64,000 nt of DNA from Candidatus Nomurabacteria bacterium RIFCSPLOWO2_01_FULL_41_18 (GTDB lineage: Bacteria; Patescibacteriota; Minisyncoccia; Phycocordibacterales; UBA9973), in NCBI GenBank assembly GCA_001785865.1, contig MFUZ01000006.1, positions 45,674-109,673 of the forward strand. The letters run 5' to 3'. Positions 1 through 64,000 of this stretch are shown here, one piece after another; the first letter of the stretch is position 1, and each line of letters begins with the position of its first letter. A program made the translations under genes and the position numbers. The notes beneath the pieces were generated by a model. The model did no database searches and was not told where the DNA came from. It worked only from the letters and a program-made list of their open reading frames with translations.

Positions 1-99
1 AATTTTTGCCGTGCAAAATAAAAGCCGAAGGTTCTAAACGCAGTCGAAGGACGCAAGTTATTTTTAATGAACCAGTCTTAGTCGCCGCGGGTCAATCCT

Positions 100-627
100 G
101 TGTCATCTTCGATGGGAATATTTGTCTTGGAGGGGGAGTTGTTGTATAATGAATGTATGATACAATTTTTTGCACAAAACAATGAGATTATTATAAGGTT
201 ATTGGTGGCGGTAGGACTAGGATTGTTAATAGGCGTAGAGAGAGCATTAGTTCACAAAGAAGCGGGAATGAAGACACACGCCTTGGTCTCTTTGGGATCT
301 GCGGTGTTTATAGTCGTTTCTCAAATGATATCTCTCAGGTATCCGAACGTGGTAGGGTTTGACCCTTCCCGCATCGCTTCTCAGGTAATTGTCGGCATAG
401 GTTTTCTCGGCGCAGGTTCGATAATCTTGCAAGGCAACAAGCTCCTCGGTCTGACCACAGCCGGCGGACTTTGGGTCACCGCTGCGGTCGGCATGGCCGC
501 TGGGTTCGGATTCTATGGCTTGGCGGTTGTTACCACCATTCTCGTGCTCCTAGTGCTCATCTTAGTTAATTTATTTGAAAACCCTATTAGAAAAATTACT
601 GGTGAAAGGGATCACAAAAAGGACTAG
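100..627 (+). CDS. MgtC/SapB-family membrane protein
   Basis: Motif GLLIGVERALVHKEAGMKTHALV matches the MgtC GxER...AG(L/M)(R/K)TH signature, followed by hydrophobic TM segments. The true start may be an internal Met. Confidence 0.65.
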   Translation: MSSSMGIFVLEGELLYNECMIQFFAQNNEIIIRLLVAVGLGLLIGVERALVHKEAGMKTHALVSLGSAVFIVVSQMISLRYPNVVGFDPSRIASQVIVGIGFLGAGSIILQGNKLLGLTTAGGLWVTAAVGMAAGFGFYGLAVVTTILVLLVLILVNLFENPIRKITGERDHKKD

Positions 628-641
628 AAATAAAAAGTTGT

Positions 642-2300
642 ATGCAATCAGATGAAATTAGGAAAAGATTTTTAAAATTTTTCGAACATAAGTCGCATGG
701 AGGACATAAAATAATTCCTCCATCTTCTCTTATTCCCGGAGATCCGACAGTGCTGTTCACGACTGCTGGCATGCAACAATTCAAGCCATATTATACAAAT
801 CCGCAAGACGCGGATAAAGACTTTGGTGGCAGAAATATAGCTACGGTGCAGAAATGTGTCCGCACGGGAGACATAGACGAAGTGGGCGATGCCACCCATC
901 TGACTTTTTTTGAAATGCTAGGCAACTTTTCCTTCGGAGGATATTGGAAGAAAGAGGCCATAGGGTATGCACATGAATTTATAACCAAAGAGCTTGGGCT
1001 CGTGATCGATTATGTGTCTATTTTTAAAGACGATACAACTCAAATTCCTGCTGATGAAGAATCAAGACAAATCTGGCAATCAATAGATAAAAATATAGTA
1101 ATAAAAGAACACAAAAAAGAAGATAATTTCTGGGGTCCGACTGGAGACGAAGGTCCATGTGGTCCAACGACAGAAATATATATAAATGGTGTTGAAATAT
1201 GGAATATAGTTTTTAATGAATTTTATAAAACCAAAGAAGGAAAATATAATCCGCTGTCTGTGAGAGGTATTGATACAGGTATGGGTTTAGAACGGCTTTT
1301 AGTGCAAGTGCAGAAGAAAGATAATGTCTATGAGACGGATTTGTTTGATAACGAAAAAACGAAAGAAGAAAGAATTGTTGCAGATCATGTAAAAGCATCA
1401 CTTTTCATGATTTCTGATGGTGTGGTTCCTTCCAATACCGGACGAGGGTACATTTTGCGTAGATTAATAAGGCGAGCAGTCAGATTTTCTAAACAACCAT
1501 TAGTTCAGGAAATTGAAAAAATGAAAAAAGTATATGAAGGAGTATATATATTAGATGGCAAAGGAGAGATAGAGAAAGAAGAAAATAAGTTTAGAGAAAC
1601 TCTTGAAAAAGGAATGAAAGAATTCGCTAAAGGGACTGACCCGTATGTTCTTTTCACTACTTATGGCTTTCCGCTAGAGTTGACGGAAGAATTAGCAAAG
1701 GAAAAAGGTGTAGGAATAGATAAAGTAGATTTCAATAAAAAAATGGCTGAGCATCAGAAACTTTCACAGACATCTTCAGCTGGCATGTTCAAGGGAGGTC
1801 TAGCAAATCACAACGAAAAGACAATTAAACTGCATACTGCTCACCACTTGCTCCTTGCGGGCCTGCAGGCCGTTCTCAGCCCCGAAATCAAACAAAGGGG
1901 GAGTAATATAACTGAAGAACGTTTAAGAATAGACTTTCTTTGCGATCATAAATTAACTGATGAAGAAAAAAAGAAAGTGGAAGATTGGGTGAATGATAAA
2001 ATTAAACAAGGTCTAAATGTTGTGCGTAAAGAGATGCCACTTACGGAGGCGCAAAAAATCGGCGCAGAAATGGAATTCGGCACCAAATATCCAGAAACTG
2101 TTTCCATCTATTTTATAGAAGACCAGAATGGCAATCCAATTTCCAAAGAATTCTGTGGTGGCCCGCATGTCGAGAACACTAGCGAATTAGCTAGTGTCCG
2201 AGATCCCGAGGGAAACTCGAGGGATAGTGGTCCATTTAAGATCCAAAAAGAAGAAGCAGTTGCGCAAGGAATTAGGCGCATAAAAGCTGCCTTAATATGA
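642..2300 (+). CDS. alaS: alanyl-tRNA synthetase, compact form (catalytic core plus editing HxxxH/CxxxH; no C-Ala domain)
   Basis: N-terminus IRKRFLKFFEHKSH...DPTVLFTTAGMQQFKP and GIDTGMGLERL are AlaRS class II motifs. The editing domain shows HTAHHLL and CGGPHV. At 552 aa it is much shorter than a typical ~870 aa AlaRS. Confidence 0.8.
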   Translation: MQSDEIRKRFLKFFEHKSHGGHKIIPPSSLIPGDPTVLFTTAGMQQFKPYYTNPQDADKDFGGRNIATVQKCVRTGDIDEVGDATHLTFFEMLGNFSFGGYWKKEAIGYAHEFITKELGLVIDYVSIFKDDTTQIPADEESRQIWQSIDKNIVIKEHKKEDNFWGPTGDEGPCGPTTEIYINGVEIWNIVFNEFYKTKEGKYNPLSVRGIDTGMGLERLLVQVQKKDNVYETDLFDNEKTKEERIVADHVKASLFMISDGVVPSNTGRGYILRRLIRRAVRFSKQPLVQEIEKMKKVYEGVYILDGKGEIEKEENKFRETLEKGMKEFAKGTDPYVLFTTYGFPLELTEELAKEKGVGIDKVDFNKKMAEHQKLSQTSSAGMFKGGLANHNEKTIKLHTAHHLLLAGLQAVLSPEIKQRGSNITEERLRIDFLCDHKLTDEEKKKVEDWVNDKIKQGLNVVRKEMPLTEAQKIGAEMEFGTKYPETVSIYFIEDQNGNPISKEFCGGPHVENTSELASVRDPEGNSRDSGPFKIQKEEAVAQGIRRIKAALI

Positions 2301-2410
2301 AACAAGGAGATAATTTCTATTATTCACAGCTCAATTTGTTAAAATCGGTAGGGGGAGTATACTTATAGTTAGTATTTAAAATTATTAATTTATTAGGTCT
2401 AATTAAATAT

Positions 2411-4645
2411 ATGAAAAAATATACTTTGTTTTTGTTTGCCTTTGCCTTCGTTCTAGGCCTTTTTAATATTAATGTGAATTCTGTGAGTGCGCAGACAACT
2501 AGCCCAACAATTAACTCATTCACTCCGGCTTTTGGTCCCGTTGGCACAACAATAAAAGTAAATGGAAGTGGTTTCGCTCCTTCCGCAATGGTATTTTTTA
2601 TGAGTGTAGAAGCTGGGGGCGGTCTTCAAGTTCCAGCAACTGTTGTAAGCAGTAGTGAAATTCAATTTGTCGCTGATATTGATCCTTATTCTCCTTTTGG
2701 AGCCTATTATATTGTTGTAGCTAATAATTATGGCAGTCCATTCGCTCGATCGTCAACCAATTTTATGCTAACGGAACTTAATCCTCAAATTGATTACGTT
2801 TATGATAGTCAGTTCGGAACCCTGGGTTTTAGTAATGGTGAATTCTATCTTCCATCCGCAGTCGCCTTAGATTCCTCAGGCAACATATATGTAGCAGATA
2901 AACGCCGTGTCCAAAAGTTCAACTCCTCTGGTGTTTACCAATCTCAATTCGGTACTGTAGGTTCAGGTAATGGGCAATTTAGTGAACCAGTTGCACTTGC
3001 CATAGATTCTTCAAATAATATTTACGTAGTGGATTTTTCACTAAATCGTGTCCAAAAGTTCAACTCCTCTGGTGTTTACCTTTCTCAATTCGGTAGTGCA
3101 GGTTCAGGTAATGGGCAGTTTAATCAACCATCCGATATCACTATCGATTCTTCAGGTAATATTTATATTGTCGAGACAGGCAACCATCGTGTCCAAAAGT
3201 TCAACTCCTCTGGTGTTTACCTTTCTCAATTCGGTAGTGCAGGTTCAGGCAATGGGCAGTTTAATCAAGGTGTGGGGATTGCTCACGACTCTTTGAATAA
3301 TATTTATGTCACTGACATGGCTAATAATCGTGTCCAAAAGTTCAACTCCTCTGGTGTTTACCTTTCTCAATTCGGTACTGCAGGTTCAGGTAATGGTCAG
3401 TTTAGTCAACCTACCGCAATTAATGTCGATTCCTCAGGTAATATTCTTGTGGCTGAATTTGGCAACCACCGTGTCCAAAAGTTTAACTCCTCTGGTGTTT
3501 ACCAATCTCAATTCGGTACTGCAGGTGCAGGTGACGGGCAGTTTGTTCAAGCGGTTGGGATGACTCTTGATTCTTCGGGTAATATTTATGTAGTTGATTT
3601 CGAATTAGGTCGTGTCCAAAAGTTTACTGTAACTCGTCCAACCGTCACCCTTACCTCATACATAAAAGGTACAGGTACTGGATCCATCTCATCCACCCCA
3701 GAATTAGGATCATGTAATTCAACAACCAAATCATGCAGTGTCACGGTACCAAAAGGTACTGTAGTAACACTCAAATCTGTGAACCTTCCAGCCAATTCTA
3801 CATTCGTTGGATGGTCAGGAGCATGTAGTGGTAAAAACACTTGTGCTGTTACTGTGAATGCAGATACTTCTGTCACTGCTACATTTAATCTTTTAAGGAC
3901 CATTCTGCCAACGGTAGAAATAACAGCATCACCAAATACCATCAGTGCGGGTGACAAATCAAACATTTCATGGACGTCCACAAACGCTACTGTTTGTAAT
4001 AGTTCAGGAAACTGGCCTGCTTCAAGATCTAATACAAGAGCAACATCTGGTTCTCTTTCAGTAAATCCAACAATTACTTCAACATATAGTTTGACTTGTA
4101 TTAATTCTGGAGGAACAGGTAAAACTGCTTCAACAACTGTGACGGTTACTCCAGTCATTCCAACTCCTCAACCAGTCAAAGTCTCACTTTCCATCCAAGG
4201 AGATGGCGAAATAACTTCAAGTTCAAATGTTCAATTTGTCTGCGATAATAGTACTGTTGGTTACACAAACTGCACCGCCTCAATTGTTCCTGGTACTTCA
4301 GTAACTTTCACCGAAAGTCATGATGCCGACAACAACATATTTGGTGGCTGGGGTGGAGGTATGTCTGGTTTTGAAGAAGGAACTAGTTGTTCTCAAACGA
4401 GGGAAAAAACATTTGACGCAACCTGCACTATCACTATTCCTAATGACCCTAACACTCTCATTATTGGTAACTTCATCCAAGCACCTACCAAATCAACCGC
4501 GCCTACTTCATCTCTCCAGAACTTCCTTGCTTCTGTTGTTTTAGTGGCAGGTATACCATGGACTTGGGTAATTGTCTTTATTGCTCTAATTATTATTTTG
4601 ATAATTAACTACGTGGTAGTTAACAGGAAAAAAGGGGGGAAATAA
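2411..4645 (+). CDS. secreted NHL-repeat surface protein with Ig-like and InlB-B-repeat-like modules and a C-terminal TM anchor
   Basis: Signal peptide (MKKYTLFLFAFAFVLGLF...SA). Six ~47-aa NHL-type repeats (G..NGQF..P.....DSSGNIYV.D..N.RVQKF). CxxC-containing beta-sandwich-like modules (GTVVTLKSVNLPANSTFVGWSGACSG..CAVTV). C-terminal hydrophobic helix followed by NRKKGGK. Confidence 0.8.
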   Translation: MKKYTLFLFAFAFVLGLFNINVNSVSAQTTSPTINSFTPAFGPVGTTIKVNGSGFAPSAMVFFMSVEAGGGLQVPATVVSSSEIQFVADIDPYSPFGAYYIVVANNYGSPFARSSTNFMLTELNPQIDYVYDSQFGTLGFSNGEFYLPSAVALDSSGNIYVADKRRVQKFNSSGVYQSQFGTVGSGNGQFSEPVALAIDSSNNIYVVDFSLNRVQKFNSSGVYLSQFGSAGSGNGQFNQPSDITIDSSGNIYIVETGNHRVQKFNSSGVYLSQFGSAGSGNGQFNQGVGIAHDSLNNIYVTDMANNRVQKFNSSGVYLSQFGTAGSGNGQFSQPTAINVDSSGNILVAEFGNHRVQKFNSSGVYQSQFGTAGAGDGQFVQAVGMTLDSSGNIYVVDFELGRVQKFTVTRPTVTLTSYIKGTGTGSISSTPELGSCNSTTKSCSVTVPKGTVVTLKSVNLPANSTFVGWSGACSGKNTCAVTVNADTSVTATFNLLRTILPTVEITASPNTISAGDKSNISWTSTNATVCNSSGNWPASRSNTRATSGSLSVNPTITSTYSLTCINSGGTGKTASTTVTVTPVIPTPQPVKVSLSIQGDGEITSSSNVQFVCDNSTVGYTNCTASIVPGTSVTFTESHDADNNIFGGWGGGMSGFEEGTSCSQTREKTFDATCTITIPNDPNTLIIGNFIQAPTKSTAPTSSLQNFLASVVLVAGIPWTWVIVFIALIIILIINYVVVNRKKGGK
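2906..3651. repeat. tandem 141-bp DNA repeats (six units) encoding the NHL repeats
   Basis: The anchor cgtgtccaaaagtt(c/t)aactcctctggtgtttacc recurs at 2906, 3047, 3188, 3329, 3470 and 3611, an exact 141-bp period with high nucleotide identity. This also generates spurious alternative-frame ORFs at 3048-3296 and 3306-3563. Confidence 0.8.
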
Positions 4646-4686
4646 AAGCTGTACTCATATAATTCACCTGTGGTATAATTACCGGA

Positions 4687-5886
4687 ATGGGAATTTTTTG
4701 GAATACTAAAAATAAAGGAGATCTAGCGCTGGTTTTTGATATCAGGTCTTGTTCGGTGGGAGCAGCGCTTTTTTTGACGAAAAAAAATGGGATTCCTAAG
4801 ATAATTTTTTCCATTCGGGAACCGATACCCATGGAAGAGAATGTGGAAACCGACAAATTTCTCTCTTCGATGATCAAGGCCTTAGAGAGGGCGGCGAAAA
4901 CGGTAGAGAATGCTCGCATGGGCGCGCCGAAGAGGATTTTTTGTGTTCTTGCTTCGCCCCTTCATTTCTCTCAGACCAGAGTCATAAGGCTTGAAAAGAA
5001 CGCACCCTTCATATTTACCGCGAAGCTAGCCAATGATCTCATTCAGAAGGAGATCTCGCTTTTCGAAGAGGAGCACTCATTGAAATATTCCAATGCTGGC
5101 AGCAAGCTCCGATCCATTGAATTTAAAAATATAAAGACAATGCTGAATGGCTATGAGGCGTCGAACCCGCTCGATCAAAAGGCAAAGGATCTCGAAATGA
5201 GCATTTTTATTTCTATGAGCGGAGAATCTGTTTTGCAGAAAATAGAGGAAACTATCTGCAAGCATTTCAATCAGAGAAAAATAACTTTTTCTTCTTCGCT
5301 GATGGCGTCTTTTGCCGTTGTGCGCGATATGTACATGCATAATGAAAATTTTCTTTTAACCGAGATCGGGGGTGAAGTGACTGATATCTCGATGATAAAA
5401 AAGAATATATTACGCGAATCGATTTCTTTTCCTTTAGGTTTTAATTCTATCGTCCGAGGACTTGCCGCCAGGTCAAACTCTTCTTTTGGCGAGGCTAAAT
5501 CTCTAATTTCTCTATTGAAAGATGAGCATGCCTCGAGTGCGGTGGCAAAAAATTCTGGGCCAGTCATAGATGATTTGAAAAAGGAATGGCTGCTTAAATT
5601 TCAAGAATCTTTATCGCATCTCTCAAACGATATTTCCATCCCGGCGACTATTTATCTAGTGGTGAACGGAGAGATGTCCGGTTTTTTTTCTGAAACGATC
5701 AAGGGCGAACAGTTCAATCAATATACTTTAACGGAATCCAAATTCACTGTTGTCTTTTTAGGTGCGGAAGTTTTTCATGGCATGGCGGTATTCGGAGAAA
5801 ACGTAGTTCGAGACGCGACTCTCGTTGTCGACGCCATCTATGTTAATAGGTTTTTAATTCATTCTCTGCCACCCGAGAAAATATAG
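4687..5886 (+). CDS. actin-fold ATPase-like protein (PilM/FtsA-like)
   Basis: N-terminal LALVFDIRSCSVGAALF (DxGS-like phosphate-1). Second actin-fold motif LLTEIGGEVTDISMIKKNILRESISFPLGFNSI resembles PilM/FtsA vDIGggtTdi...iGG. No ftsZ is adjacent, so PilM is favoured, but only weakly. Confidence 0.4.
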   Translation: MGIFWNTKNKGDLALVFDIRSCSVGAALFLTKKNGIPKIIFSIREPIPMEENVETDKFLSSMIKALERAAKTVENARMGAPKRIFCVLASPLHFSQTRVIRLEKNAPFIFTAKLANDLIQKEISLFEEEHSLKYSNAGSKLRSIEFKNIKTMLNGYEASNPLDQKAKDLEMSIFISMSGESVLQKIEETICKHFNQRKITFSSSLMASFAVVRDMYMHNENFLLTEIGGEVTDISMIKKNILRESISFPLGFNSIVRGLAARSNSSFGEAKSLISLLKDEHASSAVAKNSGPVIDDLKKEWLLKFQESLSHLSNDISIPATIYLVVNGEMSGFFSETIKGEQFNQYTLTESKFTVVFLGAEVFHGMAVFGENVVRDATLVVDAIYVNRFLIHSLPPEKI

Positions 5887-5890
5887 TCAT

Positions 5891-7189
5891 ATGCAAAAGA
5901 ATTTATTACAAGATATGGTCAGAATAAAACGCGCGAGGCAGGGGGTGCAAGCGGCGCCCGAGGTGGAAGTTCGACCCGAGCCACCTGAAAGGCCTAAAAA
6001 AGTTCTACCTATATTTACTACGAAATACAGAGCGAGAGAAGCAACTGATCCAGAAAAACCTGGATCCAAATACAAGCTTTGGTTGGTGGCGGGCGTATCG
6101 ATCATCTTTTTTCTTTTTAGCATTTCATATATTTTTATTAATGCGACGGTTACGGTAAACCCTAAAATAGAAAATTTGGTTCTAAATGAAAATATGACTG
6201 CCAGCTTAGATGGTGGCACAGAAGCACTACCTTTTGATCTAATAGTTATTTCTGGCGAAGAAAACAAGACATTGCAATCGAGCGGGGAAAAAGATGTCTT
6301 AGAAAAAGCTCGTGGAGTCGTCCTGATCTATAATAATTTCAGCACCGCTTCCCAGCGGCTAGATATAGACACCCGTCTCGAAGGGTCAAACGGCAAAATT
6401 TACAAAACAGAAAAACAGGTAATAGTAGGAGGCATAAAAGGTGGCATTCCTGGTTCCGTGGAAGTCGGCATATATGGGGCGCAGGAAGGGGAAGAATACA
6501 ACAGCGGTCCTCTCGACTTTACTATTCTCGGTTTTAAAGGGACGCCGAAATATTCTAAATTCTATGCAAGGTCCGAAGGCGAAATCACTGGGGGATTTAA
6601 AGGTAAAGCGCCCATCATTTCTTCCGCCGAGAAATCTGTTGCTGTAAGCGAGATGAAAACGACTCTAGAAACCAAACTTTTCGAACGAGCTTCTGACCAA
6701 ATTCCGGAAGGGTTTATTTTGTTCAAGGATGCGGTGTTTCTGGATATTAATGAAAATGATATTGATTCGACTCCAGTCAAAGATGATCTGATTTCTTTCG
6801 TCCTCAAAGGCACCTTGTATGGTTTTCTGCTTGAAGAGAGCAGGTTGGCTGAGGAAATCGCAGGAAGGAGGGTGGCGGGATACGACGGTAGCGCAGTGTA
6901 TATCCCAAATATCCGAGACCTGGTTTTATCGCTTTCAAATAAAGAAAATATTTCGGGAGAAGTGAAAAATATCCAATTCAATTTGAAGGGCGATGCAAAT
7001 ATTGTCTCAAAATTGGATGAAGATAAGCTTATAGCCGATCTCATAGGAAAATCCAAAAAAGACTTCAATCAGATTCTCTTAGAATATCCAAATATCATTT
7101 CTGCCAAATTAACCCTCCGGCCCTTCTGGAAAAGATCCTTTCCGGATGAAGCTAAAGATATAAAAGTGATCGTAAATTATCCGCAATGA
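5891..7189 (+). CDS. membrane-anchored hypothetical protein (N-terminal single TM; possible pilus-assembly partner)
   Basis: Basic N-terminus followed by a TM helix (LWLVAGVSIIFFLFSISYIFI) and a large extracytoplasmic domain. Assigned only by its position after the PilM-like gene. Confidence 0.35.
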   Translation: MQKNLLQDMVRIKRARQGVQAAPEVEVRPEPPERPKKVLPIFTTKYRAREATDPEKPGSKYKLWLVAGVSIIFFLFSISYIFINATVTVNPKIENLVLNENMTASLDGGTEALPFDLIVISGEENKTLQSSGEKDVLEKARGVVLIYNNFSTASQRLDIDTRLEGSNGKIYKTEKQVIVGGIKGGIPGSVEVGIYGAQEGEEYNSGPLDFTILGFKGTPKYSKFYARSEGEITGGFKGKAPIISSAEKSVAVSEMKTTLETKLFERASDQIPEGFILFKDAVFLDINENDIDSTPVKDDLISFVLKGTLYGFLLEESRLAEEIAGRRVAGYDGSAVYIPNIRDLVLSLSNKENISGEVKNIQFNLKGDANIVSKLDEDKLIADLIGKSKKDFNQILLEYPNIISAKLTLRPFWKRSFPDEAKDIKVIVNYPQ

Positions 7190-7230
7190 TTCTCTCTTGA
7201 CGGTTATTCCTAATTTTACTATAATACATA

Positions 7231-7476
7231 TTGTACATGAGTGAATTAAAAAATGAAAAATTGTCATCCGTCAGGGGAGTAGTGACCGAGGCATTGCCTA
7301 GCACCCTATTTAGAGTAGAAATAGAAAATAAAAACAGCACCGAAGAAAAAAAGGAAATTTTAGCATATCTGGCCGGCAAAATGAGGATGCATAGAATCAA
7401 AGTTTTAATTGGAGATTCCGTCGAAATCGTACTTGATCCCTACGGAGGCAAGGGCAGGATCGTCAAGAGGCTTTAA
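7231..7476 (+). CDS. infA: translation initiation factor IF-1
   Basis: GVVTEALPSTLFRVEIEN...GKMRMHRIKVLIGDSVEIVLDPYGGKGRIVKR aligns to the IF-1 S1-like fold. It carries a short insertion relative to E. coli IF-1. Confidence 0.85.
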   Translation: MYMSELKNEKLSSVRGVVTEALPSTLFRVEIENKNSTEEKKEILAYLAGKMRMHRIKVLIGDSVEIVLDPYGGKGRIVKRL

Positions 7477-7628
7477 AAAGTTGTGTTATTTCCGATAATG
7501 GTGTATTATATTAGTCAGGGTTTTTAAAAAGGAATAAATGTTTAAAAATAAGGGTTTTCTCCTTGTTTTTGCTTTTGTTCGTATAGGAAGGAACATTTTA
7601 CTTGGTTTATTATTTAATTTTTTATAAG

Positions 7629-7739
7629 ATGAAAATAAGATCGGCGGTAAAAAAAATTTGTGATAATTGCAAAATGGTTAGACGCCAAAGGCATTTAAGA
7701 ATAACTTGTTCAAACCCGAAGCATAAGCAAAAACAATAA
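7629..7739 (+). CDS. rpmJ: ribosomal protein L36
   Basis: Manually translated 36-aa [39 protein letters not shown], the L36 zinc-ribbon pattern. Absent from the ORF track because it is shorter than 60 aa. Canonical position between infA and rpsM. Confidence 0.85.
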
Positions 7740-7743
7740 TTTA

Positions 7744-8124
7744 ATGAGAATACTTGGAATCACAGTACCAAATGAAAAGAGATTAGAGATCGGGCTCACT
7801 TGCCTCTATGGTATCGGTGTTTCTACTGCTCGTAAAATTTTGGACAAAGTGGGGATCGATCGTGGCCACTATGCCAAGGACCTCACTTTGGATGAAGAAA
7901 ACAAGATCCGCCTATTGATAGAAGAGATACCGATAGAAGGAAATTTGAAAAGGGAGATCTCAGCTAATATCAAGAGATTGAAGGATATCAAAAGTTACCG
8001 AGGCGTTCGCCACATGAAAAGATTGCCGGTCCGCGGACAGAGGACAAAAACAAATTCGAGAACAGTCCGAGGTAATGTGAGAAAGACGATGGCATCAGGT
8101 AAGAGAAAAGAAAGTAAAACATAA
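7744..8124 (+). CDS. rpsM: ribosomal protein S13
   Basis: MRILGITVPNEKRLEIGLTCLYGIGVSTARKIL matches the S13 N-terminus. Basic C-tail. Confidence 0.9.
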   Translation: MRILGITVPNEKRLEIGLTCLYGIGVSTARKILDKVGIDRGHYAKDLTLDEENKIRLLIEEIPIEGNLKREISANIKRLKDIKSYRGVRHMKRLPVRGQRTKTNSRTVRGNVRKTMASGKRKESKT

Positions 8125-8135
8125 AAAAATAGCAA

Positions 8136-8585
8136 ATGGTAAAAGATAAAACAACAGAAGATAAAAAAGAAGATATAAAGAAAGAAACTGCTGTGGGAGT
8201 GGAGGTGAAGCTTGACGCTCCGAAGACACCAAAGAAGAAAGTAATTTCAGGCATTCTTTCCATTGATGCCACATTCAACAACACTAAAGTTCTTTTTGGG
8301 GACAAATCAGGCAATACGTTATTTTGGTCAAGTGCGGGAAGTTTGGGTTTTCGGGGAGCTAAAAAGGGGACCCCTTTCGCAGCTTCCAAAGTGGGCGATG
8401 TGATCGGCGGTAAAGCCGCTATACTCGGAGTCAAAGATGCGGAGGTGGTGGTCCTCGGAGTCGGCTCCGGACGAGAGCCGGCCATCAGAGCCTTCATGGC
8501 TCATGGGATAGAGATCACCGCTATCAGTGATGCGACCCCAGTGCCTCACAACGGACCGAAAGCTAAAAAGCCTAGACGAGTGTAA
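8136..8585 (+). CDS. rpsK: ribosomal protein S11 (with a Lys/Glu-rich N-terminal extension)
   Basis: GILSIDATFNNTKVLFGDKSGNTLFWSSAGSLGFRGAKKGTPFAA...AMAHGIEITAISDATPVPHNG is the S11 core. Confidence 0.9.
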   Translation: MVKDKTTEDKKEDIKKETAVGVEVKLDAPKTPKKKVISGILSIDATFNNTKVLFGDKSGNTLFWSSAGSLGFRGAKKGTPFAASKVGDVIGGKAAILGVKDAEVVVLGVGSGREPAIRAFMAHGIEITAISDATPVPHNGPKAKKPRRV

Positions 8586-8634
8586 AAGAGTCATAAAGTA
8601 GAAAGTTATAAAGTTCATAAAGTAAAAAGAAAAC

Positions 8635-9240
8635 ATGATAAGTAAACCAAAATTTAAAATTTGCAGAAGACTAGGTCCCGGAGTGTACGACAAGTGTCAG
8701 ACCTCCAAGTTTAGAACGGCCTCCACTAAAGGCGGACTTCCGGGCGCGCGCCGTCCAAAGGCGCCTTCTGAATACGGAGCCCAGCTTATTGAAAAACAAA
8801 AAATTCGCTTTTCGTATGGGATCACAGAGCGACAGCTGTCCAACTATGTTAAAAAAGCTTCTAATATCAAAGGTGCCGGTACCGTAGATAAATTTTACGA
8901 AGAGCTCGAGTGTCGCCTAGACAATGTGGTTTACCGAATGGGTCTCAGTCCTAGCCGCCGCGCTGCCCGCCAAATGGTTTCTCACGGGCATTTTATTGTT
9001 AACGACAAAAAGGTAACTATCCCGTCCTATGAATTGAAGGCAGGAGACGTCCTCAAGATTAAAGAAGGATCAAAGCCAAAAAAGTTATTTGCTAATATTG
9101 CGGAAAAGAACAAAGACTACAATCCTCCGGCATGGATCACTTTTGATACCGGCATTATGGAAGGCAAAATCGTAGACAGGCCAAAGAATACCGAGAGTTT
9201 CCTTGATTTGAATGCCGTGCTTGAGTTTTATAGTCGTTAA
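8635..9240 (+). CDS. rpsD: ribosomal protein S4
   Basis: KFKICRRLG...RQLSNYVKKA...S4 domain (GHFIVNDKKVTIPSYELKAGDVL). Confidence 0.9.
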   Translation: MISKPKFKICRRLGPGVYDKCQTSKFRTASTKGGLPGARRPKAPSEYGAQLIEKQKIRFSYGITERQLSNYVKKASNIKGAGTVDKFYEELECRLDNVVYRMGLSPSRRAARQMVSHGHFIVNDKKVTIPSYELKAGDVLKIKEGSKPKKLFANIAEKNKDYNPPAWITFDTGIMEGKIVDRPKNTESFLDLNAVLEFYSR

Positions 9241-9314
9241 TTTATTATTAAAAATTTCCGCTTTAAGCGGAAACTGTGTGCAGAACAAATTAAAAGCTAA
9301 CTTTATATAAAATT

Positions 9315-10298
9315 ATGTCAGAATACAAAATAGTTATGCCTTCCAAGCCTCGTGTCGTGATGGAGGAAGAAAATAAAGGAGTATTCGAAATAGACGGTCT
9401 TTACCCGGGGTATGGCCATACTCTCGGTAATAGCCTGCGCAGAATAATCCTTTCTTCTCTGCCGGGCGCTAGTTTGACCTCTATCAAGATCGACGGCGTA
9501 AACCACGAATTTCAAACTCTTGAAGGGATCAAGGAAGACGTAATTGTTATGATTTTAAATTTGAAGAAGACTCGCTTTAAAATGTTGTCCGATGAACCAC
9601 AGACAGTCACTCTTTCCGTCAAAGGTCCGAAGGAAGTGACCGCGGGGGACATAAAGACAGGTGGACAAGTAGAAATCTTAAACCCAGAGCTCCATATCGC
9701 CGAAGTTACAGGCAAGATAAATTTAAATATTGAAATGAAAATCGAAAAAGGCCTTGGATTCATCTCCAAAGAAGTCTTTCAAAAAGAAAAAGTCGATGTC
9801 GGCACCATCGCTGTCGACGCTATCTTTACCCCGATTCGTCGAGTCTCCTATGAGGTTGAAAACATGCGTGTCGGAGACAAGACCAACCATAATCGTCTAC
9901 GAATCTCGATCGAAACCGATGGCACTCTCACTGCTCGTGAAGCTCTGTCCCGCTCGATTGAGATCATGATCAATCAGCTCAAAGCCATTATTGATTTCAA
10001 AGAGCCTGAAGAAGAAGTAAAGACCAAGAAAGTTGCCAAGGAAGATAGCAAGGCGGGGGAAGCTGAAGAGAGCGAAAAGAAAGGAGCTGATTTTGCAGAT
10101 GTGCTCAAAACCAGAACGGATAGCCTGGACCTCTCCACGAGGACTTTGAATGCGCTTACTTTTGCAAATATCCGCACATTGGGAGGACTCGCCCGAAAGA
10201 AGAGGGAAGACCTGCTCGAAGTCGAGGGTATCGGAGAGAAAGGAATCACTGAGATTAAAAAGGTGCTTGGCAAGTTTGGCTTGAACTTAAAAGAATAA
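9315..10298 (+). CDS. rpoA: DNA-directed RNA polymerase alpha subunit
   Basis: N-terminal dimerisation domain (GYGHTLGNSLRRILLSSLPG) and alpha-CTD (LDLSTRTLNALTFANIRTLGGL). Canonical position after rpsD. Confidence 0.9.
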   Translation: MSEYKIVMPSKPRVVMEEENKGVFEIDGLYPGYGHTLGNSLRRIILSSLPGASLTSIKIDGVNHEFQTLEGIKEDVIVMILNLKKTRFKMLSDEPQTVTLSVKGPKEVTAGDIKTGGQVEILNPELHIAEVTGKINLNIEMKIEKGLGFISKEVFQKEKVDVGTIAVDAIFTPIRRVSYEVENMRVGDKTNHNRLRISIETDGTLTAREALSRSIEIMINQLKAIIDFKEPEEEVKTKKVAKEDSKAGEAEESEKKGADFADVLKTRTDSLDLSTRTLNALTFANIRTLGGLARKKREDLLEVEGIGEKGITEIKKVLGKFGLNLKE

Positions 10299-10301
10299 TA
10301 T

Positions 10302-10655
10302 ATGCGACACGGAAATAACAAAAGAAAATTTGGCAGAGTCAGAAAAGTTCGCAAGGCGCTCATGAATTCGCTCGCGCTCAATCTGATAGTGCGCGGCAAA
10401 ATCAAGACCACAGAGCCGAAGGCAAAAGAGTTGCGCCCTTTTATTGAAAAATTGGTAACCGGAGCCAAAAAAGGAGATACTGCTACTCGCAGATTGATAA
10501 TTTCTAAGCTCTCAAATAGGCGCCCAGAGGTTAAAAAGCTTTTTGAAGTTATAGCTCCGAAGTATAAGGGTAGAAGCGGGGGATATACGAGAGTTTTGAA
10601 GCTGGGTGCTAGGAAATCAGACGGCGCAAAAATGGCCATCATAGAATTTGTGTAA
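10302..10655 (+). CDS. rplQ: ribosomal protein L17
   Basis: MRHGNNKRKFGR...L17 signature. Follows rpoA. Confidence 0.9.
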   Translation: MRHGNNKRKFGRVRKVRKALMNSLALNLIVRGKIKTTEPKAKELRPFIEKLVTGAKKGDTATRRLIISKLSNRRPEVKKLFEVIAPKYKGRSGGYTRVLKLGARKSDGAKMAIIEFV

Positions 10656-10683
10656 TTTCGGGAAATAAACTAGTATAAGAAAA

Positions 10684-11055
10684 ATGAAAACAAACGAAAA
10701 TAAAACCAAAAACATTAAGATCATAGATGCGGAGAACCGCACTTTAGGAAGAGTCGCCTCTGAGGTGGCGATGTCGCTTATGGGTAAGACCAAGGCAACG
10801 TTTGAAAGAAATACTTATTCCGGTATGCCTGTCGAAGTCATCAATGCTTCCAAACTGCGCATTACCCCGAAAAAGCTGGAGAGCATTTATCACACTAGGT
10901 ATTCAGGAATTCCCGGAGGTTTGCGTATCTTGAAGGGTACGGAAACAGCCGAGAAGAAAGGGCTATCAGAATTGATCAAGCTCGCCACATACCAGATGTT
11001 ACCTTCTAATAAATTACGAAGAGTGATGCTGAAACATTTAACGGTCAAGGAATAA
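10684..11055 (+). CDS. rplM: ribosomal protein L13
   Basis: IIDAENRTLGRVASEVAMSLMGK matches the L13 N-terminal motif. Confidence 0.9.
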   Translation: MKTNENKTKNIKIIDAENRTLGRVASEVAMSLMGKTKATFERNTYSGMPVEVINASKLRITPKKLESIYHTRYSGIPGGLRILKGTETAEKKGLSELIKLATYQMLPSNKLRRVMLKHLTVKE

Positions 11056-11062
11056 AATTTTT

Positions 11063-11488
11063 ATGGATAAAGAAACAACCACAAAATACATCGAAGCAGT
11101 AGGCAGAAGAAAGACTTCCGCTGCGAGGGTGCGCATTAGAGAGGCAAGCAAGGCCAGCTTTACCGTAAACGGCCGAGATGCAAAAGAATATTTTAAAACA
11201 GAAGGTGAACGTCGTTTGATTTTAGATCCAATGATAAAGGGACAAAAGACAGGAGAAGGGAAGGTGGCTCTCAAATGGAATGTGGAAGTGCATGTGAAGG
11301 GCGGAGGAATACATTCCCAATCCGAAGCCATCCGCCATGGGCTCTCTCGTGCGCTCGCAGAATTTAATCCGGAAAATCGCGGAGAACTTAAAACTTTAGG
11401 ATTTTTGAAACGTGACCCTCGCGCCAAAGAGCGCCGAAAATTCGGTCTCAAAAAAGCTCGCAAGGCACCACAATGGTCCAAACGTTAG
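11063..11488 (+). CDS. rpsI: ribosomal protein S9
   Basis: GRRKTSAARVRI...HVKGGGIHSQSEAIRHGLSRAL...C-terminal KKARKAPQWSKR. Confidence 0.9.
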   Translation: MDKETTTKYIEAVGRRKTSAARVRIREASKASFTVNGRDAKEYFKTEGERRLILDPMIKGQKTGEGKVALKWNVEVHVKGGGIHSQSEAIRHGLSRALAEFNPENRGELKTLGFLKRDPRAKERRKFGLKKARKAPQWSKR

Positions 11489-11492
11489 TTCA

Positions 11493-11520
11493 AAAAATCC
11501 CCTTTTCAAAGGGGATTTTT
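11493..11520 (+). terminator. Rho-independent terminator after rpsI
   Basis: Hairpin AAAATCCCC-ttttcaa-GGGGATTTT followed by a T-run. Confidence 0.7.
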
Positions 11521-11537
11521 TATGTTAAATTACTAGC

Positions 11538-12194
11538 ATGAATGACGATAAAACATCCGCCGACCCTGAAAAAGAAGAAACTGAACCCCTAGAGGCTACT
11601 GGGGTCATCAGCTCTGAGGAAGCTCAGGCTCGAAGAGGTGATTCTGCTGAATCAGATACTTCTGAAGTTTTAGAATTTGAGTTCAATGAAGATGGGGAAG
11701 AGGACTTGAAGAAAACTTTGAAGAAATTCAGAGCGGACTTAAAGAAATGTAAAGCTGAAAAAGAGGAATATCTGACCGGCTGGCAGAAGGAGCGAGCAGA
11801 ATTTGCGAATTATAGAAAAGGGGAAGACGACCGCAAGGCCATGCTCTCCGAATCCATGCGCGAGCGGATATTGAATCGTTTTCTCTCGGTGATGGATAGT
11901 TTCAATATGGCTTTCGCCCACAAAGAATCATGGGACAAGGTGGATGAAAATTGGAGAAAAGGAGTGGAGTATATTTACGGACAGATGAATACTATCTTTG
12001 AAGAATACGGTGTAAAAGCGATCGGAGTCGAGGGAGAAATTTTTGATCCGAATATTCATCAGTCCATGGAGCTAGTGGCGACAGACAAAAAAGAGCTTGA
12101 TCATACAATCGCCACTGTGATCCAGAAAGGTTATAAGCTCGGGCCACGAATAATGCGGGCGGCGCGGGTAAATGTGTATGAGTATAAGGAATAA
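11538..12194 (+). CDS. grpE: nucleotide exchange factor GrpE
   Basis: Acidic N-terminus. Coiled-coil KAEKEEYLTGWQKERAEFANYRK. C-terminal beta-domain FDPNIHQSMELVATD resembles GrpE FDPnlHeA. Confidence 0.8.
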   Translation: MNDDKTSADPEKEETEPLEATGVISSEEAQARRGDSAESDTSEVLEFEFNEDGEEDLKKTLKKFRADLKKCKAEKEEYLTGWQKERAEFANYRKGEDDRKAMLSESMRERILNRFLSVMDSFNMAFAHKESWDKVDENWRKGVEYIYGQMNTIFEEYGVKAIGVEGEIFDPNIHQSMELVATDKKELDHTIATVIQKGYKLGPRIMRAARVNVYEYKE

Positions 12195-12225
12195 AATCTA
12201 TTCTAATATTCTATAGAATTATAGA

Positions 12226-13881
12226 ATGAAAAATGAAAGACAAATTTGTGAACATTGTAAGCAAAACTTCGAAATATCGGAGGAGGAATTAAATTTATAT
12301 AAAAAAGTGGGAATTGAATTACCCACGTTGTGTTTTTTTTGCAGAATAAAATTGCACTTATCTTTTTGGATGTTTGGAAAATTTCGCAAAGGGAAGTCTG
12401 ATCTTTCTGGGGAAAGCTTGATCACTGTTTTACCCGCAAGCACTAGGTATCCTATTTATACTCTTACTGAATGGCACAGCGATAAATGGGATGCTATGGG
12501 TTACGGGGTAGATTATGATCCTAATGTTCCATTTTTCAAACAGTTGCAAGAACTACAAGAAAAAGTTCCTCACCCACACCAAAATGGCACCAAAAATACA
12601 AAATGCGATTGGTGTGATGATGTTTGGAATTCTAAAAATTGCTATCTGTCTCGTTCAATGGAAGAATGTGAGGATTTGTTTTATTCATATAGAAATGTAA
12701 AGGTAAAAAATTCCATCGATGCGACCATTTGTTTCAATTGCGAGAAGTGTTATGACTGTGGAGATTGTCACAATTCTTACAAGCTTTTTTACTCAAGACA
12801 TTCTAGAGATTGTATAGAATCAAGCTTTTTATACGATTGTAGGAATTGTCAGAACTGTTTTATGAGTTGGAATCTTCGCAATAAGTCCTATTGTATAGAA
12901 AATGTTCAATATACCAAAGAAGCCTATCAAGAAAAACTAAAATCTTTTCAACTAAATTCATATAAATCTTTACAAACTTTCAAAAAACGTTTTGAGGAAT
13001 TAGCACAAAAAGAAGCAGTTCATAGAGAAAATTTCAATTTTAAGGCACATAATTCTAACGGAAATTATTTATCAGATGTAAAAAATTGCCACAATTGCAA
13101 TACAATAAATGATTCTGAGGACAGTTATAATTGTATTAGGGGAATGAAACATAAATCAAACATAGATGCCAATGGTTGTTGGTATGTCGAATTGATAGGA
13201 AATTGTGCCAATTGTGTAAATTCTTATGCGCTCAAATACAGTAATTGGTCTTCTTCGCGGTATTCGGAATATTTAGATGTATGCATTGAGTGTGATTATT
13301 GTTTTGGTTGTGTTGGGCTTAAGAAAAAGAAATACTGTATTTTAAATAAACAATACACAAAAGAAGAATATGAGGTCTTGAAAGATAAAATTATTGAAGA
13401 TATGAAAAAAAGAGGGGAATATGGAAAATTCTTGCCATATTCTATGAGTGCTGGACCTTTTAATTTTTCAAACGGATTTTTCTACTTTCCAGAAACTAAA
13501 AAGGAAGGCGTTTTAAAATTAGGGGGTTATTGGGAAGATGTCGATGAAAGTCATATAGAAGGAATGCAGACAAATGAATTACCAGACTCTATAAAAGATG
13601 TTCCTGACACCATCATTACTCAAGCACTCATCTGTCCAGAGACTGGTTGGCGTTTCAATATAGCTCAGAATGAACTTTCTTTTTACAAAGCAAACAATAT
13701 TCCACCGCCCAGATATCATTTTGATGTCAGGACCAAAAATCAGTTAAAATATTTAACTGTTCTTCAATCTTACCCATATAAATGTTTTTACTGTAAAAAA
13801 GATATAATGGCTTATTATCCGAGCGAATGGGGATATGAGAAAATAGCATGCGAAGAGTGTTATAAACAAAATATAGCTTGA
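12226..13881 (+). CDS. cysteine-rich multi-zinc-ribbon protein, paralog 1 (zf-trcl-like termini plus central Cys ladder)
   Basis: N-terminus CEHCKQNFEISEEELNLYKKVGIELPTLCFFCR fits the zf-trcl pattern C-x2-C...F..FY....P..C-x2-CR. Central CxxC/CxNC repeats (CFNCEKCYDCGDC, CRNCQNCF, CANCVNSY, CIECDYCFGCVG). C-terminal ribbon ELSFYKANNIPPPRYHFDVR and CEECY. One of five paralogs in the window. Confidence 0.6.
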   Translation: MKNERQICEHCKQNFEISEEELNLYKKVGIELPTLCFFCRIKLHLSFWMFGKFRKGKSDLSGESLITVLPASTRYPIYTLTEWHSDKWDAMGYGVDYDPNVPFFKQLQELQEKVPHPHQNGTKNTKCDWCDDVWNSKNCYLSRSMEECEDLFYSYRNVKVKNSIDATICFNCEKCYDCGDCHNSYKLFYSRHSRDCIESSFLYDCRNCQNCFMSWNLRNKSYCIENVQYTKEAYQEKLKSFQLNSYKSLQTFKKRFEELAQKEAVHRENFNFKAHNSNGNYLSDVKNCHNCNTINDSEDSYNCIRGMKHKSNIDANGCWYVELIGNCANCVNSYALKYSNWSSSRYSEYLDVCIECDYCFGCVGLKKKKYCILNKQYTKEEYEVLKDKIIEDMKKRGEYGKFLPYSMSAGPFNFSNGFFYFPETKKEGVLKLGGYWEDVDESHIEGMQTNELPDSIKDVPDTIITQALICPETGWRFNIAQNELSFYKANNIPPPRYHFDVRTKNQLKYLTVLQSYPYKCFYCKKDIMAYYPSEWGYEKIACEECYKQNIA

Positions 13882-13924
13882 TACACATTTCAGCCATGGC
13901 GTAAATGTGTAAATTAAAAAAAAT

Positions 13925-15655
13925 ATGGAAACAAAAAGTGAAAATAGAATATGCAAAAACTGCAAAAAAGATTTTACGATAGAATCTGAGGATTTTAATT
14001 TTTACGAAAAGATAAAAGTTACACCGCCTACGTGGTGTGTAGATTGTAGGCAGCAAAGGAGATATGCTTGGAGAAATGAGCGAACTTTATATAGGAGAAA
14101 TTGTGATCTTTGCGGTAAAAGTACTGTGACTATTTATTCCTCCAATAAACATTACAAAGTTTATTGTAATGAGTGCTGGTGGGGAGATGGCTGGGATCCT
14201 GCCTCGTACGGTCGGGATTTTGATTTTACCAGGCCGTTCTTCGAGCAATTTGCAGAATTACAGCGCGATGTCCCGCGCATGGCACTTTTGAATAAAAGAA
14301 GTGTTAATTCCGAATATACAAACCATTCGGGGGATACTAAAAATTGCTATCTTTCTTTTGTGGCTTGGGAAAGTGAAAATATAATGTATAGCAATTGGGT
14401 TCAAAAATCGCGCGACTGCATGGATTGTGCTTATGTTCGAGAAAAGGGGGAACGTCTCTATGAAACTATTGATTCTAGAACCTCCTATCAATGTCAATAC
14501 AGTACCTTCTTAAAAGATTGTTCAAATTGCTATTATTGTTACGATTGTCGTGGATGCAATAATTGTTTTATGTCTTCAAATTTGCGTAATAAAAGCTATG
14601 TATTTAAAAATAAACAATATACTCGGGAAGAATATTTAGAAAAAATGAAAGAATACGAAATGTCTTCTTTTGTTGTTCGTGAAGGATTAAAAAAAGAATT
14701 TACAGACTTGCTAAAACAAGATAGTATTCATCGCTATGTTTTTAGTGAAAGAAGTATAAATTCTAATGGTTCTCTACTCTTTGATTGTAAAAAAGTTGCA
14801 AAGTCTTTTGAAGTTGATAAAAGTGAAGATTGTAAATATATTTACGGAGCTACTGAAATCAAAGATTCCATGGATGTATATCACATAGGTTTAAATACAA
14901 CTGAGCTTTGTTATGAACTTCAAGGGTGTACAAGGACGTCAAACTGCCAATTTTGCCACCTTTGTTATGACAACATGAATGTGATGTATTCTGACACTTG
15001 TCAAAATAGCCAGAATCTTTTTGGATGTGTCTCGGTGAAAAAGGGAGACTATATGATTTTTAACAAAAAATATAGTAAAACAGATTATGAAATATTAAAA
15101 AATAAGATTATTGAACATATGAAGAAAACAGGGGAGTATGGAGAATTTTTCCCTCCACAAATTGCGCCAGTTTATTATAATGAAACGCAGGGCAATCTAT
15201 ATATGCCGATGACGAAGGAAGAAGTGCTGGCAAAAGGCTGGCAATGGGAGGATAATATTCCCGGAACTTTTGGCAAGGAAACGATATCCAGTGGCTCTAT
15301 GCCAGATAAAATAGAAGACGTACCAGATAATTATTTAAATGAAATTTTTTCTTGTATGGAATGTTCCAAGAATTATAATATCACCAAAAATGAGCTTCTT
15401 TTCTATCGAAAGGAAAATTTACCGTTTCCAAGGCGATGCCCGAATTGCCGTTACAAGCGGAGGTTTGACATGCGTCCCGCCAGAAGATTATGGCATCGGA
15501 CTTGTATGTGTAGTCAAAATCATATTGGCCACAGTGGGTCCCCTCGCCTAGAAACAGGCGGGGCAAGTTGCCAAGTCGAATTTGAGACGTGCTACGCGCC
15601 CGAAAGACCAGAAAAAGTTTATTGTGAAAGCTGTTACAATAAGGAAGTATATTAG
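13925..15655 (+). CDS. cysteine-rich multi-zinc-ribbon protein, paralog 2
   Basis: ICKNCKKDFTIESEDFNFYEKIKVTPPTWCVDCRQQRR (zf-trcl-like), followed by a second ribbon CDLCGKS...CNECW. Central CSNCYYCYDCRGCNNCF. C-terminus CMECSKNYNITKNELLFYRKENLPFPRRCPNCRYKRR ... YCESCYNKEVY. Confidence 0.6.
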   Translation: METKSENRICKNCKKDFTIESEDFNFYEKIKVTPPTWCVDCRQQRRYAWRNERTLYRRNCDLCGKSTVTIYSSNKHYKVYCNECWWGDGWDPASYGRDFDFTRPFFEQFAELQRDVPRMALLNKRSVNSEYTNHSGDTKNCYLSFVAWESENIMYSNWVQKSRDCMDCAYVREKGERLYETIDSRTSYQCQYSTFLKDCSNCYYCYDCRGCNNCFMSSNLRNKSYVFKNKQYTREEYLEKMKEYEMSSFVVREGLKKEFTDLLKQDSIHRYVFSERSINSNGSLLFDCKKVAKSFEVDKSEDCKYIYGATEIKDSMDVYHIGLNTTELCYELQGCTRTSNCQFCHLCYDNMNVMYSDTCQNSQNLFGCVSVKKGDYMIFNKKYSKTDYEILKNKIIEHMKKTGEYGEFFPPQIAPVYYNETQGNLYMPMTKEEVLAKGWQWEDNIPGTFGKETISSGSMPDKIEDVPDNYLNEIFSCMECSKNYNITKNELLFYRKENLPFPRRCPNCRYKRRFDMRPARRLWHRTCMCSQNHIGHSGSPRLETGGASCQVEFETCYAPERPEKVYCESCYNKEVY

Positions 15656-15697
15656 AAATACTTATAACTCTGCTATCGCAGAAACATAAGTAAAATT

Positions 15698-17410
15698 ATG
15701 GAGTATAAAAACGCAAACAAAATATGTCAAAGTTGTCAGAAAAATTTTACGATAGAACCTGATGATTTTGGGTTTTACAAAAAGATAAAAGTCCCTCCGC
15801 CGACTTTTTGCCCGGAGTGTAGAAGAATGCGACGTTTTGCTCTCACAAATGAAACTGTGCTTTATAAGCGTAAATGTGATTTAACAAGGAAAGACATTTT
15901 TAGCATGTATCCTGAAAATACATTATTCCCAGTTTATGAGACAGATGCTTGGTATTCGGACGAGTGGGATCCGTATGAATACGGAATGGATTTTAATGAA
16001 AATAAACCGTTTCTCGAACAGATCCTAGAGCTCCAAAGTAAAGTACCTAGAATGTCGCTTGTGCGACAAGGTATGGCAGTAAATAGTCCTTATAATCATA
16101 GAGTCTCTGATCCAAAGAATTCTTATATGACTTTCCGGGCTTCTTATCCAGAAGATTGCTTATATTTGTATAATGGTAAATATACAAAAGACTGTGTTGA
16201 CTGTGCTTGGATCTTTGATTCTGAGCTTTGTTATGAATGTGTGAATGTTGAAAATTGTTATAATGTTAAATTTAGCCAAGAAAGTAAAGATTGTCGAGAT
16301 TCGTATTTCATTTATGCATGTAAAAATTGTTCAAATTGTGTTGGTTGTGTCAACCTTGTTAGTCAAGAATATTGTATTTGGAATCAGCGTTATTCTAGAG
16401 AGGAATATTTTAAAAAATTGGAAGAACTTAAATTAAATACTAGCTCAGGGATCAAAGAAATAGAAAAAAAATTACAAGAATTTAGGAAAAAACTTCCTCA
16501 ACGATACATGAGAACTGGAAAATCTGAGAATGTATCTGGAAATTGGTTTTCTAGTTGCAAAAATGTCCATGAGTCTTTTGATTGTGTTGACGTAAAAGAT
16601 GGCAAGCATTTATTTATGGTTTTTGGAGCTGAAGATTGCATGGATTATTACGAATGGGGTAATAAGGCTGAGCAGATTTATGAATCAGTGAATTGTGGGC
16701 TCAATATCACTCGGCTTTATTTTTGCAATCAATGCTGGATGGGGGCGACGGATTTGTATTACTGCAATACTTGCCCTGGAGCACGGAATTGTTTTGGCTG
16801 TGTTGGTCTTAAAAAGGGGGAGTACTCAATTTTAAATAAAAAGTATAGTAAACAGGAATATGAGACATTAAAAGAAAAAATAATTAAACAAATGAAAGAG
16901 GTGCCTTTCATAGACAAGCGTGGTTTGAAATATTATTTCGGAGAGGGTTTTCCGGAAATGTTTTCCGATTTTGCTTACAATGAGACTATTGCTAACTATC
17001 ATTTTCCATTATCTAAAGAAGAAGCTTTGTCGCGGAGATATACATGGAGAGATGTAGACAAAAAAGATTATAAAATAACCATAAAATCAAAAGATTTATC
17101 CGAGACTATTAAAGAAGTGGATGATTCTGTATTGAATGAGATTATAGAGTGTGAGGATAAAAAAAATACAGAATCCGTAGGGGCTTTTCGAATTACACAA
17201 AATGAATTAAATTTTTATAAGAAAATGAATTTACCTCTACCTAAAGCTTGTTTTAATATTCGTCATTTACGCCGGATGAACAAACGTCCACCTCTACGGA
17301 TGCTTAAAAGGAATTGTTCCAAATGCGAGATAGAGACTGAAACAGTCTATGACGAAAATTATGCACCGATAATTTATTGTGAACAATGCTATCAGCAAGA
17401 AGTTTACTAG
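15698..17410 (+). CDS. cysteine-rich multi-zinc-ribbon protein, paralog 3
   Basis: ICQSCQKNFTIEPDDFGFYKKIKVPPPTFCPECRRMRR. Central CKNCSNCVGCVN and CFGCVGLKKGEY. C-terminus ...YCEQCYQQEVY. Confidence 0.6.
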   Translation: MEYKNANKICQSCQKNFTIEPDDFGFYKKIKVPPPTFCPECRRMRRFALTNETVLYKRKCDLTRKDIFSMYPENTLFPVYETDAWYSDEWDPYEYGMDFNENKPFLEQILELQSKVPRMSLVRQGMAVNSPYNHRVSDPKNSYMTFRASYPEDCLYLYNGKYTKDCVDCAWIFDSELCYECVNVENCYNVKFSQESKDCRDSYFIYACKNCSNCVGCVNLVSQEYCIWNQRYSREEYFKKLEELKLNTSSGIKEIEKKLQEFRKKLPQRYMRTGKSENVSGNWFSSCKNVHESFDCVDVKDGKHLFMVFGAEDCMDYYEWGNKAEQIYESVNCGLNITRLYFCNQCWMGATDLYYCNTCPGARNCFGCVGLKKGEYSILNKKYSKQEYETLKEKIIKQMKEVPFIDKRGLKYYFGEGFPEMFSDFAYNETIANYHFPLSKEEALSRRYTWRDVDKKDYKITIKSKDLSETIKEVDDSVLNEIIECEDKKNTESVGAFRITQNELNFYKKMNLPLPKACFNIRHLRRMNKRPPLRMLKRNCSKCEIETETVYDENYAPIIYCEQCYQQEVY

Positions 17411-17447
17411 TATCTCTAATTCGCGCGAATAGGCGAATAGTTTAAAC

Positions 17448-19190
17448 ATGAATCAAGAAACCAGAAATTGTCAAAACTGCAAAAAAGATTTCACGATAGA
17501 GCCAGATGATTTTGGATTTTACACAAAGATCAAAGTCCCTCCGCCCACTTTTTGTCCTGAGTGCCGGAAAATTCGGCGGCTAGTGTGGCGCAACGAACGG
17601 GCATTGTATCGAAACAAATGTGATCTTTGTAAAAAAAATATTATTGCAATGTACAATGAGTCTGTACCTTTTCCTGTGTATTGTCACGCCTGCTGGTTAG
17701 GGGATGGATGGGATCCGCTTTCCTTCGGGCAGGATTATGATTTTTCACGTACATTTTTTGAACAATACAAGAAATTTTCCAAAATTGTGCCGAGAATAGC
17801 TCTTTGGCAGAGAAATTCTATAAATTCGGATTATTCGAATATGGTAGGTGAGTCCAGGAATGTTTACTTGTCTGTTTCCGTAGTGAAAGGATCTGAAAAT
17901 GTTTTTTATTCAAAATCTACAGATAAGTCTAAGGACATAATAGATTCTCTGAATATTATTGGGTCTGAAAATTTATATGAAAACATCGAAGGGCAAAGCA
18001 ATTATAATTCTCAATATCTTTTGCTTTGTCGGAGCTGTATAGATTCTTATTATCTGATCGATTGCGTAAACTGCAGCAATTGTGTCTTATCGAATAATTT
18101 ACGCAATAAACAGTTCTGTATTCGCAACGAGCAGTATACCAAAGAGGAATATCAAAAAAAGATTGATAAATTAAACTTAAAAAGCAGAGCTTCACGCGAG
18201 AAGCTCTGGAGAGAATTTGAAGAGGTGAGGGGCCACGCTATTTATCGTTTTGCCAATTTTACTAAATGTGTAAATGTTACAGGGAATAATCTTTTAAATG
18301 CAAAAAATTGCCAAAATTGTTTTGATGCTTATAACACAGAGAATATAAAATATGGCTACAGGGCGTTTGATTTAAAGGATTGCATGGATCTGGATTATGC
18401 AGCGTGGTCGGAGTTGCTATATGAATATACAACGGGCTCTTTGAATGACTATGATGTTAAGTTTTCTTACTCCGCAATGGATTCGGTGAGAAATGCTGAC
18501 TATACGGAGTTTTGTCGCAACTGCGTCAATATTTTCGGTTGTATTTCTCTCAACAATAAAGAAAATGCGATTTTTAATAAAGTTTATTCCAAAGAAGAAT
18601 TTGAAAAACTGCGCAACGAAATTATCAAGCAAATGAATGATTTACCATATAAAGACAAAGGAGGGAGGATTTATAGGTATGGTGAATTTTTTCCGATTGA
18701 GCTTTCTCCTTGGGCTTATAATGAAACTACAGCGCAGGAAGTCGCTCCTATTACCAAAGATTTTGCGGAAAGGAATGGATTTCCTTGGCGAGAACCGGAA
18801 GTTAAAAATTTTAATATTACGATTCCCGCAGAAAAAATTCCAGACAATATAGAAAAAGTAAATGAGAGTATTTTACAAGAAGTTCTGGAATGTGCTCATA
18901 AAGGAAAATGTGACCAACAATGCAACACAGTGTTTCGTTTGACTGATTATGAACTGAAGTTTTACAAACAACACAAGATTCCGTTGCCGATTCTTTGTCC
19001 GAATTGCCGTTATTATGAAAGAATCAAAATTATACCAGCATTTAAATTATTCGACAGGAGATGTATGTGTGATAAATATAACCATTTTCATGGAGCAGAG
19101 AAATGCACTTTAGAATTTGAAACTCCCTACGCGTCAAACCGGCCGGAAATAGTCTATTGCGAAAAATGTTATCAGCAGGAGGTGTATTAG
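17448..19190 (+). CDS. cysteine-rich multi-zinc-ribbon protein, paralog 4
   Basis: CQNCKKDFTIEPDDFGFYTKIKVPPPTFCPECRKIRR. Central CVNCSNCV. C-terminus LKFYKQHKIPLPILCPNCRYYER ... YCEKCYQQEVY. Confidence 0.6.
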   Translation: MNQETRNCQNCKKDFTIEPDDFGFYTKIKVPPPTFCPECRKIRRLVWRNERALYRNKCDLCKKNIIAMYNESVPFPVYCHACWLGDGWDPLSFGQDYDFSRTFFEQYKKFSKIVPRIALWQRNSINSDYSNMVGESRNVYLSVSVVKGSENVFYSKSTDKSKDIIDSLNIIGSENLYENIEGQSNYNSQYLLLCRSCIDSYYLIDCVNCSNCVLSNNLRNKQFCIRNEQYTKEEYQKKIDKLNLKSRASREKLWREFEEVRGHAIYRFANFTKCVNVTGNNLLNAKNCQNCFDAYNTENIKYGYRAFDLKDCMDLDYAAWSELLYEYTTGSLNDYDVKFSYSAMDSVRNADYTEFCRNCVNIFGCISLNNKENAIFNKVYSKEEFEKLRNEIIKQMNDLPYKDKGGRIYRYGEFFPIELSPWAYNETTAQEVAPITKDFAERNGFPWREPEVKNFNITIPAEKIPDNIEKVNESILQEVLECAHKGKCDQQCNTVFRLTDYELKFYKQHKIPLPILCPNCRYYERIKIIPAFKLFDRRCMCDKYNHFHGAEKCTLEFETPYASNRPEIVYCEKCYQQEVY

Positions 19191-19207
19191 GGATAAAATA
19201 ACTTAGT

Positions 19208-19241
19208 AACGTAATAGCAACGGCCGTTGCTATTACGTTAT
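19208..19241. terminator. bidirectional terminator between convergent genes
   Basis: Perfect palindrome TAACGTAATAGCAACGG|CCGTTGCTATTACGTTA followed by a T-run. Lies between the + gene ending at 19190 and the - gene ending at 19256. Confidence 0.7.
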
Positions 19242-19255
19242 CTTGTTTTTTTACT

Positions 19256-19762
19256 TTACTCCCCAAAAGTTTCAAATAGAAATTTTTTGGTTTCATCATC
19301 TACAAATTCTGTGACTATTATCATCATCTCGGTTGTTAGTCCCAGATCCTTTTTTATGTTCGTAAAGAGATGTTCAAATGGGAAAGGGGATATCCATGCA
19401 GAATTTTTGAGGCAAACAAAGCCAGCTTTTTTCAAAAGATAACGCAAGCTCTCGCGTTCAGGTTTTCTCTCTTCCGGCAGGTCAAGGAGGATTATCCGCC
19501 AAAACCCATCCCAATTGGTATTCACTAGGTTTGTCTCGCCGTCCAGCATCAAGCTATTCAATTTGTTTTTCCCTTTCACTGTGATTTTGGCGTAGCTTTG
19601 TCTTTCAGATCTATAAATTTCAGCGCAGTTTTCTTTTACTAGGTTTTTTAGGGAACGCGAAAGAGCATAAGCGGTTTTTGCGTCCCCTTCTTTCAGATTG
19701 TATAGAGAAACTGCCGGACTTTCGGCTAGTTTTTTGAGTATTTTCTTTGAATTGCTTGACAT
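19256..19762 (-). CDS. PaaX-family-like transcriptional regulator
   Basis: C-terminal region WDGFWRIILLDLPEERKPERESLRYLLKKAGFVCLKNSAWISPF resembles the PaaX_C motif W.G.W.lv.ydiPe..r..Rd.lr..L...GfG.l.nSvWisP. The N-terminal half is compatible with a winged helix. Divergent from dnaK. Confidence 0.5.
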   Translation of the reverse strand: MSSNSKKILKKLAESPAVSLYNLKEGDAKTAYALSRSLKNLVKENCAEIYRSERQSYAKITVKGKNKLNSLMLDGETNLVNTNWDGFWRIILLDLPEERKPERESLRYLLKKAGFVCLKNSAWISPFPFEHLFTNIKKDLGLTTEMMIIVTEFVDDETKKFLFETFGE

Positions 19763-19849
19763 AGATACATCCTATCATATATACTCTCTTTATACAAGTA
19801 TTTAGTGGTCGCGAAAAAATAGTAAATTATTAAAATAACCAATAAAAAT

Positions 19850-21775
19850 ATGAGCAAAATCATAGGTATAGATTTAGGTACGACAAATTCGGCAGTTGCC
19901 ATCATCGAGGGCGGTGCACCGAAAATTATAGAAAATATCGAAGGAAATCGCACTACGCCTTCTGTGGTAGCGACTGCAAAAAATGGTGACCGCGTAGTCG
20001 GGCTTTTGGCCAAGAGACAAGCGGTGACTAATCCGGAAAATACGATTGCCGAAGTAAAGCGCCTGATGGGGCATCGTTTCGATGATCCGGAAATACAAAA
20101 AGACCGCACAACTTCGCCGTTCAAGATCGACGCGGGAGACGGAGGTGGAGTCAAAGTAAAAATGTTGGATAAATTTTATCGACCGGAGGAAATTTCTGCA
20201 ATGATCCTGCAGAAAATAAAGACTGATGTCGAAGCAAAATTGGGAGAAAAAATAACCGAAGCGGTCATTACCGTGCCAGCATATTTCAACGATGCACAAA
20301 GAAAAGCCACGAAGGATGCTGGAGCTATTGCAGGACTTGATGTGAAGCGCATTATAAACGAACCGACCGCGGCAGCTTTGGCTTATGGATTTGATAAGAA
20401 GAAAAATGAAAAAATTGTAGTTTACGATTTCGGCGGGGGAACTTTTGACGTATCAGTGCTAGAAATCGGAGATGATGTCATCGAAGTGAAGTCTACAGAC
20501 GGAGACAGCCACATGGGTGGAGGAGATATCGACCGAAAAATAATAAGGTGGATAGCGGAGGAATATAAAAAGGAATCCGGAATTGATGTGACCAAGGACC
20601 CACTCGCGCACCAGAGACTCCGAGAAGCAGCTGAGAAAGCTAAACACGAGCTTTCTACCACAATGGAAGCAGAAATAAACATCCCATTTATCACTTCAGA
20701 TGCTGGAGGTCCAAAACATCTGCTCATGAAAATGTCTAGGGCGACACTGGAAACGCTTACCAAAGATCTGATCGATCGCTCTATCGAGATTACCAAGCGA
20801 GCATTAGCAGCTTCTCCATTCAAGATGAACGAAATTAATGAGATAATCATGGTCGGAGGGCAGACCAGAATGCCAGCAATCGTTTCTGCGGTAAAGAATC
20901 TTTTTAATAAGGAGCCGAATATGTCCATCAACCCGGATGAAGTCGTGGCGCTCGGAGCCGCCGTCCAGGCAGGAGTATTGCAGGGAGATGTGCGAGATGT
21001 GCTCTTACTCGATGTCATACCGCTATCTCTCGGAATTGAAACTCTAGGAGGAGTGGCTACGAAATTGATCGAAAGGAATACTACTATTCCGTCCAGCAAA
21101 TCTCAGATATTCTCGACCGCAGCCGACAATCAAACTTCAGTAGAAATACATATTGTGCAAGGAGAGCGCCCGATGGCTTCCGACAACAAATCTCTCGGAA
21201 GATTCATCTTGGATGGTGTTCCACCAGCACCACGTGGCATGCCACAGATCGAAGTAGCCTTTGATGTAGATGCGAATGGCATACTGAATGTGACCGCGAA
21301 GGATAAGGCTTCTGGCAAAACTCAATCGATCAAAATAGAGGCTAGCTCTGGACTTAAAGATGAGGAAATTAAAAAGATGCAGAAAGATGCGGAACTGCAC
21401 GCGGAGGAAGACAAAAAGAAAAAAGAAGTTGTGGATATAAAGAATACTGCTGAAATGATTATTTATACTGCTGAAAAAGCATTGAAAGACAACGAAGCAA
21501 AGATCCCTGCGGAACTCAAAGACAGTGTAAATGCAAAAATCACTGCGCTCCGAACTGCAAAAGATGGCACTGATGCGGAGGCAATCAAAAAAGCTACAGA
21601 AGAACTTTCTTCTGAAATGTCCAAAATAGGCCAAGCCATGAATCAAAATGGCGCAGGTGCTGAGCCAACTGGCGAAGCAGGGGGAAATAAAACTCCCGAA
21701 GAACAGCCCGCCGAAGTCAAAGACGCCGAATTCAAGGAAGCAAAGAAGGACGAAGGTGAAACACCTAGGTCGTAA
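19850..21775 (+). CDS. dnaK: molecular chaperone DnaK (Hsp70)
   Basis: [23 protein letters not shown] and the full Hsp70 architecture at 641 aa. Confidence 0.97.
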
Positions 21776-21789
21776 AATTACTAAAAACT

Positions 21790-21813
21790 AAAAGCCCTCG
21801 CAAAGGGGCTTTT
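21790..21813 (+). terminator. Rho-independent terminator after dnaK
   Basis: AAAAGCCC-tcgcaaag-GGGCTTTT followed by a T-rich stretch. Confidence 0.6.
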
Positions 21814-21846
21814 AGTTTTGCCCATTTTATTGTAAAATAGTGCTAT

Positions 21847-24027
21847 ATGGATTTTCCAGACATACCTACCAATAAGGAGATAACTTATCTTGGAATTACC
21901 ACTTATCGGGACAAGAACCAGCTTTTTGGTATCAAGCGCAAAGACAGGCGCCAGCATGTTTATATTCTCGGAAAGTCCGGTACCGGTAAATCTGTGCTCA
22001 TGTTCAACATGATAATACAGAATATTAAGAATGGCGACGGAGTCTGCATGGTTGACCCGCACGGAGAAAATGTAGAAGCCATACTTTCGGCTATTCCTCC
22101 ACATCGCGTAAAAGACGTGGTTTACTTCAATCCTGCCGATGCAGACCATCACATAGGCTTCAATGTCCTCGAATTGATCGACCCCCAGTACAAGCATCTG
22201 GTAGCTTCTGGGTTGATGGGCATCTTTACGAAGATCTGGGCGAACGCCTGGAGCGCGAGAATGGAATACATTTTGAACAATGCGATCTTGGCCCTCCTCG
22301 ATACTCCGGGCACGACTCTTCTTGGTATTCCCAGAATGTTGGTGGACAAAGATTATCGGCAGAAAATAATTTCAAATCTGAAGGATCCGGTTATCAAGGC
22401 CTTCTGGGTGCATGAGTACGAAGCTTGGCAGGATAAATTCAGGAATGAAGCTATCGCTCCGATCCAAAACAAAGTCGGCCAGTTTCTTTCTACTTCCATT
22501 ATACGAAACGTCGTCGGTCAATCGAAGAGTACGATCAATATCTTTGACATGATGAACGAGGGCAAGATCTTTCTTGTGAATGTGTCAAAAGGGCGTATCG
22601 GCGAAGACAACTCGAGCTTACTCGGAGGCATGATTATCACCAAGATCCAGCTAGCCGCCATGGAGCGCGTGCGTATTCCGGAAGAATCTCGTAAAGACTT
22701 TTATCTTTATGTTGACGAATTCCAAAACTTCGTGACGGATGCTTTTGCTGGTATTTTATCTGAGGCTAGAAAATACAGGCTGAATTTGACTGTGGCGCAC
22801 CAGTACACTGCTCAGCTGGTGGTGGATAAAAGTTCGGCAGTGCGTGATGCAGTGTTTGGCAACGTCGGTACCATGATCGTGTTTCGGGTGGGCTCGGATG
22901 ATGCGGAATTTCTCGAATCAGAATTCGATCCCGAGTTCACTCCGCAGGACATAGTGAATCTGCCGAACTACAAGGTTTATCTGAAACTCATGATAGATGG
23001 CGTGACGTCCCGTCCTTTTTCAGCAAAAACTCTGCCGCAAATGGTGAAGTCTGGAAACAGGGAAATAGAAGAAGAAGTGATACGATCTTCTCGCGCGCTG
23101 TATTGCCGAAGCAAGGAAATCGTGGAGAGAGAGATAAATGACTGGAGCGGGATGTCGCTCGGCAATGATACCGACATGGGAAGCGGAGCTTTGGAGAAAT
23201 TTCCCGTAATTTGTTCCAATTGCAAAAAAGAAACAACCGTGCCTTTTAAGCCCGAACCAGGACGTCCAGTTTATTGCAAAGAATGTATTGCAAAAATAAA
23301 GTCTGGGGAAATAAAAGTTACAAAAGGTTCTGAAAATCAGATCAAGCATGACGAAACCACTTTTTTCCAGCCTCTCGCTGATTTAGGCATAGAGTTCCAG
23401 CAGAAAGACAGGGTGAAGGGTGAAGAAAAGGAAAGGTACCCGGAAAGAGTCGAGAAAAAAAAGAGCCCGACTTTTTCTGCTTCTCCTCTGCCGAACAAGT
23501 CGTTAGCCTCGGAAGCATCTCAAAGCAAACCGGGCCTATTTAGAACGATTAAAAAAGTTTTCAATAAAAGCGCCCCGTCCGTGCCGGCGAGTACTGCTCC
23601 AAAAGGAGGAGAGCCGCGAACTTTACCAGCACCCGCAAAAATTTTCCAAAGATCAGAGAGGCCTAATCAACCAAATACCAAGGAAAATGTCGCCTTGAGA
23701 GAAATATTAAATAAAGTGGTTGCCAAACCGCCTACTCAAAATGCGAACCAGCCTGTTTCAGCTCCTGTGCCCCCTCCTGCACCGGCTCCAGTTTCGCTCG
23801 ATACTCTTAAAAACCTGCCTGCGCAGGCAGGTAAAATTCTTAATCTGCCTTCTAAAGATCGCGCAGCGAGTTCTGAAGATATGAATAAGCTGAAGAACCT
23901 TATCCTAGAGAAAGAAAAAACTCCTACTCCTACTACCCCTGGCCCCGCACCCGCTTCGGCTTCTACTCCTATTCCTCAAAAACCAAAAGAAGTTCCGGAA
24001 GATGTTTTAAGAAAAATTTTGGAGTAA
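21847..24027 (+). CDS. soluble T4CP-like (VirD4/TraG/TraD-family) P-loop ATPase with C-terminal zinc ribbon and Pro/Ala-rich tail
   Basis: Walker A YILGKSGTGKS, then MVDPHGE (the DPKGE-like motif of coupling proteins). Walker B region YLYVDEFQNF, then ARKYRLNLTVAHQYTAQL (TraG-D_C-like HQ..xQL). No N-terminal TM. The C-terminus carries ICSNCKKETTVPFKPEPGRPVYCKEC plus a low-complexity P/A/T-rich tail. Confidence 0.6.
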   Translation: MDFPDIPTNKEITYLGITTYRDKNQLFGIKRKDRRQHVYILGKSGTGKSVLMFNMIIQNIKNGDGVCMVDPHGENVEAILSAIPPHRVKDVVYFNPADADHHIGFNVLELIDPQYKHLVASGLMGIFTKIWANAWSARMEYILNNAILALLDTPGTTLLGIPRMLVDKDYRQKIISNLKDPVIKAFWVHEYEAWQDKFRNEAIAPIQNKVGQFLSTSIIRNVVGQSKSTINIFDMMNEGKIFLVNVSKGRIGEDNSSLLGGMIITKIQLAAMERVRIPEESRKDFYLYVDEFQNFVTDAFAGILSEARKYRLNLTVAHQYTAQLVVDKSSAVRDAVFGNVGTMIVFRVGSDDAEFLESEFDPEFTPQDIVNLPNYKVYLKLMIDGVTSRPFSAKTLPQMVKSGNREIEEEVIRSSRALYCRSKEIVEREINDWSGMSLGNDTDMGSGALEKFPVICSNCKKETTVPFKPEPGRPVYCKECIAKIKSGEIKVTKGSENQIKHDETTFFQPLADLGIEFQQKDRVKGEEKERYPERVEKKKSPTFSASPLPNKSLASEASQSKPGLFRTIKKVFNKSAPSVPASTAPKGGEPRTLPAPAKIFQRSERPNQPNTKENVALREILNKVVAKPPTQNANQPVSAPVPPPAPAPVSLDTLKNLPAQAGKILNLPSKDRAASSEDMNKLKNLILEKEKTPTPTTPGPAPASASTPIPQKPKEVPEDVLRKILE

Positions 24028-24037
24028 ATTTGTTGAA

Positions 24038-25708
24038 ATGAATCAAGAAACTAAAAATTGTAAAAAGTGCAAGCAAGATTTTGTCTTAGATCAGAATGAT
24101 TTAGGTTTTTATGAAAAAATGAAAGTGCCCGTACCAAAAATTTGTCCGAACTGCCGTTTCAAGATGCGGGCGATGTTTAGAAATGAAACCACACTTTATT
24201 CTGGACGCAAATGCGCACTTTGTAATAATAATGTTATTTCAATGTATAATCCAAAATCTCCTTATGCTATCTATTGCTATAGATGTTTTTATTCTTCCAA
24301 GTGGGAAGCGAGGGATTATGCGATGGATTATGATGAAAAGAGATCTTTTATAGAACAGTTTGGTGAGTTACTCAAAAAAGTTCCCAAAATTACAACTTTC
24401 TTGTCAACTGGTTATGGTCTTAATGTAAATAGCGAATATTCGAATATGGCGAGTGGTTGCAAAAATTGCTATTTAGTTTTTAACACTGGGCCAGCGGAAG
24501 AAGTCTTGTACGCCCGGGGAATTAGAGATTGTCGTGACTGTGTTGATATGTATTTCGGAGTAAATGATGAACGTTGTTATGAATGTATAAATGTCCACCA
24601 GTCTTCCGGTATCCTCTCCGGTAAAAATGTTAATGGATCTGTAGATTGCTGTTTTGTGTTAAATTGTCGAAATGTGATGAATTGTTTTGGATGTGTGAAT
24701 TTAAATAATAAATCACACCATTTTTTAAATCAACCGATGTCGGGAGAAGAATACAAGAAAAAAGTAAGTGAAATTTTAGGTAGCTATAAAAAAACTGAAG
24801 AATTTAGAAAACAATTTGAAAAATTTACATTACAATTTCCAATGCGTGAGAATAATAATATAAAAACTACTAATTCAACTGGAGATTATTTGTTTGAGTG
24901 TAAAAATGTAAGAGATTCTTTCGAAATTACGAAAAGCGAAGATTGTCGCTACTTGTATTCTTCTAAAGAAATTAGGGATTCTGTTGGCACTATCGGTTAT
25001 GGGGTAAATTCGGAATGCTTATTGGAGGTAGTGGCTTCTGGACAATCCAGTAACTGCATAGGTTCTTATGGCCTCGAACACTCCAGTGATATTTTATATG
25101 GATTTTATACTTCCAAATGCCAAGACTGCATTGGTTGTGATGGGCTGAAAAATGGAAAATATTTTATTTTAAATAAACAATATGAACAAGCTGAATACGA
25201 GAGGCTCAGAGAAAAAATTATTCAAGAACTAAAAGAAAAAGATTTATATGGATTGATGATACCGCCAGAACTTGCCCCCTTTGCCTACAATGAAACGATT
25301 GCGCAAGACAGTATGCCTCTCACCAAGGAAGAAGCTTTGGCGCAGGGTTTTCGTTGGGAAGAAGACATACAAAAGACAGAAGGAAAGGAAACAGTTGATC
25401 CGGAAAACATTTCGGACCATATAAAAGATGTAAAAGATTCTATAACCAACGAGATTTTAAGATGTATAGATTGCAATAGAAACTATAAAATCATAGATCA
25501 AGAGCTTATGTTTTACAGGAAAATGAATATTCCGCTTCCTAGAAAGTGTTTTTATTGTAGGCACCGGGATCGTATTGTCAAACGTGGCCCATACAAATTC
25601 TGGAATAGGAATTGTGCAAAATGCAATATGGAGATTATGACAAATTATTCACCTGAAAGACCAGAAATTGTATACTGCGAGAAATGTTATCAGCAGGAAG
25701 TTTATTAG
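24038..25708 (+). CDS. cysteine-rich multi-zinc-ribbon protein, paralog 5
   Basis: CKKCKQDFVLDQNDLGFYEKMKVPVPKICPNCRFKMR. Central CRNVMNCFGCVN and CIGCDGLKNGKY. C-terminus LMFYRKMNIPLPRKCFYCRHRDR ... YCEKCYQQEVY. Confidence 0.6.
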   Translation: MNQETKNCKKCKQDFVLDQNDLGFYEKMKVPVPKICPNCRFKMRAMFRNETTLYSGRKCALCNNNVISMYNPKSPYAIYCYRCFYSSKWEARDYAMDYDEKRSFIEQFGELLKKVPKITTFLSTGYGLNVNSEYSNMASGCKNCYLVFNTGPAEEVLYARGIRDCRDCVDMYFGVNDERCYECINVHQSSGILSGKNVNGSVDCCFVLNCRNVMNCFGCVNLNNKSHHFLNQPMSGEEYKKKVSEILGSYKKTEEFRKQFEKFTLQFPMRENNNIKTTNSTGDYLFECKNVRDSFEITKSEDCRYLYSSKEIRDSVGTIGYGVNSECLLEVVASGQSSNCIGSYGLEHSSDILYGFYTSKCQDCIGCDGLKNGKYFILNKQYEQAEYERLREKIIQELKEKDLYGLMIPPELAPFAYNETIAQDSMPLTKEEALAQGFRWEEDIQKTEGKETVDPENISDHIKDVKDSITNEILRCIDCNRNYKIIDQELMFYRKMNIPLPRKCFYCRHRDRIVKRGPYKFWNRNCAKCNMEIMTNYSPERPEIVYCEKCYQQEVY

Positions 25709-25732
25709 GTTTTATGTTAAAATAATCCCTAT

Positions 25733-27277
25733 ATGCCAAAGCCAAATCGAGTCCAAATAATCAAATACGGACCGCCGCCGCCAGAGCTGCCCGTGTTCGG
25801 CAAGGTCAAACCGGAGGAAGTTTCTTTTATTGGACGGACCAACTACGTAGCAGCTCTCGAGGAAAAGAAATTTATTTTCGGAATCAAGAGAATAGACCGC
25901 AGACGCCATCTATATATTATCGGTAAGTCCGGCGTGGGCAAGACCAAGCTTCTAGAGTTAATGCTCCGCCAAGACATCACCTATGACCACGGGCTTTGCT
26001 TGATCGACCCACACGGGGACGTGATAGAGGCGATGCTCGACTATATTCCCAAAGAACGCATCGATGATGTCTGTATCATCGACCCTACTGATCTTGATTT
26101 TCCGGCGTCTTTCAATCCACTTGCCAATGTGGACCCATTATTTAAGTTTCAATTGACCCAAGGCCTGATCGAGGTCTTCCAGAAGCAATTCGGGGCAAAT
26201 TGGACACCACGTCTCGAACACGTCTTTCGCTTTACCTGTCTCGCTCTGCTCGACTATCCGCACGCCACCATGCGGGGAATGATTTCGATGCTGACCGATC
26301 GAAACTACCGACAGAAAGTGGTGGAATATATCACCGACGACATGGTCAAAAGATTCTTCGCAATCGAATTTGCCGATTGGTCGGAGAAATTCGACACCGA
26401 CGCCATCATTCCTTTGGTGAACAAGCTCGGGCAATTCCTATCTGATCCCTTACTACGAAACATATTCGGACAGAAGCAGAACAAGATAGATATAAGTAAA
26501 TTAATGAATGAGGAAAAGATTGTCCTCATCAATCTCTCAAAGGGCCGCTTGGGCGAAGAAAATTCTTCATTTCTCGGTTCCATATTCCTGACAAAAATAA
26601 AACAGGCCGGAATGGAGCGTGCCGCTATACCCGAGAAGGACCGTAAGGATTTTTATATCTATGTCGACGAGTTCCAAAACGTAGTGACTCAGACTTTTGA
26701 AAATATTTTGTCGGAGGCGAGAAAGTACGGGCTCAACCTCACCATGGCTCATCAGTATGTGGGGCAGATCATTACCAAAGTCCACCAAGCGGTGCTCGGA
26801 AACTGTGGTAGCATTATCACTTTCCGCGTCGGCGGAGAAGATGCGGTGAAATTGAAGCCGGAATTTGCACCCCTGTTTGATGTGAAGGATATGATCAACC
26901 TTGCGGTAGCGGAATTTTATATCAAGATGACCATCGATGGAGAGTCTTACGATCCATTTTCAGCTGAGACACTCCGAGTCTTGCCACCGACGCATCCTTC
27001 ATATAGAAAAGAAATAATCGATGCTTCTCATAAAAAATATTCAATATCCAAACATGATGCCGCGAGGCTGATCGCTGAAGAAGAGGCGACAATAATCAGA
27101 AGCGCAGAAGAAAAAGCGATAATTGAAGGAAGAGCGAAAAGAAAGGAAAAAGAAGCTAAATCCAGCGAAGCTGGATCGCCCGACGATTCTGAAGAATCGT
27201 TTAGGGAAAATGAAACTGTAGAAAAACGAAAGACGAAAGAGAATAAAACTTCCCAAGAGGCCGAGCCTATGATATAA
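25733..27277 (+). CDS. soluble T4CP-like P-loop ATPase, paralog 2 (charged C-terminal tail)
   Basis: YIIGKSGVGKT, LIDPHGD, YIYVDEFQNV, ARKYGLNLTMAHQYVGQI. Paralogous to the 21847-24027 gene. Lys/Glu-rich C-terminal tail. Confidence 0.6.
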   Translation: MPKPNRVQIIKYGPPPPELPVFGKVKPEEVSFIGRTNYVAALEEKKFIFGIKRIDRRRHLYIIGKSGVGKTKLLELMLRQDITYDHGLCLIDPHGDVIEAMLDYIPKERIDDVCIIDPTDLDFPASFNPLANVDPLFKFQLTQGLIEVFQKQFGANWTPRLEHVFRFTCLALLDYPHATMRGMISMLTDRNYRQKVVEYITDDMVKRFFAIEFADWSEKFDTDAIIPLVNKLGQFLSDPLLRNIFGQKQNKIDISKLMNEEKIVLINLSKGRLGEENSSFLGSIFLTKIKQAGMERAAIPEKDRKDFYIYVDEFQNVVTQTFENILSEARKYGLNLTMAHQYVGQIITKVHQAVLGNCGSIITFRVGGEDAVKLKPEFAPLFDVKDMINLAVAEFYIKMTIDGESYDPFSAETLRVLPPTHPSYRKEIIDASHKKYSISKHDAARLIAEEEATIIRSAEEKAIIEGRAKRKEKEAKSSEAGSPDDSEESFRENETVEKRKTKENKTSQEAEPMI

Positions 27278-27292
27278 TGGCTAAATAACCTT

Positions 27293-28402
27293 ATGAATAA
27301 AGACTATTACAACATTTTAGGTGTAAATAAAAGCGCTTCCAAAGACGAAATAAAAAAGGCTTTTTATAAGCTGGCACACAAATATCATCCTGATAAAAAG
27401 GAGGGTAACGAATCAAAATTCAAGGAAGTGAATGAGGCTTATCAGGTGCTTTCGGACGAAGGGAAACGGGCAAAATATGATCAATTCGGATCAGGTTTTG
27501 AGAATGCGCAAGGGTTCGGCGGAGGGCAAGGAGGATTTGGAGGCTTCGACGGGGCAGGCTTTGGAGGATTTCAAGGTGCAAATGTGGATTTTGATTTCGG
27601 AAACCTGAATGATATCTTTAGCGATTTCTTTTCCGCCGGAGGCGGACCAGCCTCTGGCTGGGGAGGTAATAAGGCTCGTCGCGGCCGAGACATCTCGACC
27701 GAGATCCAGATTTCTTTTTCTGATTCTATTTTTGGCATAAGCAGAAAAATTCTTATCACTAAGACATCTAATTGTCTTACTTGCCACGGTTCTAGCGCGA
27801 AGGCGGGTTCGGGAATGGTAACTTGTAAAACTTGCAATGGTCAAGGACAGATTCGTGAATCAAAAAGAACAATATTTGGAAATATTGCGAATACAAAGAT
27901 TTGTGAGGCTTGTCTAGGTGCTGGTGAAGTGCCGAAGGAGGCTTGCGAGACCTGTCGCGGCAAAGGAGTCATGCGCCGGGAAGAAGAAGTTGATATCAGC
28001 ATCCCTGCCGGTATACGAGACGGAGAGATGATCCGGATGTCGGGTTATGGCGAGGCTGTTTCCAAAGGAACAGCAGGAGACCTTTATATCAAGATAAACG
28101 TTGCCCCGCACCCTGTCTTCAAACGCGATGGCCACGACATCGTAATGAATCTGAATTTGAAACTTTCTGACGCACTCCTCGGGACAAAATATCCAATAGA
28201 AACTCTGGATGGACATATCGAAGTGACTATTCCTGAAGGCGTGGGGATAAACGAAGTTCTTCGAGTGAAAGGCAAAGGTGTGCCGATGGGGGCGAAAAAT
28301 AAGCGCGGCGACCTCCTTATCAAACTCAACATCAAACTTCCTTCAAAAATTTCTCGCAAATCTCGCGAACTTATAGCTGAACTCAAAAAGGAAGGAATAT
28401 AG
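27293..28402 (+). CDS. dnaJ: co-chaperone DnaJ
   Basis: J-domain (DYYNILGV...HPD), G/F-rich linker, four CxxCxG(x)G zinc-finger repeats and a C-terminal domain. Confidence 0.92.
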
Positions 28403-28406
28403 CTCC

Positions 28407-28979
28407 ATGCTACCAGAGAATATTATATATATCGGGGTGGTGGTAGGTCTAGTATCCATCTTTCTTTACATTAAAAATATTTTTTTTGGCACTACTCGAC
28501 CAAATCTAGTTTCTTGGACTCTATGGCTACTCGGCCCATTTCTCGGTGTATTTTTTCAACTTAAAGCCGGAGCAGGGCTCTCGGTATTGCCTGTGTTCAT
28601 GGCTGGCTTTGGACCATTGCTGGTAGTTATATTTTCAATTTTTAGGAAAAACTCCTACTGGAAACTGAGTACGTTTGATATATTTTGCGGAATATTTTCT
28701 ATACTTGCATTAGTATTGTATGCATTGACTCACAATCTAGCAGTATCAATTATTTTTGCAATACTAAGCGATCTATTGGCCTTTGTACCTACTTATATAA
28801 AAGGGTGGAAATTTCCAGAATCTGAAACATCTTCTGTTTACATCACAGGTCTTTTTAATAATATTTTAGGTTTACTAATTATCAAAAATTGGTCTTTTAC
28901 CATCTATTCGTTCGGTTTGTATCTAATAATTGCGAATATTGTAATGATTTACTTTTTATATCGCAAAAAGATTTTTTAA
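28407..28979 (+). CDS. polytopic membrane protein, unknown function
   Basis: About six hydrophobic helices. No recognisable motif. Confidence 0.35.
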   Translation: MLPENIIYIGVVVGLVSIFLYIKNIFFGTTRPNLVSWTLWLLGPFLGVFFQLKAGAGLSVLPVFMAGFGPLLVVIFSIFRKNSYWKLSTFDIFCGIFSILALVLYALTHNLAVSIIFAILSDLLAFVPTYIKGWKFPESETSSVYITGLFNNILGLLIIKNWSFTIYSFGLYLIIANIVMIYFLYRKKIF

Positions 28980-29011
28980 ACAACAATTTCTCCGTAATCT
29001 GTTTTTACCCC

Positions 29012-29069
29012 CTAAAACACCCTAATCCTGTAAGAATCGTGCTGATTTTGATGGGATAGGGTGATTTTT
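29012..29069. repeat. intergenic repeat element, copy 1 (~58 nt)
   Basis: ctaaaacaccctaatcctgtaagaatcgtgctgattttgatgggatagggtgattttt is about 80% identical to copy 2 at 33112-33167. The 20-mer gctgattttgatgggatagg is identical in both. Contains an internal inverted repeat CACCCTAATCC / GGGATAGGGTG. Confidence 0.6.
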
Positions 29070-29158
29070 GCAGAGAGTTCCGTGTTGACTTTCTTGTAGG
29101 CAATGCTAGATTATCAATAAGAAACCGTTCAAAAAACCAAAACGAAAGGCAATGTTCT

Positions 29159-30085
29159 ATGAAAATTTTAGATGTTGGCCCAGGCCAGATCGGGAATGAG
29201 CTTGCCTTACAGGCTCACGGAAGGGGTCACACGACCTCTTTCTTCGGACGAAACGATCCGAAAAACACATTCCGCCAGAGAGCGGAGGAGAGTGATGTCG
29301 TGGCTATCACAATCCCTAGCGAAGGTGGGGGTGACGATGAAGTTTTCTACGCACTTGAAAGTCTTGCGGCGGGCAAACCTGTTGCAATCGCGGCAAAGTG
29401 TGCAAATGCTTACCAGTCTGAAAAGATCAAACCCCATCTTTCGCAAATGGGTATAACCACCACAGCGGGAGGGCCGAGTGGAATGCTTAACCTTATCTTG
29501 ACGCCACAGCTTGGCCTCAGGAAGATCGTGACAATTCCAAACGGAACCCTTTGCTTCATGTTCAGCCGAACAGCAGAGGGGGTGCCTTGGGAGCAGGCTT
29601 TGGAAGAGGCTACCAAGGAAGGGCTTACCGAGGGTGGATCTGGTTTGGAAGAAGTGTTCCGTGGAGAGACATGGGATACGATCTTGAAAACGTCAGGCAT
29701 CGGAAATCTTGCAGGGATCTTTCGAGAGCCTTTGATTCCGGACGAGTTCAGCACTTCGATACTTAGCAAGACGGAAATCTTGCGATTACTCGGAGCAAAA
29801 AAATTCCGTTTCATCGTACGGATGGTTAAACAGCCAAGAAGCAAAACCTATTCGTGCTTTCCGGGATTTTATGTTCGGAAAGAAGGTTGGGACATCATTG
29901 GTGAATTCGCGGAGCCGGATCAGTCTGAGTTTCTTGGCAATGTTCCGTGTGGCAAGCAAAACACGCTCATCACCTGGAACTACGCTGGCAGGAACCAAAT
30001 CACCGGCGACGGCGCCGGAATCAAAGCAACTGCGAGTACATTGCTCGGAGAGCTCGAGTGGCTTCATGCAAATCGAAAAAACTAA
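29159..30085 (+). CDS. homoserine dehydrogenase-like NAD(P)-binding protein (GC-rich gene)
   Basis: N-terminal GxGxxG (VGPGQIG). ALESLAAGKPVAIAAKCA resembles HSDH ALeaGkhVVTANKA. IPNGTLCFMFSRTAEGVPWEQALEEATKEGLTE resembles ILNGTTNfIL..M...g.sf.eaL.eAq.lGyaE. GC is visibly higher than in flanking genes. No thrB or thrC nearby. Confidence 0.45.
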   Translation: MKILDVGPGQIGNELALQAHGRGHTTSFFGRNDPKNTFRQRAEESDVVAITIPSEGGGDDEVFYALESLAAGKPVAIAAKCANAYQSEKIKPHLSQMGITTTAGGPSGMLNLILTPQLGLRKIVTIPNGTLCFMFSRTAEGVPWEQALEEATKEGLTEGGSGLEEVFRGETWDTILKTSGIGNLAGIFREPLIPDEFSTSILSKTEILRLLGAKKFRFIVRMVKQPRSKTYSCFPGFYVRKEGWDIIGEFAEPDQSEFLGNVPCGKQNTLITWNYAGRNQITGDGAGIKATASTLLGELEWLHANRKN

Positions 30086-30241
30086 CAACAACATCAGCTA
30101 ACAACAAAACCTTAACGAAAGGAGGATAACATCATGTACAAAAAACTATCAGCACGTTTGCGCCAGAAAAATCGGCGCAAACATGCTTGGATCTCCGCCT
30201 TGCGAAAGGCTGGAGAAAAGGCTAGAAGTTTCAATTAGCCT

Positions 30242-30275
30242 AAAGGGGGCGCTCGAACATTTGGGCGCCCTTTTT
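30242..30275. terminator. terminator between convergent genes (HSDH-like gene and cysS)
   Basis: AAAGG-GGGCGC-tcgaacatttgg-GCGCCC-TTTTT. Confidence 0.6.
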
Positions 30276-30279
30276 AATT

Positions 30280-31668
30280 CTAAATCCTAGAAACTTTCTG
30301 CCCATCTCCTGTATCTTTTATCTCATACCCCAGATAATTTATTTCTTTTCGTAGTTCATCGGACTTTTGGAAATCTTTATTTTTGCGGGCTTCTTCTCTT
30401 GCTTTTATTAGTTTTGAAACTTCTTCTGGTATACTAATTTCTTTTGCTTCTTTTAAATCTGCAAAGCCTAATCCAAGTACTTTATCAAAATCCAAAACTG
30501 TGGCTTTTTTGTCAGCAGGAGAAATACTTTCGTTTTTTAAGACATCCCAAAGTACGGTAAGCGCGCGCGGAGTATCGAGATCATCTGTGATGAATCCTTT
30601 GAATTTATGCTGGGATTCGTGGTGTATCTGTCCTATTTCATCTCCTAGCTCCAAATAGAGGTTAAAAAGGCGTTTTAGGGCTGTTTCTGCGCCTTCCAGA
30701 GCTTCCCAGACGAAGTTTACCTTGGTCCGGTAACTAGCCATTAACAGCCAAAAGCGGTAGGTTGTGGGGCTTATATTTTTTTCGCTTAGGCTATCTAACT
30801 TGAGGAAATTACCCGCTGATTTGGACATTTTTTCCGAGCCAGTATCGACAAATTCATTATGCATCCAGAATCTGACAAAAGGTTTTTTTCCGGTTGCGCA
30901 TTCTGATTGAGCTATCTCGTTGGTATGGTGTGTCGGAATAAGATCAATGCCTCCGGTATGGATATCGAACTGCTCTCCCAAGAATTTGAGGCTCATCGCC
31001 GAGCATTCAATATGCCAGCCGGGGAAACCCTTGCCCCAAGGAGACTCAAAGCCGATTTTTTCATTAAACTTCCAGAGAGCAAAATCTTCAGGATTTTTTT
31101 TCTCCTTGTTTTCGGCGATTCTGGCATGGTCTTCATTTCTTTCTCTTTTTCCTCCCCAAAGCACTCCATAGTCAGGCATCTTGGACGTGTCGAAATAAAT
31201 CCCGTCATTCGTTTTGTATGTGTATTTATTTTCTTCGAGCTTTCCTATCAACTCGGTATCTTCTTTTATATGATCGCTTGCGAAATAAATATGACTGGGT
31301 ATTTTTATATTGAGTTTGTTCAGATCTTCCTTAAATTTTTCCGTGTAGAATTCCGCGAGCCCTCTCATATTTTTTAAATTCAATTCTTTTCCTTCCCGCA
31401 GGAGTCCTTTTGTCATTTTGTCATCGCCCGAATCCGCATCGCTCGAAAGATGCCCGATGTCGGTGATATTCATGACCCTTTTTACTTCATAACCCGAATA
31501 CTCTAAAGTTTTTTGCAATACGTCAGCAAAAACATAGGCTCGCAGATTACCAATGTGGGTGTAATTGTAGACCGTCGGTCCGCAGGTATACATCCGAACT
31601 TCTTTCTTGTGAATAGGGGAGAAGTTCTCTTTCTTTCGGGATAAAGTATTATAAAATTTAACTGACAT
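30280..31668 (-). CDS. cysS: cysteinyl-tRNA synthetase
   Basis: MYTCGPTVYNYTHIGNLRAY (HIGH), KMSKSAGN (KMSKS), and a Cys-binding class I architecture. Confidence 0.92.
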   Translation of the reverse strand: MSVKFYNTLSRKKENFSPIHKKEVRMYTCGPTVYNYTHIGNLRAYVFADVLQKTLEYSGYEVKRVMNITDIGHLSSDADSGDDKMTKGLLREGKELNLKNMRGLAEFYTEKFKEDLNKLNIKIPSHIYFASDHIKEDTELIGKLEENKYTYKTNDGIYFDTSKMPDYGVLWGGKRERNEDHARIAENKEKKNPEDFALWKFNEKIGFESPWGKGFPGWHIECSAMSLKFLGEQFDIHTGGIDLIPTHHTNEIAQSECATGKKPFVRFWMHNEFVDTGSEKMSKSAGNFLKLDSLSEKNISPTTYRFWLLMASYRTKVNFVWEALEGAETALKRLFNLYLELGDEIGQIHHESQHKFKGFITDDLDTPRALTVLWDVLKNESISPADKKATVLDFDKVLGLGFADLKEAKEISIPEEVSKLIKAREEARKNKDFQKSDELRKEINYLGYEIKDTGDGQKVSRI

Positions 31669-31670
31669 AT

Positions 31671-32702
31671 TTATTGAGGCAAACCGGGAGCTTGGCTGAA
31701 TTCATTCTTATAAATTGAAATGAGGGTATACAAGAGACTAACTGCGAGCGGCCCTACCAGGATGCCTATTGGTCCTAAGGTAGCGATGCCTCCCAACACG
31801 GAAAATAGGATGAGAAGCGGAGGTATGTTGATCTTACTGCCGACGATGATGGGATTCAAGAAATTATCAACCATGCCTACCACGACAACAGACCAGATAA
31901 GGAAGCCCAAGGCTCCGAGCTCATTTCCGGTCGCAAAAAGGAAAATCATGGCTGGTACGGAGACGAAGGCGGTGCCCACCATGGGAACTAGAGATGCGAT
32001 CGCAGCCACTGTGCCCCAGAGCGCTCCGTTTGGAATTCCAAAAATGGAAAATCCGACGCCCATCAATATTCCTTGGATAATTGCGATGACAAAATATCCC
32101 TTAAGGACGCCATTTACGGCCCGCTCCAGCCTAGAAATTATTTTCTTGTCGTCTTTGTCGGCGAGCGGGCTTAGTTCTATTATAGCTTGTCTCCATTTCG
32201 CGCCATCTTTGAGGAAATAAAAAATTGACAAAAATATAAGCACCAGAGAGAAAAAAGCGGAAAGTGTGGCGCTGAATATCTTTGCCACATTATTAGAAAT
32301 AAAAAACGTAAAATCCGAAATCTTTTCTTTGGCGTCAAAGGCAACCCCAGCAGGAAGTATTTTGTGGATGGTACTGTCAATGGACTCGATAAATGAACCG
32401 ACGCTTTGTTCGCCCACGACCGCCTGATATACTCCTTGGCTCTGATTGAATACCAGAACCCCGATGCCGGAAATTGGCCCCAAAAGGACTATTGCAAATA
32501 TTATTACGGTAAAAAGGCTCGACAGCCAGCTCGGTAAGCTCCTTCTCATGAACCATTCATATACAGGATACAGGACTATGGAAAAGGAAATGCTTAGAAC
32601 GATGACTATCCAGAGGGGACGGAAGATGAAAAAGGTGAAAACGAAGGTTGCTAATAGTAGCCCAAAGAAAAAATACCTTTCAATAATTTTTGTTTGCATC
32701 AT
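31671..32702 (-). CDS. AI-2E family (PerM/UPF0118) transporter
   Basis: Eight predicted TM helices. Conserved C-terminal region ...GMVDNFLNPIIVGSKINIPPLLILFSVLGG. The start is trimmed to MMQTK at 32702, because the upstream 57 codons of the ORF run into the rplU promoter region. Confidence 0.7.
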   Translation of the reverse strand: MMQTKIIERYFFFGLLLATFVFTFFIFRPLWIVIVLSISFSIVLYPVYEWFMRRSLPSWLSSLFTVIIFAIVLLGPISGIGVLVFNQSQGVYQAVVGEQSVGSFIESIDSTIHKILPAGVAFDAKEKISDFTFFISNNVAKIFSATLSAFFSLVLIFLSIFYFLKDGAKWRQAIIELSPLADKDDKKIISRLERAVNGVLKGYFVIAIIQGILMGVGFSIFGIPNGALWGTVAAIASLVPMVGTAFVSVPAMIFLFATGNELGALGFLIWSVVVVGMVDNFLNPIIVGSKINIPPLLILFSVLGGIATLGPIGILVGPLAVSLLYTLISIYKNEFSQAPGLPQ

Positions 32703-32759
32703 GTAACTATTATAACAAACTCTTGCCTTTTTGTGAAATATCGTATAATATAAGCCAAT

Positions 32760-33098
32760 ATGAACGCACAGGAATTTGCAGTAATACAAACAGGCGGAAA
32801 GCAATACAAGGTCTCCAAGGGGGATGTTGTTTCTATTGAAAAAATAAAGGGTGGAAAGTCTGGTGAATACCAAAAAGGGGAAAAAGTTTCATTTGATAAG
32901 GTCTTGCTAGTTGATGATGGAAAAGACACCACGATAGGCACTCCGTATATCACAGGCGCAAAAGTAGATGCTGAAATCGTAGAAATCGGACGCGCCCGCA
33001 AAATTCTCGTAGTAAAATATAAACAAAAGTCTCGCTATCTACGCAGAAATGGCCACCGTCAGCCATTTTTCAAGGTAAAAATCACTGAGATAAAATAA
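32760..33098 (+). CDS. rplU: ribosomal protein L21
   Basis: FAVIQTGGKQYKVSKGDVV...KILVVKYKQKSRYLRRNGHRQPFFKVKITEI. Confidence 0.9.
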   Translation: MNAQEFAVIQTGGKQYKVSKGDVVSIEKIKGGKSGEYQKGEKVSFDKVLLVDDGKDTTIGTPYITGAKVDAEIVEIGRARKILVVKYKQKSRYLRRNGHRQPFFKVKITEIK

Positions 33099-33111
33099 AG
33101 AGGTTTTAGCT

Positions 33112-33167
33112 CAAAAACACCCCTAATCTAGCAAAATCGAGCTGATTTTGATGGGATAGGTGGATTT
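33112..33167. repeat. intergenic repeat element, copy 2
   Basis: caaaaacacccctaatctagcaaaatcgagctgattttgatgggataggtggatttta. See copy 1. Confidence 0.6.
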
Positions 33168-33216
33168 TACCTTCTTTTTATGGTTGATTGTTAACCATTT
33201 GTGATATAATCAATCT

Positions 33217-33612
33217 ATGGGTGAAAAATTTGGAGGGACAACTATTGCTCCTGAAGAAGAGATGCCTCCAGAAAAGGCAGATTATGCAGGCGATGCAGAA
33301 AATAACTTAGATAATGTAGATAATACAGATAAGACAGAAAGAGAAAGGACAGATGATGATGTCGCCGTTGATCTTGCGGAGCAGATGTATCATGATTCTA
33401 TTCAGTGGCTTTTGAGTCCTGAAGAACGGGTAGTAATAGAAAGACTCATTGAAATAATTCGAGGAGATAAGAAAAAAGGGAAAAATAATAGCATTACTCT
33501 TGATGTTGTGGAAAAGATCTTTCAAGATTCTATTAAATGGAAATTAACAACTCCTCCTGCAGACCGCAGGGTTATTGAAGAACTTATTAAATTAGCTCGA
33601 AAAAAAGAATAA
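33217..33612 (+). CDS. acidic hypothetical protein with an internal duplicated helix motif
   Basis: Two similar segments: HDSIQWLLSPEERVVIERLIEIIRGDKKKG and QDSIKWKLTTPPADRRVIEELIKLARKKE. No family recognised. Confidence 0.35.
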   Translation: MGEKFGGTTIAPEEEMPPEKADYAGDAENNLDNVDNTDKTERERTDDDVAVDLAEQMYHDSIQWLLSPEERVVIERLIEIIRGDKKKGKNNSITLDVVEKIFQDSIKWKLTTPPADRRVIEELIKLARKKE

Positions 33613-33614
33613 TT

Positions 33615-34241
33615 CTACTGCCTATTTTTTAGCGCGTTTTTGATAGTATCGTTGTCTGAATACTCTAGTTCGGTGCCGGTGGAAAGGCCTTTACCTAAAG
33701 AAGATATTTTTATGCCTGCCCCGTCTTTGGCGGGGTTTTGGGCTATGTCTTTTAGCTGTTCTCGGACATATTGGTCAGTATGGTCACCTTGGGGACTTAG
33801 TGAAAATGCTAGAATTACTTCTTTTAAACTTTTTTCTTCTTTTCTTATTTTATTTTTCAACTCGTCAATTCTGATTCTGCTTTTAGTTGTTTTTTCAACT
33901 ATAGGCACGAGTCCGCCTAAAATAAAATATTTACCACTATACACTCTGCTTTTCTTTATACTTTCCAAATCAGAATCTTTTTCTACTACCAAGAGGGTAG
34001 AGGAGTCTATATTTGTATTACTACAAATGTCGCACAGCTTCTCATTTTTAGACAAAATAAAAAATCTAAAACACTCTTTACATTGCGCCACTTCTTTTTT
34101 TAAATCTGTTATCAGACTAGACAAATTTTCACTATACGCGGGAGTTCTCCCCATCAAGAAATAAACAAAGCGCCTTGCTTGCCTTTCTCCAATACCTGGA
34201 AATTCCTTGAAGACTTCAGCTAGCTTGTCTATGATGTCCAT
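33615..34241 (-). CDS. recR: recombination protein RecR
   Basis: HhH (FKEFPGIGERQARRFVYFLM), C4 zinc finger (CKEC...CDIC) and a Toprim region. Confidence 0.88.
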   Translation of the reverse strand: MDIIDKLAEVFKEFPGIGERQARRFVYFLMGRTPAYSENLSSLITDLKKEVAQCKECFRFFILSKNEKLCDICSNTNIDSSTLLVVEKDSDLESIKKSRVYSGKYFILGGLVPIVEKTTKSRIRIDELKNKIRKEEKSLKEVILAFSLSPQGDHTDQYVREQLKDIAQNPAKDGAGIKISSLGKGLSTGTELEYSDNDTIKNALKNRQ

Positions 34242-34256
34242 TTCTTGATTCTAGCA

Positions 34257-35687
34257 TTAAAATGCATCTAAATCTCCTCTGACTTTTGATGGAGCGAATT
34301 CACTAAGGTTGCTTTTTTCCAGAGTTTGGAATGTGGTTGTTTTTTCATCAAAATAAAGTTCTATTTTTCCAATCGGACCATTTCGGTGTTTTTCAATCAA
34401 AATTTCAACAATGTTCGTTTTTTCTGATTCATCTTTTCCTTTGTCATCTCTATGCAGAAACATCACGACGTCTGCATCCTGTTCTATGGATCCTGAATCG
34501 CGAAGATCGGACAGTCTAGGCTTACCACCGCGAGACTCTACTGCGCGAGAAAGTTGAGAAAGCGCAAGCACTGGCACGTCCAGCTCTTTTGCAAGACTTT
34601 TCAATGATCTACTTATTTCTGTAACCTGATTTACCATAGAATCATAATTTTTAGAAGTTGTCATGAGTTGTAAATAGTCTACGACAATGAGGTCAAGGCC
34701 TTTTTCTGCCTTCAGTCTGCGAGAGAGCGCTTTCATTCTCACTATTGAGTTTCCGGCCTGGTCATCAATGTAAATTTTCGCTTTTGCGAGTTTGTCGAGC
34801 GAATTTTGAAGTTTAGTAAAATCTCCTTTTTCGTCAGAAATGCGTCCCGTACGTAAATTCCACGCATTCACCCGGCTTTCAGCAGAGAGCATTCTGTCCA
34901 CTAGTTGTTGAGAAGACATTTCAAGAGAAAATATCACCACAGATTTATCATGAGTCGTGGAAGTCATACGTGCAATATCGAGTGCGAGAGTGGTCTTACC
35001 CATGCTTGGACGCGCAGCGATGATTATTAAATCAGATTTTTGTAATCCAGAAAGCATATTATCTAAATCTTTGAATCCCGTCGGAAGTCCGCGAAGCATA
35101 CCCTTGTGTTCGTGTAATTTTTCCAATCGTTCGTAGGCTTCTGGTAATGCATCTTTCATATTTACAAATTTCTGATTCTTTGGAGATGATACGACGCTGA
35201 AAATTTTCTTTTCGGCTAGGTCCAGTATGTCATCCATGTGGTCATCGCCTTCTTCAAAAGCGAGCTCGGACACGTAGTCTGCCGCTTCGATTAGGCTTCT
35301 CAAGACATATTTCTTTTGCACGATATCCGCGTAATGTTTGACATTGGTAGAAGAAGGAACAACATTCACTATTTCCGCAAGATAAGCATTGCCTCCGACG
35401 CTTTCAAGCAATTTTTGTTCGCCGAGCTTGGTGGAGAGCGACAGCATATCTATCGGCTCGTTCTTGTTTGCGAGATCGAGCATAGCTTGGAATATTTTTC
35501 TATGCTTTTCCGAATAAAAAGATTCTGGCGTCACCATGTCTTCCACTTCATGCATTGCGTCTTTGCGGAGCATTATAGATCCGAGTACCGCTTGTTCCGA
35601 TTCTAGACTCTGAGGAGGGATCCGTAGATTATTTTTTTTGCCATTTGGCTCAATTTTTTTTTCTGTTTTCGGCACCAGTTTGACCAT
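34257..35687 (-). CDS. dnaB: replicative DNA helicase DnaB
   Basis: N-terminal PQSLESEQAVLGSIML. Walker A ARPSMGKTTLALDIA. RecA-like C-domain. 476 aa. Confidence 0.92.
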   Translation of the reverse strand: MVKLVPKTEKKIEPNGKKNNLRIPPQSLESEQAVLGSIMLRKDAMHEVEDMVTPESFYSEKHRKIFQAMLDLANKNEPIDMLSLSTKLGEQKLLESVGGNAYLAEIVNVVPSSTNVKHYADIVQKKYVLRSLIEAADYVSELAFEEGDDHMDDILDLAEKKIFSVVSSPKNQKFVNMKDALPEAYERLEKLHEHKGMLRGLPTGFKDLDNMLSGLQKSDLIIIAARPSMGKTTLALDIARMTSTTHDKSVVIFSLEMSSQQLVDRMLSAESRVNAWNLRTGRISDEKGDFTKLQNSLDKLAKAKIYIDDQAGNSIVRMKALSRRLKAEKGLDLIVVDYLQLMTTSKNYDSMVNQVTEISRSLKSLAKELDVPVLALSQLSRAVESRGGKPRLSDLRDSGSIEQDADVVMFLHRDDKGKDESEKTNIVEILIEKHRNGPIGKIELYFDEKTTTFQTLEKSNLSEFAPSKVRGDLDAF

Positions 35688-35799
35688 AGGGCTATTCTAC
35701 CACAGCCGGCGAATTGTAAAACTCCCGAAAGTGCTTAAAACTGTTATTAATATGTGGACAAGATCGCAAAAAGAAGGTTTTTATGCTAAAATAACCAGG

Positions 35800-36750
35800 A
35801 TGAATAAAAAAATATCTTTATCGGGAATTCAGCCTTCAGGGAGACCTCACATCGGGAATTATTTTGGCATGATGAAGCAACTCATAAGCCACCAGGAGGA
35901 ATTCGACGTTTATGCTCTGATTGTGGACTATCATGCCATGAAATCAGTGCGCAATCCAGCAGAAATGAAGGAGAATATAATAAATGTCGTGCTTGACTAT
36001 TTAGCTTTGGGTCTCGACTCGAAAAAAGTCACTTTTTTTAAGCAATCGGATGTGTCGGAGCACACCGAGCTTTGTTGGATTTTTGACACTATTACCACTA
36101 TGCCTTACCTCATGCGCGCCCATGCCTTCAAAGATGCACAAGCGAAAAATAAAGAGATTGATGTGGGGACCTTCAATTATCCGGTTTTGATGGCGGCTGA
36201 TATTTTGCTTTACAATCCGGACATAATTCCTGTCGGCGCCGATCAGAAGCAACATGTGGAAATTTCCCGGAACATAGCCGAAAAATTTAACAATACTTTT
36301 GGGGAAACCTTCAAATTGCCAGAGGCGATGATCATGAAAGAGATGGCGGTCATCCCGGGAACGGACGGGCGCAAGATGTCGAAGAGTTACAACAATACCA
36401 TCCCGCTTTTCGCCGAATATGAAGAGATAAAGAAATGCGTGATGAGCATCGTGACTGATTCTGGAGGGGGAATTCCACAAAATGTGTTTGCTATACACAA
36501 GCTTTTTCGTAATGAAAATGAATTAAAGAAAATTTATGAGGAAAAAGCGGGGAAATATAAAGAGCTCAAAGAAATGCTTATAGAAGATCTGGAGAAATTT
36601 ATAGCACCACTACGTGAAAGGCGAAAAGAATTTGCCAAGGATATTCCAAAGGCCCTCGCGGTATTAAGAGAGGGAGGGGAGAAGGCTAAAAAAGTCGCCT
36701 CAAAGAAGATGGATGAGATAAGAGAGAAAATCGGGGTGAAAGTTTATTAA
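35800..36750 (+). CDS. trpS: tryptophanyl-tRNA synthetase
   Basis: SGIQPSGRPHIGNYFG (HIGH-like) and KMSKS. The start is set at MNKKISL, because the upstream part of the ORF overlaps the dnaB N-terminus. Confidence 0.88.
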   Translation: MNKKISLSGIQPSGRPHIGNYFGMMKQLISHQEEFDVYALIVDYHAMKSVRNPAEMKENIINVVLDYLALGLDSKKVTFFKQSDVSEHTELCWIFDTITTMPYLMRAHAFKDAQAKNKEIDVGTFNYPVLMAADILLYNPDIIPVGADQKQHVEISRNIAEKFNNTFGETFKLPEAMIMKEMAVIPGTDGRKMSKSYNNTIPLFAEYEEIKKCVMSIVTDSGGGIPQNVFAIHKLFRNENELKKIYEEKAGKYKELKEMLIEDLEKFIAPLRERRKEFAKDIPKALAVLREGGEKAKKVASKKMDEIREKIGVKVY

Positions 36751-36753
36751 AAT

Positions 36754-37050
36754 ATGAAACATATTAGTAAAAAAATTCCAGAATACAAACAGGAACTGGT
36801 TGAAGTTTTTTCTAAGATTCATGGGGATAAAAATCTCATGAAAGAATTTTTAACAGATGTTCTAACACCAGCAGAATTTGAAGGTTTAGCTTTGCGCTGG
36901 CAAATAGTTAAGAAATTAAATAAAGGCGAGACTCATCGGTCGGTAGCAGGGGATTTAGGTTTAGGTATAAGTACCGTAACTCGTGGCTCTCGGGAGCTTC
37001 GCAATAAAAATGGAGGTTTCCACTTAATGTTGAAGAAACTAAGTAAATAA
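36754..37050 (+). CDS. TrpR-family (YerC/YecD-like) DNA-binding protein
   Basis: LTPAEFEGLALRWQIVKKLNKGETHRSVAGDLGLGISTVTRGSRELRN matches the TrpR-like HTH pattern (..R..I...L..G.sqR.i...LGvs.aTItRGS..L). Confidence 0.7.
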   Translation: MKHISKKIPEYKQELVEVFSKIHGDKNLMKEFLTDVLTPAEFEGLALRWQIVKKLNKGETHRSVAGDLGLGISTVTRGSRELRNKNGGFHLMLKKLSK

Positions 37051-37087
37051 AGAATTAACACCCTACAGTTTTATAAAAGTTATCCCC

Positions 37088-37135
37088 AATGCAATTTGCA
37101 TTATTTTTTTACTATGTTATCATGTACTAGTACAT
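37088..37135. promoter_or_regulatory. two perfect palindromes (AATGCAAtTTGCATT and ATGTACTAGTACAT); candidate TrpR-type operator
   Basis: 37088-37102 is a 15-bp perfect palindrome and 37122-37135 a 14-bp perfect palindrome. The second contains GTACTAGTAC, whose ACTAGT core matches the E. coli TrpR operator half-sites (CGAACTAGTTAACTAGTACG). They lie directly downstream of the TrpR-like gene and about 240 nt upstream of the TrpE-like gene. Confidence 0.45.
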
Positions 37136-37376
37136 AGATACAGAGGTAAGGGTGTTTATGTGAGAAAATATAAAAACATGAAAAACAAATTTCAAATAAA
37201 CAAAACAAGGAAGGGGAAGTCATGGTGGGGCGTAAAAAGCTTAAGTTTTTCGGCTTTTGCGTCTGTCTGTTGATTTCTTTTTACTCTATTTAAAACAAGG
37301 AATCCATTGAGTGGCGCACGAGCGTCATTTTTAGTTCTTTGATAGTAAACCTTAACAATTCAACAACAGGAGAGTT

Positions 37377-38876
37377 ATGAAAACTAATTCAATTGAAATT
37401 TTTCCGAGCTTGGAAGAGTTTCGGAATTTGTCGGTGAAAGGTAACCTTGTGCCAGTGTTTGCGATACTAAGTTCTGATAACGACACCCCTGTCCAAGTGT
37501 TTCAGAAACTTCGGACGGAGTATTCTTTTCTTCTTGAGTCTGCAGAACGGACGGGACAAATGGGGCGGTACTCATTTGTGGGTAGGAATCCGGTCGTTAT
37601 TTTTCGCAGTAGTGGAAAGACTATCACTATTACCGAAGGGGGAAACATTCAGACTTTTGAAGTGAAGGATGATCCTCTTTCGGAATTAGAACGTTTCATG
37701 AGTCGGTATCGTTACGTGCCCATTACTGGTCTGCCTCAATTTACTGGAGGGGCAGTTGGTTATTTGGGTTACGAAGCCGTTTGTTCCTTTGAACCCAAGA
37801 AACTCAAGGTAGCGAAAAATGACGTTCTAGCGACTCCAGAGAATATCTTCATGATTGCAGAGCAAGTAGTGTGCTTCGATCATTTAGAGCGTCGCTTGTA
37901 TCTCATCTCCAACGCTTCCATTGCAGATGGAGATGTCGCTGGAGCATACGAGAAGGCTTGCCGGGAAGTGGTGGAGCTTGCAAATAGTCTACAGAAGCCC
38001 CCAAACTTACCTTATGTTTCGTATCAAAACAAAATTCCTGAAATTAGTTTTAAAAGCAATCTCACAGAAGGACGATTCAAGGAAATGGTGGGAGAGGCGA
38101 AAAAGTTAATTCTCTCTGGGGATATAATACAAGTTGTCTTGTCTCAAAGGTTTGAAGTGGAATACACAGGAGATCCTCTTCATCTTTATCGGACACTGTG
38201 GATGGTCAATCCTTCGCCCTATATGTTTTGCATTACTTTTGGAAATGAACTTTCGATTGTCGGAGGTTCTCCTGAAGTGCATGTGAAATGCATAGACGGC
38301 AAAGTGCAGATACGTCCTATCGCTGGAACAAGAAAACGGGGTGAAACTCCCGAAAAAGATGCGGAGCTTGCAGTAGAGCTTCTCGAAGATCCAAAGGAGC
38401 AAGCAGAACATGTGATGCTTCTTGATTTGGCACGCAATGACATTGGCAGAATCGCAAAATATGGATCAGTTAAGGTGACCGAGAAATTCCAGATTGAGAG
38501 ATTTAGTCATGTCATGCACATCGTGTCAAACGTTGTTGGGGAGAAATTAGATGGTCTTAGTTCATACGATGTTATGCGAGCTAGCTTTCCTGCAGGTACT
38601 GTTTCTGGAGCACCCAAAGTTCGTGCAATGCAGATCATAAGCGAGCTTGAGCTAGACAAGAGGGGTGTCTATTCAGGAGCTGTCGGGTACTTTGGTTTTG
38701 ACGGCAATCTTGATTCCTGTATTGCACTTCGCACTGTTGTCATAAAAGATGGCAAGGCATATGTGCAGGCTGGAGCTGGAATTGTTCATGAATCAACACC
38801 CGAGGGTGAATTTGAGGAAACTCGAAACAAAGCTCGGGGAATGTTGCTCGCCATCGCTCGAGCAAATGCAATGTGA
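37377..38876 (+). CDS. anthranilate synthase component I family (TrpE/PabB-type chorismate-utilising enzyme)
   Basis: LLEDPKEQAEHVMLLDLARNDIGRI matches the AEHxMLVDLxRND motif. PYMFCITFGNELSIVGGSPE, IRPIAGT.KRG and GAGIVHESTPEGEFEETRNKA are also present. GC is visibly higher than in neighbouring genes. Confidence 0.8.
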   Translation: MKTNSIEIFPSLEEFRNLSVKGNLVPVFAILSSDNDTPVQVFQKLRTEYSFLLESAERTGQMGRYSFVGRNPVVIFRSSGKTITITEGGNIQTFEVKDDPLSELERFMSRYRYVPITGLPQFTGGAVGYLGYEAVCSFEPKKLKVAKNDVLATPENIFMIAEQVVCFDHLERRLYLISNASIADGDVAGAYEKACREVVELANSLQKPPNLPYVSYQNKIPEISFKSNLTEGRFKEMVGEAKKLILSGDIIQVVLSQRFEVEYTGDPLHLYRTLWMVNPSPYMFCITFGNELSIVGGSPEVHVKCIDGKVQIRPIAGTRKRGETPEKDAELAVELLEDPKEQAEHVMLLDLARNDIGRIAKYGSVKVTEKFQIERFSHVMHIVSNVVGEKLDGLSSYDVMRASFPAGTVSGAPKVRAMQIISELELDKRGVYSGAVGYFGFDGNLDSCIALRTVVIKDGKAYVQAGAGIVHESTPEGEFEETRNKARGMLLAIARANAM

Positions 38877-38896
38877 TTAGCGATGAAAAAATTGGG

Positions 38897-38923
38897 GGCG
38901 TTGCGCGATATTCGCGCAACGCC
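38897..38923. terminator. GC-rich hairpin after the TrpE-like gene
   Basis: GGCGTTGCGCGA-tat-TCGCGCAACGCC, a 12-bp perfect stem. The U-tract on the + side is weak; there is an A-run upstream. Confidence 0.45.
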
Positions 38924-38966
38924 TACCCAATATTAGTATTATTAAAATCTAATAAAACATAAATTT

Positions 38967-39656
38967 ATGAAAACTGTAGGAATAATTGGTGGTCTTGGAC
39001 CAGAAACAACGTCTGAATTTTATTTAGAACTAATTTTCTCGTGTCGAAAAATAAATCGAATTAATTATCCACATATTTTAATAAATAGTATTCCTTTACC
39101 ATTTAACATAGAAGAGAGTGCAATTGCTGAGGGAGTGGGAGAGGAAAAATGTTTACCATATCTTATTGATTCCGCAAAGAGCTTAGAAAAAGCTGGTGCT
39201 AATTTTTTAGTACTACCATGTAACTCTCTACATGTATTTATAAATGATATTAGAAATGCAGTAAAAATTCCTGTTTTGAGTATTTTAGAGGAAACTGCTA
39301 AATTTCTGAAAAATGAAGGAGTAGGAAAAGTTGGGATTATAGCCACTCCGATAACAATTAGAAATAAACTATATGAAAAATTCTTAACAAGGGGTGGAAT
39401 TAGACAAATAACGCCTGACAGTCTTCAGCAAGCCAAAATAGGAAAATTAATTCACAATCTTGTTTCAAATAGATATGACAATAGAGATAGAGAGCTATTA
39501 ATAAAAATAATTGAAGATTTTGCTAAAGGAAAAGTTGAGCATGTTATTTTAGCTTGCACAGATTTGCAATTATTAATGCCTCAACATAATGATATAAAAA
39601 TCTATGACACAATGAAAATTTTAGCTGATGCAACAGTAAAGAAAATTGTGTCGTAA
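38967..39656 (+). CDS. Asp/Glu racemase family protein (aspartate racemase-like)
   Basis: GIIGGLGPETTSEFY, LVLPCNSLH and ILACTDLQLL correspond to the two catalytic Cys motifs of PF01177. Confidence 0.75.
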   Translation: MKTVGIIGGLGPETTSEFYLELIFSCRKINRINYPHILINSIPLPFNIEESAIAEGVGEEKCLPYLIDSAKSLEKAGANFLVLPCNSLHVFINDIRNAVKIPVLSILEETAKFLKNEGVGKVGIIATPITIRNKLYEKFLTRGGIRQITPDSLQQAKIGKLIHNLVSNRYDNRDRELLIKIIEDFAKGKVEHVILACTDLQLLMPQHNDIKIYDTMKILADATVKKIVS

Positions 39657-39806
39657 AAATCCTTGCATTTTTGTGTGGATATGCTATATTCTAACCGTGA
39701 ATAAAAACATACAAGCAAATAGTTATTTCTTTTTCGGCTTTAGCCACAACTTTAGAAGGCTGATATTTGCGCTGTAAAAATACTTAAAACAAAAACTTAC
39801 AACTCA

Positions 39807-39844
39807 AACACCAGCCTTCGGAAGGGCTGGTGTTCTCGTTTTGC
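39807..39844 (+). terminator. Rho-independent terminator
   Basis: AACACCAGCC-ttcggaag-GGCTGGTGTT followed by ctcgTTTT. Confidence 0.6.
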
Positions 39845-39892
39845 GGGGATAGTAGTACAACAATAAACTTGGTCGTTGAAAACAAAAAACTT

Positions 39893-40192
39893 ATGCCTAT
39901 TAGCAACAGACTACTCAGTGGACCCTCGTTTGGTATTTTGACAGATGTGAGGGTGAAAAAGAAAAGCATCTCTACAACACCCAGGCCAGAAAAATTCAAG
40001 CTCGTCGCGGATTTTAAAACAGGAAGTGGGGTAACGGTCAAACGAGACACGATCGGTATCTCTATTCCACATAAACCGCAGGATTGGATGACGGTTGCTG
40101 TGTGGGTGCCAAAAGATTTTGTCAGGCTTAAAATTCCCTGCAAGCCTGGAGAAATCGTTATTCGACGAGTTTTGGTTGAGTCAGTGGCTTAA
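39893..40192 (+). CDS. small hypothetical protein
   Basis: An ORF bracketed by two + strand terminators. The start is set at MPISNRLL, because the upstream GTG-initiated part overlaps the terminator hairpin. The competing - strand ORF 39784-40143 was rejected. Confidence 0.3.
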   Translation: MPISNRLLSGPSFGILTDVRVKKKSISTTPRPEKFKLVADFKTGSGVTVKRDTIGISIPHKPQDWMTVAVWVPKDFVRLKIPCKPGEIVIRRVLVESVA

Positions 40193-40230
40193 CCAAATGG
40201 CTACAATATCGCGTCCATAGCCAGACGCAA

Positions 40231-40267
40231 AACGGCGGACGTTCTCATTGAGAGCGCCCGCCGTTTT
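40231..40267 (+). terminator. Rho-independent terminator
   Basis: AACGGCGG...CCGCCGTT followed by TTTATTTTTAT. Confidence 0.55.
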
Positions 40268-40315
40268 ATTTTTATACTGTTTTTATTTTAAAGTTTGTGA
40301 TAAACTATTTTTAAT

Positions 40316-41650
40316 ATGCAAAACAGAATATATATTAAAGATTTAAAGGAAAATACAGGTAAAGAAATCATTATTGCTGGGTGGGTGGACGTGAGAAGGG
40401 ATCAGGGGAAAATGGTGTTTTTTGATATGCGAGACATGACTGGAAAGGTGCAATGTGTGGCATTGCCTAGCAGGGCGGAAGTGATAGAAAAAGCAAAAGA
40501 AATTCGCCCTGAATGGGTTTTGAAAATTACTGGTCTTGTGAATAAACGTCCACCGAAAAATGTAAAAGCTGGGGCATTAAATGGGGATGTGGAGTTGGAA
40601 GTGACTGGGATTGAAGTTCTCTCAAAGACTACTGAGATACCTTTTGAACTTAATGAATCAGTGAACCTAGATACTCACCTCGACAATCTTCCATACACGA
40701 TACGTTCAGAACGTTCAAAAGATATTTTTACTATGCAATCCAGCATTTTAGAAGCATATCGTTCTTCACTTCGTTCTCAAGGATTTACTGAATTTATGTC
40801 TCCGGGGATTGTGGGAGGGGATGCTGAAGGCGGGTCTGCTGTTTTTAAAGTGGATTATTTTAAGGATCATAAAGCATATTTGGCGACGAGTCCGCAGTTT
40901 TATAAACAAATAATGGTTGGTGCTTTTGAACGTGCATGTACTATTGCTAAAGTATTTCGTGCTGAAAAAAGTGCAACGACTAGACATTTGAGTGAAATAA
41001 CTCAGATGGATTTTGAAATGGGTTTTGTTGAAAACGAGAGAGATGCTATGAAAGTTCTTGAGAATGCTGTTCGCGATACTGTGAATACTGTAGGGAAATT
41101 GCATAACGATATTTTTACGCGTTTTAATACGACTGTACCTCTAATTCCTGCTGAAATTCCAATATTTACTTTAGCTGAAGCACAAGATCTTGTTGCGAAA
41201 GAATTTAATCGCACTATTGAAGACACTAACGATATGTCACCGGAAGATGAACGTCAACTTTGTGAATACGTAAAGAAAAATCTTAAATCTGATTTTGTTT
41301 TTATCACTAGATTTCCCACAAAGAAGCGCGCTTTTTATACTTACGAAGAACCAAGTGAAGCACCTTTTTCTCGCGGTTTCGACTTGCTTTTCCGAGGATT
41401 GGAAATAAACAGCGGAGCGCAACGAATACATAATCATGAAGACCTCGTAAGACGTATCGTAGAAAGGGGCATGGATCCAGAAAAGTTTTCATATTATCTA
41501 CAAACATTCAAAGTTGGTATGCCTCCGCACGCTGGGTCATCTACTGGCTTGGAACGTTTTACTGCTAGGATGCTTGAGGTTACTAATGTCAAAGAAGCGA
41601 CGGCGTTTCCTAGAGACATGACTCGCATAGATACTAGGCTTTCAGAGTAA
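40316..41650 (+). CDS. aspS: aspartyl-tRNA synthetase, archaeal/eukaryotic type (possibly non-discriminating)
   Basis: Class IIb enzyme, 444 aa. Motif 2 region FRAEKSATTRHLSEITQMDFEMGF resembles archaeal AspRS FRAEehnTrRHLnE...IDiEmsF rather than AsnRS. Motif 3 GMPPHAGSSTGLERF. Confidence 0.7.
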   Translation: MQNRIYIKDLKENTGKEIIIAGWVDVRRDQGKMVFFDMRDMTGKVQCVALPSRAEVIEKAKEIRPEWVLKITGLVNKRPPKNVKAGALNGDVELEVTGIEVLSKTTEIPFELNESVNLDTHLDNLPYTIRSERSKDIFTMQSSILEAYRSSLRSQGFTEFMSPGIVGGDAEGGSAVFKVDYFKDHKAYLATSPQFYKQIMVGAFERACTIAKVFRAEKSATTRHLSEITQMDFEMGFVENERDAMKVLENAVRDTVNTVGKLHNDIFTRFNTTVPLIPAEIPIFTLAEAQDLVAKEFNRTIEDTNDMSPEDERQLCEYVKKNLKSDFVFITRFPTKKRAFYTYEEPSEAPFSRGFDLLFRGLEINSGAQRIHNHEDLVRRIVERGMDPEKFSYYLQTFKVGMPPHAGSSTGLERFTARMLEVTNVKEATAFPRDMTRIDTRLSE

Positions 41651-41690
41651 ATATACGTATTCGTATACGTATATAAATAAGTATAAGTAA

Positions 41691-42032
41691 ATGAATTATA
41701 TAATTAAGGGTATTGTTATAATAGGTGATGGATACGGCAGAAAAATTGGATTTCCGACAGTGAATTTGGAAACTGAACAAGAGGGGATTTATGCGGAAGG
41801 AGTCTACTCAGGGAGTGCTATATTAGATGGAAAGAAATACAAAGCGGGAATTGTGATAGGGCCCAAAATTGAATCAAAGAATAAAGTAGAAGCACATTTG
41901 ATAGGGTATAGTGGAGATGCATATGGAAAAGAAGTGACTTTAGAAACAAAAAGTTTTTTGAGAGAATACAAAAAATTTTATACAGAGTCAGAATTAATAG
42001 CGCAGATTAAAGAAGATTTAAAATTATGTTAA
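41691..42032 (+). CDS. stand-alone riboflavin kinase domain protein
   Basis: GIVIIGDGYGRKIGFPTVNL matches the GFPTANL flavokinase motif. 113 aa with no FAD-synthetase domain. Confidence 0.7.
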   Translation: MNYIIKGIVIIGDGYGRKIGFPTVNLETEQEGIYAEGVYSGSAILDGKKYKAGIVIGPKIESKNKVEAHLIGYSGDAYGKEVTLETKSFLREYKKFYTESELIAQIKEDLKLC

Positions 42033-42952
42033 AAGATTACACAGGTCCTATTTTTATTTTAATTGCAGCGACGCTTTGGGCGTTTGATGGGCTGATTCGT
42101 CAACATTTATATTCACTACCGCCAATTACTATAATATTCTTCGAGCATTTGATTGGCTTAATAATTTTATCTCCATTTGTTTTTAAGTATGTTTTCAAAA
42201 CCAAACTTTCCAGCCGAGAATGGTGGCTCGTTGTTTTAATTGCAATTTTGAGTGGGCTTTTTGGGACATTGTGGTTTACAACTGCTCTTGGCAAAGTACA
42301 TTTTATTTCTATTTCAGTGGTGTTTCTTTTACAAAAACTTCAGCCCATATTTGCCATCACTACAGCAAGAATCTTTTTGAAAGAAAAGCTCGACCAGAGA
42401 TACATAAAATGGGCAGTGCTTGCGTTAGTAGCTGCTTATTTTGTGACATTCAAAAATGGATATGTGAATTTTGCAACAGGTGAGGGGACTATTATCGCCG
42501 CCCTGTATGCCCTCGGTGCGGCCTTTGCTTGGGGGTCTTCCACTACATTTTCCAAAATGCTTTTAGGAAAAGTGGATTTCAAAGTCAGTACTTTTTACAG
42601 ATTTCTGATTACTCTAGTTGTTGCTTTGCCACTTTTATTTTTATTTGGACATAATGCAGAAGTTGCAAGTTTGGCCATTCCAAATATTTCTCAATTTGGA
42701 TTTTTAGCACTTATCGCTGTATCTACAGGCATGGTTGCGCTTCTTATTTACTACAAAGGACTTGCAAAAACCCCTGTACATATTTCCACAATTTTGGAGC
42801 TAACTTTTCCTTTTGTAGCTATTTTATTAGATTTTATTGTAAATCACACAATACTTTCTGTCACCCAATGGATTGCGGCAATAGTGCTCGTATTTAGTAT
42901 TTATCAAATTGCTAGATTGCGAGAGAATTTTTCAAATGGATCTACTCAATAA
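42026..42952 (+). CDS. DMT superfamily (EamA-like) transporter
   Basis: About ten TM helices in two halves. 308 aa. Confidence 0.55.
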   Translation: MLKDYTGPIFILIAATLWAFDGLIRQHLYSLPPITIIFFEHLIGLIILSPFVFKYVFKTKLSSREWWLVVLIAILSGLFGTLWFTTALGKVHFISISVVFLLQKLQPIFAITTARIFLKEKLDQRYIKWAVLALVAAYFVTFKNGYVNFATGEGTIIAALYALGAAFAWGSSTTFSKMLLGKVDFKVSTFYRFLITLVVALPLLFLFGHNAEVASLAIPNISQFGFLALIAVSTGMVALLIYYKGLAKTPVHISTILELTFPFVAILLDFIVNHTILSVTQWIAAIVLVFSIYQIARLRENFSNGSTQ

Positions 42953-43292
42953 AAAATGTGTGCCGTGTGAAGGGGGAGCGAAGCCTTTAAATCATGAGGA
43001 GATTTTGAATTATATGAGTGAGGTATCTGGCTGGAAATTGACAGAAGATCAGAGTCCAAATTCCCAGAAATTTGGCTTAGGCGCAAAAATTTCTAAGGAA
43101 TTTAAATTTAAAGATTTTATAGGAGCGATAAATTTTGTTAATTCTGTATCCGAAATTGCCGAATCAGAAGGCCACCATCCAGATATTCATATACATTACA
43201 ACAAAGTTCTGCTCGAACTTTCCACTCACGCTATAGGCGGACTTTCCGAAAATGATTTTATTCTTGCGGCGAAGATTGATGTAAGTAAATAA
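42936..43292 (+). CDS. pterin-4a-carbinolamine dehydratase (PCD/DCoH) family
   Basis: EGHHPDIHIHYNKVLLELSTHAIGGLSENDFILAAKID fits [EDKH]-x3-H-[HN]-P-x5-[YW]-x12-H-x7-10-[LI]-[ST]-x2-D. The start is set at MDLLNKK. Confidence 0.7.
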   Translation: MDLLNKKCVPCEGGAKPLNHEEILNYMSEVSGWKLTEDQSPNSQKFGLGAKISKEFKFKDFIGAINFVNSVSEIAESEGHHPDIHIHYNKVLLELSTHAIGGLSENDFILAAKIDVSK

Positions 43293-43295
43293 AGT

Positions 43296-43862
43296 ATGAA
43301 ATCTGATGAATTAAAAAATGTAGAAGAAGAAAATTTCAAGATAGAAGATGCGAAGCCTGAAGACGTAGAAGCGATAAGAGCTATTGTGAAAGATGCTTGG
43401 CTTGAGATTTATCCAAATGAAAAATATGGGATCACGACTGAAGATATTTCTGCTATCGATTGGTTTAATTCAGAAAGTTTGGCGACAAGGAGAAAAGAAA
43501 TTATTGAAAATAAAGATACTGTACATACTTTTGTTTTTAAAAATGATAAAAAAGAAATCGTTGGATTTTGTAAAGTTTTGAAATTTAAAGATTATGGAGA
43601 AATAGATGCGATGTATGTAATACCAGAGCTCCAAAGACGTGGTTTAGGTAAAAAACTATTGCTAAAAGGACTTGAATGGTTAGGGTCAGATTTAAGTATT
43701 AGGTTGGTAGTTGTAAAATACAATTTTAATGCAATTGAATTTTATAAAAAATTTGGTTTCAAAGAAACTGGAAATAAAGTTGTTTACGAGGGAACACAAC
43801 TTTCAAGCGGGAAAGATATCCCTAGAATTGAAATGATAAAAAAAGCTACTTTAGTCAACTAA
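43296..43862 (+). CDS. GNAT-family N-acetyltransferase
   Basis: RRGLGKKLL (R/Q-x-x-G-x-G/A acetyl-CoA motif). 188 aa. Confidence 0.65.
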   Translation: MKSDELKNVEEENFKIEDAKPEDVEAIRAIVKDAWLEIYPNEKYGITTEDISAIDWFNSESLATRRKEIIENKDTVHTFVFKNDKKEIVGFCKVLKFKDYGEIDAMYVIPELQRRGLGKKLLLKGLEWLGSDLSIRLVVVKYNFNAIEFYKKFGFKETGNKVVYEGTQLSSGKDIPRIEMIKKATLVN

Positions 43863-43942
43863 AGTAAAGAGTGAGGTGTGGATAACTTTAATTAATTAAA
43901 ATAAGTGTATTTGAAAGATTAAAAATCTTATAGATAAAAAAT

Positions 43943-43974
43943 AAAAAGAGCGGGCCATTCTGTTTGGCCCGCTC
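43943..43974 (-). terminator. Rho-independent terminator for pepN (- strand)
   Basis: GAGCGGGCC-attctgttt-GGCCCGCTC, followed on the - strand by a T-run. Confidence 0.65.
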
Positions 43975-44144
43975 ATGATTGGATCACATCCATTTTATCG
44001 TCGACCGATACCGGAGCGGCGAATACAGGGAGTGACATGTTGGTAAGTCATAACCCAAAACCTTTTGTCGTGAATTAAGACCCTTTGTCATGTTTCGCCT
44101 GTATCAGGAGACCCAAAATCATCTTACTTTTTAATGACATAATG

Positions 44145-46661
44145 TCAATTTTTATTCAAAAACTTCTCTATTTCCCTCCCATCCCTTTTAAGCCATGCGA
44201 CGTTGCCTTCGAGGTGCTCTAGGACTTGCTGGATTGAACGTTTGGCGCCGGGGGCATCGTGGGTGGTAAAGAATTTTTTAAAAGATTTTAGATGCTTTTC
44301 CTCTGCACTGCCAGCTATGGCTTTGACTAGTCGCGCGAGCGTATGCCCGCCGTCGCCATAACGCGTTACAAGCGTTTTCCAATTTTTTTGCACAAAGTTT
44401 AGCCAGATATCCCGTCCCATAGGATTTACTCCCACAGATGAGAGGATACCGATGGTGTCTTGGGTCCGCACATCATTGCTGAAGGCGAATTCACAGGTGT
44501 GTTTTAATATCTTTTTATCTCGGAAATCTCCCAATGAGCCGCCGATCCTGTTTTTCTCTTCATGTAGAGTTTCTTTCTTGTATTTTTTAATGAATATATC
44601 GTACTCTTTTTTTGCGCTAAATTTGGCGATAATTAAATATACAGCTCTACGGATATCTGGATGTACATGTATATTTTTTTGCATTTTAACAAAGATTTTT
44701 TTTGCTTCATTTATTATTTTTTTATTGCCAGCGAGTCCAGCGCGAGAAATTGCAAGTGAACGAAGTAGGGTGTCAGTATGCATTTCATTTTTCTTCTTTT
44801 TCCAGCCTAATTTTATAGCCAGGGGAGAGAATAAATTTAAAATAAATCTATTCAAATTTCCCCGAAGACCGTCTTCGGGGAGGAGAGCTTCAATACGTCC
44901 GAGGCCCATTGCAAGCTCCAGCCAGACAGTGTAATTATCTTCTTTTTTATACGCCGACAAGAATTCTAGTGCATCCGTGGTAGGAATAGTCCCTGCTTCA
45001 GCAAGGGCAAAAAGGTCTCTAATAATACCAAGCCTATCGCGAGCAGACAGTGATTTATTTTCTACTGGTATTTTTAATTTTTCTAAAAGTTCTTTAGAAT
45101 ATGCCGTGCGATAAAAACCCGCTTCGCCAAAATTTACTTTATTTTGTTTAAAAATTATTGGAATTTCCCATTTAGTTTTACTTGCCCCGCTATGGCGTGG
45201 GTCTTTTGATTTTTTTGCTGATATCGGACTTGCAAAGAATCTTTTTTGAGAGAAATTTATTTTGCCTTTTATCATTTCTGCATGCACTACAGGATAGCCT
45301 GGCTTGCTCGTCCAATTATGCATCATCTGTGCAACAGGTTTTTTGGAAATTTTCTCAAAAGCTTGCCAAAGGTGCACAGTCTCAGTATTTTTGTAACTAT
45401 GTTTTTTTAAATAATATCGCAAGCCGTTTCTGAAATCTTTTTCTCCCAAGTAATCTGCAAGCATTCGGATAACTGACGCTCCTTTGGAATAAGAAACTTC
45501 ATCAAATATTTCGCCAATTTCATCAGGATGATGCACTGGTATTTCTATCGGATGAGTATGAAGAAGAGAATCTAGTCTAAGAGCTGTGCCGAGCTCGTTT
45601 GTGGAGAATTGGGTCCAGATGTCCCATTTTGGGAAAAGTTTATCTATAGCTAGATATTCTATATATGAAGCGAAGCCTTCATTGAGCCACAAGTGCGTCC
45701 ACCACTCCATCGTTACTAAATTACCGAACCATTGATGAGCTATCTCGTGGGCGATGACCAATGCCACCCATTGTTTATTTGAGAGGGAAGAATGATCTTC
45801 ATCAACCAAGAGCGCAGATTCGCGGTATGTGATTGCGCCCCAGTTTTCCATTGCTCCAGAAGTGAAGTCTGGAATGGCTATCATGTCGAGGACTGGCAGG
45901 GGATAAGGTATGTCAAAATATTTATCATAAAATTCTAAAGTTTTTACAGCGCAGTCAAGGGCAAATTTTGCTTGGTGTTTTTTACCCGGAGTGGTGAAAA
46001 CGCGGACTTGCACGTTGTTTTTTGTTTTAGATTCTAAATATTCAAAGTCACCAATAATAAATGCCAAAAGATAAGTGGACATTTTAGGAGTTGGGGAAAA
46101 TTTTATAATCTCATATCCAGCATCATGTTCACCAATCGAAACTGGTAAAGTATTTGAAATGGCTGTTTTGCCCTTTGGAACTATGAGTGAGACGTGGAAG
46201 ACTGCTTTTTGCGCCGGCTCGTCAAAACAAGGGAAAGCCCTCCGCGCATCTGTGGCTTCAAATTGCGTCGTGGCCATGTGGTATTCTTTTTCTGAAATAT
46301 TGTATTTACTTCTGTAAAACCCTCGCATTTTGTCATTGAGAATACCCTTAAAAACTAAAGTTAATTTTATTTTCCCTTTAGCAATATTTTTTTGGAATAA
46401 AAAAGTTGCTGTTTCTTTTTCTTCATCATAAGAAATTCTGCCGAAAACTTTCTCTTTATTAATTAAAACTTCTACTGTCTCAATTTCTAGTTCTTTTGAG
46501 TGGAGGGTTAATGATTTAGTAGGTTTTAAGATAGAAATATTTATCGTTTCAATACCTTGAAATGTGAAGTTGTGTAAATCTGGTTTCAACTGTATGTCGT
46601 ATTCTATAGGAACAACATTTCTAGACAATCGGACGTTCTTGGCAGTATTTTTCTTTTGCAT
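44145..46661 (-). CDS. pepN: aminopeptidase N (M1 family)
   Basis: GAMENWG and HEIAHQWFGNLVTMEWWTHLWLNEGFA (HExxH-x18-E). 838 aa. Confidence 0.9.
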   Translation of the reverse strand: MQKKNTAKNVRLSRNVVPIEYDIQLKPDLHNFTFQGIETINISILKPTKSLTLHSKELEIETVEVLINKEKVFGRISYDEEKETATFLFQKNIAKGKIKLTLVFKGILNDKMRGFYRSKYNISEKEYHMATTQFEATDARRAFPCFDEPAQKAVFHVSLIVPKGKTAISNTLPVSIGEHDAGYEIIKFSPTPKMSTYLLAFIIGDFEYLESKTKNNVQVRVFTTPGKKHQAKFALDCAVKTLEFYDKYFDIPYPLPVLDMIAIPDFTSGAMENWGAITYRESALLVDEDHSSLSNKQWVALVIAHEIAHQWFGNLVTMEWWTHLWLNEGFASYIEYLAIDKLFPKWDIWTQFSTNELGTALRLDSLLHTHPIEIPVHHPDEIGEIFDEVSYSKGASVIRMLADYLGEKDFRNGLRYYLKKHSYKNTETVHLWQAFEKISKKPVAQMMHNWTSKPGYPVVHAEMIKGKINFSQKRFFASPISAKKSKDPRHSGASKTKWEIPIIFKQNKVNFGEAGFYRTAYSKELLEKLKIPVENKSLSARDRLGIIRDLFALAEAGTIPTTDALEFLSAYKKEDNYTVWLELAMGLGRIEALLPEDGLRGNLNRFILNLFSPLAIKLGWKKKKNEMHTDTLLRSLAISRAGLAGNKKIINEAKKIFVKMQKNIHVHPDIRRAVYLIIAKFSAKKEYDIFIKKYKKETLHEEKNRIGGSLGDFRDKKILKHTCEFAFSNDVRTQDTIGILSSVGVNPMGRDIWLNFVQKNWKTLVTRYGDGGHTLARLVKAIAGSAEEKHLKSFKKFFTTHDAPGAKRSIQQVLEHLEGNVAWLKRDGREIEKFLNKN

Positions 46662-46683
46662 AAAGAAATGTTAACATATAAGG

Positions 46684-47427
46684 GTGGAAAGCCAAAATAA
46701 TCAGAGTTATACAATAAAAACGACCGGTTTCGAAGGGCCGTTTGGGCTACTTTTGGAGTTGATTGAAAAGCGTAAGCTTTTTATTAATGACGTTTCGCTT
46801 GCGATGGTGACAGAAGATTATCTCAAGCGTATGAACGAATTGGGTGGCTCTAATTCGATTCCTCCCGCGGAGATTGCTAGTTTTGTCCTTGTGGCTTCGA
46901 CTTTGATTTTGATTAAATCGAAATCACTTTTGCCGAATTTGGATCTAACAACAGAAGAACAGAGTGATATAAAAAGTCTGGAAGAGAGATTGCGTTTGTA
47001 CGAACTTTTTACAAAATTAGGAATAAATATAAAAAGCAATTTTGGAAAGAAAATAATTTTTGCGCCACTCGAAAGAAAGAACTCAACTTTAGTATTTTTA
47101 CCGGATGAGCAAATTACCAAAGACAGCATGATGATTTTCGCTCGCGATGTGTTAGGGGCTATGCCTAAAAAAGTATTTTTACCGGAAGTGGAAGTGCGAA
47201 AAGTCATCAGCATAGAAGAAATGCTGGATAAATTAGCAGATAGAATTAAAAATAGTTTAAAAATGAGTTTCAGAGAGTTTACAGGCAGTAGCAACAATAA
47301 AGAAGAAAAAGTCACTATGATAGTTGGTTTTCTTGCTATGCTAGAGCTTGTCAGGCAGGGGATTATGGATGCTACCCAAAGTGAAAATTTCCATGACATT
47401 ATGTTAGAAAAACGAGAAGAAATTTAA
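46684..47427 (+). CDS. scpA: segregation and condensation protein A
   Basis: FEGPFGLLLELIEKRKLFINDVSLAMVTEDYLK, the ScpA N-terminal motif. Confidence 0.8.
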   Translation: MESQNNQSYTIKTTGFEGPFGLLLELIEKRKLFINDVSLAMVTEDYLKRMNELGGSNSIPPAEIASFVLVASTLILIKSKSLLPNLDLTTEEQSDIKSLEERLRLYELFTKLGINIKSNFGKKIIFAPLERKNSTLVFLPDEQITKDSMMIFARDVLGAMPKKVFLPEVEVRKVISIEEMLDKLADRIKNSLKMSFREFTGSSNNKEEKVTMIVGFLAMLELVRQGIMDATQSENFHDIMLEKREEI

Positions 47428-47433
47428 AAATTT

Positions 47434-47979
47434 ATGAATATAGAAAAAAAGATAGAAGCAATATTATTTTGGAAAGGGGAGCCTGTTTCTTTAAAGAGAC
47501 TTCAGGATATTTTGAAAGTTTCAAAAGAAGAAATTCTTGAAGCTGTTGCAAATTTGAAAGAAAATCTAGCGAATAGGGGAATAACGTTGCAAGAAAAGGA
47601 TAACGAAATAACGCTGGGTACTGCGCCAGAACTTTCTAAACTCATTGAGGATTTACAAAAAGAAGAATTAAATAAAGAACTTTCAAAGGCAAGCTTGGAA
47701 ACACTTTCCATCGTACTTTATAAAAATGGAGTGAGTAGGGCGGAGATTGATTATATCAGGGGAGTGAATTCTAGTTTTACTTTACGAGCTTTATCTGTTC
47801 GTGGATTAATAGAAAGAATTGTTGATCCAAAAGACAATAGACGTTTTATCTATAAGCCAAGTTTTGAACTCTTGTCTTATATGGGCATAAAGGGAGTAGA
47901 AGAATTGCCGGATTACGCTGAAGTTGCTAGTTCTATAAACGTTGCTGCTAAAAGTTTAGAGGAAGAAAATGAAATATAA
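47434..47979 (+). CDS. scpB: segregation and condensation protein B
   Basis: IEAILFWKGEPVSLKRLQDIL, winged-helix ScpB. Immediately follows scpA. Confidence 0.8.
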   Translation: MNIEKKIEAILFWKGEPVSLKRLQDILKVSKEEILEAVANLKENLANRGITLQEKDNEITLGTAPELSKLIEDLQKEELNKELSKASLETLSIVLYKNGVSRAEIDYIRGVNSSFTLRALSVRGLIERIVDPKDNRRFIYKPSFELLSYMGIKGVEELPDYAEVASSINVAAKSLEEENEI

Positions 47980-47994
47980 AATATGAAATAACCT

Positions 47995-48016
47995 AATGGC
48001 AACGGCCGTGGTCATT
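47995..48016. terminator. hairpin between convergent genes (scpB and the M15 peptidase gene)
   Basis: AATGGCAACGG-CCGTGGTCATT with one mismatch. Shares the core CAACGGCCGT with the 19208-19241 palindrome. Confidence 0.4.
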
Positions 48017-48075
48017 GTGTTATTAGATAAAAATCTGAACACAGCAATAACAGACGGCCGTCCACTAATGCTAAA

Positions 48076-48933
48076 TCAAATACAGTCCGGATTGATAGCT
48101 AAAACATAGTTGTTGATTAAATCAACAGAGGAAACATACTCATCTCCTAAAAATCCTTTTAAGTCTTCTTCTTTTATTAATTCTTTATATCTTTTTGTAA
48201 AATCTTTTGCGAGAGGCAGATATGACCAATGCCATTTTTCTTCATTGTAGCCTGTTGATCTGATATTTCCTCTCGAATTATATGTCTGACAGAATCCAAA
48301 TAGGGGAGCATTTTTGACAAGCCATGCATACACCTTTTTCCCCTCTGAAGATCTGAAATAAGTAAGGTTTGCGTTATTTATATCTATATCTGTACCCCAA
48401 TGGTGGCGAGATGTCCCAGGCACAGCACTATATTCCAGTATTTTCTTAAATCTTTCTAATTCATCAGGTATGCTTTTTAATAAATTTTTTCCATCAATAA
48501 TTGTAATGCCTGTCCACTGATTATCCCAAAGTTCTTTTTGATAATCAAAATTCCTAGTTGCTGAAGCTATTTTTAAATCTATTTTGTCAAAACTAGCGAC
48601 ACTTTGCATTTGTAAATATGCGGTGTATGTTTCTTTTCTTAAATACAACTGATATTGATCCATTTGATCTATCGTGTATTCAGGTGGTATCAGGATAAAA
48701 TCTTCTCTTTGTGAGGGATCAAATTTACCAGTTAAATAAATTTTGTCTTCAGCTTCTTTTATTTTTCTAAGAGCTTCTTCCCTTAAAAATTTTTGATAAT
48801 TTTCTTCATTTTCTCGTTCTTGTCTTATATCCAAGAAATCTGTTGTGAAATAAGGTGTAAATATGAGGAATATCAAAGAAAATACTATCAAAGATAATAG
48901 AAAGTTTAAAATATGTTTTTTTGCGCTATTCAC
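48076..48933 (-). CDS. membrane-anchored peptidase M15 (VanY/D-Ala-D-Ala carboxypeptidase-like)
   Basis: N-terminal TM. SRHHWGTDIDI (SxHxxGxAxD) and EKWHWSY (ExWHxxY) are zinc-ligand motifs of the M15/LAS family. Confidence 0.65.
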   Translation of the reverse strand: MNSAKKHILNFLLSLIVFSLIFLIFTPYFTTDFLDIRQERENEENYQKFLREEALRKIKEAEDKIYLTGKFDPSQREDFILIPPEYTIDQMDQYQLYLRKETYTAYLQMQSVASFDKIDLKIASATRNFDYQKELWDNQWTGITIIDGKNLLKSIPDELERFKKILEYSAVPGTSRHHWGTDIDINNANLTYFRSSEGKKVYAWLVKNAPLFGFCQTYNSRGNIRSTGYNEEKWHWSYLPLAKDFTKRYKELIKEEDLKGFLGDEYVSSVDLINNYVLAINPDCI

Positions 48934-49041
48934 TTGAAAACAATAGCATATTGGTGTGTTTTAATCAAAAAAATGCTATTATTGGCAACGAGTGAGGAAT
49001 AATAAGCTCGATTATTATTCCGAGGGAGTGAACCAATAACA

Positions 49042-50118
49042 TTGTATAAGTTATATATTAGACAAATGTATTTGAGCTTAATCAAAATTTTTTTGCCGAC
49101 TACTATTGCCTTTTTTTTAGGACTATTTCTCACTCCGATCGCTACCCATTTTTTCTATAAATACAAAATGTGGAAAAGGCATTCGAGGACCGAGACGACT
49201 ACTTCTGATTTTCAAAAAATTCATAATGAAAATGCGGAACTCCATACTCCGCGGGTCGGGGGAATGATCATCTGGATTTCCGTTCTTTCAACCACGCTAC
49301 TTTTTTTTCTAGTTTCCAGTTTATTTCCATCCGAGAACAGCTCCAAATTGAATTTTTTAAGCCGTAATCAGACCTTGATACCGGTTTTTACTCTGCTTTT
49401 CGGATCTCTTATCGGGCTTTGGGATGATCTCATCCAGATATATGGCACCGGTAAATTTGCTCGCGACGATAAGGCTTGGCGCAAGTGGAAAGTCCTTTTG
49501 GTCACCAGCATGGCTCTCATGATCGGCGCCTGGTTTTTTTATAAATTAGGTATGACCTCCGTCCAAATCCCATTTATTGGGGAAATGTATTTGGGCATTC
49601 TGATCATTCCATTTTTTGTGATCGTCGCGCTCGCGACTTTTTCCGGTGGGGTCATAGACGGTATCGACGGGCTCTCGGGGGGAGTGCTCGCGTCCATTTT
49701 TGCCGCATATTCTGCCATAGCATTTGCCAACAATCAGATAGACATCGCTGCTTTCTCCGGAGTGATCACTGGGGCAGTTTTGGCGTTTCTCTGGTTCAAC
49801 ATTCCTCCCGCCAGGTTTTATATGGGAGAGACCGGCATGATGGGTCTTCTCATAACCTTGGCTACGCTCGCATTTCTGACGGATTCAGTTTTCATTCTGC
49901 CGATTATCGCTATGCCGCTCGTCATCACATCGCTCTCTGTAATCCTACAGATAGCTTCAAAAAAAATGAGAGGGGGAAAAAGATTGTTCCGGCTAGCGCC
50001 GCTCCACCATCACTTTGAGGCCATGGGATGGTCGCGCTACAAAGTCACTATGCGTTTTTGGATTCTGTCGATTGTGTTTGCGATTATAGGCATAATTTTA
50101 GCAATTATTAGCCGATGA
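49042..50118 (+). CDS. mraY: phospho-N-acetylmuramoyl-pentapeptide transferase
   Basis: Polytopic membrane protein. GGVIDGIDGLSGG and WDDxxQ motifs of the MraY/WecA family. Precedes ftsW and murG. Confidence 0.85.
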   Translation: MYKLYIRQMYLSLIKIFLPTTIAFFLGLFLTPIATHFFYKYKMWKRHSRTETTTSDFQKIHNENAELHTPRVGGMIIWISVLSTTLLFFLVSSLFPSENSSKLNFLSRNQTLIPVFTLLFGSLIGLWDDLIQIYGTGKFARDDKAWRKWKVLLVTSMALMIGAWFFYKLGMTSVQIPFIGEMYLGILIIPFFVIVALATFSGGVIDGIDGLSGGVLASIFAAYSAIAFANNQIDIAAFSGVITGAVLAFLWFNIPPARFYMGETGMMGLLITLATLAFLTDSVFILPIIAMPLVITSLSVILQIASKKMRGGKRLFRLAPLHHHFEAMGWSRYKVTMRFWILSIVFAIIGIILAIISR

Positions 50119-51248
50119 CCCTTCATGAAATGAAAGGTAAAAAGATAGACAGATTTTTTTTGATAATTGTCGGACTATTGCTTGCTATTGGAGTTGCCAT
50201 ATTTATCTCTGCTTCCTTGGGGGATTATGCGAAAAATAAGGACCTTTTTCGTTCTATTCTCTATAGCCAGTTGGTTCTTGGTCTCGGCATCGGACTAATA
50301 GGGATGTTTATTTGCTCCAAGATCAATTATAAGTTTTGGAGAAAATTTTCTCTGTTCTTCTTTATTATCTCAATCCTTCTCACCATTGCTGTCTTCATAC
50401 CCGGACTCGGCACAAACCAGAACACTGGGGCGACCAGATGGATCTCTGTCTTCGGATTTTCTTTCCAACCGGTAGAATTTCTAAAATTTGGTTTCATTAT
50501 TTATTTTGCTTCCTGGCTGTCTTGGGCAAAAAACAAAACCAATGATTTTAAATATAAGATCTTGCCTCTTGGCATAATTCTTTTATTTATCGCAATAATT
50601 CTGCGTTTCCAACCCGATCATAAAAGCATCATTTTGATCTCTATGACCGGAATTTTCATGCTTTATATCTCCGGTGCTTCCCTAAAATATCTCCTCGGGA
50701 CCGGGGCGATCCTGGTCATCGCCCTGGGCTCTCTAGTTTTTTTCACGCCTTATCTCCAGGAGCGGGTGAAGACGTTTGTCGATCCATCTTTGGACCCGAG
50801 GGGATCTTCTTATCAAATCCAGCAGTCTCTCATCGCGATCGGTTCTGGAGGGATCTTCGGACGTGGCTATGGCCAAAGTATTCAAAAATTCAACTATCTT
50901 CCCGAGTCGCAAGGAGATTTTATTTTTGCTGTACTAAGCGAGGAGCTCGGTTTTATCGGAGCGTTTGGCACCATATTTCTTTATCTACTTTTTACTCTCC
51001 GCGGATTTCGCATTGCCAACAATTCTCCAGATGCCTTCGGTAGACTTTTGGTCTCCGGAATTGTTATACTAATTGCGGTGCAATCCTTCATGCACATAGC
51101 CTCCGTCACCGGAGTTTTTCCGCTGACGGGAGTGCCGTTGGTGTTTATGAGCCAAGGTGGTACTGCGCTCATGATATATCTTGCGGCAACAGGTATAATA
51201 TTAAACGTATCGAAGTTTGCCACTCGAAGCGGGAGAGGAGAGGCCTAA
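50115..51248 (+). CDS. ftsW: SEDS-family peptidoglycan polymerase FtsW/RodA
   Basis: ...QPVEFLKFGFIIYFASWL...PESQGDFIFAVLSEELGFIGA..., the FtsW/RodA pattern. Lies between mraY and murG. Confidence 0.8.
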   Translation: MTLHEMKGKKIDRFFLIIVGLLLAIGVAIFISASLGDYAKNKDLFRSILYSQLVLGLGIGLIGMFICSKINYKFWRKFSLFFFIISILLTIAVFIPGLGTNQNTGATRWISVFGFSFQPVEFLKFGFIIYFASWLSWAKNKTNDFKYKILPLGIILLFIAIILRFQPDHKSIILISMTGIFMLYISGASLKYLLGTGAILVIALGSLVFFTPYLQERVKTFVDPSLDPRGSSYQIQQSLIAIGSGGIFGRGYGQSIQKFNYLPESQGDFIFAVLSEELGFIGAFGTIFLYLLFTLRGFRIANNSPDAFGRLLVSGIVILIAVQSFMHIASVTGVFPLTGVPLVFMSQGGTALMIYLAATGIILNVSKFATRSGRGEA

Positions 51249-51271
51249 AAAGTTAATTTATATAAGATCAT

Positions 51272-52417
51272 ATGAAAATAGTTTTTACAGGTGGCGGAAC
51301 AGGGGGACATTTTTATCCCATTATTGCTGTCGCTCAAAAAGTAAATCAGATAGTGGATAATGAAAACATAACGAGCGTCAAGCTCTATTATGTTTCGGAC
51401 AGCCCTTATGACAAGGAAATGCTTTTTGAAAATAGACTCATCTACGAAGAAATAAGTGCCGGCAAGATGCGGACTCGTACCTCATTCAAAGGTCGTTTCT
51501 TGAATTTTTTGGACATTTTTAAAATTTTTTTTGGCACAGTAAACGCTATTTACAAGATGTTCTCGATATTCCCCGATGTTGTTTTTGGCAAAGGTGGCTA
51601 TGCTTCATTCCCGGCGATCTTTGCTGCCAGACTTTTGCGTATCCCCGTCGTCATCCACGAATCCGATTCAGCTCCCGGTAGAGTGAACAAATGGGCAGGA
51701 CATTTCGCTAAAAAGATCGCAGTCTCATTTATCGAAGCGGCGGAATTTTTCCCAAAAAAAGGCATTGCCTGGACAGGGCAACCGACTAGGACCGAGATTG
51801 AAAATCCGGCTTCGAGAAATGAGGCTCTAGAGTACTTCAAGCTGGAGTCTAGCTTACCCGTCATCCTAGTCTTGGGTGGCTCTCAAGGTGCGGAACTTAT
51901 CAATAATACTGTCTTGGATGCATTGCCGAGACTCCTCCTAAATTATCAGGTTATTCACCAGACCGGAGTGAGAAATTATAAAATGGTCGTGGATCGGGCG
52001 GAAGTCGTGCTTTCGAGGAATCCAAACAAACTTCGATATGTATCTACTGCTTTCTTAAATCCGCTGTCTATGAAAATGGCTGCCGGAGCGGCGACTATTG
52101 TCATATCCCGCGCTGGATCGATGCTCTTTGAAATAGCATCTTGGGGTGTGCCGTCTATTCTAATACCGATAACCAATACGAATATGGACCACCAGAAAAG
52201 AAATGCTTTCAATTACGCCCGTGCTGGAGCGTGCAGTGTCGTAGAAGAAATGAATATGACTGCAAATATCCTAAGTTCGGAGATAGAAAGAATAATAGAA
52301 GACAAAGAGGGATATAAAATGATGAGAGAGAATGCCAAGGCTTTCCATAAGCCGGATGCCGCCATGAAAATAGCTAGAGAATTGGTGGATATTGCTTTGA
52401 GTCACGAGTCCCGTTAG
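51272..52417 (+). CDS. murG: UDP-GlcNAc:lipid I N-acetylglucosaminyltransferase
   Basis: MKIVFTGGGTGGHFYP. GT28 N- and C-domains. Confidence 0.88.
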   Translation: MKIVFTGGGTGGHFYPIIAVAQKVNQIVDNENITSVKLYYVSDSPYDKEMLFENRLIYEEISAGKMRTRTSFKGRFLNFLDIFKIFFGTVNAIYKMFSIFPDVVFGKGGYASFPAIFAARLLRIPVVIHESDSAPGRVNKWAGHFAKKIAVSFIEAAEFFPKKGIAWTGQPTRTEIENPASRNEALEYFKLESSLPVILVLGGSQGAELINNTVLDALPRLLLNYQVIHQTGVRNYKMVVDRAEVVLSRNPNKLRYVSTAFLNPLSMKMAAGAATIVISRAGSMLFEIASWGVPSILIPITNTNMDHQKRNAFNYARAGACSVVEEMNMTANILSSEIERIIEDKEGYKMMRENAKAFHKPDAAMKIARELVDIALSHESR

Positions 52418-52468
52418 AAATAAATTTTAATGTTGCGTAAAAGATTGTCTTTGATATAATAGAAGCAT

Positions 52469-52810
52469 ATGAAGAAAAAAATCGAAACTAAAAAAATGAC
52501 AATTGATAAGTTGGCTATTATGATGAATAATGGTTTTGAAAGTATTGAATCAAGAATGGCAACAAAAGATGACATTAAAGGTCTCAAAAATGAAATTGAA
52601 GGTGTAAAGAAAAATGTGAATGATATTAGGAAAGATGTTTCTAGTAATACCAAGGTTTCAAATTTAATGCTGAAAGAAATTTCAGCTATTCATGAGGACA
52701 ACAAACGTTTCAGAGAAACTGTCGCAAGTTTAAATATGGATGGGGTATCTTACAATAGAAGGATAGAAAATCTAACTATTCGTGTAGAAAAATTAGAAAT
52801 AAAGAAATAG
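52469..52810 (+). CDS. small coiled-coil hypothetical protein
   Basis: Heptad-like charged sequence. No family recognised. Confidence 0.35.
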   Translation: MKKKIETKKMTIDKLAIMMNNGFESIESRMATKDDIKGLKNEIEGVKKNVNDIRKDVSSNTKVSNLMLKEISAIHEDNKRFRETVASLNMDGVSYNRRIENLTIRVEKLEIKK

Positions 52811-52851
52811 TTAAACAATATGCAATATGTTCAAAATTTTAAGCACGAATC

Positions 52852-52876
52852 GAGAGAGAGAGAGAGAGAGAGAGAG
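52852..52876. repeat. (GA)12 dinucleotide microsatellite
   Basis: gagagagagagagagagagagagag, 25 nt, a perfect tract. It sits between an ATG at 52820 (frame 2) and a long frame-1 ORF. Confidence 0.95.
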
Positions 52877-53187
52877 TAAAAGCTCCCTCTAAAAATAGAT
52901 TTTCAAATTCACAAAAACTTTTACACACCTTCATCTTTGGAATAATTTTAATTACTCCTTTCTTTTTTGCTTCACAGGCATTTGCAGCAACCCTAGATCC
53001 TGATTTTCCAATAACCACTTGCGGAGAGATTGAAGCTCTCGGCACCTACACTCTCGGAGAAAACATCGGAGATGGAGAAGGAACTGAGGGCCCTCTTGAT
53101 CCTCTCGGACCGACGGACACTTGCATTACCGTAAACTATGCCGATGGTGATGTTGATATAGACAACAATGGATTCACAATAACAGGA

Positions 53188-55059
53188 TTGGTGAGTTTTG
53201 AGCTTGGGACTACTATCGCTGATACCTTTACTGGTGATGCGGTTTTTAATGGAAATAGTGTTTTTCTTGGCGAAGGTGATAGCGTTATTACCGGTAATGT
53301 CACCTTTAACGATGATTCGAGAGCCGGCAATGATCCTTCCAATCCCCCCGAAGTAGTTGGAAATGTTATTTTTGATACGGAGAGTCTTTTCTCCACAAAT
53401 ATCATAGTAAGTGGCACAGCTACATACATGAATGTAACGGGTACAACGACTATGACCATACCGGATTTACCAGGACCTTTGTATTTTGGAGTAATTGCCA
53501 CTGGTGCCAAAAATGCAGAGGACGAAGATATCATCAATTGGGTCTTTAACGGCACGGGTGAAAACAGTACAAACAACCAAGGAGCGGTATTGGGTGACGC
53601 AGAATTCAACGGGGTCAGTTTCAATTCTGATTATGCCCCGGGTATGATAATTGAAGGCAATGCTACCTTCAACGACCAAAGCTACAACAATGGTGAAGTC
53701 ACCGGCCAAGCCAAATTCACCTACACAGACGGGTCGGGAACTATTACTATTGGCTTTAATATGCAGTGGGGAGCGGGTACAGCAGGAACAATAGTGGGGG
53801 CAAGTGACGAGCCAATTACTGACTGGGTATTTGTCGACTCTAGTAATTATGGGGAGATTACGGCAGACACTGTTTCTTTTTCTGGAACAGAGGGTTTGGG
53901 AGGTTCCAATCAAGGGCCAATTACTGCTAACTTGGTTACATTTAATAGTCTTACTAGTAATACTAATAATATTACAGGTGACGTTGTATTTAATGGTGAC
54001 AGTAATAACGAAGACGGAACAACCATTACCGGAGATGCCACTTTCACCGGCGACCTCTCCGAAAATAACGGAACCGTCTCCGGCACCCTCACCCGCCGCT
54101 ACACCTCAGCCACCAGCCCCACTCGCGACTTCACCGCTACACCTTGGACCGTCCTAGTTGACGGAGCCGAAGTAGATGTTAGTGGTGCCACATATGATGA
54201 AACTACAATTTTCTCATCAGAGAACAGCGGCTGTTTTATTGGAGGTCCGACACCAGCGTGTGTCATCCCCACCGTCACCACTCCCACATCTACATCAGTC
54301 ACTGAAACCACCGTCACCTTGGGAGGAAATGTCACCTCTCTCGGCCTTCCTACCTCCATCTCCGCTCGTGGTACATGCCTTGACACCACTTCATCACCAG
54401 TGACAAATTGTGTTGCCGAAGGAGGCACTACCACAGGAGTCTTCACCCAAGCTCGTACCGGGCTCACTGCCGGAACTTTGTATTACTATCGCGCCTATGC
54501 CACGAACGATACTGGTACCGCCTATTCGGCGGATGGTACGTTTACGACGAGTGAAGCTACATCTTCCTCTGGTAGTGGTGGTAGTAGCAGAAGAAACACA
54601 ATAGCTCCGCCTCCACCAAACATCATACCTCCAGCCTGCCAAGCGGGGGATATCTTTAGCGCTGTAACTGGCTTGTCTTGCGTTTCAACTCCTCCCGCCG
54701 TCTGTCCAATTGGGGATCTCTTCAGCGCTGTGACTGGACTGCCTTGCACCACGCATATTGTTCTGCCTTTCAGTCCAGCTGTTCCTGAGAACATTCCAGG
54801 AAGTCCACCTCTGCAGACAGGAAACGAGAACACTCCTTCCTACAATTTCGGTCTGGCCACTCTTAAGAATGGAGGTAGTGGCATAGCAGTTACAGATCTT
54901 CAAAGATTCTTGAATGCCAAACTGAACCTCAGTTTAATTCTTGATGGAAATTTCGGCCCAAAAACCAAAGCTGCCGTTATTTTGTTCCAGATCGAGAACG
55001 GACTCGTTCCGGACGGCATCGTGGGACCCTTGACGAAGGAGAAAATGAATGGGATCTAA
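53188..55059 (+). CDS. secreted beta-helix-like repeat protein with C-terminal PG_binding_1 domain; 5' end out of frame with its start (see findings)
   Basis: The ORF-track start is a TTG. The same frame is open upstream to 52843 and encodes a signal peptide (LLHTFIFGIILITPFFFASQAFAAT), but that frame has no Met. Body: repeated GDxxFNG/TFN(D/G) units, an Fn3/Ig-like segment, and two CxxGDxFSAVTGLxC repeats. C-terminus: GIAVTDLQRFLNAKLNLSLILDGNFGPKTKAAVILFQIENGLVPDGIVGPLT, a peptidoglycan-binding domain. Confidence 0.6.
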   Translation: MVSFELGTTIADTFTGDAVFNGNSVFLGEGDSVITGNVTFNDDSRAGNDPSNPPEVVGNVIFDTESLFSTNIIVSGTATYMNVTGTTTMTIPDLPGPLYFGVIATGAKNAEDEDIINWVFNGTGENSTNNQGAVLGDAEFNGVSFNSDYAPGMIIEGNATFNDQSYNNGEVTGQAKFTYTDGSGTITIGFNMQWGAGTAGTIVGASDEPITDWVFVDSSNYGEITADTVSFSGTEGLGGSNQGPITANLVTFNSLTSNTNNITGDVVFNGDSNNEDGTTITGDATFTGDLSENNGTVSGTLTRRYTSATSPTRDFTATPWTVLVDGAEVDVSGATYDETTIFSSENSGCFIGGPTPACVIPTVTTPTSTSVTETTVTLGGNVTSLGLPTSISARGTCLDTTSSPVTNCVAEGGTTTGVFTQARTGLTAGTLYYYRAYATNDTGTAYSADGTFTTSEATSSSGSGGSSRRNTIAPPPPNIIPPACQAGDIFSAVTGLSCVSTPPAVCPIGDLFSAVTGLPCTTHIVLPFSPAVPENIPGSPPLQTGNENTPSYNFGLATLKNGGSGIAVTDLQRFLNAKLNLSLILDGNFGPKTKAAVILFQIENGLVPDGIVGPLTKEKMNGI

Positions 55060-55067
55060 CTCGACAT

Positions 55068-55086
55068 ACGGAGGCAACGCCTCCGT
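55068..55086 (+). terminator. hairpin after the surface-protein gene
   Basis: ACGGAGGC-aac-GCCTCCGT. Confidence 0.45.
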
Positions 55087-55132
55087 AAGGAGAATAATAC
55101 AAGGGGGTTGAGTTTTGTGTTATTATGTAAGC

Positions 55133-56416
55133 ATGTCCGACATAAAAGTTGTAACTAGATTTGCGCCGTCGCCGACGGGATTTATGCATGTGGGAGGGGT
55201 GCGAACCGCCCTTTATGCCTGGCTTTTGGCTCGTAAAAACCAGGGTACTTTTATATTACGTATTGAAGACACTGATAAAGAAAGGGAGGTGGAAGGTTCA
55301 ATTGAGCATATTAAAGAATCACTAAAATGGCTCGGCTTGAATTGGGATGATTTTTGTATTCAATCAGAACGCTTGGATATTTATAAAAAATACGCGGACA
55401 GACTTTTGGAAAAAGGTTTCGCATATTCGGACGGAGGAGCTTTAAGATTCAAAATTATCGAAAAGAAACGCACGCAGTGGCATGATCTGGTGTGGGGAGA
55501 CCTTTCGGCGGGTGAAGAAGCTTTGGAGGATTTTATTCTGATCAAGAGCGACGGCTATCCGACATACAATTTTGCGCATATTGTCGATGATATCGAAATG
55601 GGGGTGACCCATGTGGTGCGGGGCCAGGAATTTATTTCTTCAACTCCGAAATTTTTATCGGTATACGAAGCGCTAGGCATCACTCCGCCTTTTTTTGTTA
55701 CGACTCCTCCAATACTTGGAGAAAAAGGAACAAAAAAATTAAGTAAAAGAGATGGTGCGAAAGATATTTTGGATTACAAAAAAGAAGGATATTTGCCTGA
55801 AACGATGATAAATTATTTGGCATTTCTTGGTTTCAACCCGGGAGGGGAAAGGGAAGTGTATACACCAGAAGAATTAATAAAAGTTTTTGACTTAAGCAAA
55901 ATCCAGCGTTCGGGTGCCAAGTGGAGCGATGATAAATTGAACTGGATGAATAAAGAGCATATGAAATTGCTTCCGCTAAAAGAAATTGAAAAAAATATTT
56001 TCGAATTTTTGAGCGAGGACATGAGAAATCCGAAATTAGTCCCAATAATCTTTGAAAGAATTTCAAAATGGGGAGAAGTGAAAGACATGGTAGAAAGGGG
56101 AGAGCTAGATTTCTTTTTCAATCTACCTTCTGTGCCTAAAGAAAAATTAGTGTACAAGAACTCTACTCCAGAAAAAACTACCAGCAATTTAAAATTGGCA
56201 GTCCAAGCCCTCCAAAATATCGATGAGGATAACTTTACCGCGGAAAATGTCAAAAGCGCTCTGATGCTGATCGCAGAAACGCTTCCGAAAAGGGGAGAGC
56301 TGCTCCATCCAGTACGCTATGCCTTATCCGGACTCGACAATTCACCCGATCCGTTTATTATCGCCTATATTTTAGGAAAAAATGAAACATTATCTAGATT
56401 ACAAAAGGCTTTTTAG
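55133..56416 (+). CDS. gltX: glutamyl-tRNA synthetase
   Basis: RFAPSPTGFMHVGGVRTALYAWL (HIGH region) and KLSKRDG (KMSKS). The start is set at the ATG (MSDIKVV); the ORF track begins at an upstream TTG. Confidence 0.9.
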   Translation: MSDIKVVTRFAPSPTGFMHVGGVRTALYAWLLARKNQGTFILRIEDTDKEREVEGSIEHIKESLKWLGLNWDDFCIQSERLDIYKKYADRLLEKGFAYSDGGALRFKIIEKKRTQWHDLVWGDLSAGEEALEDFILIKSDGYPTYNFAHIVDDIEMGVTHVVRGQEFISSTPKFLSVYEALGITPPFFVTTPPILGEKGTKKLSKRDGAKDILDYKKEGYLPETMINYLAFLGFNPGGEREVYTPEELIKVFDLSKIQRSGAKWSDDKLNWMNKEHMKLLPLKEIEKNIFEFLSEDMRNPKLVPIIFERISKWGEVKDMVERGELDFFFNLPSVPKEKLVYKNSTPEKTTSNLKLAVQALQNIDEDNFTAENVKSALMLIAETLPKRGELLHPVRYALSGLDNSPDPFIIAYILGKNETLSRLQKAF

Positions 56417-57686
56417 CTCTGTATTTTTTGCAGGACTATTGTTGATTTTAGGCTTGATTCCTTTTGTTTTTTTACATGCAGAAACAGCCGGGGAAATAAG
56501 GAATAAGATCGAACAAAAAAGCGCAGATATAGAAAAATTAGAGGCAGAAATACGGGCTTATCAGCTCGAACTAGAAGGATTAGGAAAACAGAAAGATTCC
56601 TTAAGTGTCTCACTAAAACAGCTTGATATCACCAAAAAGAAATTGAACGCGGATATTTCTGTAACACAAAATAAAATAGACAAGACAAGCCTACAGATAC
56701 AAAATCTAACTAGCGACATCGGAGATAAAGAAAGCTCCATCATAGTCAATACGGATTCGATCGAGCTCGACATGCGGAAAATAAATGAGTTAGAGAGCGA
56801 GAGCTTTGTCGAGAAGATTCTTTCCAACGAAGATTTTACCATTATTTGGAACGATATCGAAAATATGGTCACGGTGCGTGAAAGTATCAGAGATAATATC
56901 AAAATGCTCCGGAACACAAAAGTAGTTTTAGAAGATACCCGCGGACAAACCATCGAGGCCAAGAACGAACTTACCAGACTGAAGGCCCAACTGGTAGACC
57001 AGCAAAAAATTGTCATCCAGAACACTAATGAGAAAAATAAGCTTTTAGCTCAGACAAAGAACAGCGAAGCAAATTATCAGAAGCTGGTCCAGGAACAGTT
57101 GGCAAAGAAATTAGCTTTTGAGAAAGAATTGCGTGATTTTGAATCGGAGCTTCAATTTATTCTCGATCCGTCTAAGCTTCCTAATGCAGGAGTCCTCTCT
57201 TGGCCACTTGCTAGAGTCTTTGTCACCCAGGAATTCGGAGCAAAAACCGGGCCTCATAGGACCTATGCTAGCGGTCACAGCGGCACTGATTTCAGGGCGC
57301 GGACTCCACTACCTGTCTTTGCCATGGCAGATGGCGTAGTCAAAGGGATAGGGGATACGGATGGCATCTGTCCAGGGGTTTCTTTCGGGAAATGGGTTTT
57401 TATTGAATACAACAACGGGCTTTCTAGCACTTTTGGACACTTATCTCTCATAAAAGTGTCAGAAGGTAAAAAAGTGCGGCGTGGAGAGGTTGTAGCCTAT
57501 ACCGGAGGCACTGGAAGGGTCACTGGACCTCATTTACACGTCTCCTTGTATGTGTCAAGCGGAGTGAATGTATCTACTGTGCCTAGTATATCTTGCCTTG
57601 GAAAGATCCTAAAACAGCCTATAGCAGCTACAAACGCTTATCTTGACCCGATGTATTATTTGCCTTTTTATGTACCGCAACCTTAA
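56382..57686 (+). CDS. M23-family (LytM-like) peptidase with N-terminal TM and coiled-coil region
   Basis: HSGTDFRA...GHLS...GPHLHVSLY (the HxxxD...HxH LytM motifs). A long coiled-coil lies upstream. The annotated start overlaps the gltX end by 35 nt. Confidence 0.75.
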   Translation: MKHYLDYKRLFSSVFFAGLLLILGLIPFVFLHAETAGEIRNKIEQKSADIEKLEAEIRAYQLELEGLGKQKDSLSVSLKQLDITKKKLNADISVTQNKIDKTSLQIQNLTSDIGDKESSIIVNTDSIELDMRKINELESESFVEKILSNEDFTIIWNDIENMVTVRESIRDNIKMLRNTKVVLEDTRGQTIEAKNELTRLKAQLVDQQKIVIQNTNEKNKLLAQTKNSEANYQKLVQEQLAKKLAFEKELRDFESELQFILDPSKLPNAGVLSWPLARVFVTQEFGAKTGPHRTYASGHSGTDFRARTPLPVFAMADGVVKGIGDTDGICPGVSFGKWVFIEYNNGLSSTFGHLSLIKVSEGKKVRRGEVVAYTGGTGRVTGPHLHVSLYVSSGVNVSTVPSISCLGKILKQPIAATNAYLDPMYYLPFYVPQP

Positions 57687-57707
57687 AATGTGTGATAAAA
57701 TATATCT

Positions 57708-57947
57708 ATGCAAAATAATAATATAAAAATACCAGGGAGAGGCTGGTCCGCCTACGGCGGAAAAAATAAGAACGGCGGTTTTTTACAGCTTATAATAATT
57801 ATTATAGTTGTCCTCTTTCTGATGCGTTATTTCGGCGTTACCTTTTCCGGAATTTTATCTTTCTTCAATCTTACTTGGGTAGAGATAATAAATTGGCTCA
57901 AAGACGCCTGGGAATGGTTCCTGGATCTATTTAATAGTGTGAAGTAG
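57708..57947 (+). CDS. small membrane protein, hypothetical
   Basis: One TM (FLQLIIIIIVVLFLM) and a Trp-rich C-terminus. Confidence 0.3.
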   Translation: MQNNNIKIPGRGWSAYGGKNKNGGFLQLIIIIIVVLFLMRYFGVTFSGILSFFNLTWVEIINWLKDAWEWFLDLFNSVK

Positions 57948-58096
57948 GTAAACTGTATAAAGTACGACATTTTATGCTCGTACAACCCGCGCTTGTTTGA
58001 GATGCTTTATAGTGTCTCAAACATATATTGTGCGACATGCATCTTATATTCATTTCGGTACCTTCCCTAGCGTTACCATCTGTAAAAAGATTCTCT

Positions 58097-58429
58097 CTAG
58101 AAAATCAAATGCAAGAAAAAATTTACTCCGAGCACGAAGTATAAGACCTTTGAAAAGAATTTGAGCTGCCAACTATCGGATCCTATTTCCGGCTTCCAGT
58201 CACTTGCCATCGAATACAGATCCATCAAGAGTACTGTCGGTGCTATGAATACCGCCAGAAAAAGGGTTAAAAAGCTCATCGGATCCCCTTCGTCTGTCAA
58301 ACCATGAGTGAATCTCCAGACTTCTTGTCCCAAAAAGTAACATGTGAGAAATATCGGGATGATTACATTTATTGTGAGATATTTAATATGATTTTTTTCT
58401 TGCTCAAGCATAAATTTGATTTTTATCAA
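58097..58429 (-). CDS. small membrane protein, hypothetical
   Basis: Two or three TM helices. No motif. Confidence 0.3.
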   Translation of the reverse strand: MIKIKFMLEQEKNHIKYLTINVIIPIFLTCYFLGQEVWRFTHGLTDEGDPMSFLTLFLAVFIAPTVLLMDLYSMASDWKPEIGSDSWQLKFFSKVLYFVLGVNFFLHLIF

Positions 58430-58435
58430 TCATGT

Positions 58436-58822
58436 CTATCTACATGAGCTCGAAAGCTCATATCCGGCGTTTTCGGCCTGCTCTTTGGTGGCGAAGTAAA
58501 CCCTATTTTCTTGCTTGATAGTTTTTCCCCCAGAACATCCTACAGAATAATATTTCTTTCCCCTGTTTGAAGCGAAGAAATTTTTAGCAGTTGGATTTAA
58601 AACTGTAGGAGAAATTTTCGTATTTTCTAATAAGCTGGAAGTTTCTACGGCAGAAATGACGCTGGCTTCCTGCGACGGATACTCTATTTTTATGCCTGAA
58701 GAGGCACTATCTTTGGACAGCCGGCCAAGCTCAAATGAGCCCAAACCTACCAAAATAACGATAATAATTACCATTATATCCTTCCCTTTCTCACTCTGTA
58801 CAAATTGCTTGATTTTTTCCAT
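58436..58822 (-). CDS. membrane-anchored hypothetical protein with degenerate Ada-like metal-binding C-terminal motif
   Basis: N-terminal TM. The C-terminus YYSVGCSGGKTIKQENRVYFATKEQAENAGYELSSSC resembles the Ada_Zn-binding-like module (...ENrvwF.s..eAe.aGY.pC), but only two Cys are present. Confidence 0.3.
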   Translation of the reverse strand: MEKIKQFVQSEKGKDIMVIIIVILVGLGSFELGRLSKDSASSGIKIEYPSQEASVISAVETSSLLENTKISPTVLNPTAKNFFASNRGKKYYSVGCSGGKTIKQENRVYFATKEQAENAGYELSSSCR

Positions 58823-58840
58823 GTCCTGATATATAGTTAT

Positions 58841-58870
58841 TACGTAATAGATTACGTAATCTATTACGTA
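58841..58870. promoter_or_regulatory. 30-bp perfect palindrome made of three TACGTA hexamers
   Basis: TACGTAATAGATTACGTAATCTATTACGTA. Verified base by base as a perfect inverted repeat. Located 19 nt from the start of the - gene at 58822 and 23 nt upstream of the rpmA start. Confidence 0.5.
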
Positions 58871-58892
58871 TTTATTCTAACATAAAAACAAT

Positions 58893-59165
58893 ATGGCACA
58901 TAGAAAAGCTGGCGGTACCGCCAAAAATTTAAGAGACTCAAACCCGCAATACCTAGGTATTAAGCTTTATGATGGCGAAAAGGCTCAATCTGGGGCTATT
59001 ATCGTCAGACAGCGTGGTACGACCGTTTTAGCTGGTACAAACGTCGGTATGGGCAAAGATCACACCTTATTTGCCCTAAAAGACGGCATAGTCAAATTTG
59101 GCTCAAAACGCAAAACTTCATTCAACGGCAAAGGCAAGGTCAATAAAATAGTTAATTTGGTGTAG
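58893..59165 (+). CDS. rpmA: ribosomal protein L27
   Basis: [24 protein letters not shown]...RQRGT... Confidence 0.92.
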
Positions 59166-59239
59166 CTAGCTTTTAACTAAAACTCGTGTAATATGTAAGT
59201 GAAGTAAACAAGTTCAACCCCTAACCAAAGGAGTTTGTT

Positions 59240-59584
59240 GTGATTAAGCCAATATGCGATCTTGTCGCTTGCATGAAAGAATTGATGCAGTATGGTGCGA
59301 TTCTTGTGGGACCGCGGACGAAAAAAGGAAAAGCAAGAAAGCAACACGTCTGCTGTCCTTCATGCTACAAGAAAATCAAGAGTCAACGCGGTTTCTTTCG
59401 TTCAATCATTGGAGCAGAAATACGTGGTCCAATCTTGCTCGGTCCGCCAGGGAAAAGTGGAAAAGGAATGGTGGATAGATACGACATCTCTGTTGCATTC
59501 TACGAAAAGTTGCAACGTCGTTTCTTCCAGCGACCCAAGAAGAAAAGGAAAAGACAACAGCCTCATTCCTTGTATCACGCTTAA
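59240..59584 (+). CDS. small basic hypothetical protein (GTG start, strong RBS)
   Basis: AAGGAG lies 8 nt upstream of GTG. Cys-containing basic protein (CCPSCYKK, KKKRKRQQ). GC is locally elevated. A weak hairpin plus T-run follows at about 59598-59640. Confidence 0.35.
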   Translation: MIKPICDLVACMKELMQYGAILVGPRTKKGKARKQHVCCPSCYKKIKSQRGFFRSIIGAEIRGPILLGPPGKSGKGMVDRYDISVAFYEKLQRRFFQRPKKKRKRQQPHSLYHA

Positions 59585-59683
59585 GAAAGGAAAAACTCAC
59601 CACCCGACACGAAGCCATGCTCGTTTGGGTGGTTTTCGTTTCTATGTCAAATCTGCAAACTTTAGTTGAGTAAAGTGATTATA

Positions 59684-60427
59684 TTATTGTGTTATTAAAA
59701 AATCAGTTATTGTCTTTAGCATTTCCTTAAAATTATTTTCCTCCTCGTAGCGGTGATTTGCTCCCTCGACTACTTTCAATTTTGCGTTGGGGATTATTTT
59801 TACTAATTTTTTGCTTTGACTTACAGGTACAGTTTCATCAGCACCGCTGTGTATTATCATGGTAGGTATTTTTATTTTCTTTGCAGATTTGTAAGCATCG
59901 TATTTTAAATAGTCTTCTACGAATGAATAATCAAGTATTAATCCTACATTGGGTAATGAAGAATTTGTTTTTTTAGCTTTCCATTCTGCAATACCAGCCT
60001 TACCATATTTATTTAAATAGACCTCGTGGTAATCGCTAACTGGAGATTTTAGGACTAAAGCATATATATCCTTAGACTTAGATGCAGTGATTGTCGAACT
60101 TAATCCGCCAAAACTACTTCCCAATAAAATTATTTTCTTGAAACCTTTTTCTTTAACTAATTTTATAGCTTGTAACGTGTCATCAATACTTTCAGATAAA
60201 TCTGACTCTTCAAATTTTCCGTCGCTTTCACCGTTCCCATAAAAATCAAAACGTAAAGTAGAAATACCTTTTTTGTTTAAAATGGGCACCAAATTCTCAA
60301 AAGATTTATTGTGTTTTCCGCTCGAGTGCCCATGGCAAAGGACAGCTATTTTGTCTTTTCCAACATCGGAAAGCAATCCAGCAAGATTCTCTCCTTTTGA
60401 ATTCTGAAAAATTGTCTTTTCTTCCAT
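59684..60427 (-). CDS. alpha/beta-hydrolase fold protein
   Basis: HGHSSGK (oxyanion HGxxG-like) and GSSFGG (GxSxG nucleophile elbow). 247 aa. Confidence 0.65.
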   Translation of the reverse strand: MEEKTIFQNSKGENLAGLLSDVGKDKIAVLCHGHSSGKHNKSFENLVPILNKKGISTLRFDFYGNGESDGKFEESDLSESIDDTLQAIKLVKEKGFKKIILLGSSFGGLSSTITASKSKDIYALVLKSPVSDYHEVYLNKYGKAGIAEWKAKKTNSSLPNVGLILDYSFVEDYLKYDAYKSAKKIKIPTMIIHSGADETVPVSQSKKLVKIIPNAKLKVVEGANHRYEEENNFKEMLKTITDFLITQ

Positions 60428-60430
60428 GAG

Positions 60431-60874
60431 CTAGATTCTCTCCACCACAAGTTTAAACGAAGACTTTTTACCTTTTATGGAGATGGGGATTTCAAATTCC
60501 CCTATTTGTTTGATCGGTTTTTCGAGGACGATAAATTCCTCGCTGATTTCCGCATGATTCTGCTTGCTCATCGCTTCCTTAATTTCTTTTTTGTGAACTT
60601 GGGCAAAGAGATGCCCTTTTTCGTCAGCTTTTTCTTTTATAGTGATAGTTTTGCCTTTTATAGCTTCCAGATTTTTTAAAAGTAAGCTTTCTTGCACTTC
60701 CCTTTCAATCGCGATTTCTTTCTTGCGCATTTCTAGCTCTGCTAGCGCTCCTTTGGTGGCGGTGATGGCGAGCTTCCTTGGTAATAGGAAATTCATGGCA
60801 TAACCATCGTTCACTTCTTTTGTCTCGTATTTTTTTCCCACTCTTGGTACATCATGTAAAAAAATTACTTTCAT
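60431..60874 (-). CDS. rplI: ribosomal protein L9
   Basis: [36 protein letters not shown] matches the L9 N-domain. Confidence 0.88.
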
Positions 60875-60877
60875 ATT

Positions 60878-62092
60878 TTATTTCCAATTACGCAATAACT
60901 CTACAGCTTTATCCATTTGCGGATCTTTTTTTGCTTCTCGATCTTCCTTGGTGATCTCGACAGCATAATCAGGGGTCAGGCCCTTGTCTGAAATAGAAGT
61001 TCCGTTCGGGGTCAGCCATTTTGCGACGGTGATCTTGAGCAGAGTGTCCGGCGTGATCTTTATTGCTTCCTGGACGGAGCCCTTGCCGAAGCTCTGGCTA
61101 CCGACGAGCTTGGCTCGTCCGTGGTCCTGCATGGCACCAGCGACGATTTCGGAAGCTGAAGCAGAGCCCTCGTTTATCAGGATTACAAATTTCAGATTTT
61201 CACTAAATTTATTGACACCTCGGCTCCGGAATATTTCTGGCTCCCTGTCCTCACCATAGTCTTCGGTGACAATAATCTTTCCGTTTGGCAAGAACCAGCT
61301 CGATATATTTACCGCCGAATTAAGATATCCGCCAGGGTTGCCTCGCAAGTCCAGCAATAATTTGTCGGTTTTAGATTCGGCAAATTTTCTGACCGCGTTG
61401 TAGAAAAGATTGGTAGAGTTTGCAGAAAAGCTGTAAAGTTTGATCACGAAAATGCCATCAGGCCGTAGCTCGGTATCGAGTGTGGGAATATTGATGACAT
61501 CTCGCACTATCTTTATCTCAATCGGTTCTTCCTCTCCCTCGCGAATAATAGTGAGCGTGACCGTAGTGCCTTTTTCTCCTCGTATTAGTTTGATGGCTTT
61601 TTCAAGGCTCAAGTCGGTGGTGATAGTATCATCTATCTTGAAGATCTTGTCGCCGGGTTTTATATTTGCGCGGTAGGCCGGAGTACCTTTGAGAGGGGCA
61701 ATAACAGTGAGGATCTTGTCTTTCAGGGCGACTTCCATGCCGACTCCAATGAAATTACCCGATATTTCCTCCTCAAAAGACTTTGCCTCTTCTGGGCTGA
61801 AAAATACGCTGTACGGGTCTTCTAGCGAGCCTACAAGGCCGGAAATAGCCCCGTAAATCCTTGCTTGGTCGGTGGTTTTGTCGGCTCCGGGATATTTTTC
61901 ATTAATTGCATTCCAGACTTCCCAAAACGGAGAAAAATCAGCTTCAGTTGCAACTTCAGTTTCCTTATTCGCAAGCGAAATCTTATCTATATAAGGAGCA
62001 TTGATTGCTCCTACATGAATACCGCCCCAAAAGGCTCCAAAAATGACGAGGACGATAATTATATTTTTTGTTTTATTTGAAAAATTTTGCAT
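60878..62092 (-). CDS. C-terminal processing peptidase (S41 family), N-terminal TM
   Basis: PDZ domain, then LDLRGNPGGYL...SASASEIVAGAMQDHGRAKLVGSQSFGKGSVQ (S41 Ser/Lys dyad region). Confidence 0.82.
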   Translation of the reverse strand: MQNFSNKTKNIIIVLVIFGAFWGGIHVGAINAPYIDKISLANKETEVATEADFSPFWEVWNAINEKYPGADKTTDQARIYGAISGLVGSLEDPYSVFFSPEEAKSFEEEISGNFIGVGMEVALKDKILTVIAPLKGTPAYRANIKPGDKIFKIDDTITTDLSLEKAIKLIRGEKGTTVTLTIIREGEEEPIEIKIVRDVINIPTLDTELRPDGIFVIKLYSFSANSTNLFYNAVRKFAESKTDKLLLDLRGNPGGYLNSAVNISSWFLPNGKIIVTEDYGEDREPEIFRSRGVNKFSENLKFVILINEGSASASEIVAGAMQDHGRAKLVGSQSFGKGSVQEAIKITPDTLLKITVAKWLTPNGTSISDKGLTPDYAVEITKEDREAKKDPQMDKAVELLRNWK

Positions 62093-62128
62093 ATGTTTAG
62101 GTCTAGTTTTATAAGGAGTAATTCAGGC

Positions 62129-62368
62129 TTAGTTAGTTGTTTCGTCTGTTGCTTCTCCGCCCTTAAAATTATTTTCTGAAAAATTATCGAAGGTAGTCTC
62201 CTTCTTGATTCCCTGCGTTTTAAAATCCCGATACAGCATAAAGCTCGCAACAATAAGTGCGATTCCAGAAAGAGACGTCAGGATATCTTGCCATGAATAC
62301 GGAAAGCCAAGATGTGGCAGTACAGCCAGCCATATACCCGAAATCAAAAATATATACGCTTTGCCCAT
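62129..62368 (-). CDS. small membrane protein, hypothetical
   Basis: Two TM helices. Confidence 0.3.
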   Translation of the reverse strand: MGKAYIFLISGIWLAVLPHLGFPYSWQDILTSLSGIALIVASFMLYRDFKTQGIKKETTFDNFSENNFKGGEATDETTN

Positions 62369-62392
62369 AGGGGTATTGTATAAAAATAAAAC

Positions 62393-63484
62393 TTAATAAG
62401 CAATAGCGTTTGCAGAAAGAGAGCTTGCTGGCACCTGTGTATCTTTGTGGAGCATCCTGATGTTCACGAACAATAAGACGAAGATAATAGCCATGAGGCC
62501 GATACCCCTTGCTACCATGAACGGATGAGCCCTTTCTGCCTTGATAAACATGATGAGAAGCAAGGCCAAGATAACGAGGAGCACTATGCCTGCAAAAGTG
62601 TAGGTCACATATTCACGGGGCGAAGTCAGGACTTTTTGGATAAAGGATTTTATTTGAGATGGCGCGGCCACACTCTCCACCTTCACCTCTCTCGATTCTT
62701 CACCCAAGACTTGGATCGTGGTCGGAGCCACGACTACAGCTGTTTCAGCTGGGGTGACTTCAGGCTCGCTTGTGGGAGGAAGTGTGATTGGAAGGTTGGA
62801 AGGAGCGGGAGCAGGCGGGAGAGTTTGCGGTTCTAGTTCTGGCGCGGGCTCCGGAGTCACAGCTACGAGTGTAGGTGGTACTGGGGCAGGCTCGATGGTG
62901 GGAGCGGTCACTATGGCCGGTGTGCCGAATAATTGCGCCACGAAGACTGTATCTCTGCCTTTATATACCCCGCTCGCTATGCCAATGCCTATTTCTTTAT
63001 AATTTGCTTTAATTATATTTTCACGATGTGACGGCGAATCCATCCAGGCTTCCGCAACATCGCTCGATTCAAAAAAATTAACTGCCAAATTTTCTCCCGC
63101 CGAAGTGTAACGATAGCCTACTTGCTCAAACCAATACCATGGAGTTTTTCCGTCCGGACTGGTATGGGCAAAATATCCATTAGTCGCCATGTCTTCTGCT
63201 TTCATTTGAGCCGCGCGATTCAGGAGTTCGTTCTGTGTGAGTGGCGGGACATCATTTTCCGCGCGTTTTTCGTTGGTGAGTGTCGTGAGCACTCCAGGCA
63301 GGACTGCGGCGAGGAAATTTGTTTTATCAAAGACGATAAATACTTGCGCTAGAAATGTTATCTCGATAATTAGAATCACGATGATAGATATCAGCATGGA
63401 TTCGTGGCGGAGAAAATGAGGCCGAAATTCATTGTGTTCGTGCGGAATGAAATATTTTTTTAACCACTTTGAAAGTTTTTGCAT
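62393..63484 (-). CDS. CAP-domain (SCP/PR-1-like) membrane protein with Pro-rich linker
   Basis: N-terminal TM. CAP core NEKRAENDVPPLTQNELLNRAAQMKAEDMATNGYFAHTSPDGKTPWYWFEQVGY...AGENLA...WMDSPSHRENIIKANYKEIGIG. PxP-rich linker. C-terminal TM helices. Confidence 0.65.
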   Translation of the reverse strand: MQKLSKWLKKYFIPHEHNEFRPHFLRHESMLISIIVILIIEITFLAQVFIVFDKTNFLAAVLPGVLTTLTNEKRAENDVPPLTQNELLNRAAQMKAEDMATNGYFAHTSPDGKTPWYWFEQVGYRYTSAGENLAVNFFESSDVAEAWMDSPSHRENIIKANYKEIGIGIASGVYKGRDTVFVAQLFGTPAIVTAPTIEPAPVPPTLVAVTPEPAPELEPQTLPPAPAPSNLPITLPPTSEPEVTPAETAVVVAPTTIQVLGEESREVKVESVAAPSQIKSFIQKVLTSPREYVTYTFAGIVLLVILALLLIMFIKAERAHPFMVARGIGLMAIIFVLLFVNIRMLHKDTQVPASSLSANAIAY

Positions 63485-63585
63485 GTCTATATATTATACA
63501 CTAATTAAGGGTAAAAGTCAACAAGAAACTAACTTATTTGCTCCTATTCATTTTAATCCATTCTAACCCACATATGCCAAAAAAC

Positions 63586-63611
63586 AAAACCCTGCTTTGA
63601 GGCAGGGTTTT
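63586..63611 (-). terminator. Rho-independent terminator for the - strand gene at the window end
   Basis: AAAACCCTGC-tttgag-GCAGGGTTTT, with a T-run on the - strand side. Confidence 0.7.
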
Positions 63612-63638
63612 GTCGGTATTCACTAGATTCCTCTAAAA

Positions 63639-63998
63639 TTAAAGCTTAGAAGGAACGTTTCGTAGGTTTTGGCTCCAGTTGATAAGATCCGTCGGGATAG
63701 GAAGATTTCCATATTCTGCCGGACACATCAATCTCTTTGCCTCTGCCAAGGATGTCTTGTAGAAGATGCCCGTCGGCTCGGTGATACCCCAAGGTTTGAG
63801 AATATTATCCTTTCTAGCGAGTTGAAAGGCTCGAACCGCGTTCTCTGTCTCGATTCCATATATTCCGTTTATGGCAAGTCCTCTGTTCATGTAGCTATTT
63901 AGGAAGCTCTGAAGAAGTTGTACTTGAGCAGGAACATTTCTGTGTCCAAGCCGCATATAGGTCTCTGTCGCAAGGCAGATATCTGTCGCTGCACCCAA
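63639..63998 (-). CDS. C-terminal part of a PG_binding_1-domain protein (gene continues beyond the window end)
   Basis: VQLLQSFLNSYMNRGLAINGIYGIETENAVRAFQLAR matches the peptidoglycan-binding domain pattern. The ORF is open to the window edge. Confidence 0.5.
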   Translation of the reverse strand: MGAATDICLATETYMRLGHRNVPAQVQLLQSFLNSYMNRGLAINGIYGIETENAVRAFQLARKDNILKPWGITEPTGIFYKTSLAEAKRLMCPAEYGNLPIPTDLINWSQNLRNVPSKL

Positions 63999-64000
63999 AA

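What the first reader, a model, noticed from the sequence alone, without database searches (positions are those of the whole stretch)
52820..53200. (GA)12 microsatellite at the 5' end of a secreted PG-binding surface protein: candidate slipped-strand phase-variation switch
An ATG at 52820 opens in frame 2 and reads MQYVQNFKHES(RE)n, running straight through the perfect 25-nt GA tract (52852-52876) to a TAA at 52877.

The long downstream gene, annotated from a TTG at 53188, sits in frame 1. That same frame is open upstream back to 52843. There it encodes a textbook signal peptide (...KLLHTFIFGIILITPFFFASQAFA|ATLDPDF...) but contains no Met codon at all.

Loss of one GA unit (-2 nt) or gain of two units (+4 nt) would fuse the ATG at 52820 to the signal peptide and the 700+ aa surface protein. 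That protein has beta-helix-like repeats, an Ig/Fn3-like segment, CxxGDxFSAVTGLxC repeats and a C-terminal PG_binding_1 domain.

This geometry is the classic one for SSR-mediated ON/OFF switching of surface proteins, here currently OFF. The alternative is an assembly or sequencing indel inside a homopolymeric dinucleotide tract.
Basis: seen in the sequence. Interest (0 to 1): 0.72.

Follow-up and report, generated by a model that had tools for sequence, protein, structure and literature searches.

The report
GA-repeat frameshift switch, surface-protein gene
A perfect 12-unit GA repeat sits between two out-of-frame start codons and the start-less signal peptide of a cell-wall-binding surface protein in a groundwater Nomurabacteria genome; this is the layout of a classical slipped-strand on/off switch, but every public assembly shows the same OFF length, so actual switching is not shown.

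Summary
(GA)12G lies at 52852-52876, and at least six contigs from different assemblies carry exactly 12 units.

The gene is Candidatus Nomurabacteria A2738_01670. Its frame is open for 738 codons from 52843, but it has no ATG, GTG or TTG before 53188. Three relatives have a plain ATG where this copy reads AAT (52894-96).

As a result, tract lengths of 8, 11 or 14 units use ATG-52820, and 7, 10, 13 or 16 units use ATG-52827. Only 9, 12 or 15 units are OFF, so a slip of one unit either way restores a full secreted protein. H. influenzae licA uses the same layout, with start codons in two of three frames.

Against a working switch: no length variant and no in-frame product is on record, no relative carries a repeat, and the gene lies in a lineage-specific 2.7-kb insert. 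A paralogue also carries ordinary frameshifts.

For a working gene: the body is intact and evolved under purifying selection (omega about 0.14-0.19).

Verdict: probably a three-state slipped-strand translational switch, currently OFF (about 0.55). The main rival is a start-less decaying copy with an incidental repeat (about 0.3). The mechanism is known, but the papers searched report none in CPR bacteria.

The parts
52409..55103 (+). Lineage-specific insert between murG and gltX. It carries the 113-aa gene, the repeat switch region and the surface-protein gene.
   Evidence: blastn homology to sister-species loci stops at about 52408 and resumes at about 55104. In L009 and L011, murG is followed directly by gltX. 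L010 holds a Y1 transposase and a kinase in this slot instead.
52452..52460 (+). Extended -10-like promoter element TGATATAAT, ending 8 nt before the ATG of the 113-aa gene. Inferred promoter of the insert; the transcript is probably leaderless.
   Evidence: Read directly from the sequence. The consensus scan did not call it because it lacks a good -35. No plus-strand terminator was found between here and the surface gene.
52469..52810 (+). 113-aa coiled-coil protein gene of unknown function. Its TAG stop (52808-52810) lies 9 nt before ATG-52820.
   Evidence: ORF list. Only weak coiled-coil type Pfam and PHROG matches below cut-offs. Called as a gene in other assemblies.
52820..52822 (+). Start codon 1. 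It is in frame with the gene when the tract has 8, 11, 14 or 17 units. With 12 units it gives a 19-aa peptide ending at TAA 52877-52879.
52827..52829 (+). Start codon 2, in a different frame. It is in frame with the gene when the tract has 7, 10, 13 or 16 units. With 12 units it gives a 21-aa peptide ending at TAA 52890-52892.
52840..52842 (+). TAA that closes the gene's own reading frame upstream. In the 12-unit state this frame has no start codon.
52852..52876 (+). (GA)12G perfect dinucleotide repeat, the proposed slippage site. It is translated as (Arg-Glu)n in every frame and can never create a stop codon.
   Evidence: Identical in L001, L002 and L004.
52894..52896 (+). AAT codon at the position where the paralogue (L003) and the relatives (L007, L008) have their ATG start. 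The family's native start is absent here.
   Evidence: DNA and protein alignments
52918..52986 (+). Signal-peptide hydrophobic core and cleavage region, LLHTFIFGIILITPFFFA-SQAFA. The predicted cut is after 52986.
   Evidence: Near-identical to the signal peptides of relatives that start with ATG. Hydropathy maximum 2.28. No signal-peptide predictor was available.
52987..55059 (+). Mature surface protein, 690 aa plus stop. Parts: beta-solenoid repeats about 53164-54276, Fn3 domain about 54304-54549, two CxxGDxFSAVTGLxC motifs 54637-54747, PG_binding_1 54883-55047.
   Evidence: Pfam. AlphaFold model, mean pLDDT 74.9. Fn3 and endolysin PG-binding fold matches. Coordinates.
55069..55085 (+). GC-rich hairpin CGGAGGC-AAC-GCCTCCG just after the stop codon. 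Possibly the transcript end of the insert.
   Evidence: Read from the sequence. It has no T-run, so it was not called by the terminator scan.

Best explanation
This is a slipped-strand translational switch with three states, controlling a secreted, peptidoglycan-binding surface protein of a Candidatus Nomurabacteria (CPR) bacterium.

Proposed mechanism:
1. The gene lost, or never had, the family's native ATG.
2. Translation must therefore start at one of two upstream ATGs (52820 or 52827). They lie in two different frames, 9 and 16 nt after the stop of the co-transcribed 113-aa gene.
3. The ribosome reads through the (GA)n tract as an (Arg-Glu)n extension of the signal peptide's n-region.
4. 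Replication slippage changes n by whole units (2 nt). With n = 2 mod 3, ATG-52820 is in frame. With n = 1 mod 3, ATG-52827 is in frame. With n = 0 mod 3, neither is in frame and only 19- and 21-aa peptides are made.
5. The population sampled is fixed at n = 12 in its consensus, which is OFF. A slip of one unit in either direction gives ON cells.

Shown: the anatomy, the frame arithmetic, the reality of the tract and the intactness of the gene.
Inferred: that the tract actually changes length at a useful rate, that the ATGs are used, and that the switching is selected.
For: - The tract is real and not an artefact. Exactly 12 units are seen in the window, L001 (ENA MEGAHIT assembly), L002 (JGI), L004 (another ENA sample) and further JGI contigs.
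- It is the only long dinucleotide repeat in 64 kb. The sister-species and paralogue loci have none. Yet it lies within 20 nt of the 5' end of a start-less surface-protein ORF.
- Two ATGs in two frames have open paths into the tract, so two of the three length classes give a 740-749-aa preprotein with an intact signal peptide. Only 5.8% of random 41-mers offer this.
- The same layout is the proven licA switch. [quoted passage not shown]
- The only lesion in 738 codons is the frame offset at the reversible tract. The PG_binding_1 domain is complete and the fold model is confident.
- dN/dS of the N-terminal module against the paralogue is 0.19, and about 0.14 on the window branch (dN 0.124, dS 0.889). 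This copy was therefore under purifying selection for most of its separate history.
- GA repeats cannot create stop codons and encode charge-balanced Arg-Glu, which an n-region tolerates.
Against: - No tract-length polymorphism was found. Predicted products for 9, 10, 11, 13 and 14 units, and the ATG-52820 ON proteins for 8, 11, 14 and 17 units, are absent from the 15-billion-protein collection, while the 12-unit control is present.
- The homology search found only the 622-aa OFF product.
- No relative has a repeat. L003, L007 and L008 start with a plain ATG, and 17 of the 19 remoter homologues listed begin with an ordinary short signal peptide.
- There is no orthologue. The gene sits in a lineage-specific insert in a variable slot.
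- The family shows ordinary decay. The in-genome paralogue has a fixed non-repeat frameshift and a further 1-nt deletion in one assembly.
- No other repeat-associated gene occurs in the 64 kb, so there is no sign of a genome-wide set of such switches.
- No Shine-Dalgarno precedes either ATG, although most genes here lack one.
Confidence: 0.55

Rival explanations
1. Decaying gene copy. A paralogue of the surface-protein family was copied or moved into the murG-gltX slot without its start codon, or lost it afterwards, and is no longer expressed. The GA repeat is a neutral microsatellite that expanded in what is now non-coding DNA. The two upstream ATGs are coincidental.
For: - The native ATG position reads AAT.
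- The consensus is OFF in every assembly and no ON product is on record.
- The insert is lineage-specific and lies in a slot that elsewhere holds a transposase.
- The in-genome paralogue has a fixed frameshift with no repeat, plus another indel in one assembly, so this family does accumulate disabling mutations.
- One upstream ATG with an open path is expected by chance in about 44% of cases.
- The population is so clonal that an intact ORF says little about present-day selection.
Against: - 738 codons are open in a 40% GC genome with no second lesion.
- Long-term omega is 0.14-0.19, including on the window branch.
- Neutral long microsatellites are otherwise absent from 64 kb plus the related loci. 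Finding the only one exactly between start codons and a signal peptide would be a coincidence.
- ATGs in two frames arise by chance only about 6% of the time.
Confidence: 0.3
2. Recoding on the repeat. The 12-unit allele is expressed without any DNA change, because ribosomes or RNA polymerase slip by 2 or 4 nt on the perfectly periodic GA tract, which re-pairs exactly after such a shift. This would move a fraction of the ribosomes that started at 52820 or 52827 into the gene frame. A weaker variant is leaky initiation at the in-frame ATC at 52849.
For: - A dinucleotide repeat keeps full codon-anticodon or RNA-DNA pairing after a shift of one period (read directly from the sequence).
- The ATG-52820 frame meets a stop codon immediately after the tract (52877-52879), a context that favours P-site slippage in known recoding sites (established knowledge of prfB-type sites).
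- A fixed 12-unit consensus combined with a selected gene body would fit.
Against: - I know of no precedent for programmed shifts of 2 or 4 nt on GA repeats in bacteria.
- No stimulatory RNA structure or Rfam family lies in 51000-56000.
- AGA and GAG are not expected to be hungry codons in a low-GC genome (inference).
- ATC is a very poor initiator.
Confidence: 0.04
3. The annotated 622/623-aa ORF, starting at GTG 53191 or TTG 53188, is the real gene. It would make a cytoplasmic protein without a signal peptide, and the repeat would be irrelevant upstream DNA.
For: Gene callers in every public assembly chose this ORF.
Against: - The 115 codons upstream in the same frame are open. They encode a signal peptide and an N-terminal module 74% identical to the paralogue.
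- The callers' start falls in the middle of that conserved module.
- A PG-binding, Fn3, beta-solenoid protein is extracytoplasmic in all its homologues, which have signal peptides.
Confidence: 0.04
4. Assembly or sequencing indel. The true tract is 11 or 13 units and the gene is always ON.
For: Repeats are classic sites of assembly error. All the data are short-read assemblies.
Against: - An identical 25-nt tract is seen in at least six contigs from different assemblers and samples: the window, ENA ERZ4903055, ERZ27254818, JGI 3300025323 and others.
- A 25-nt tract is well inside a single Illumina read.
- No alternative-length product is recorded anywhere.
Confidence: 0.02

Closest known systems
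Haemophilus influenzae licA (lic1) translational switch (Weiser et al.; PMC2212159)
   Same: - The repeat tract lies inside the 5' end of the ORF.
- Initiation codons upstream of the repeat lie in two of the three reading frames.
- Expression is OFF only when the repeat number leaves no initiation codon in frame, so gain or loss of a unit turns it ON.
   Different: - Tetranucleotide CAAT repeat versus dinucleotide GA.
- Cytoplasmic choline kinase versus a secreted surface protein.
- Switching in licA is measured (about 10^-2 to 10^-3 per generation), and different isolates carry different repeat numbers. Here no polymorphism has been seen.
- No sequence homology.
Helicobacter pylori Hop outer-membrane protein genes (hopZ, oipA/hopH, babA variants) with CT dinucleotide repeats (PMC3960876)
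   Same: [quoted passage not shown]
- ON/OFF switching by slipped-strand mispairing.
   Different: - Gram-negative beta-barrel OMPs unrelated to this beta-solenoid/Fn3/PG-binding protein (Pfam finds only PG_binding_1).
- As far as I know they use a single start frame.
- Tract lengths differ between H. pylori strains. Here the length is invariant in all data.
Hypervariable PTD-repeat surface protein of a Gracilibacterium (CPR) (PMC6851277)
   Same: It is the only repeat-driven surface-protein variability reported for a CPR bacterium in the papers searched, and slipped-strand mispairing is invoked.
   Different: That repeat is an in-frame 9-mer that changes protein length and nucleotide sequence. 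It is not a frameshifting ON/OFF switch.
Paralogue A2738_02540 and relatives (L003, L007, L008) of the same surface-protein family
   Same: They share the signal peptide and the N-terminal module (74% identity to L003, 53% to L007/L008) and the beta-solenoid repeats.
   Different: - They start with a plain ATG directly before a short n-region and have no repeat.
- They lie in a different genomic context, after an acidic Pro/Glu-rich protein gene.

Membership tests
SSR-mediated translational phase-variation (contingency) locus | Perfect simple-sequence repeat, unit not a multiple of 3, long enough to be hypermutable | tested here: met
   (GA)12G is perfect, at 52852-52876, and is unique in 64 kb.
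SSR-mediated translational phase-variation (contingency) locus | The repeat lies between the initiation codon(s) and the body of the ORF, so that unit changes move the start in or out of frame | tested here: met
   Simulated tract lengths of 7-17 units give full-length 740-749-aa products for n not divisible by 3, and 14-26-aa peptides otherwise.
SSR-mediated translational phase-variation (contingency) locus | Tract length differs within or between populations or strains | tested here: inconclusive
   All reachable assemblies have 12 units, and no product of any other length is on record. However, these are consensus sequences of one nearly clonal population (0-1 SNP in 7.9 kb). Read-level counts could not be made.
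SSR-mediated translational phase-variation (contingency) locus | Reversible, high-frequency ON/OFF switching of the product | not testable with these tools
   The organism is uncultivated. This needs read-level, proteomic or reporter data.
SSR-mediated translational phase-variation (contingency) locus | The regulated product is surface-exposed or modifies the surface (typical of the family, not strictly defining) | tested here: met
   Signal peptide shared with relatives. PG_binding_1, E = 8.8e-13. Fn3 and beta-solenoid model.
licA-type switch with initiation codons in two frames | Initiation codons in two of the three frames upstream of the repeat, none in the third | tested here: met
   ATG 52820 and ATG 52827 are in different frames. 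The third frame is closed by TAA 52840-42 and has no start. Compared with PMC2212159.
licA-type switch with initiation codons in two frames | Homology to licA, or a CAAT tetranucleotide repeat | tested here: not met
   The unit is a dinucleotide and the protein is unrelated. It works like licA but is not a member of that family.
Helicobacter Hop OMP CT-repeat genes | Hop-family outer-membrane beta-barrel protein | tested here: not met
   Pfam finds only PG_binding_1. The fold is solenoid plus Fn3 plus a helical PG-binding domain.
Pseudogene | Loss of a usable start codon in the gene's frame | tested here: met
   No ATG, GTG or TTG between 52843 and 53188. AAT stands at the family's start position.
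Pseudogene | Further disabling lesions or relaxed constraint | tested here: not met
   738 codons are open. Omega is 0.19 pairwise and about 0.14 on the window branch. Recent relaxation cannot be excluded, because the population is clonal.
PG_binding_1 (PF01471) domain proteins | Match above Pfam's gathering score | tested here: met
   48.7 bits against a cut-off of 23, covering positions 3-57 of the 57-position profile.

The most novel reading that the evidence does not exclude
The 12-unit 'OFF' allele is in fact expressed by programmed slippage of 2 or 4 nt on the GA repeat, by ribosomes or by RNA polymerase. A dinucleotide repeat re-pairs perfectly after a shift of one period. That would explain a fixed 12-unit consensus together with a gene body kept under purifying selection. 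It would be a recoding signal of a kind not described in bacteria.
Probability: 0.04. Interest if true: 0.8.

Novelty: new member of a known kind. Interest (0 to 1): 0.45.

Why it matters
Nearly all known repeat-driven ON/OFF switching of surface proteins comes from host-adapted pathogens such as Haemophilus, Neisseria, Helicobacter, Campylobacter and Mycoplasma. CPR/Patescibacteria are ultra-small, uncultivated and thought to live attached to other cells. Their large surface proteins are the prime candidates for host attachment and for phage recognition.

The papers searched report no frameshifting repeat switch for this group. If this tract really varies, these groundwater episymbionts would be hedging their bets on a cell-surface protein, through a licA-like three-state design that arose independently.

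There is also a practical point. Every public annotation of this gene starts inside the conserved N-terminal module and therefore misses the signal peptide.

If the tract does not vary, the locus is simply a start-less gene copy with a curious microsatellite.

Tried and rejected
1. **Flank-anchored DNA pattern with a floating tract length, on JGI metagenome contigs:** 0 hits. That collection does not hold this population, so the scan says nothing about polymorphism.
2. **Reference-genome scan with the in-frame protein:** only a weak PG-binding-domain hit in a Saccharibacterium. No orthologue.
3. **Profile search with the two-sequence N-terminal alignment:** no hits, although P0003 must be in the collection. 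I treat this as a tool limitation, not evidence.
4. **L006,** a JGI contig identical to the window from 52955 but different upstream, looked like a possible alternative 5' end or ON allele. Its upstream part is the antisense strand of a RelA/SpoT TGS-domain gene and supplies no start codon. It is a chimeric contig or a disruptive rearrangement.
5. **The GA tract as a remnant of the Glu-rich 3' end of the gene upstream of the paralogue:** local alignments are no better than shuffles (p = 0.03-0.97 across the comparisons, none convincing). Rejected.
6. **Known RNA element in the leader:** no Rfam match with E up to 1 in 51000-56000.
7. **Phage origin of the insert:** only the PG-binding domain resembles endolysins. 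No relative in IMG/VR.
8. **Other switch-like repeats in the window:** none. (GA)5 at 23125 lies in frame inside a 726-aa ORF, and the G/C runs are 6 nt at most.
9. **The 249 + 490-aa split of the paralogue in one JGI assembly as possible phase variation:** it is a 1-nt deletion in a T3 run, not a repeat tract.
Full report
**1. What is there**

The window comes from Candidatus Nomurabacteria bacterium RIFCSPHIGHO2_01_FULL_42_x, a CPR/Patescibacteria genome assembled from metagenomes of the Rifle aquifer. The gene is locus tag A2738_01670 (P0001, 100% identity).

The sequence statements of the finding are correct:
- ATG at 52820 reads MQYVQNFKHES(RE)4 into a perfect (GA)12G tract (52852-52876) and stops at TAA 52877-52879.
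- The downstream gene's frame is open from 52843 to 55059, 738 codons. It has no ATG, GTG or TTG until TTG 53188 / GTG 53191.
- Public annotations start at GTG 53191 (622 aa).
- The 115 'unannotated' codons encode a signal peptide (LLHTFIFGIILITPFFFA-SQAFA|A) and a conserved N-terminal module.

The mature protein has four recognisable parts: a beta-solenoid, an Fn3 domain, two CxxGDxFSAVTGLxC motifs and a complete PG_binding_1 domain. The evidence is Pfam E = 8.8e-13, an AlphaFold model with mean pLDDT 74.9, and Fn3 and endolysin-type PG-binding fold matches.

**2. Is it more than chance, or an artefact?**

The tract is the only dinucleotide repeat longer than 5 units in the 64 kb. About 70 kb of sister-species and paralogue loci contain no dinucleotide repeat of 5 or more units.

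It is not an assembly error. The identical 25-nt tract is found in:
- an ENA MEGAHIT assembly (L001, 0 mismatches in 7.9 kb);
- a JGI assembly (L002, 1 mismatch);
- a short contig of another ENA sample (L004);
- further JGI contigs, inferred from the product of a spurious minus-strand ORF that crosses the tract.

**3. A correction that changes the picture**

The 41-nt spacer between the stop of the preceding gene and the tract holds two ATGs, at 52820 and 52827. They are in different frames, and both have stop-free paths into the tract. The third frame, which is the gene's own frame at 12 units, is closed by TAA 52840-42.

Simulating tract lengths of 7 to 17 units gives three classes:
- n = 8, 11, 14 or 17 puts ATG-52820 in frame. 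The product starts MQYVQNFKHES(RE)nRVKAPSK... and is 743-749 aa.
- n = 7, 10, 13 or 16 puts ATG-52827 in frame. The product starts MFKILSTN(RE)nRVKAPSK... and is 740-746 aa.
- n = 9, 12 or 15 leaves no start in frame.

The observed 12 units is therefore the single OFF class, and a slip of one unit in either direction restores a complete preprotein.

The tract can never produce a stop codon. It is always read as charge-balanced Arg-Glu, in the n-region of the signal peptide.

One upstream ATG with an open path is unremarkable, occurring in about 44% of random 41-mers from this window. Open ATGs in two frames occur in about 5.8%.

**4. Relatives and origin**

The family norm is a plain start.
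- The in-genome paralogue A2738_02540 (L003) begins MK(MK)FSQNILRTLILGIILITPFFFASPVFA.
- A relative from other metagenomes (L007, L008) begins MLSATSQKLLRTLILGIILITPFFFASQVFA.
- In both, the ATG aligns with the window's AAT at 52894-96, and neither has a repeat.
- 17 of the 19 remoter homologues listed also start with a short ordinary signal peptide.

There is no orthologue. In sister species (MurG 81-83% identical), murG is followed directly by gltX (L009, L011), or by an IS200-type transposase and a kinase (L010). Homology to the window stops at about 52408 and resumes at about 55104.

The 113-aa coiled-coil gene, the switch region and the surface-protein gene are therefore a lineage-specific insert of about 2.7 kb in a variable slot.

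The 83 nt upstream of the lost start show no significant similarity to the paralogue's upstream region.

**5. Is the gene alive?**

For:
- The only lesion in 738 codons is the frame offset at the reversible tract.
- dN/dS of the N-terminal module against the paralogue is 0.19, with dS about 1.0. A three-taxon partition gives the window branch dN 0.124 and dS 0.889, so omega is about 0.14. This copy was constrained for most of its separate history. The caveats are that dS is near saturation, only 120 codons were used, and the branch includes part of the paralogue's stem.

Against:
- The paralogue carries a fixed frameshift at a non-repeat site.
- One assembly of the paralogue has a further 1-nt deletion. 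The family does accumulate ordinary disabling indels.
- The population is so clonal (0-1 SNP in 7.9 kb) that an intact ORF says little about present-day selection.

**6. Does the tract vary?**

No variation could be found.
- Exact look-ups of the products predicted for 9, 10, 11, 13 and 14 units (minus-strand ORF) all failed.
- Exact look-ups of the ATG-52820 ON proteins for 8, 11, 14 and 17 units also failed.
- The 12-unit control was found in ENA and JGI data.
- The homology search with an ON protein returned only the 622-aa OFF product. This search would also have caught ON versions that start at ATG-52827.

These are consensus sequences from what appears to be one clone in one aquifer. They have little power against a minority of switched cells, or against neutral stasis over a few hundred generations.

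**7. Mechanism proposed**

What is shown is the anatomy and the frame arithmetic. The rest is inferred.
1. Transcription starts from an extended -10 element (TGATATAAT, 52452-60) in front of the 113-aa gene and continues through the surface gene. No terminator was found between them.
2. Neither ATG has a Shine-Dalgarno, like most genes here. The ATGs lie 9 and 16 nt after the 113-aa gene's stop, so initiation may be by termination-reinitiation.
3. Replication slippage changes the GA unit number and selects ATG-52820, ATG-52827 or neither.

This is the layout of H. influenzae licA, where initiation codons lie in two of the three frames and expression is lost only when none is in frame (PMC2212159). 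The unit size and position match the CT repeats of the H. pylori hop genes (PMC3960876).

It works like these systems but is not a member of either family. There is no homology, and the defining property of observed switching is untested.

**8. Rivals**

- **Decaying start-less copy with an incidental microsatellite (about 0.3).** It fits the fixed OFF state, the lost ATG, the insert and the decay seen in the family. It must then treat three things as coincidences or recency: the unique tract at exactly this spot, the ATGs in two frames, and the intact, constrained ORF.
- **Recoding by slippage of 2 or 4 nt on the periodic tract, or leaky ATC initiation (about 0.04).**
- **The annotated internal start is real (about 0.04).** This is contradicted by the conserved signal peptide upstream.
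- **Assembly error (about 0.02).**

**9. Novelty and score**

The mechanism is textbook. The host group is not. The papers searched contain no frameshifting repeat switch in CPR bacteria, only an in-frame 9-mer repeat in a Gracilibacterium.

I file the locus as a new, candidate member of a known kind. Interest is moderate (0.45). The design is neat and testable, but there is no evidence yet that it switches.

Noticed in passing
L003 about 6150-6450 (paralogue A2738_02540, gene 4001-6334): The in-genome paralogue carries a -1 frameshift at GGCCCACG, with no repeat tract. After ...GTVTG the solenoid repeat pattern continues in another frame (PTTFDSTSYNEGTVTGATTFNSS...) and runs on past the end of the locus. 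The same truncated 777/779-aa product is recorded in many assemblies, so the frameshift is fixed.
   Followed up: partly
L013 about 3106 (equivalent to L003 4601), JGI 3300025323: One JGI assembly of the paralogue has a 1-nt deletion in a T3 run (GACTTTACC to GAC-TTACC), which splits the gene into 249 + 490 aa. The sequence is otherwise identical over 3.1 kb. It is either a real indel polymorphism or an assembly error.
   Followed up: yes
L006 1-1782 (Ga0209002_10112022); junction corresponds to window 52955: This short JGI contig is 100% identical to window 52955-53315. Within the signal-peptide codons (CTCCTTTCTTTTTTGC) it is joined to the antisense strand of a RelA/SpoT-type gene (TGS domain, E = 1.8e-18) that is absent from the window. 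It is a chimeric assembly or a real rearrangement that destroys both genes.
   Followed up: partly
window 52409-55103; L009, L010, L011 about 7640-9500: The murG-gltX junction is a variable slot in Nomurabacteria. It is empty in two sister species, holds an IS200/IS605 Y1 transposase plus an APH-type kinase in RIFCSPLOWO2_01_FULL_42_17, and holds the 113-aa gene plus the surface protein here.
   Followed up: partly
window 52452-52471: An extended -10 element, TGATATAAT, ends 8 nt before the ATG of the 113-aa coiled-coil gene. This suggests a leaderless or nearly leaderless transcript. The promoter scan did not report it.
   Followed up: no
window 50115, 51272, 52469, 52820, 56382 (gene starts): Most gene starts inspected have no recognisable Shine-Dalgarno sequence. 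Only gltX (TTG 55115) is preceded by a G-rich stretch.
   Followed up: no
window 52839-53045 (minus strand): A spurious 68-aa minus-strand ORF, antisense to the signal-peptide region and reading the tract as LSLSLSLS, is annotated as a gene in the JGI and ENA assemblies. It proved useful as a recorded proxy for tract length.
   Followed up: yes
window 52904-52985 versus L007/L008: The signal-peptide coding DNA is 88% identical between the window copy and a relative whose N-terminal module as a whole is only 53% identical at the protein level. The signal-peptide segment is the best-conserved DNA of this gene family.
   Followed up: no
window 55069-55085: A GC-rich hairpin, CGGAGGC-AAC-GCCTCCG, lies directly after the surface gene's stop and before gltX's G-rich leader. 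It has no T-run.
   Followed up: no
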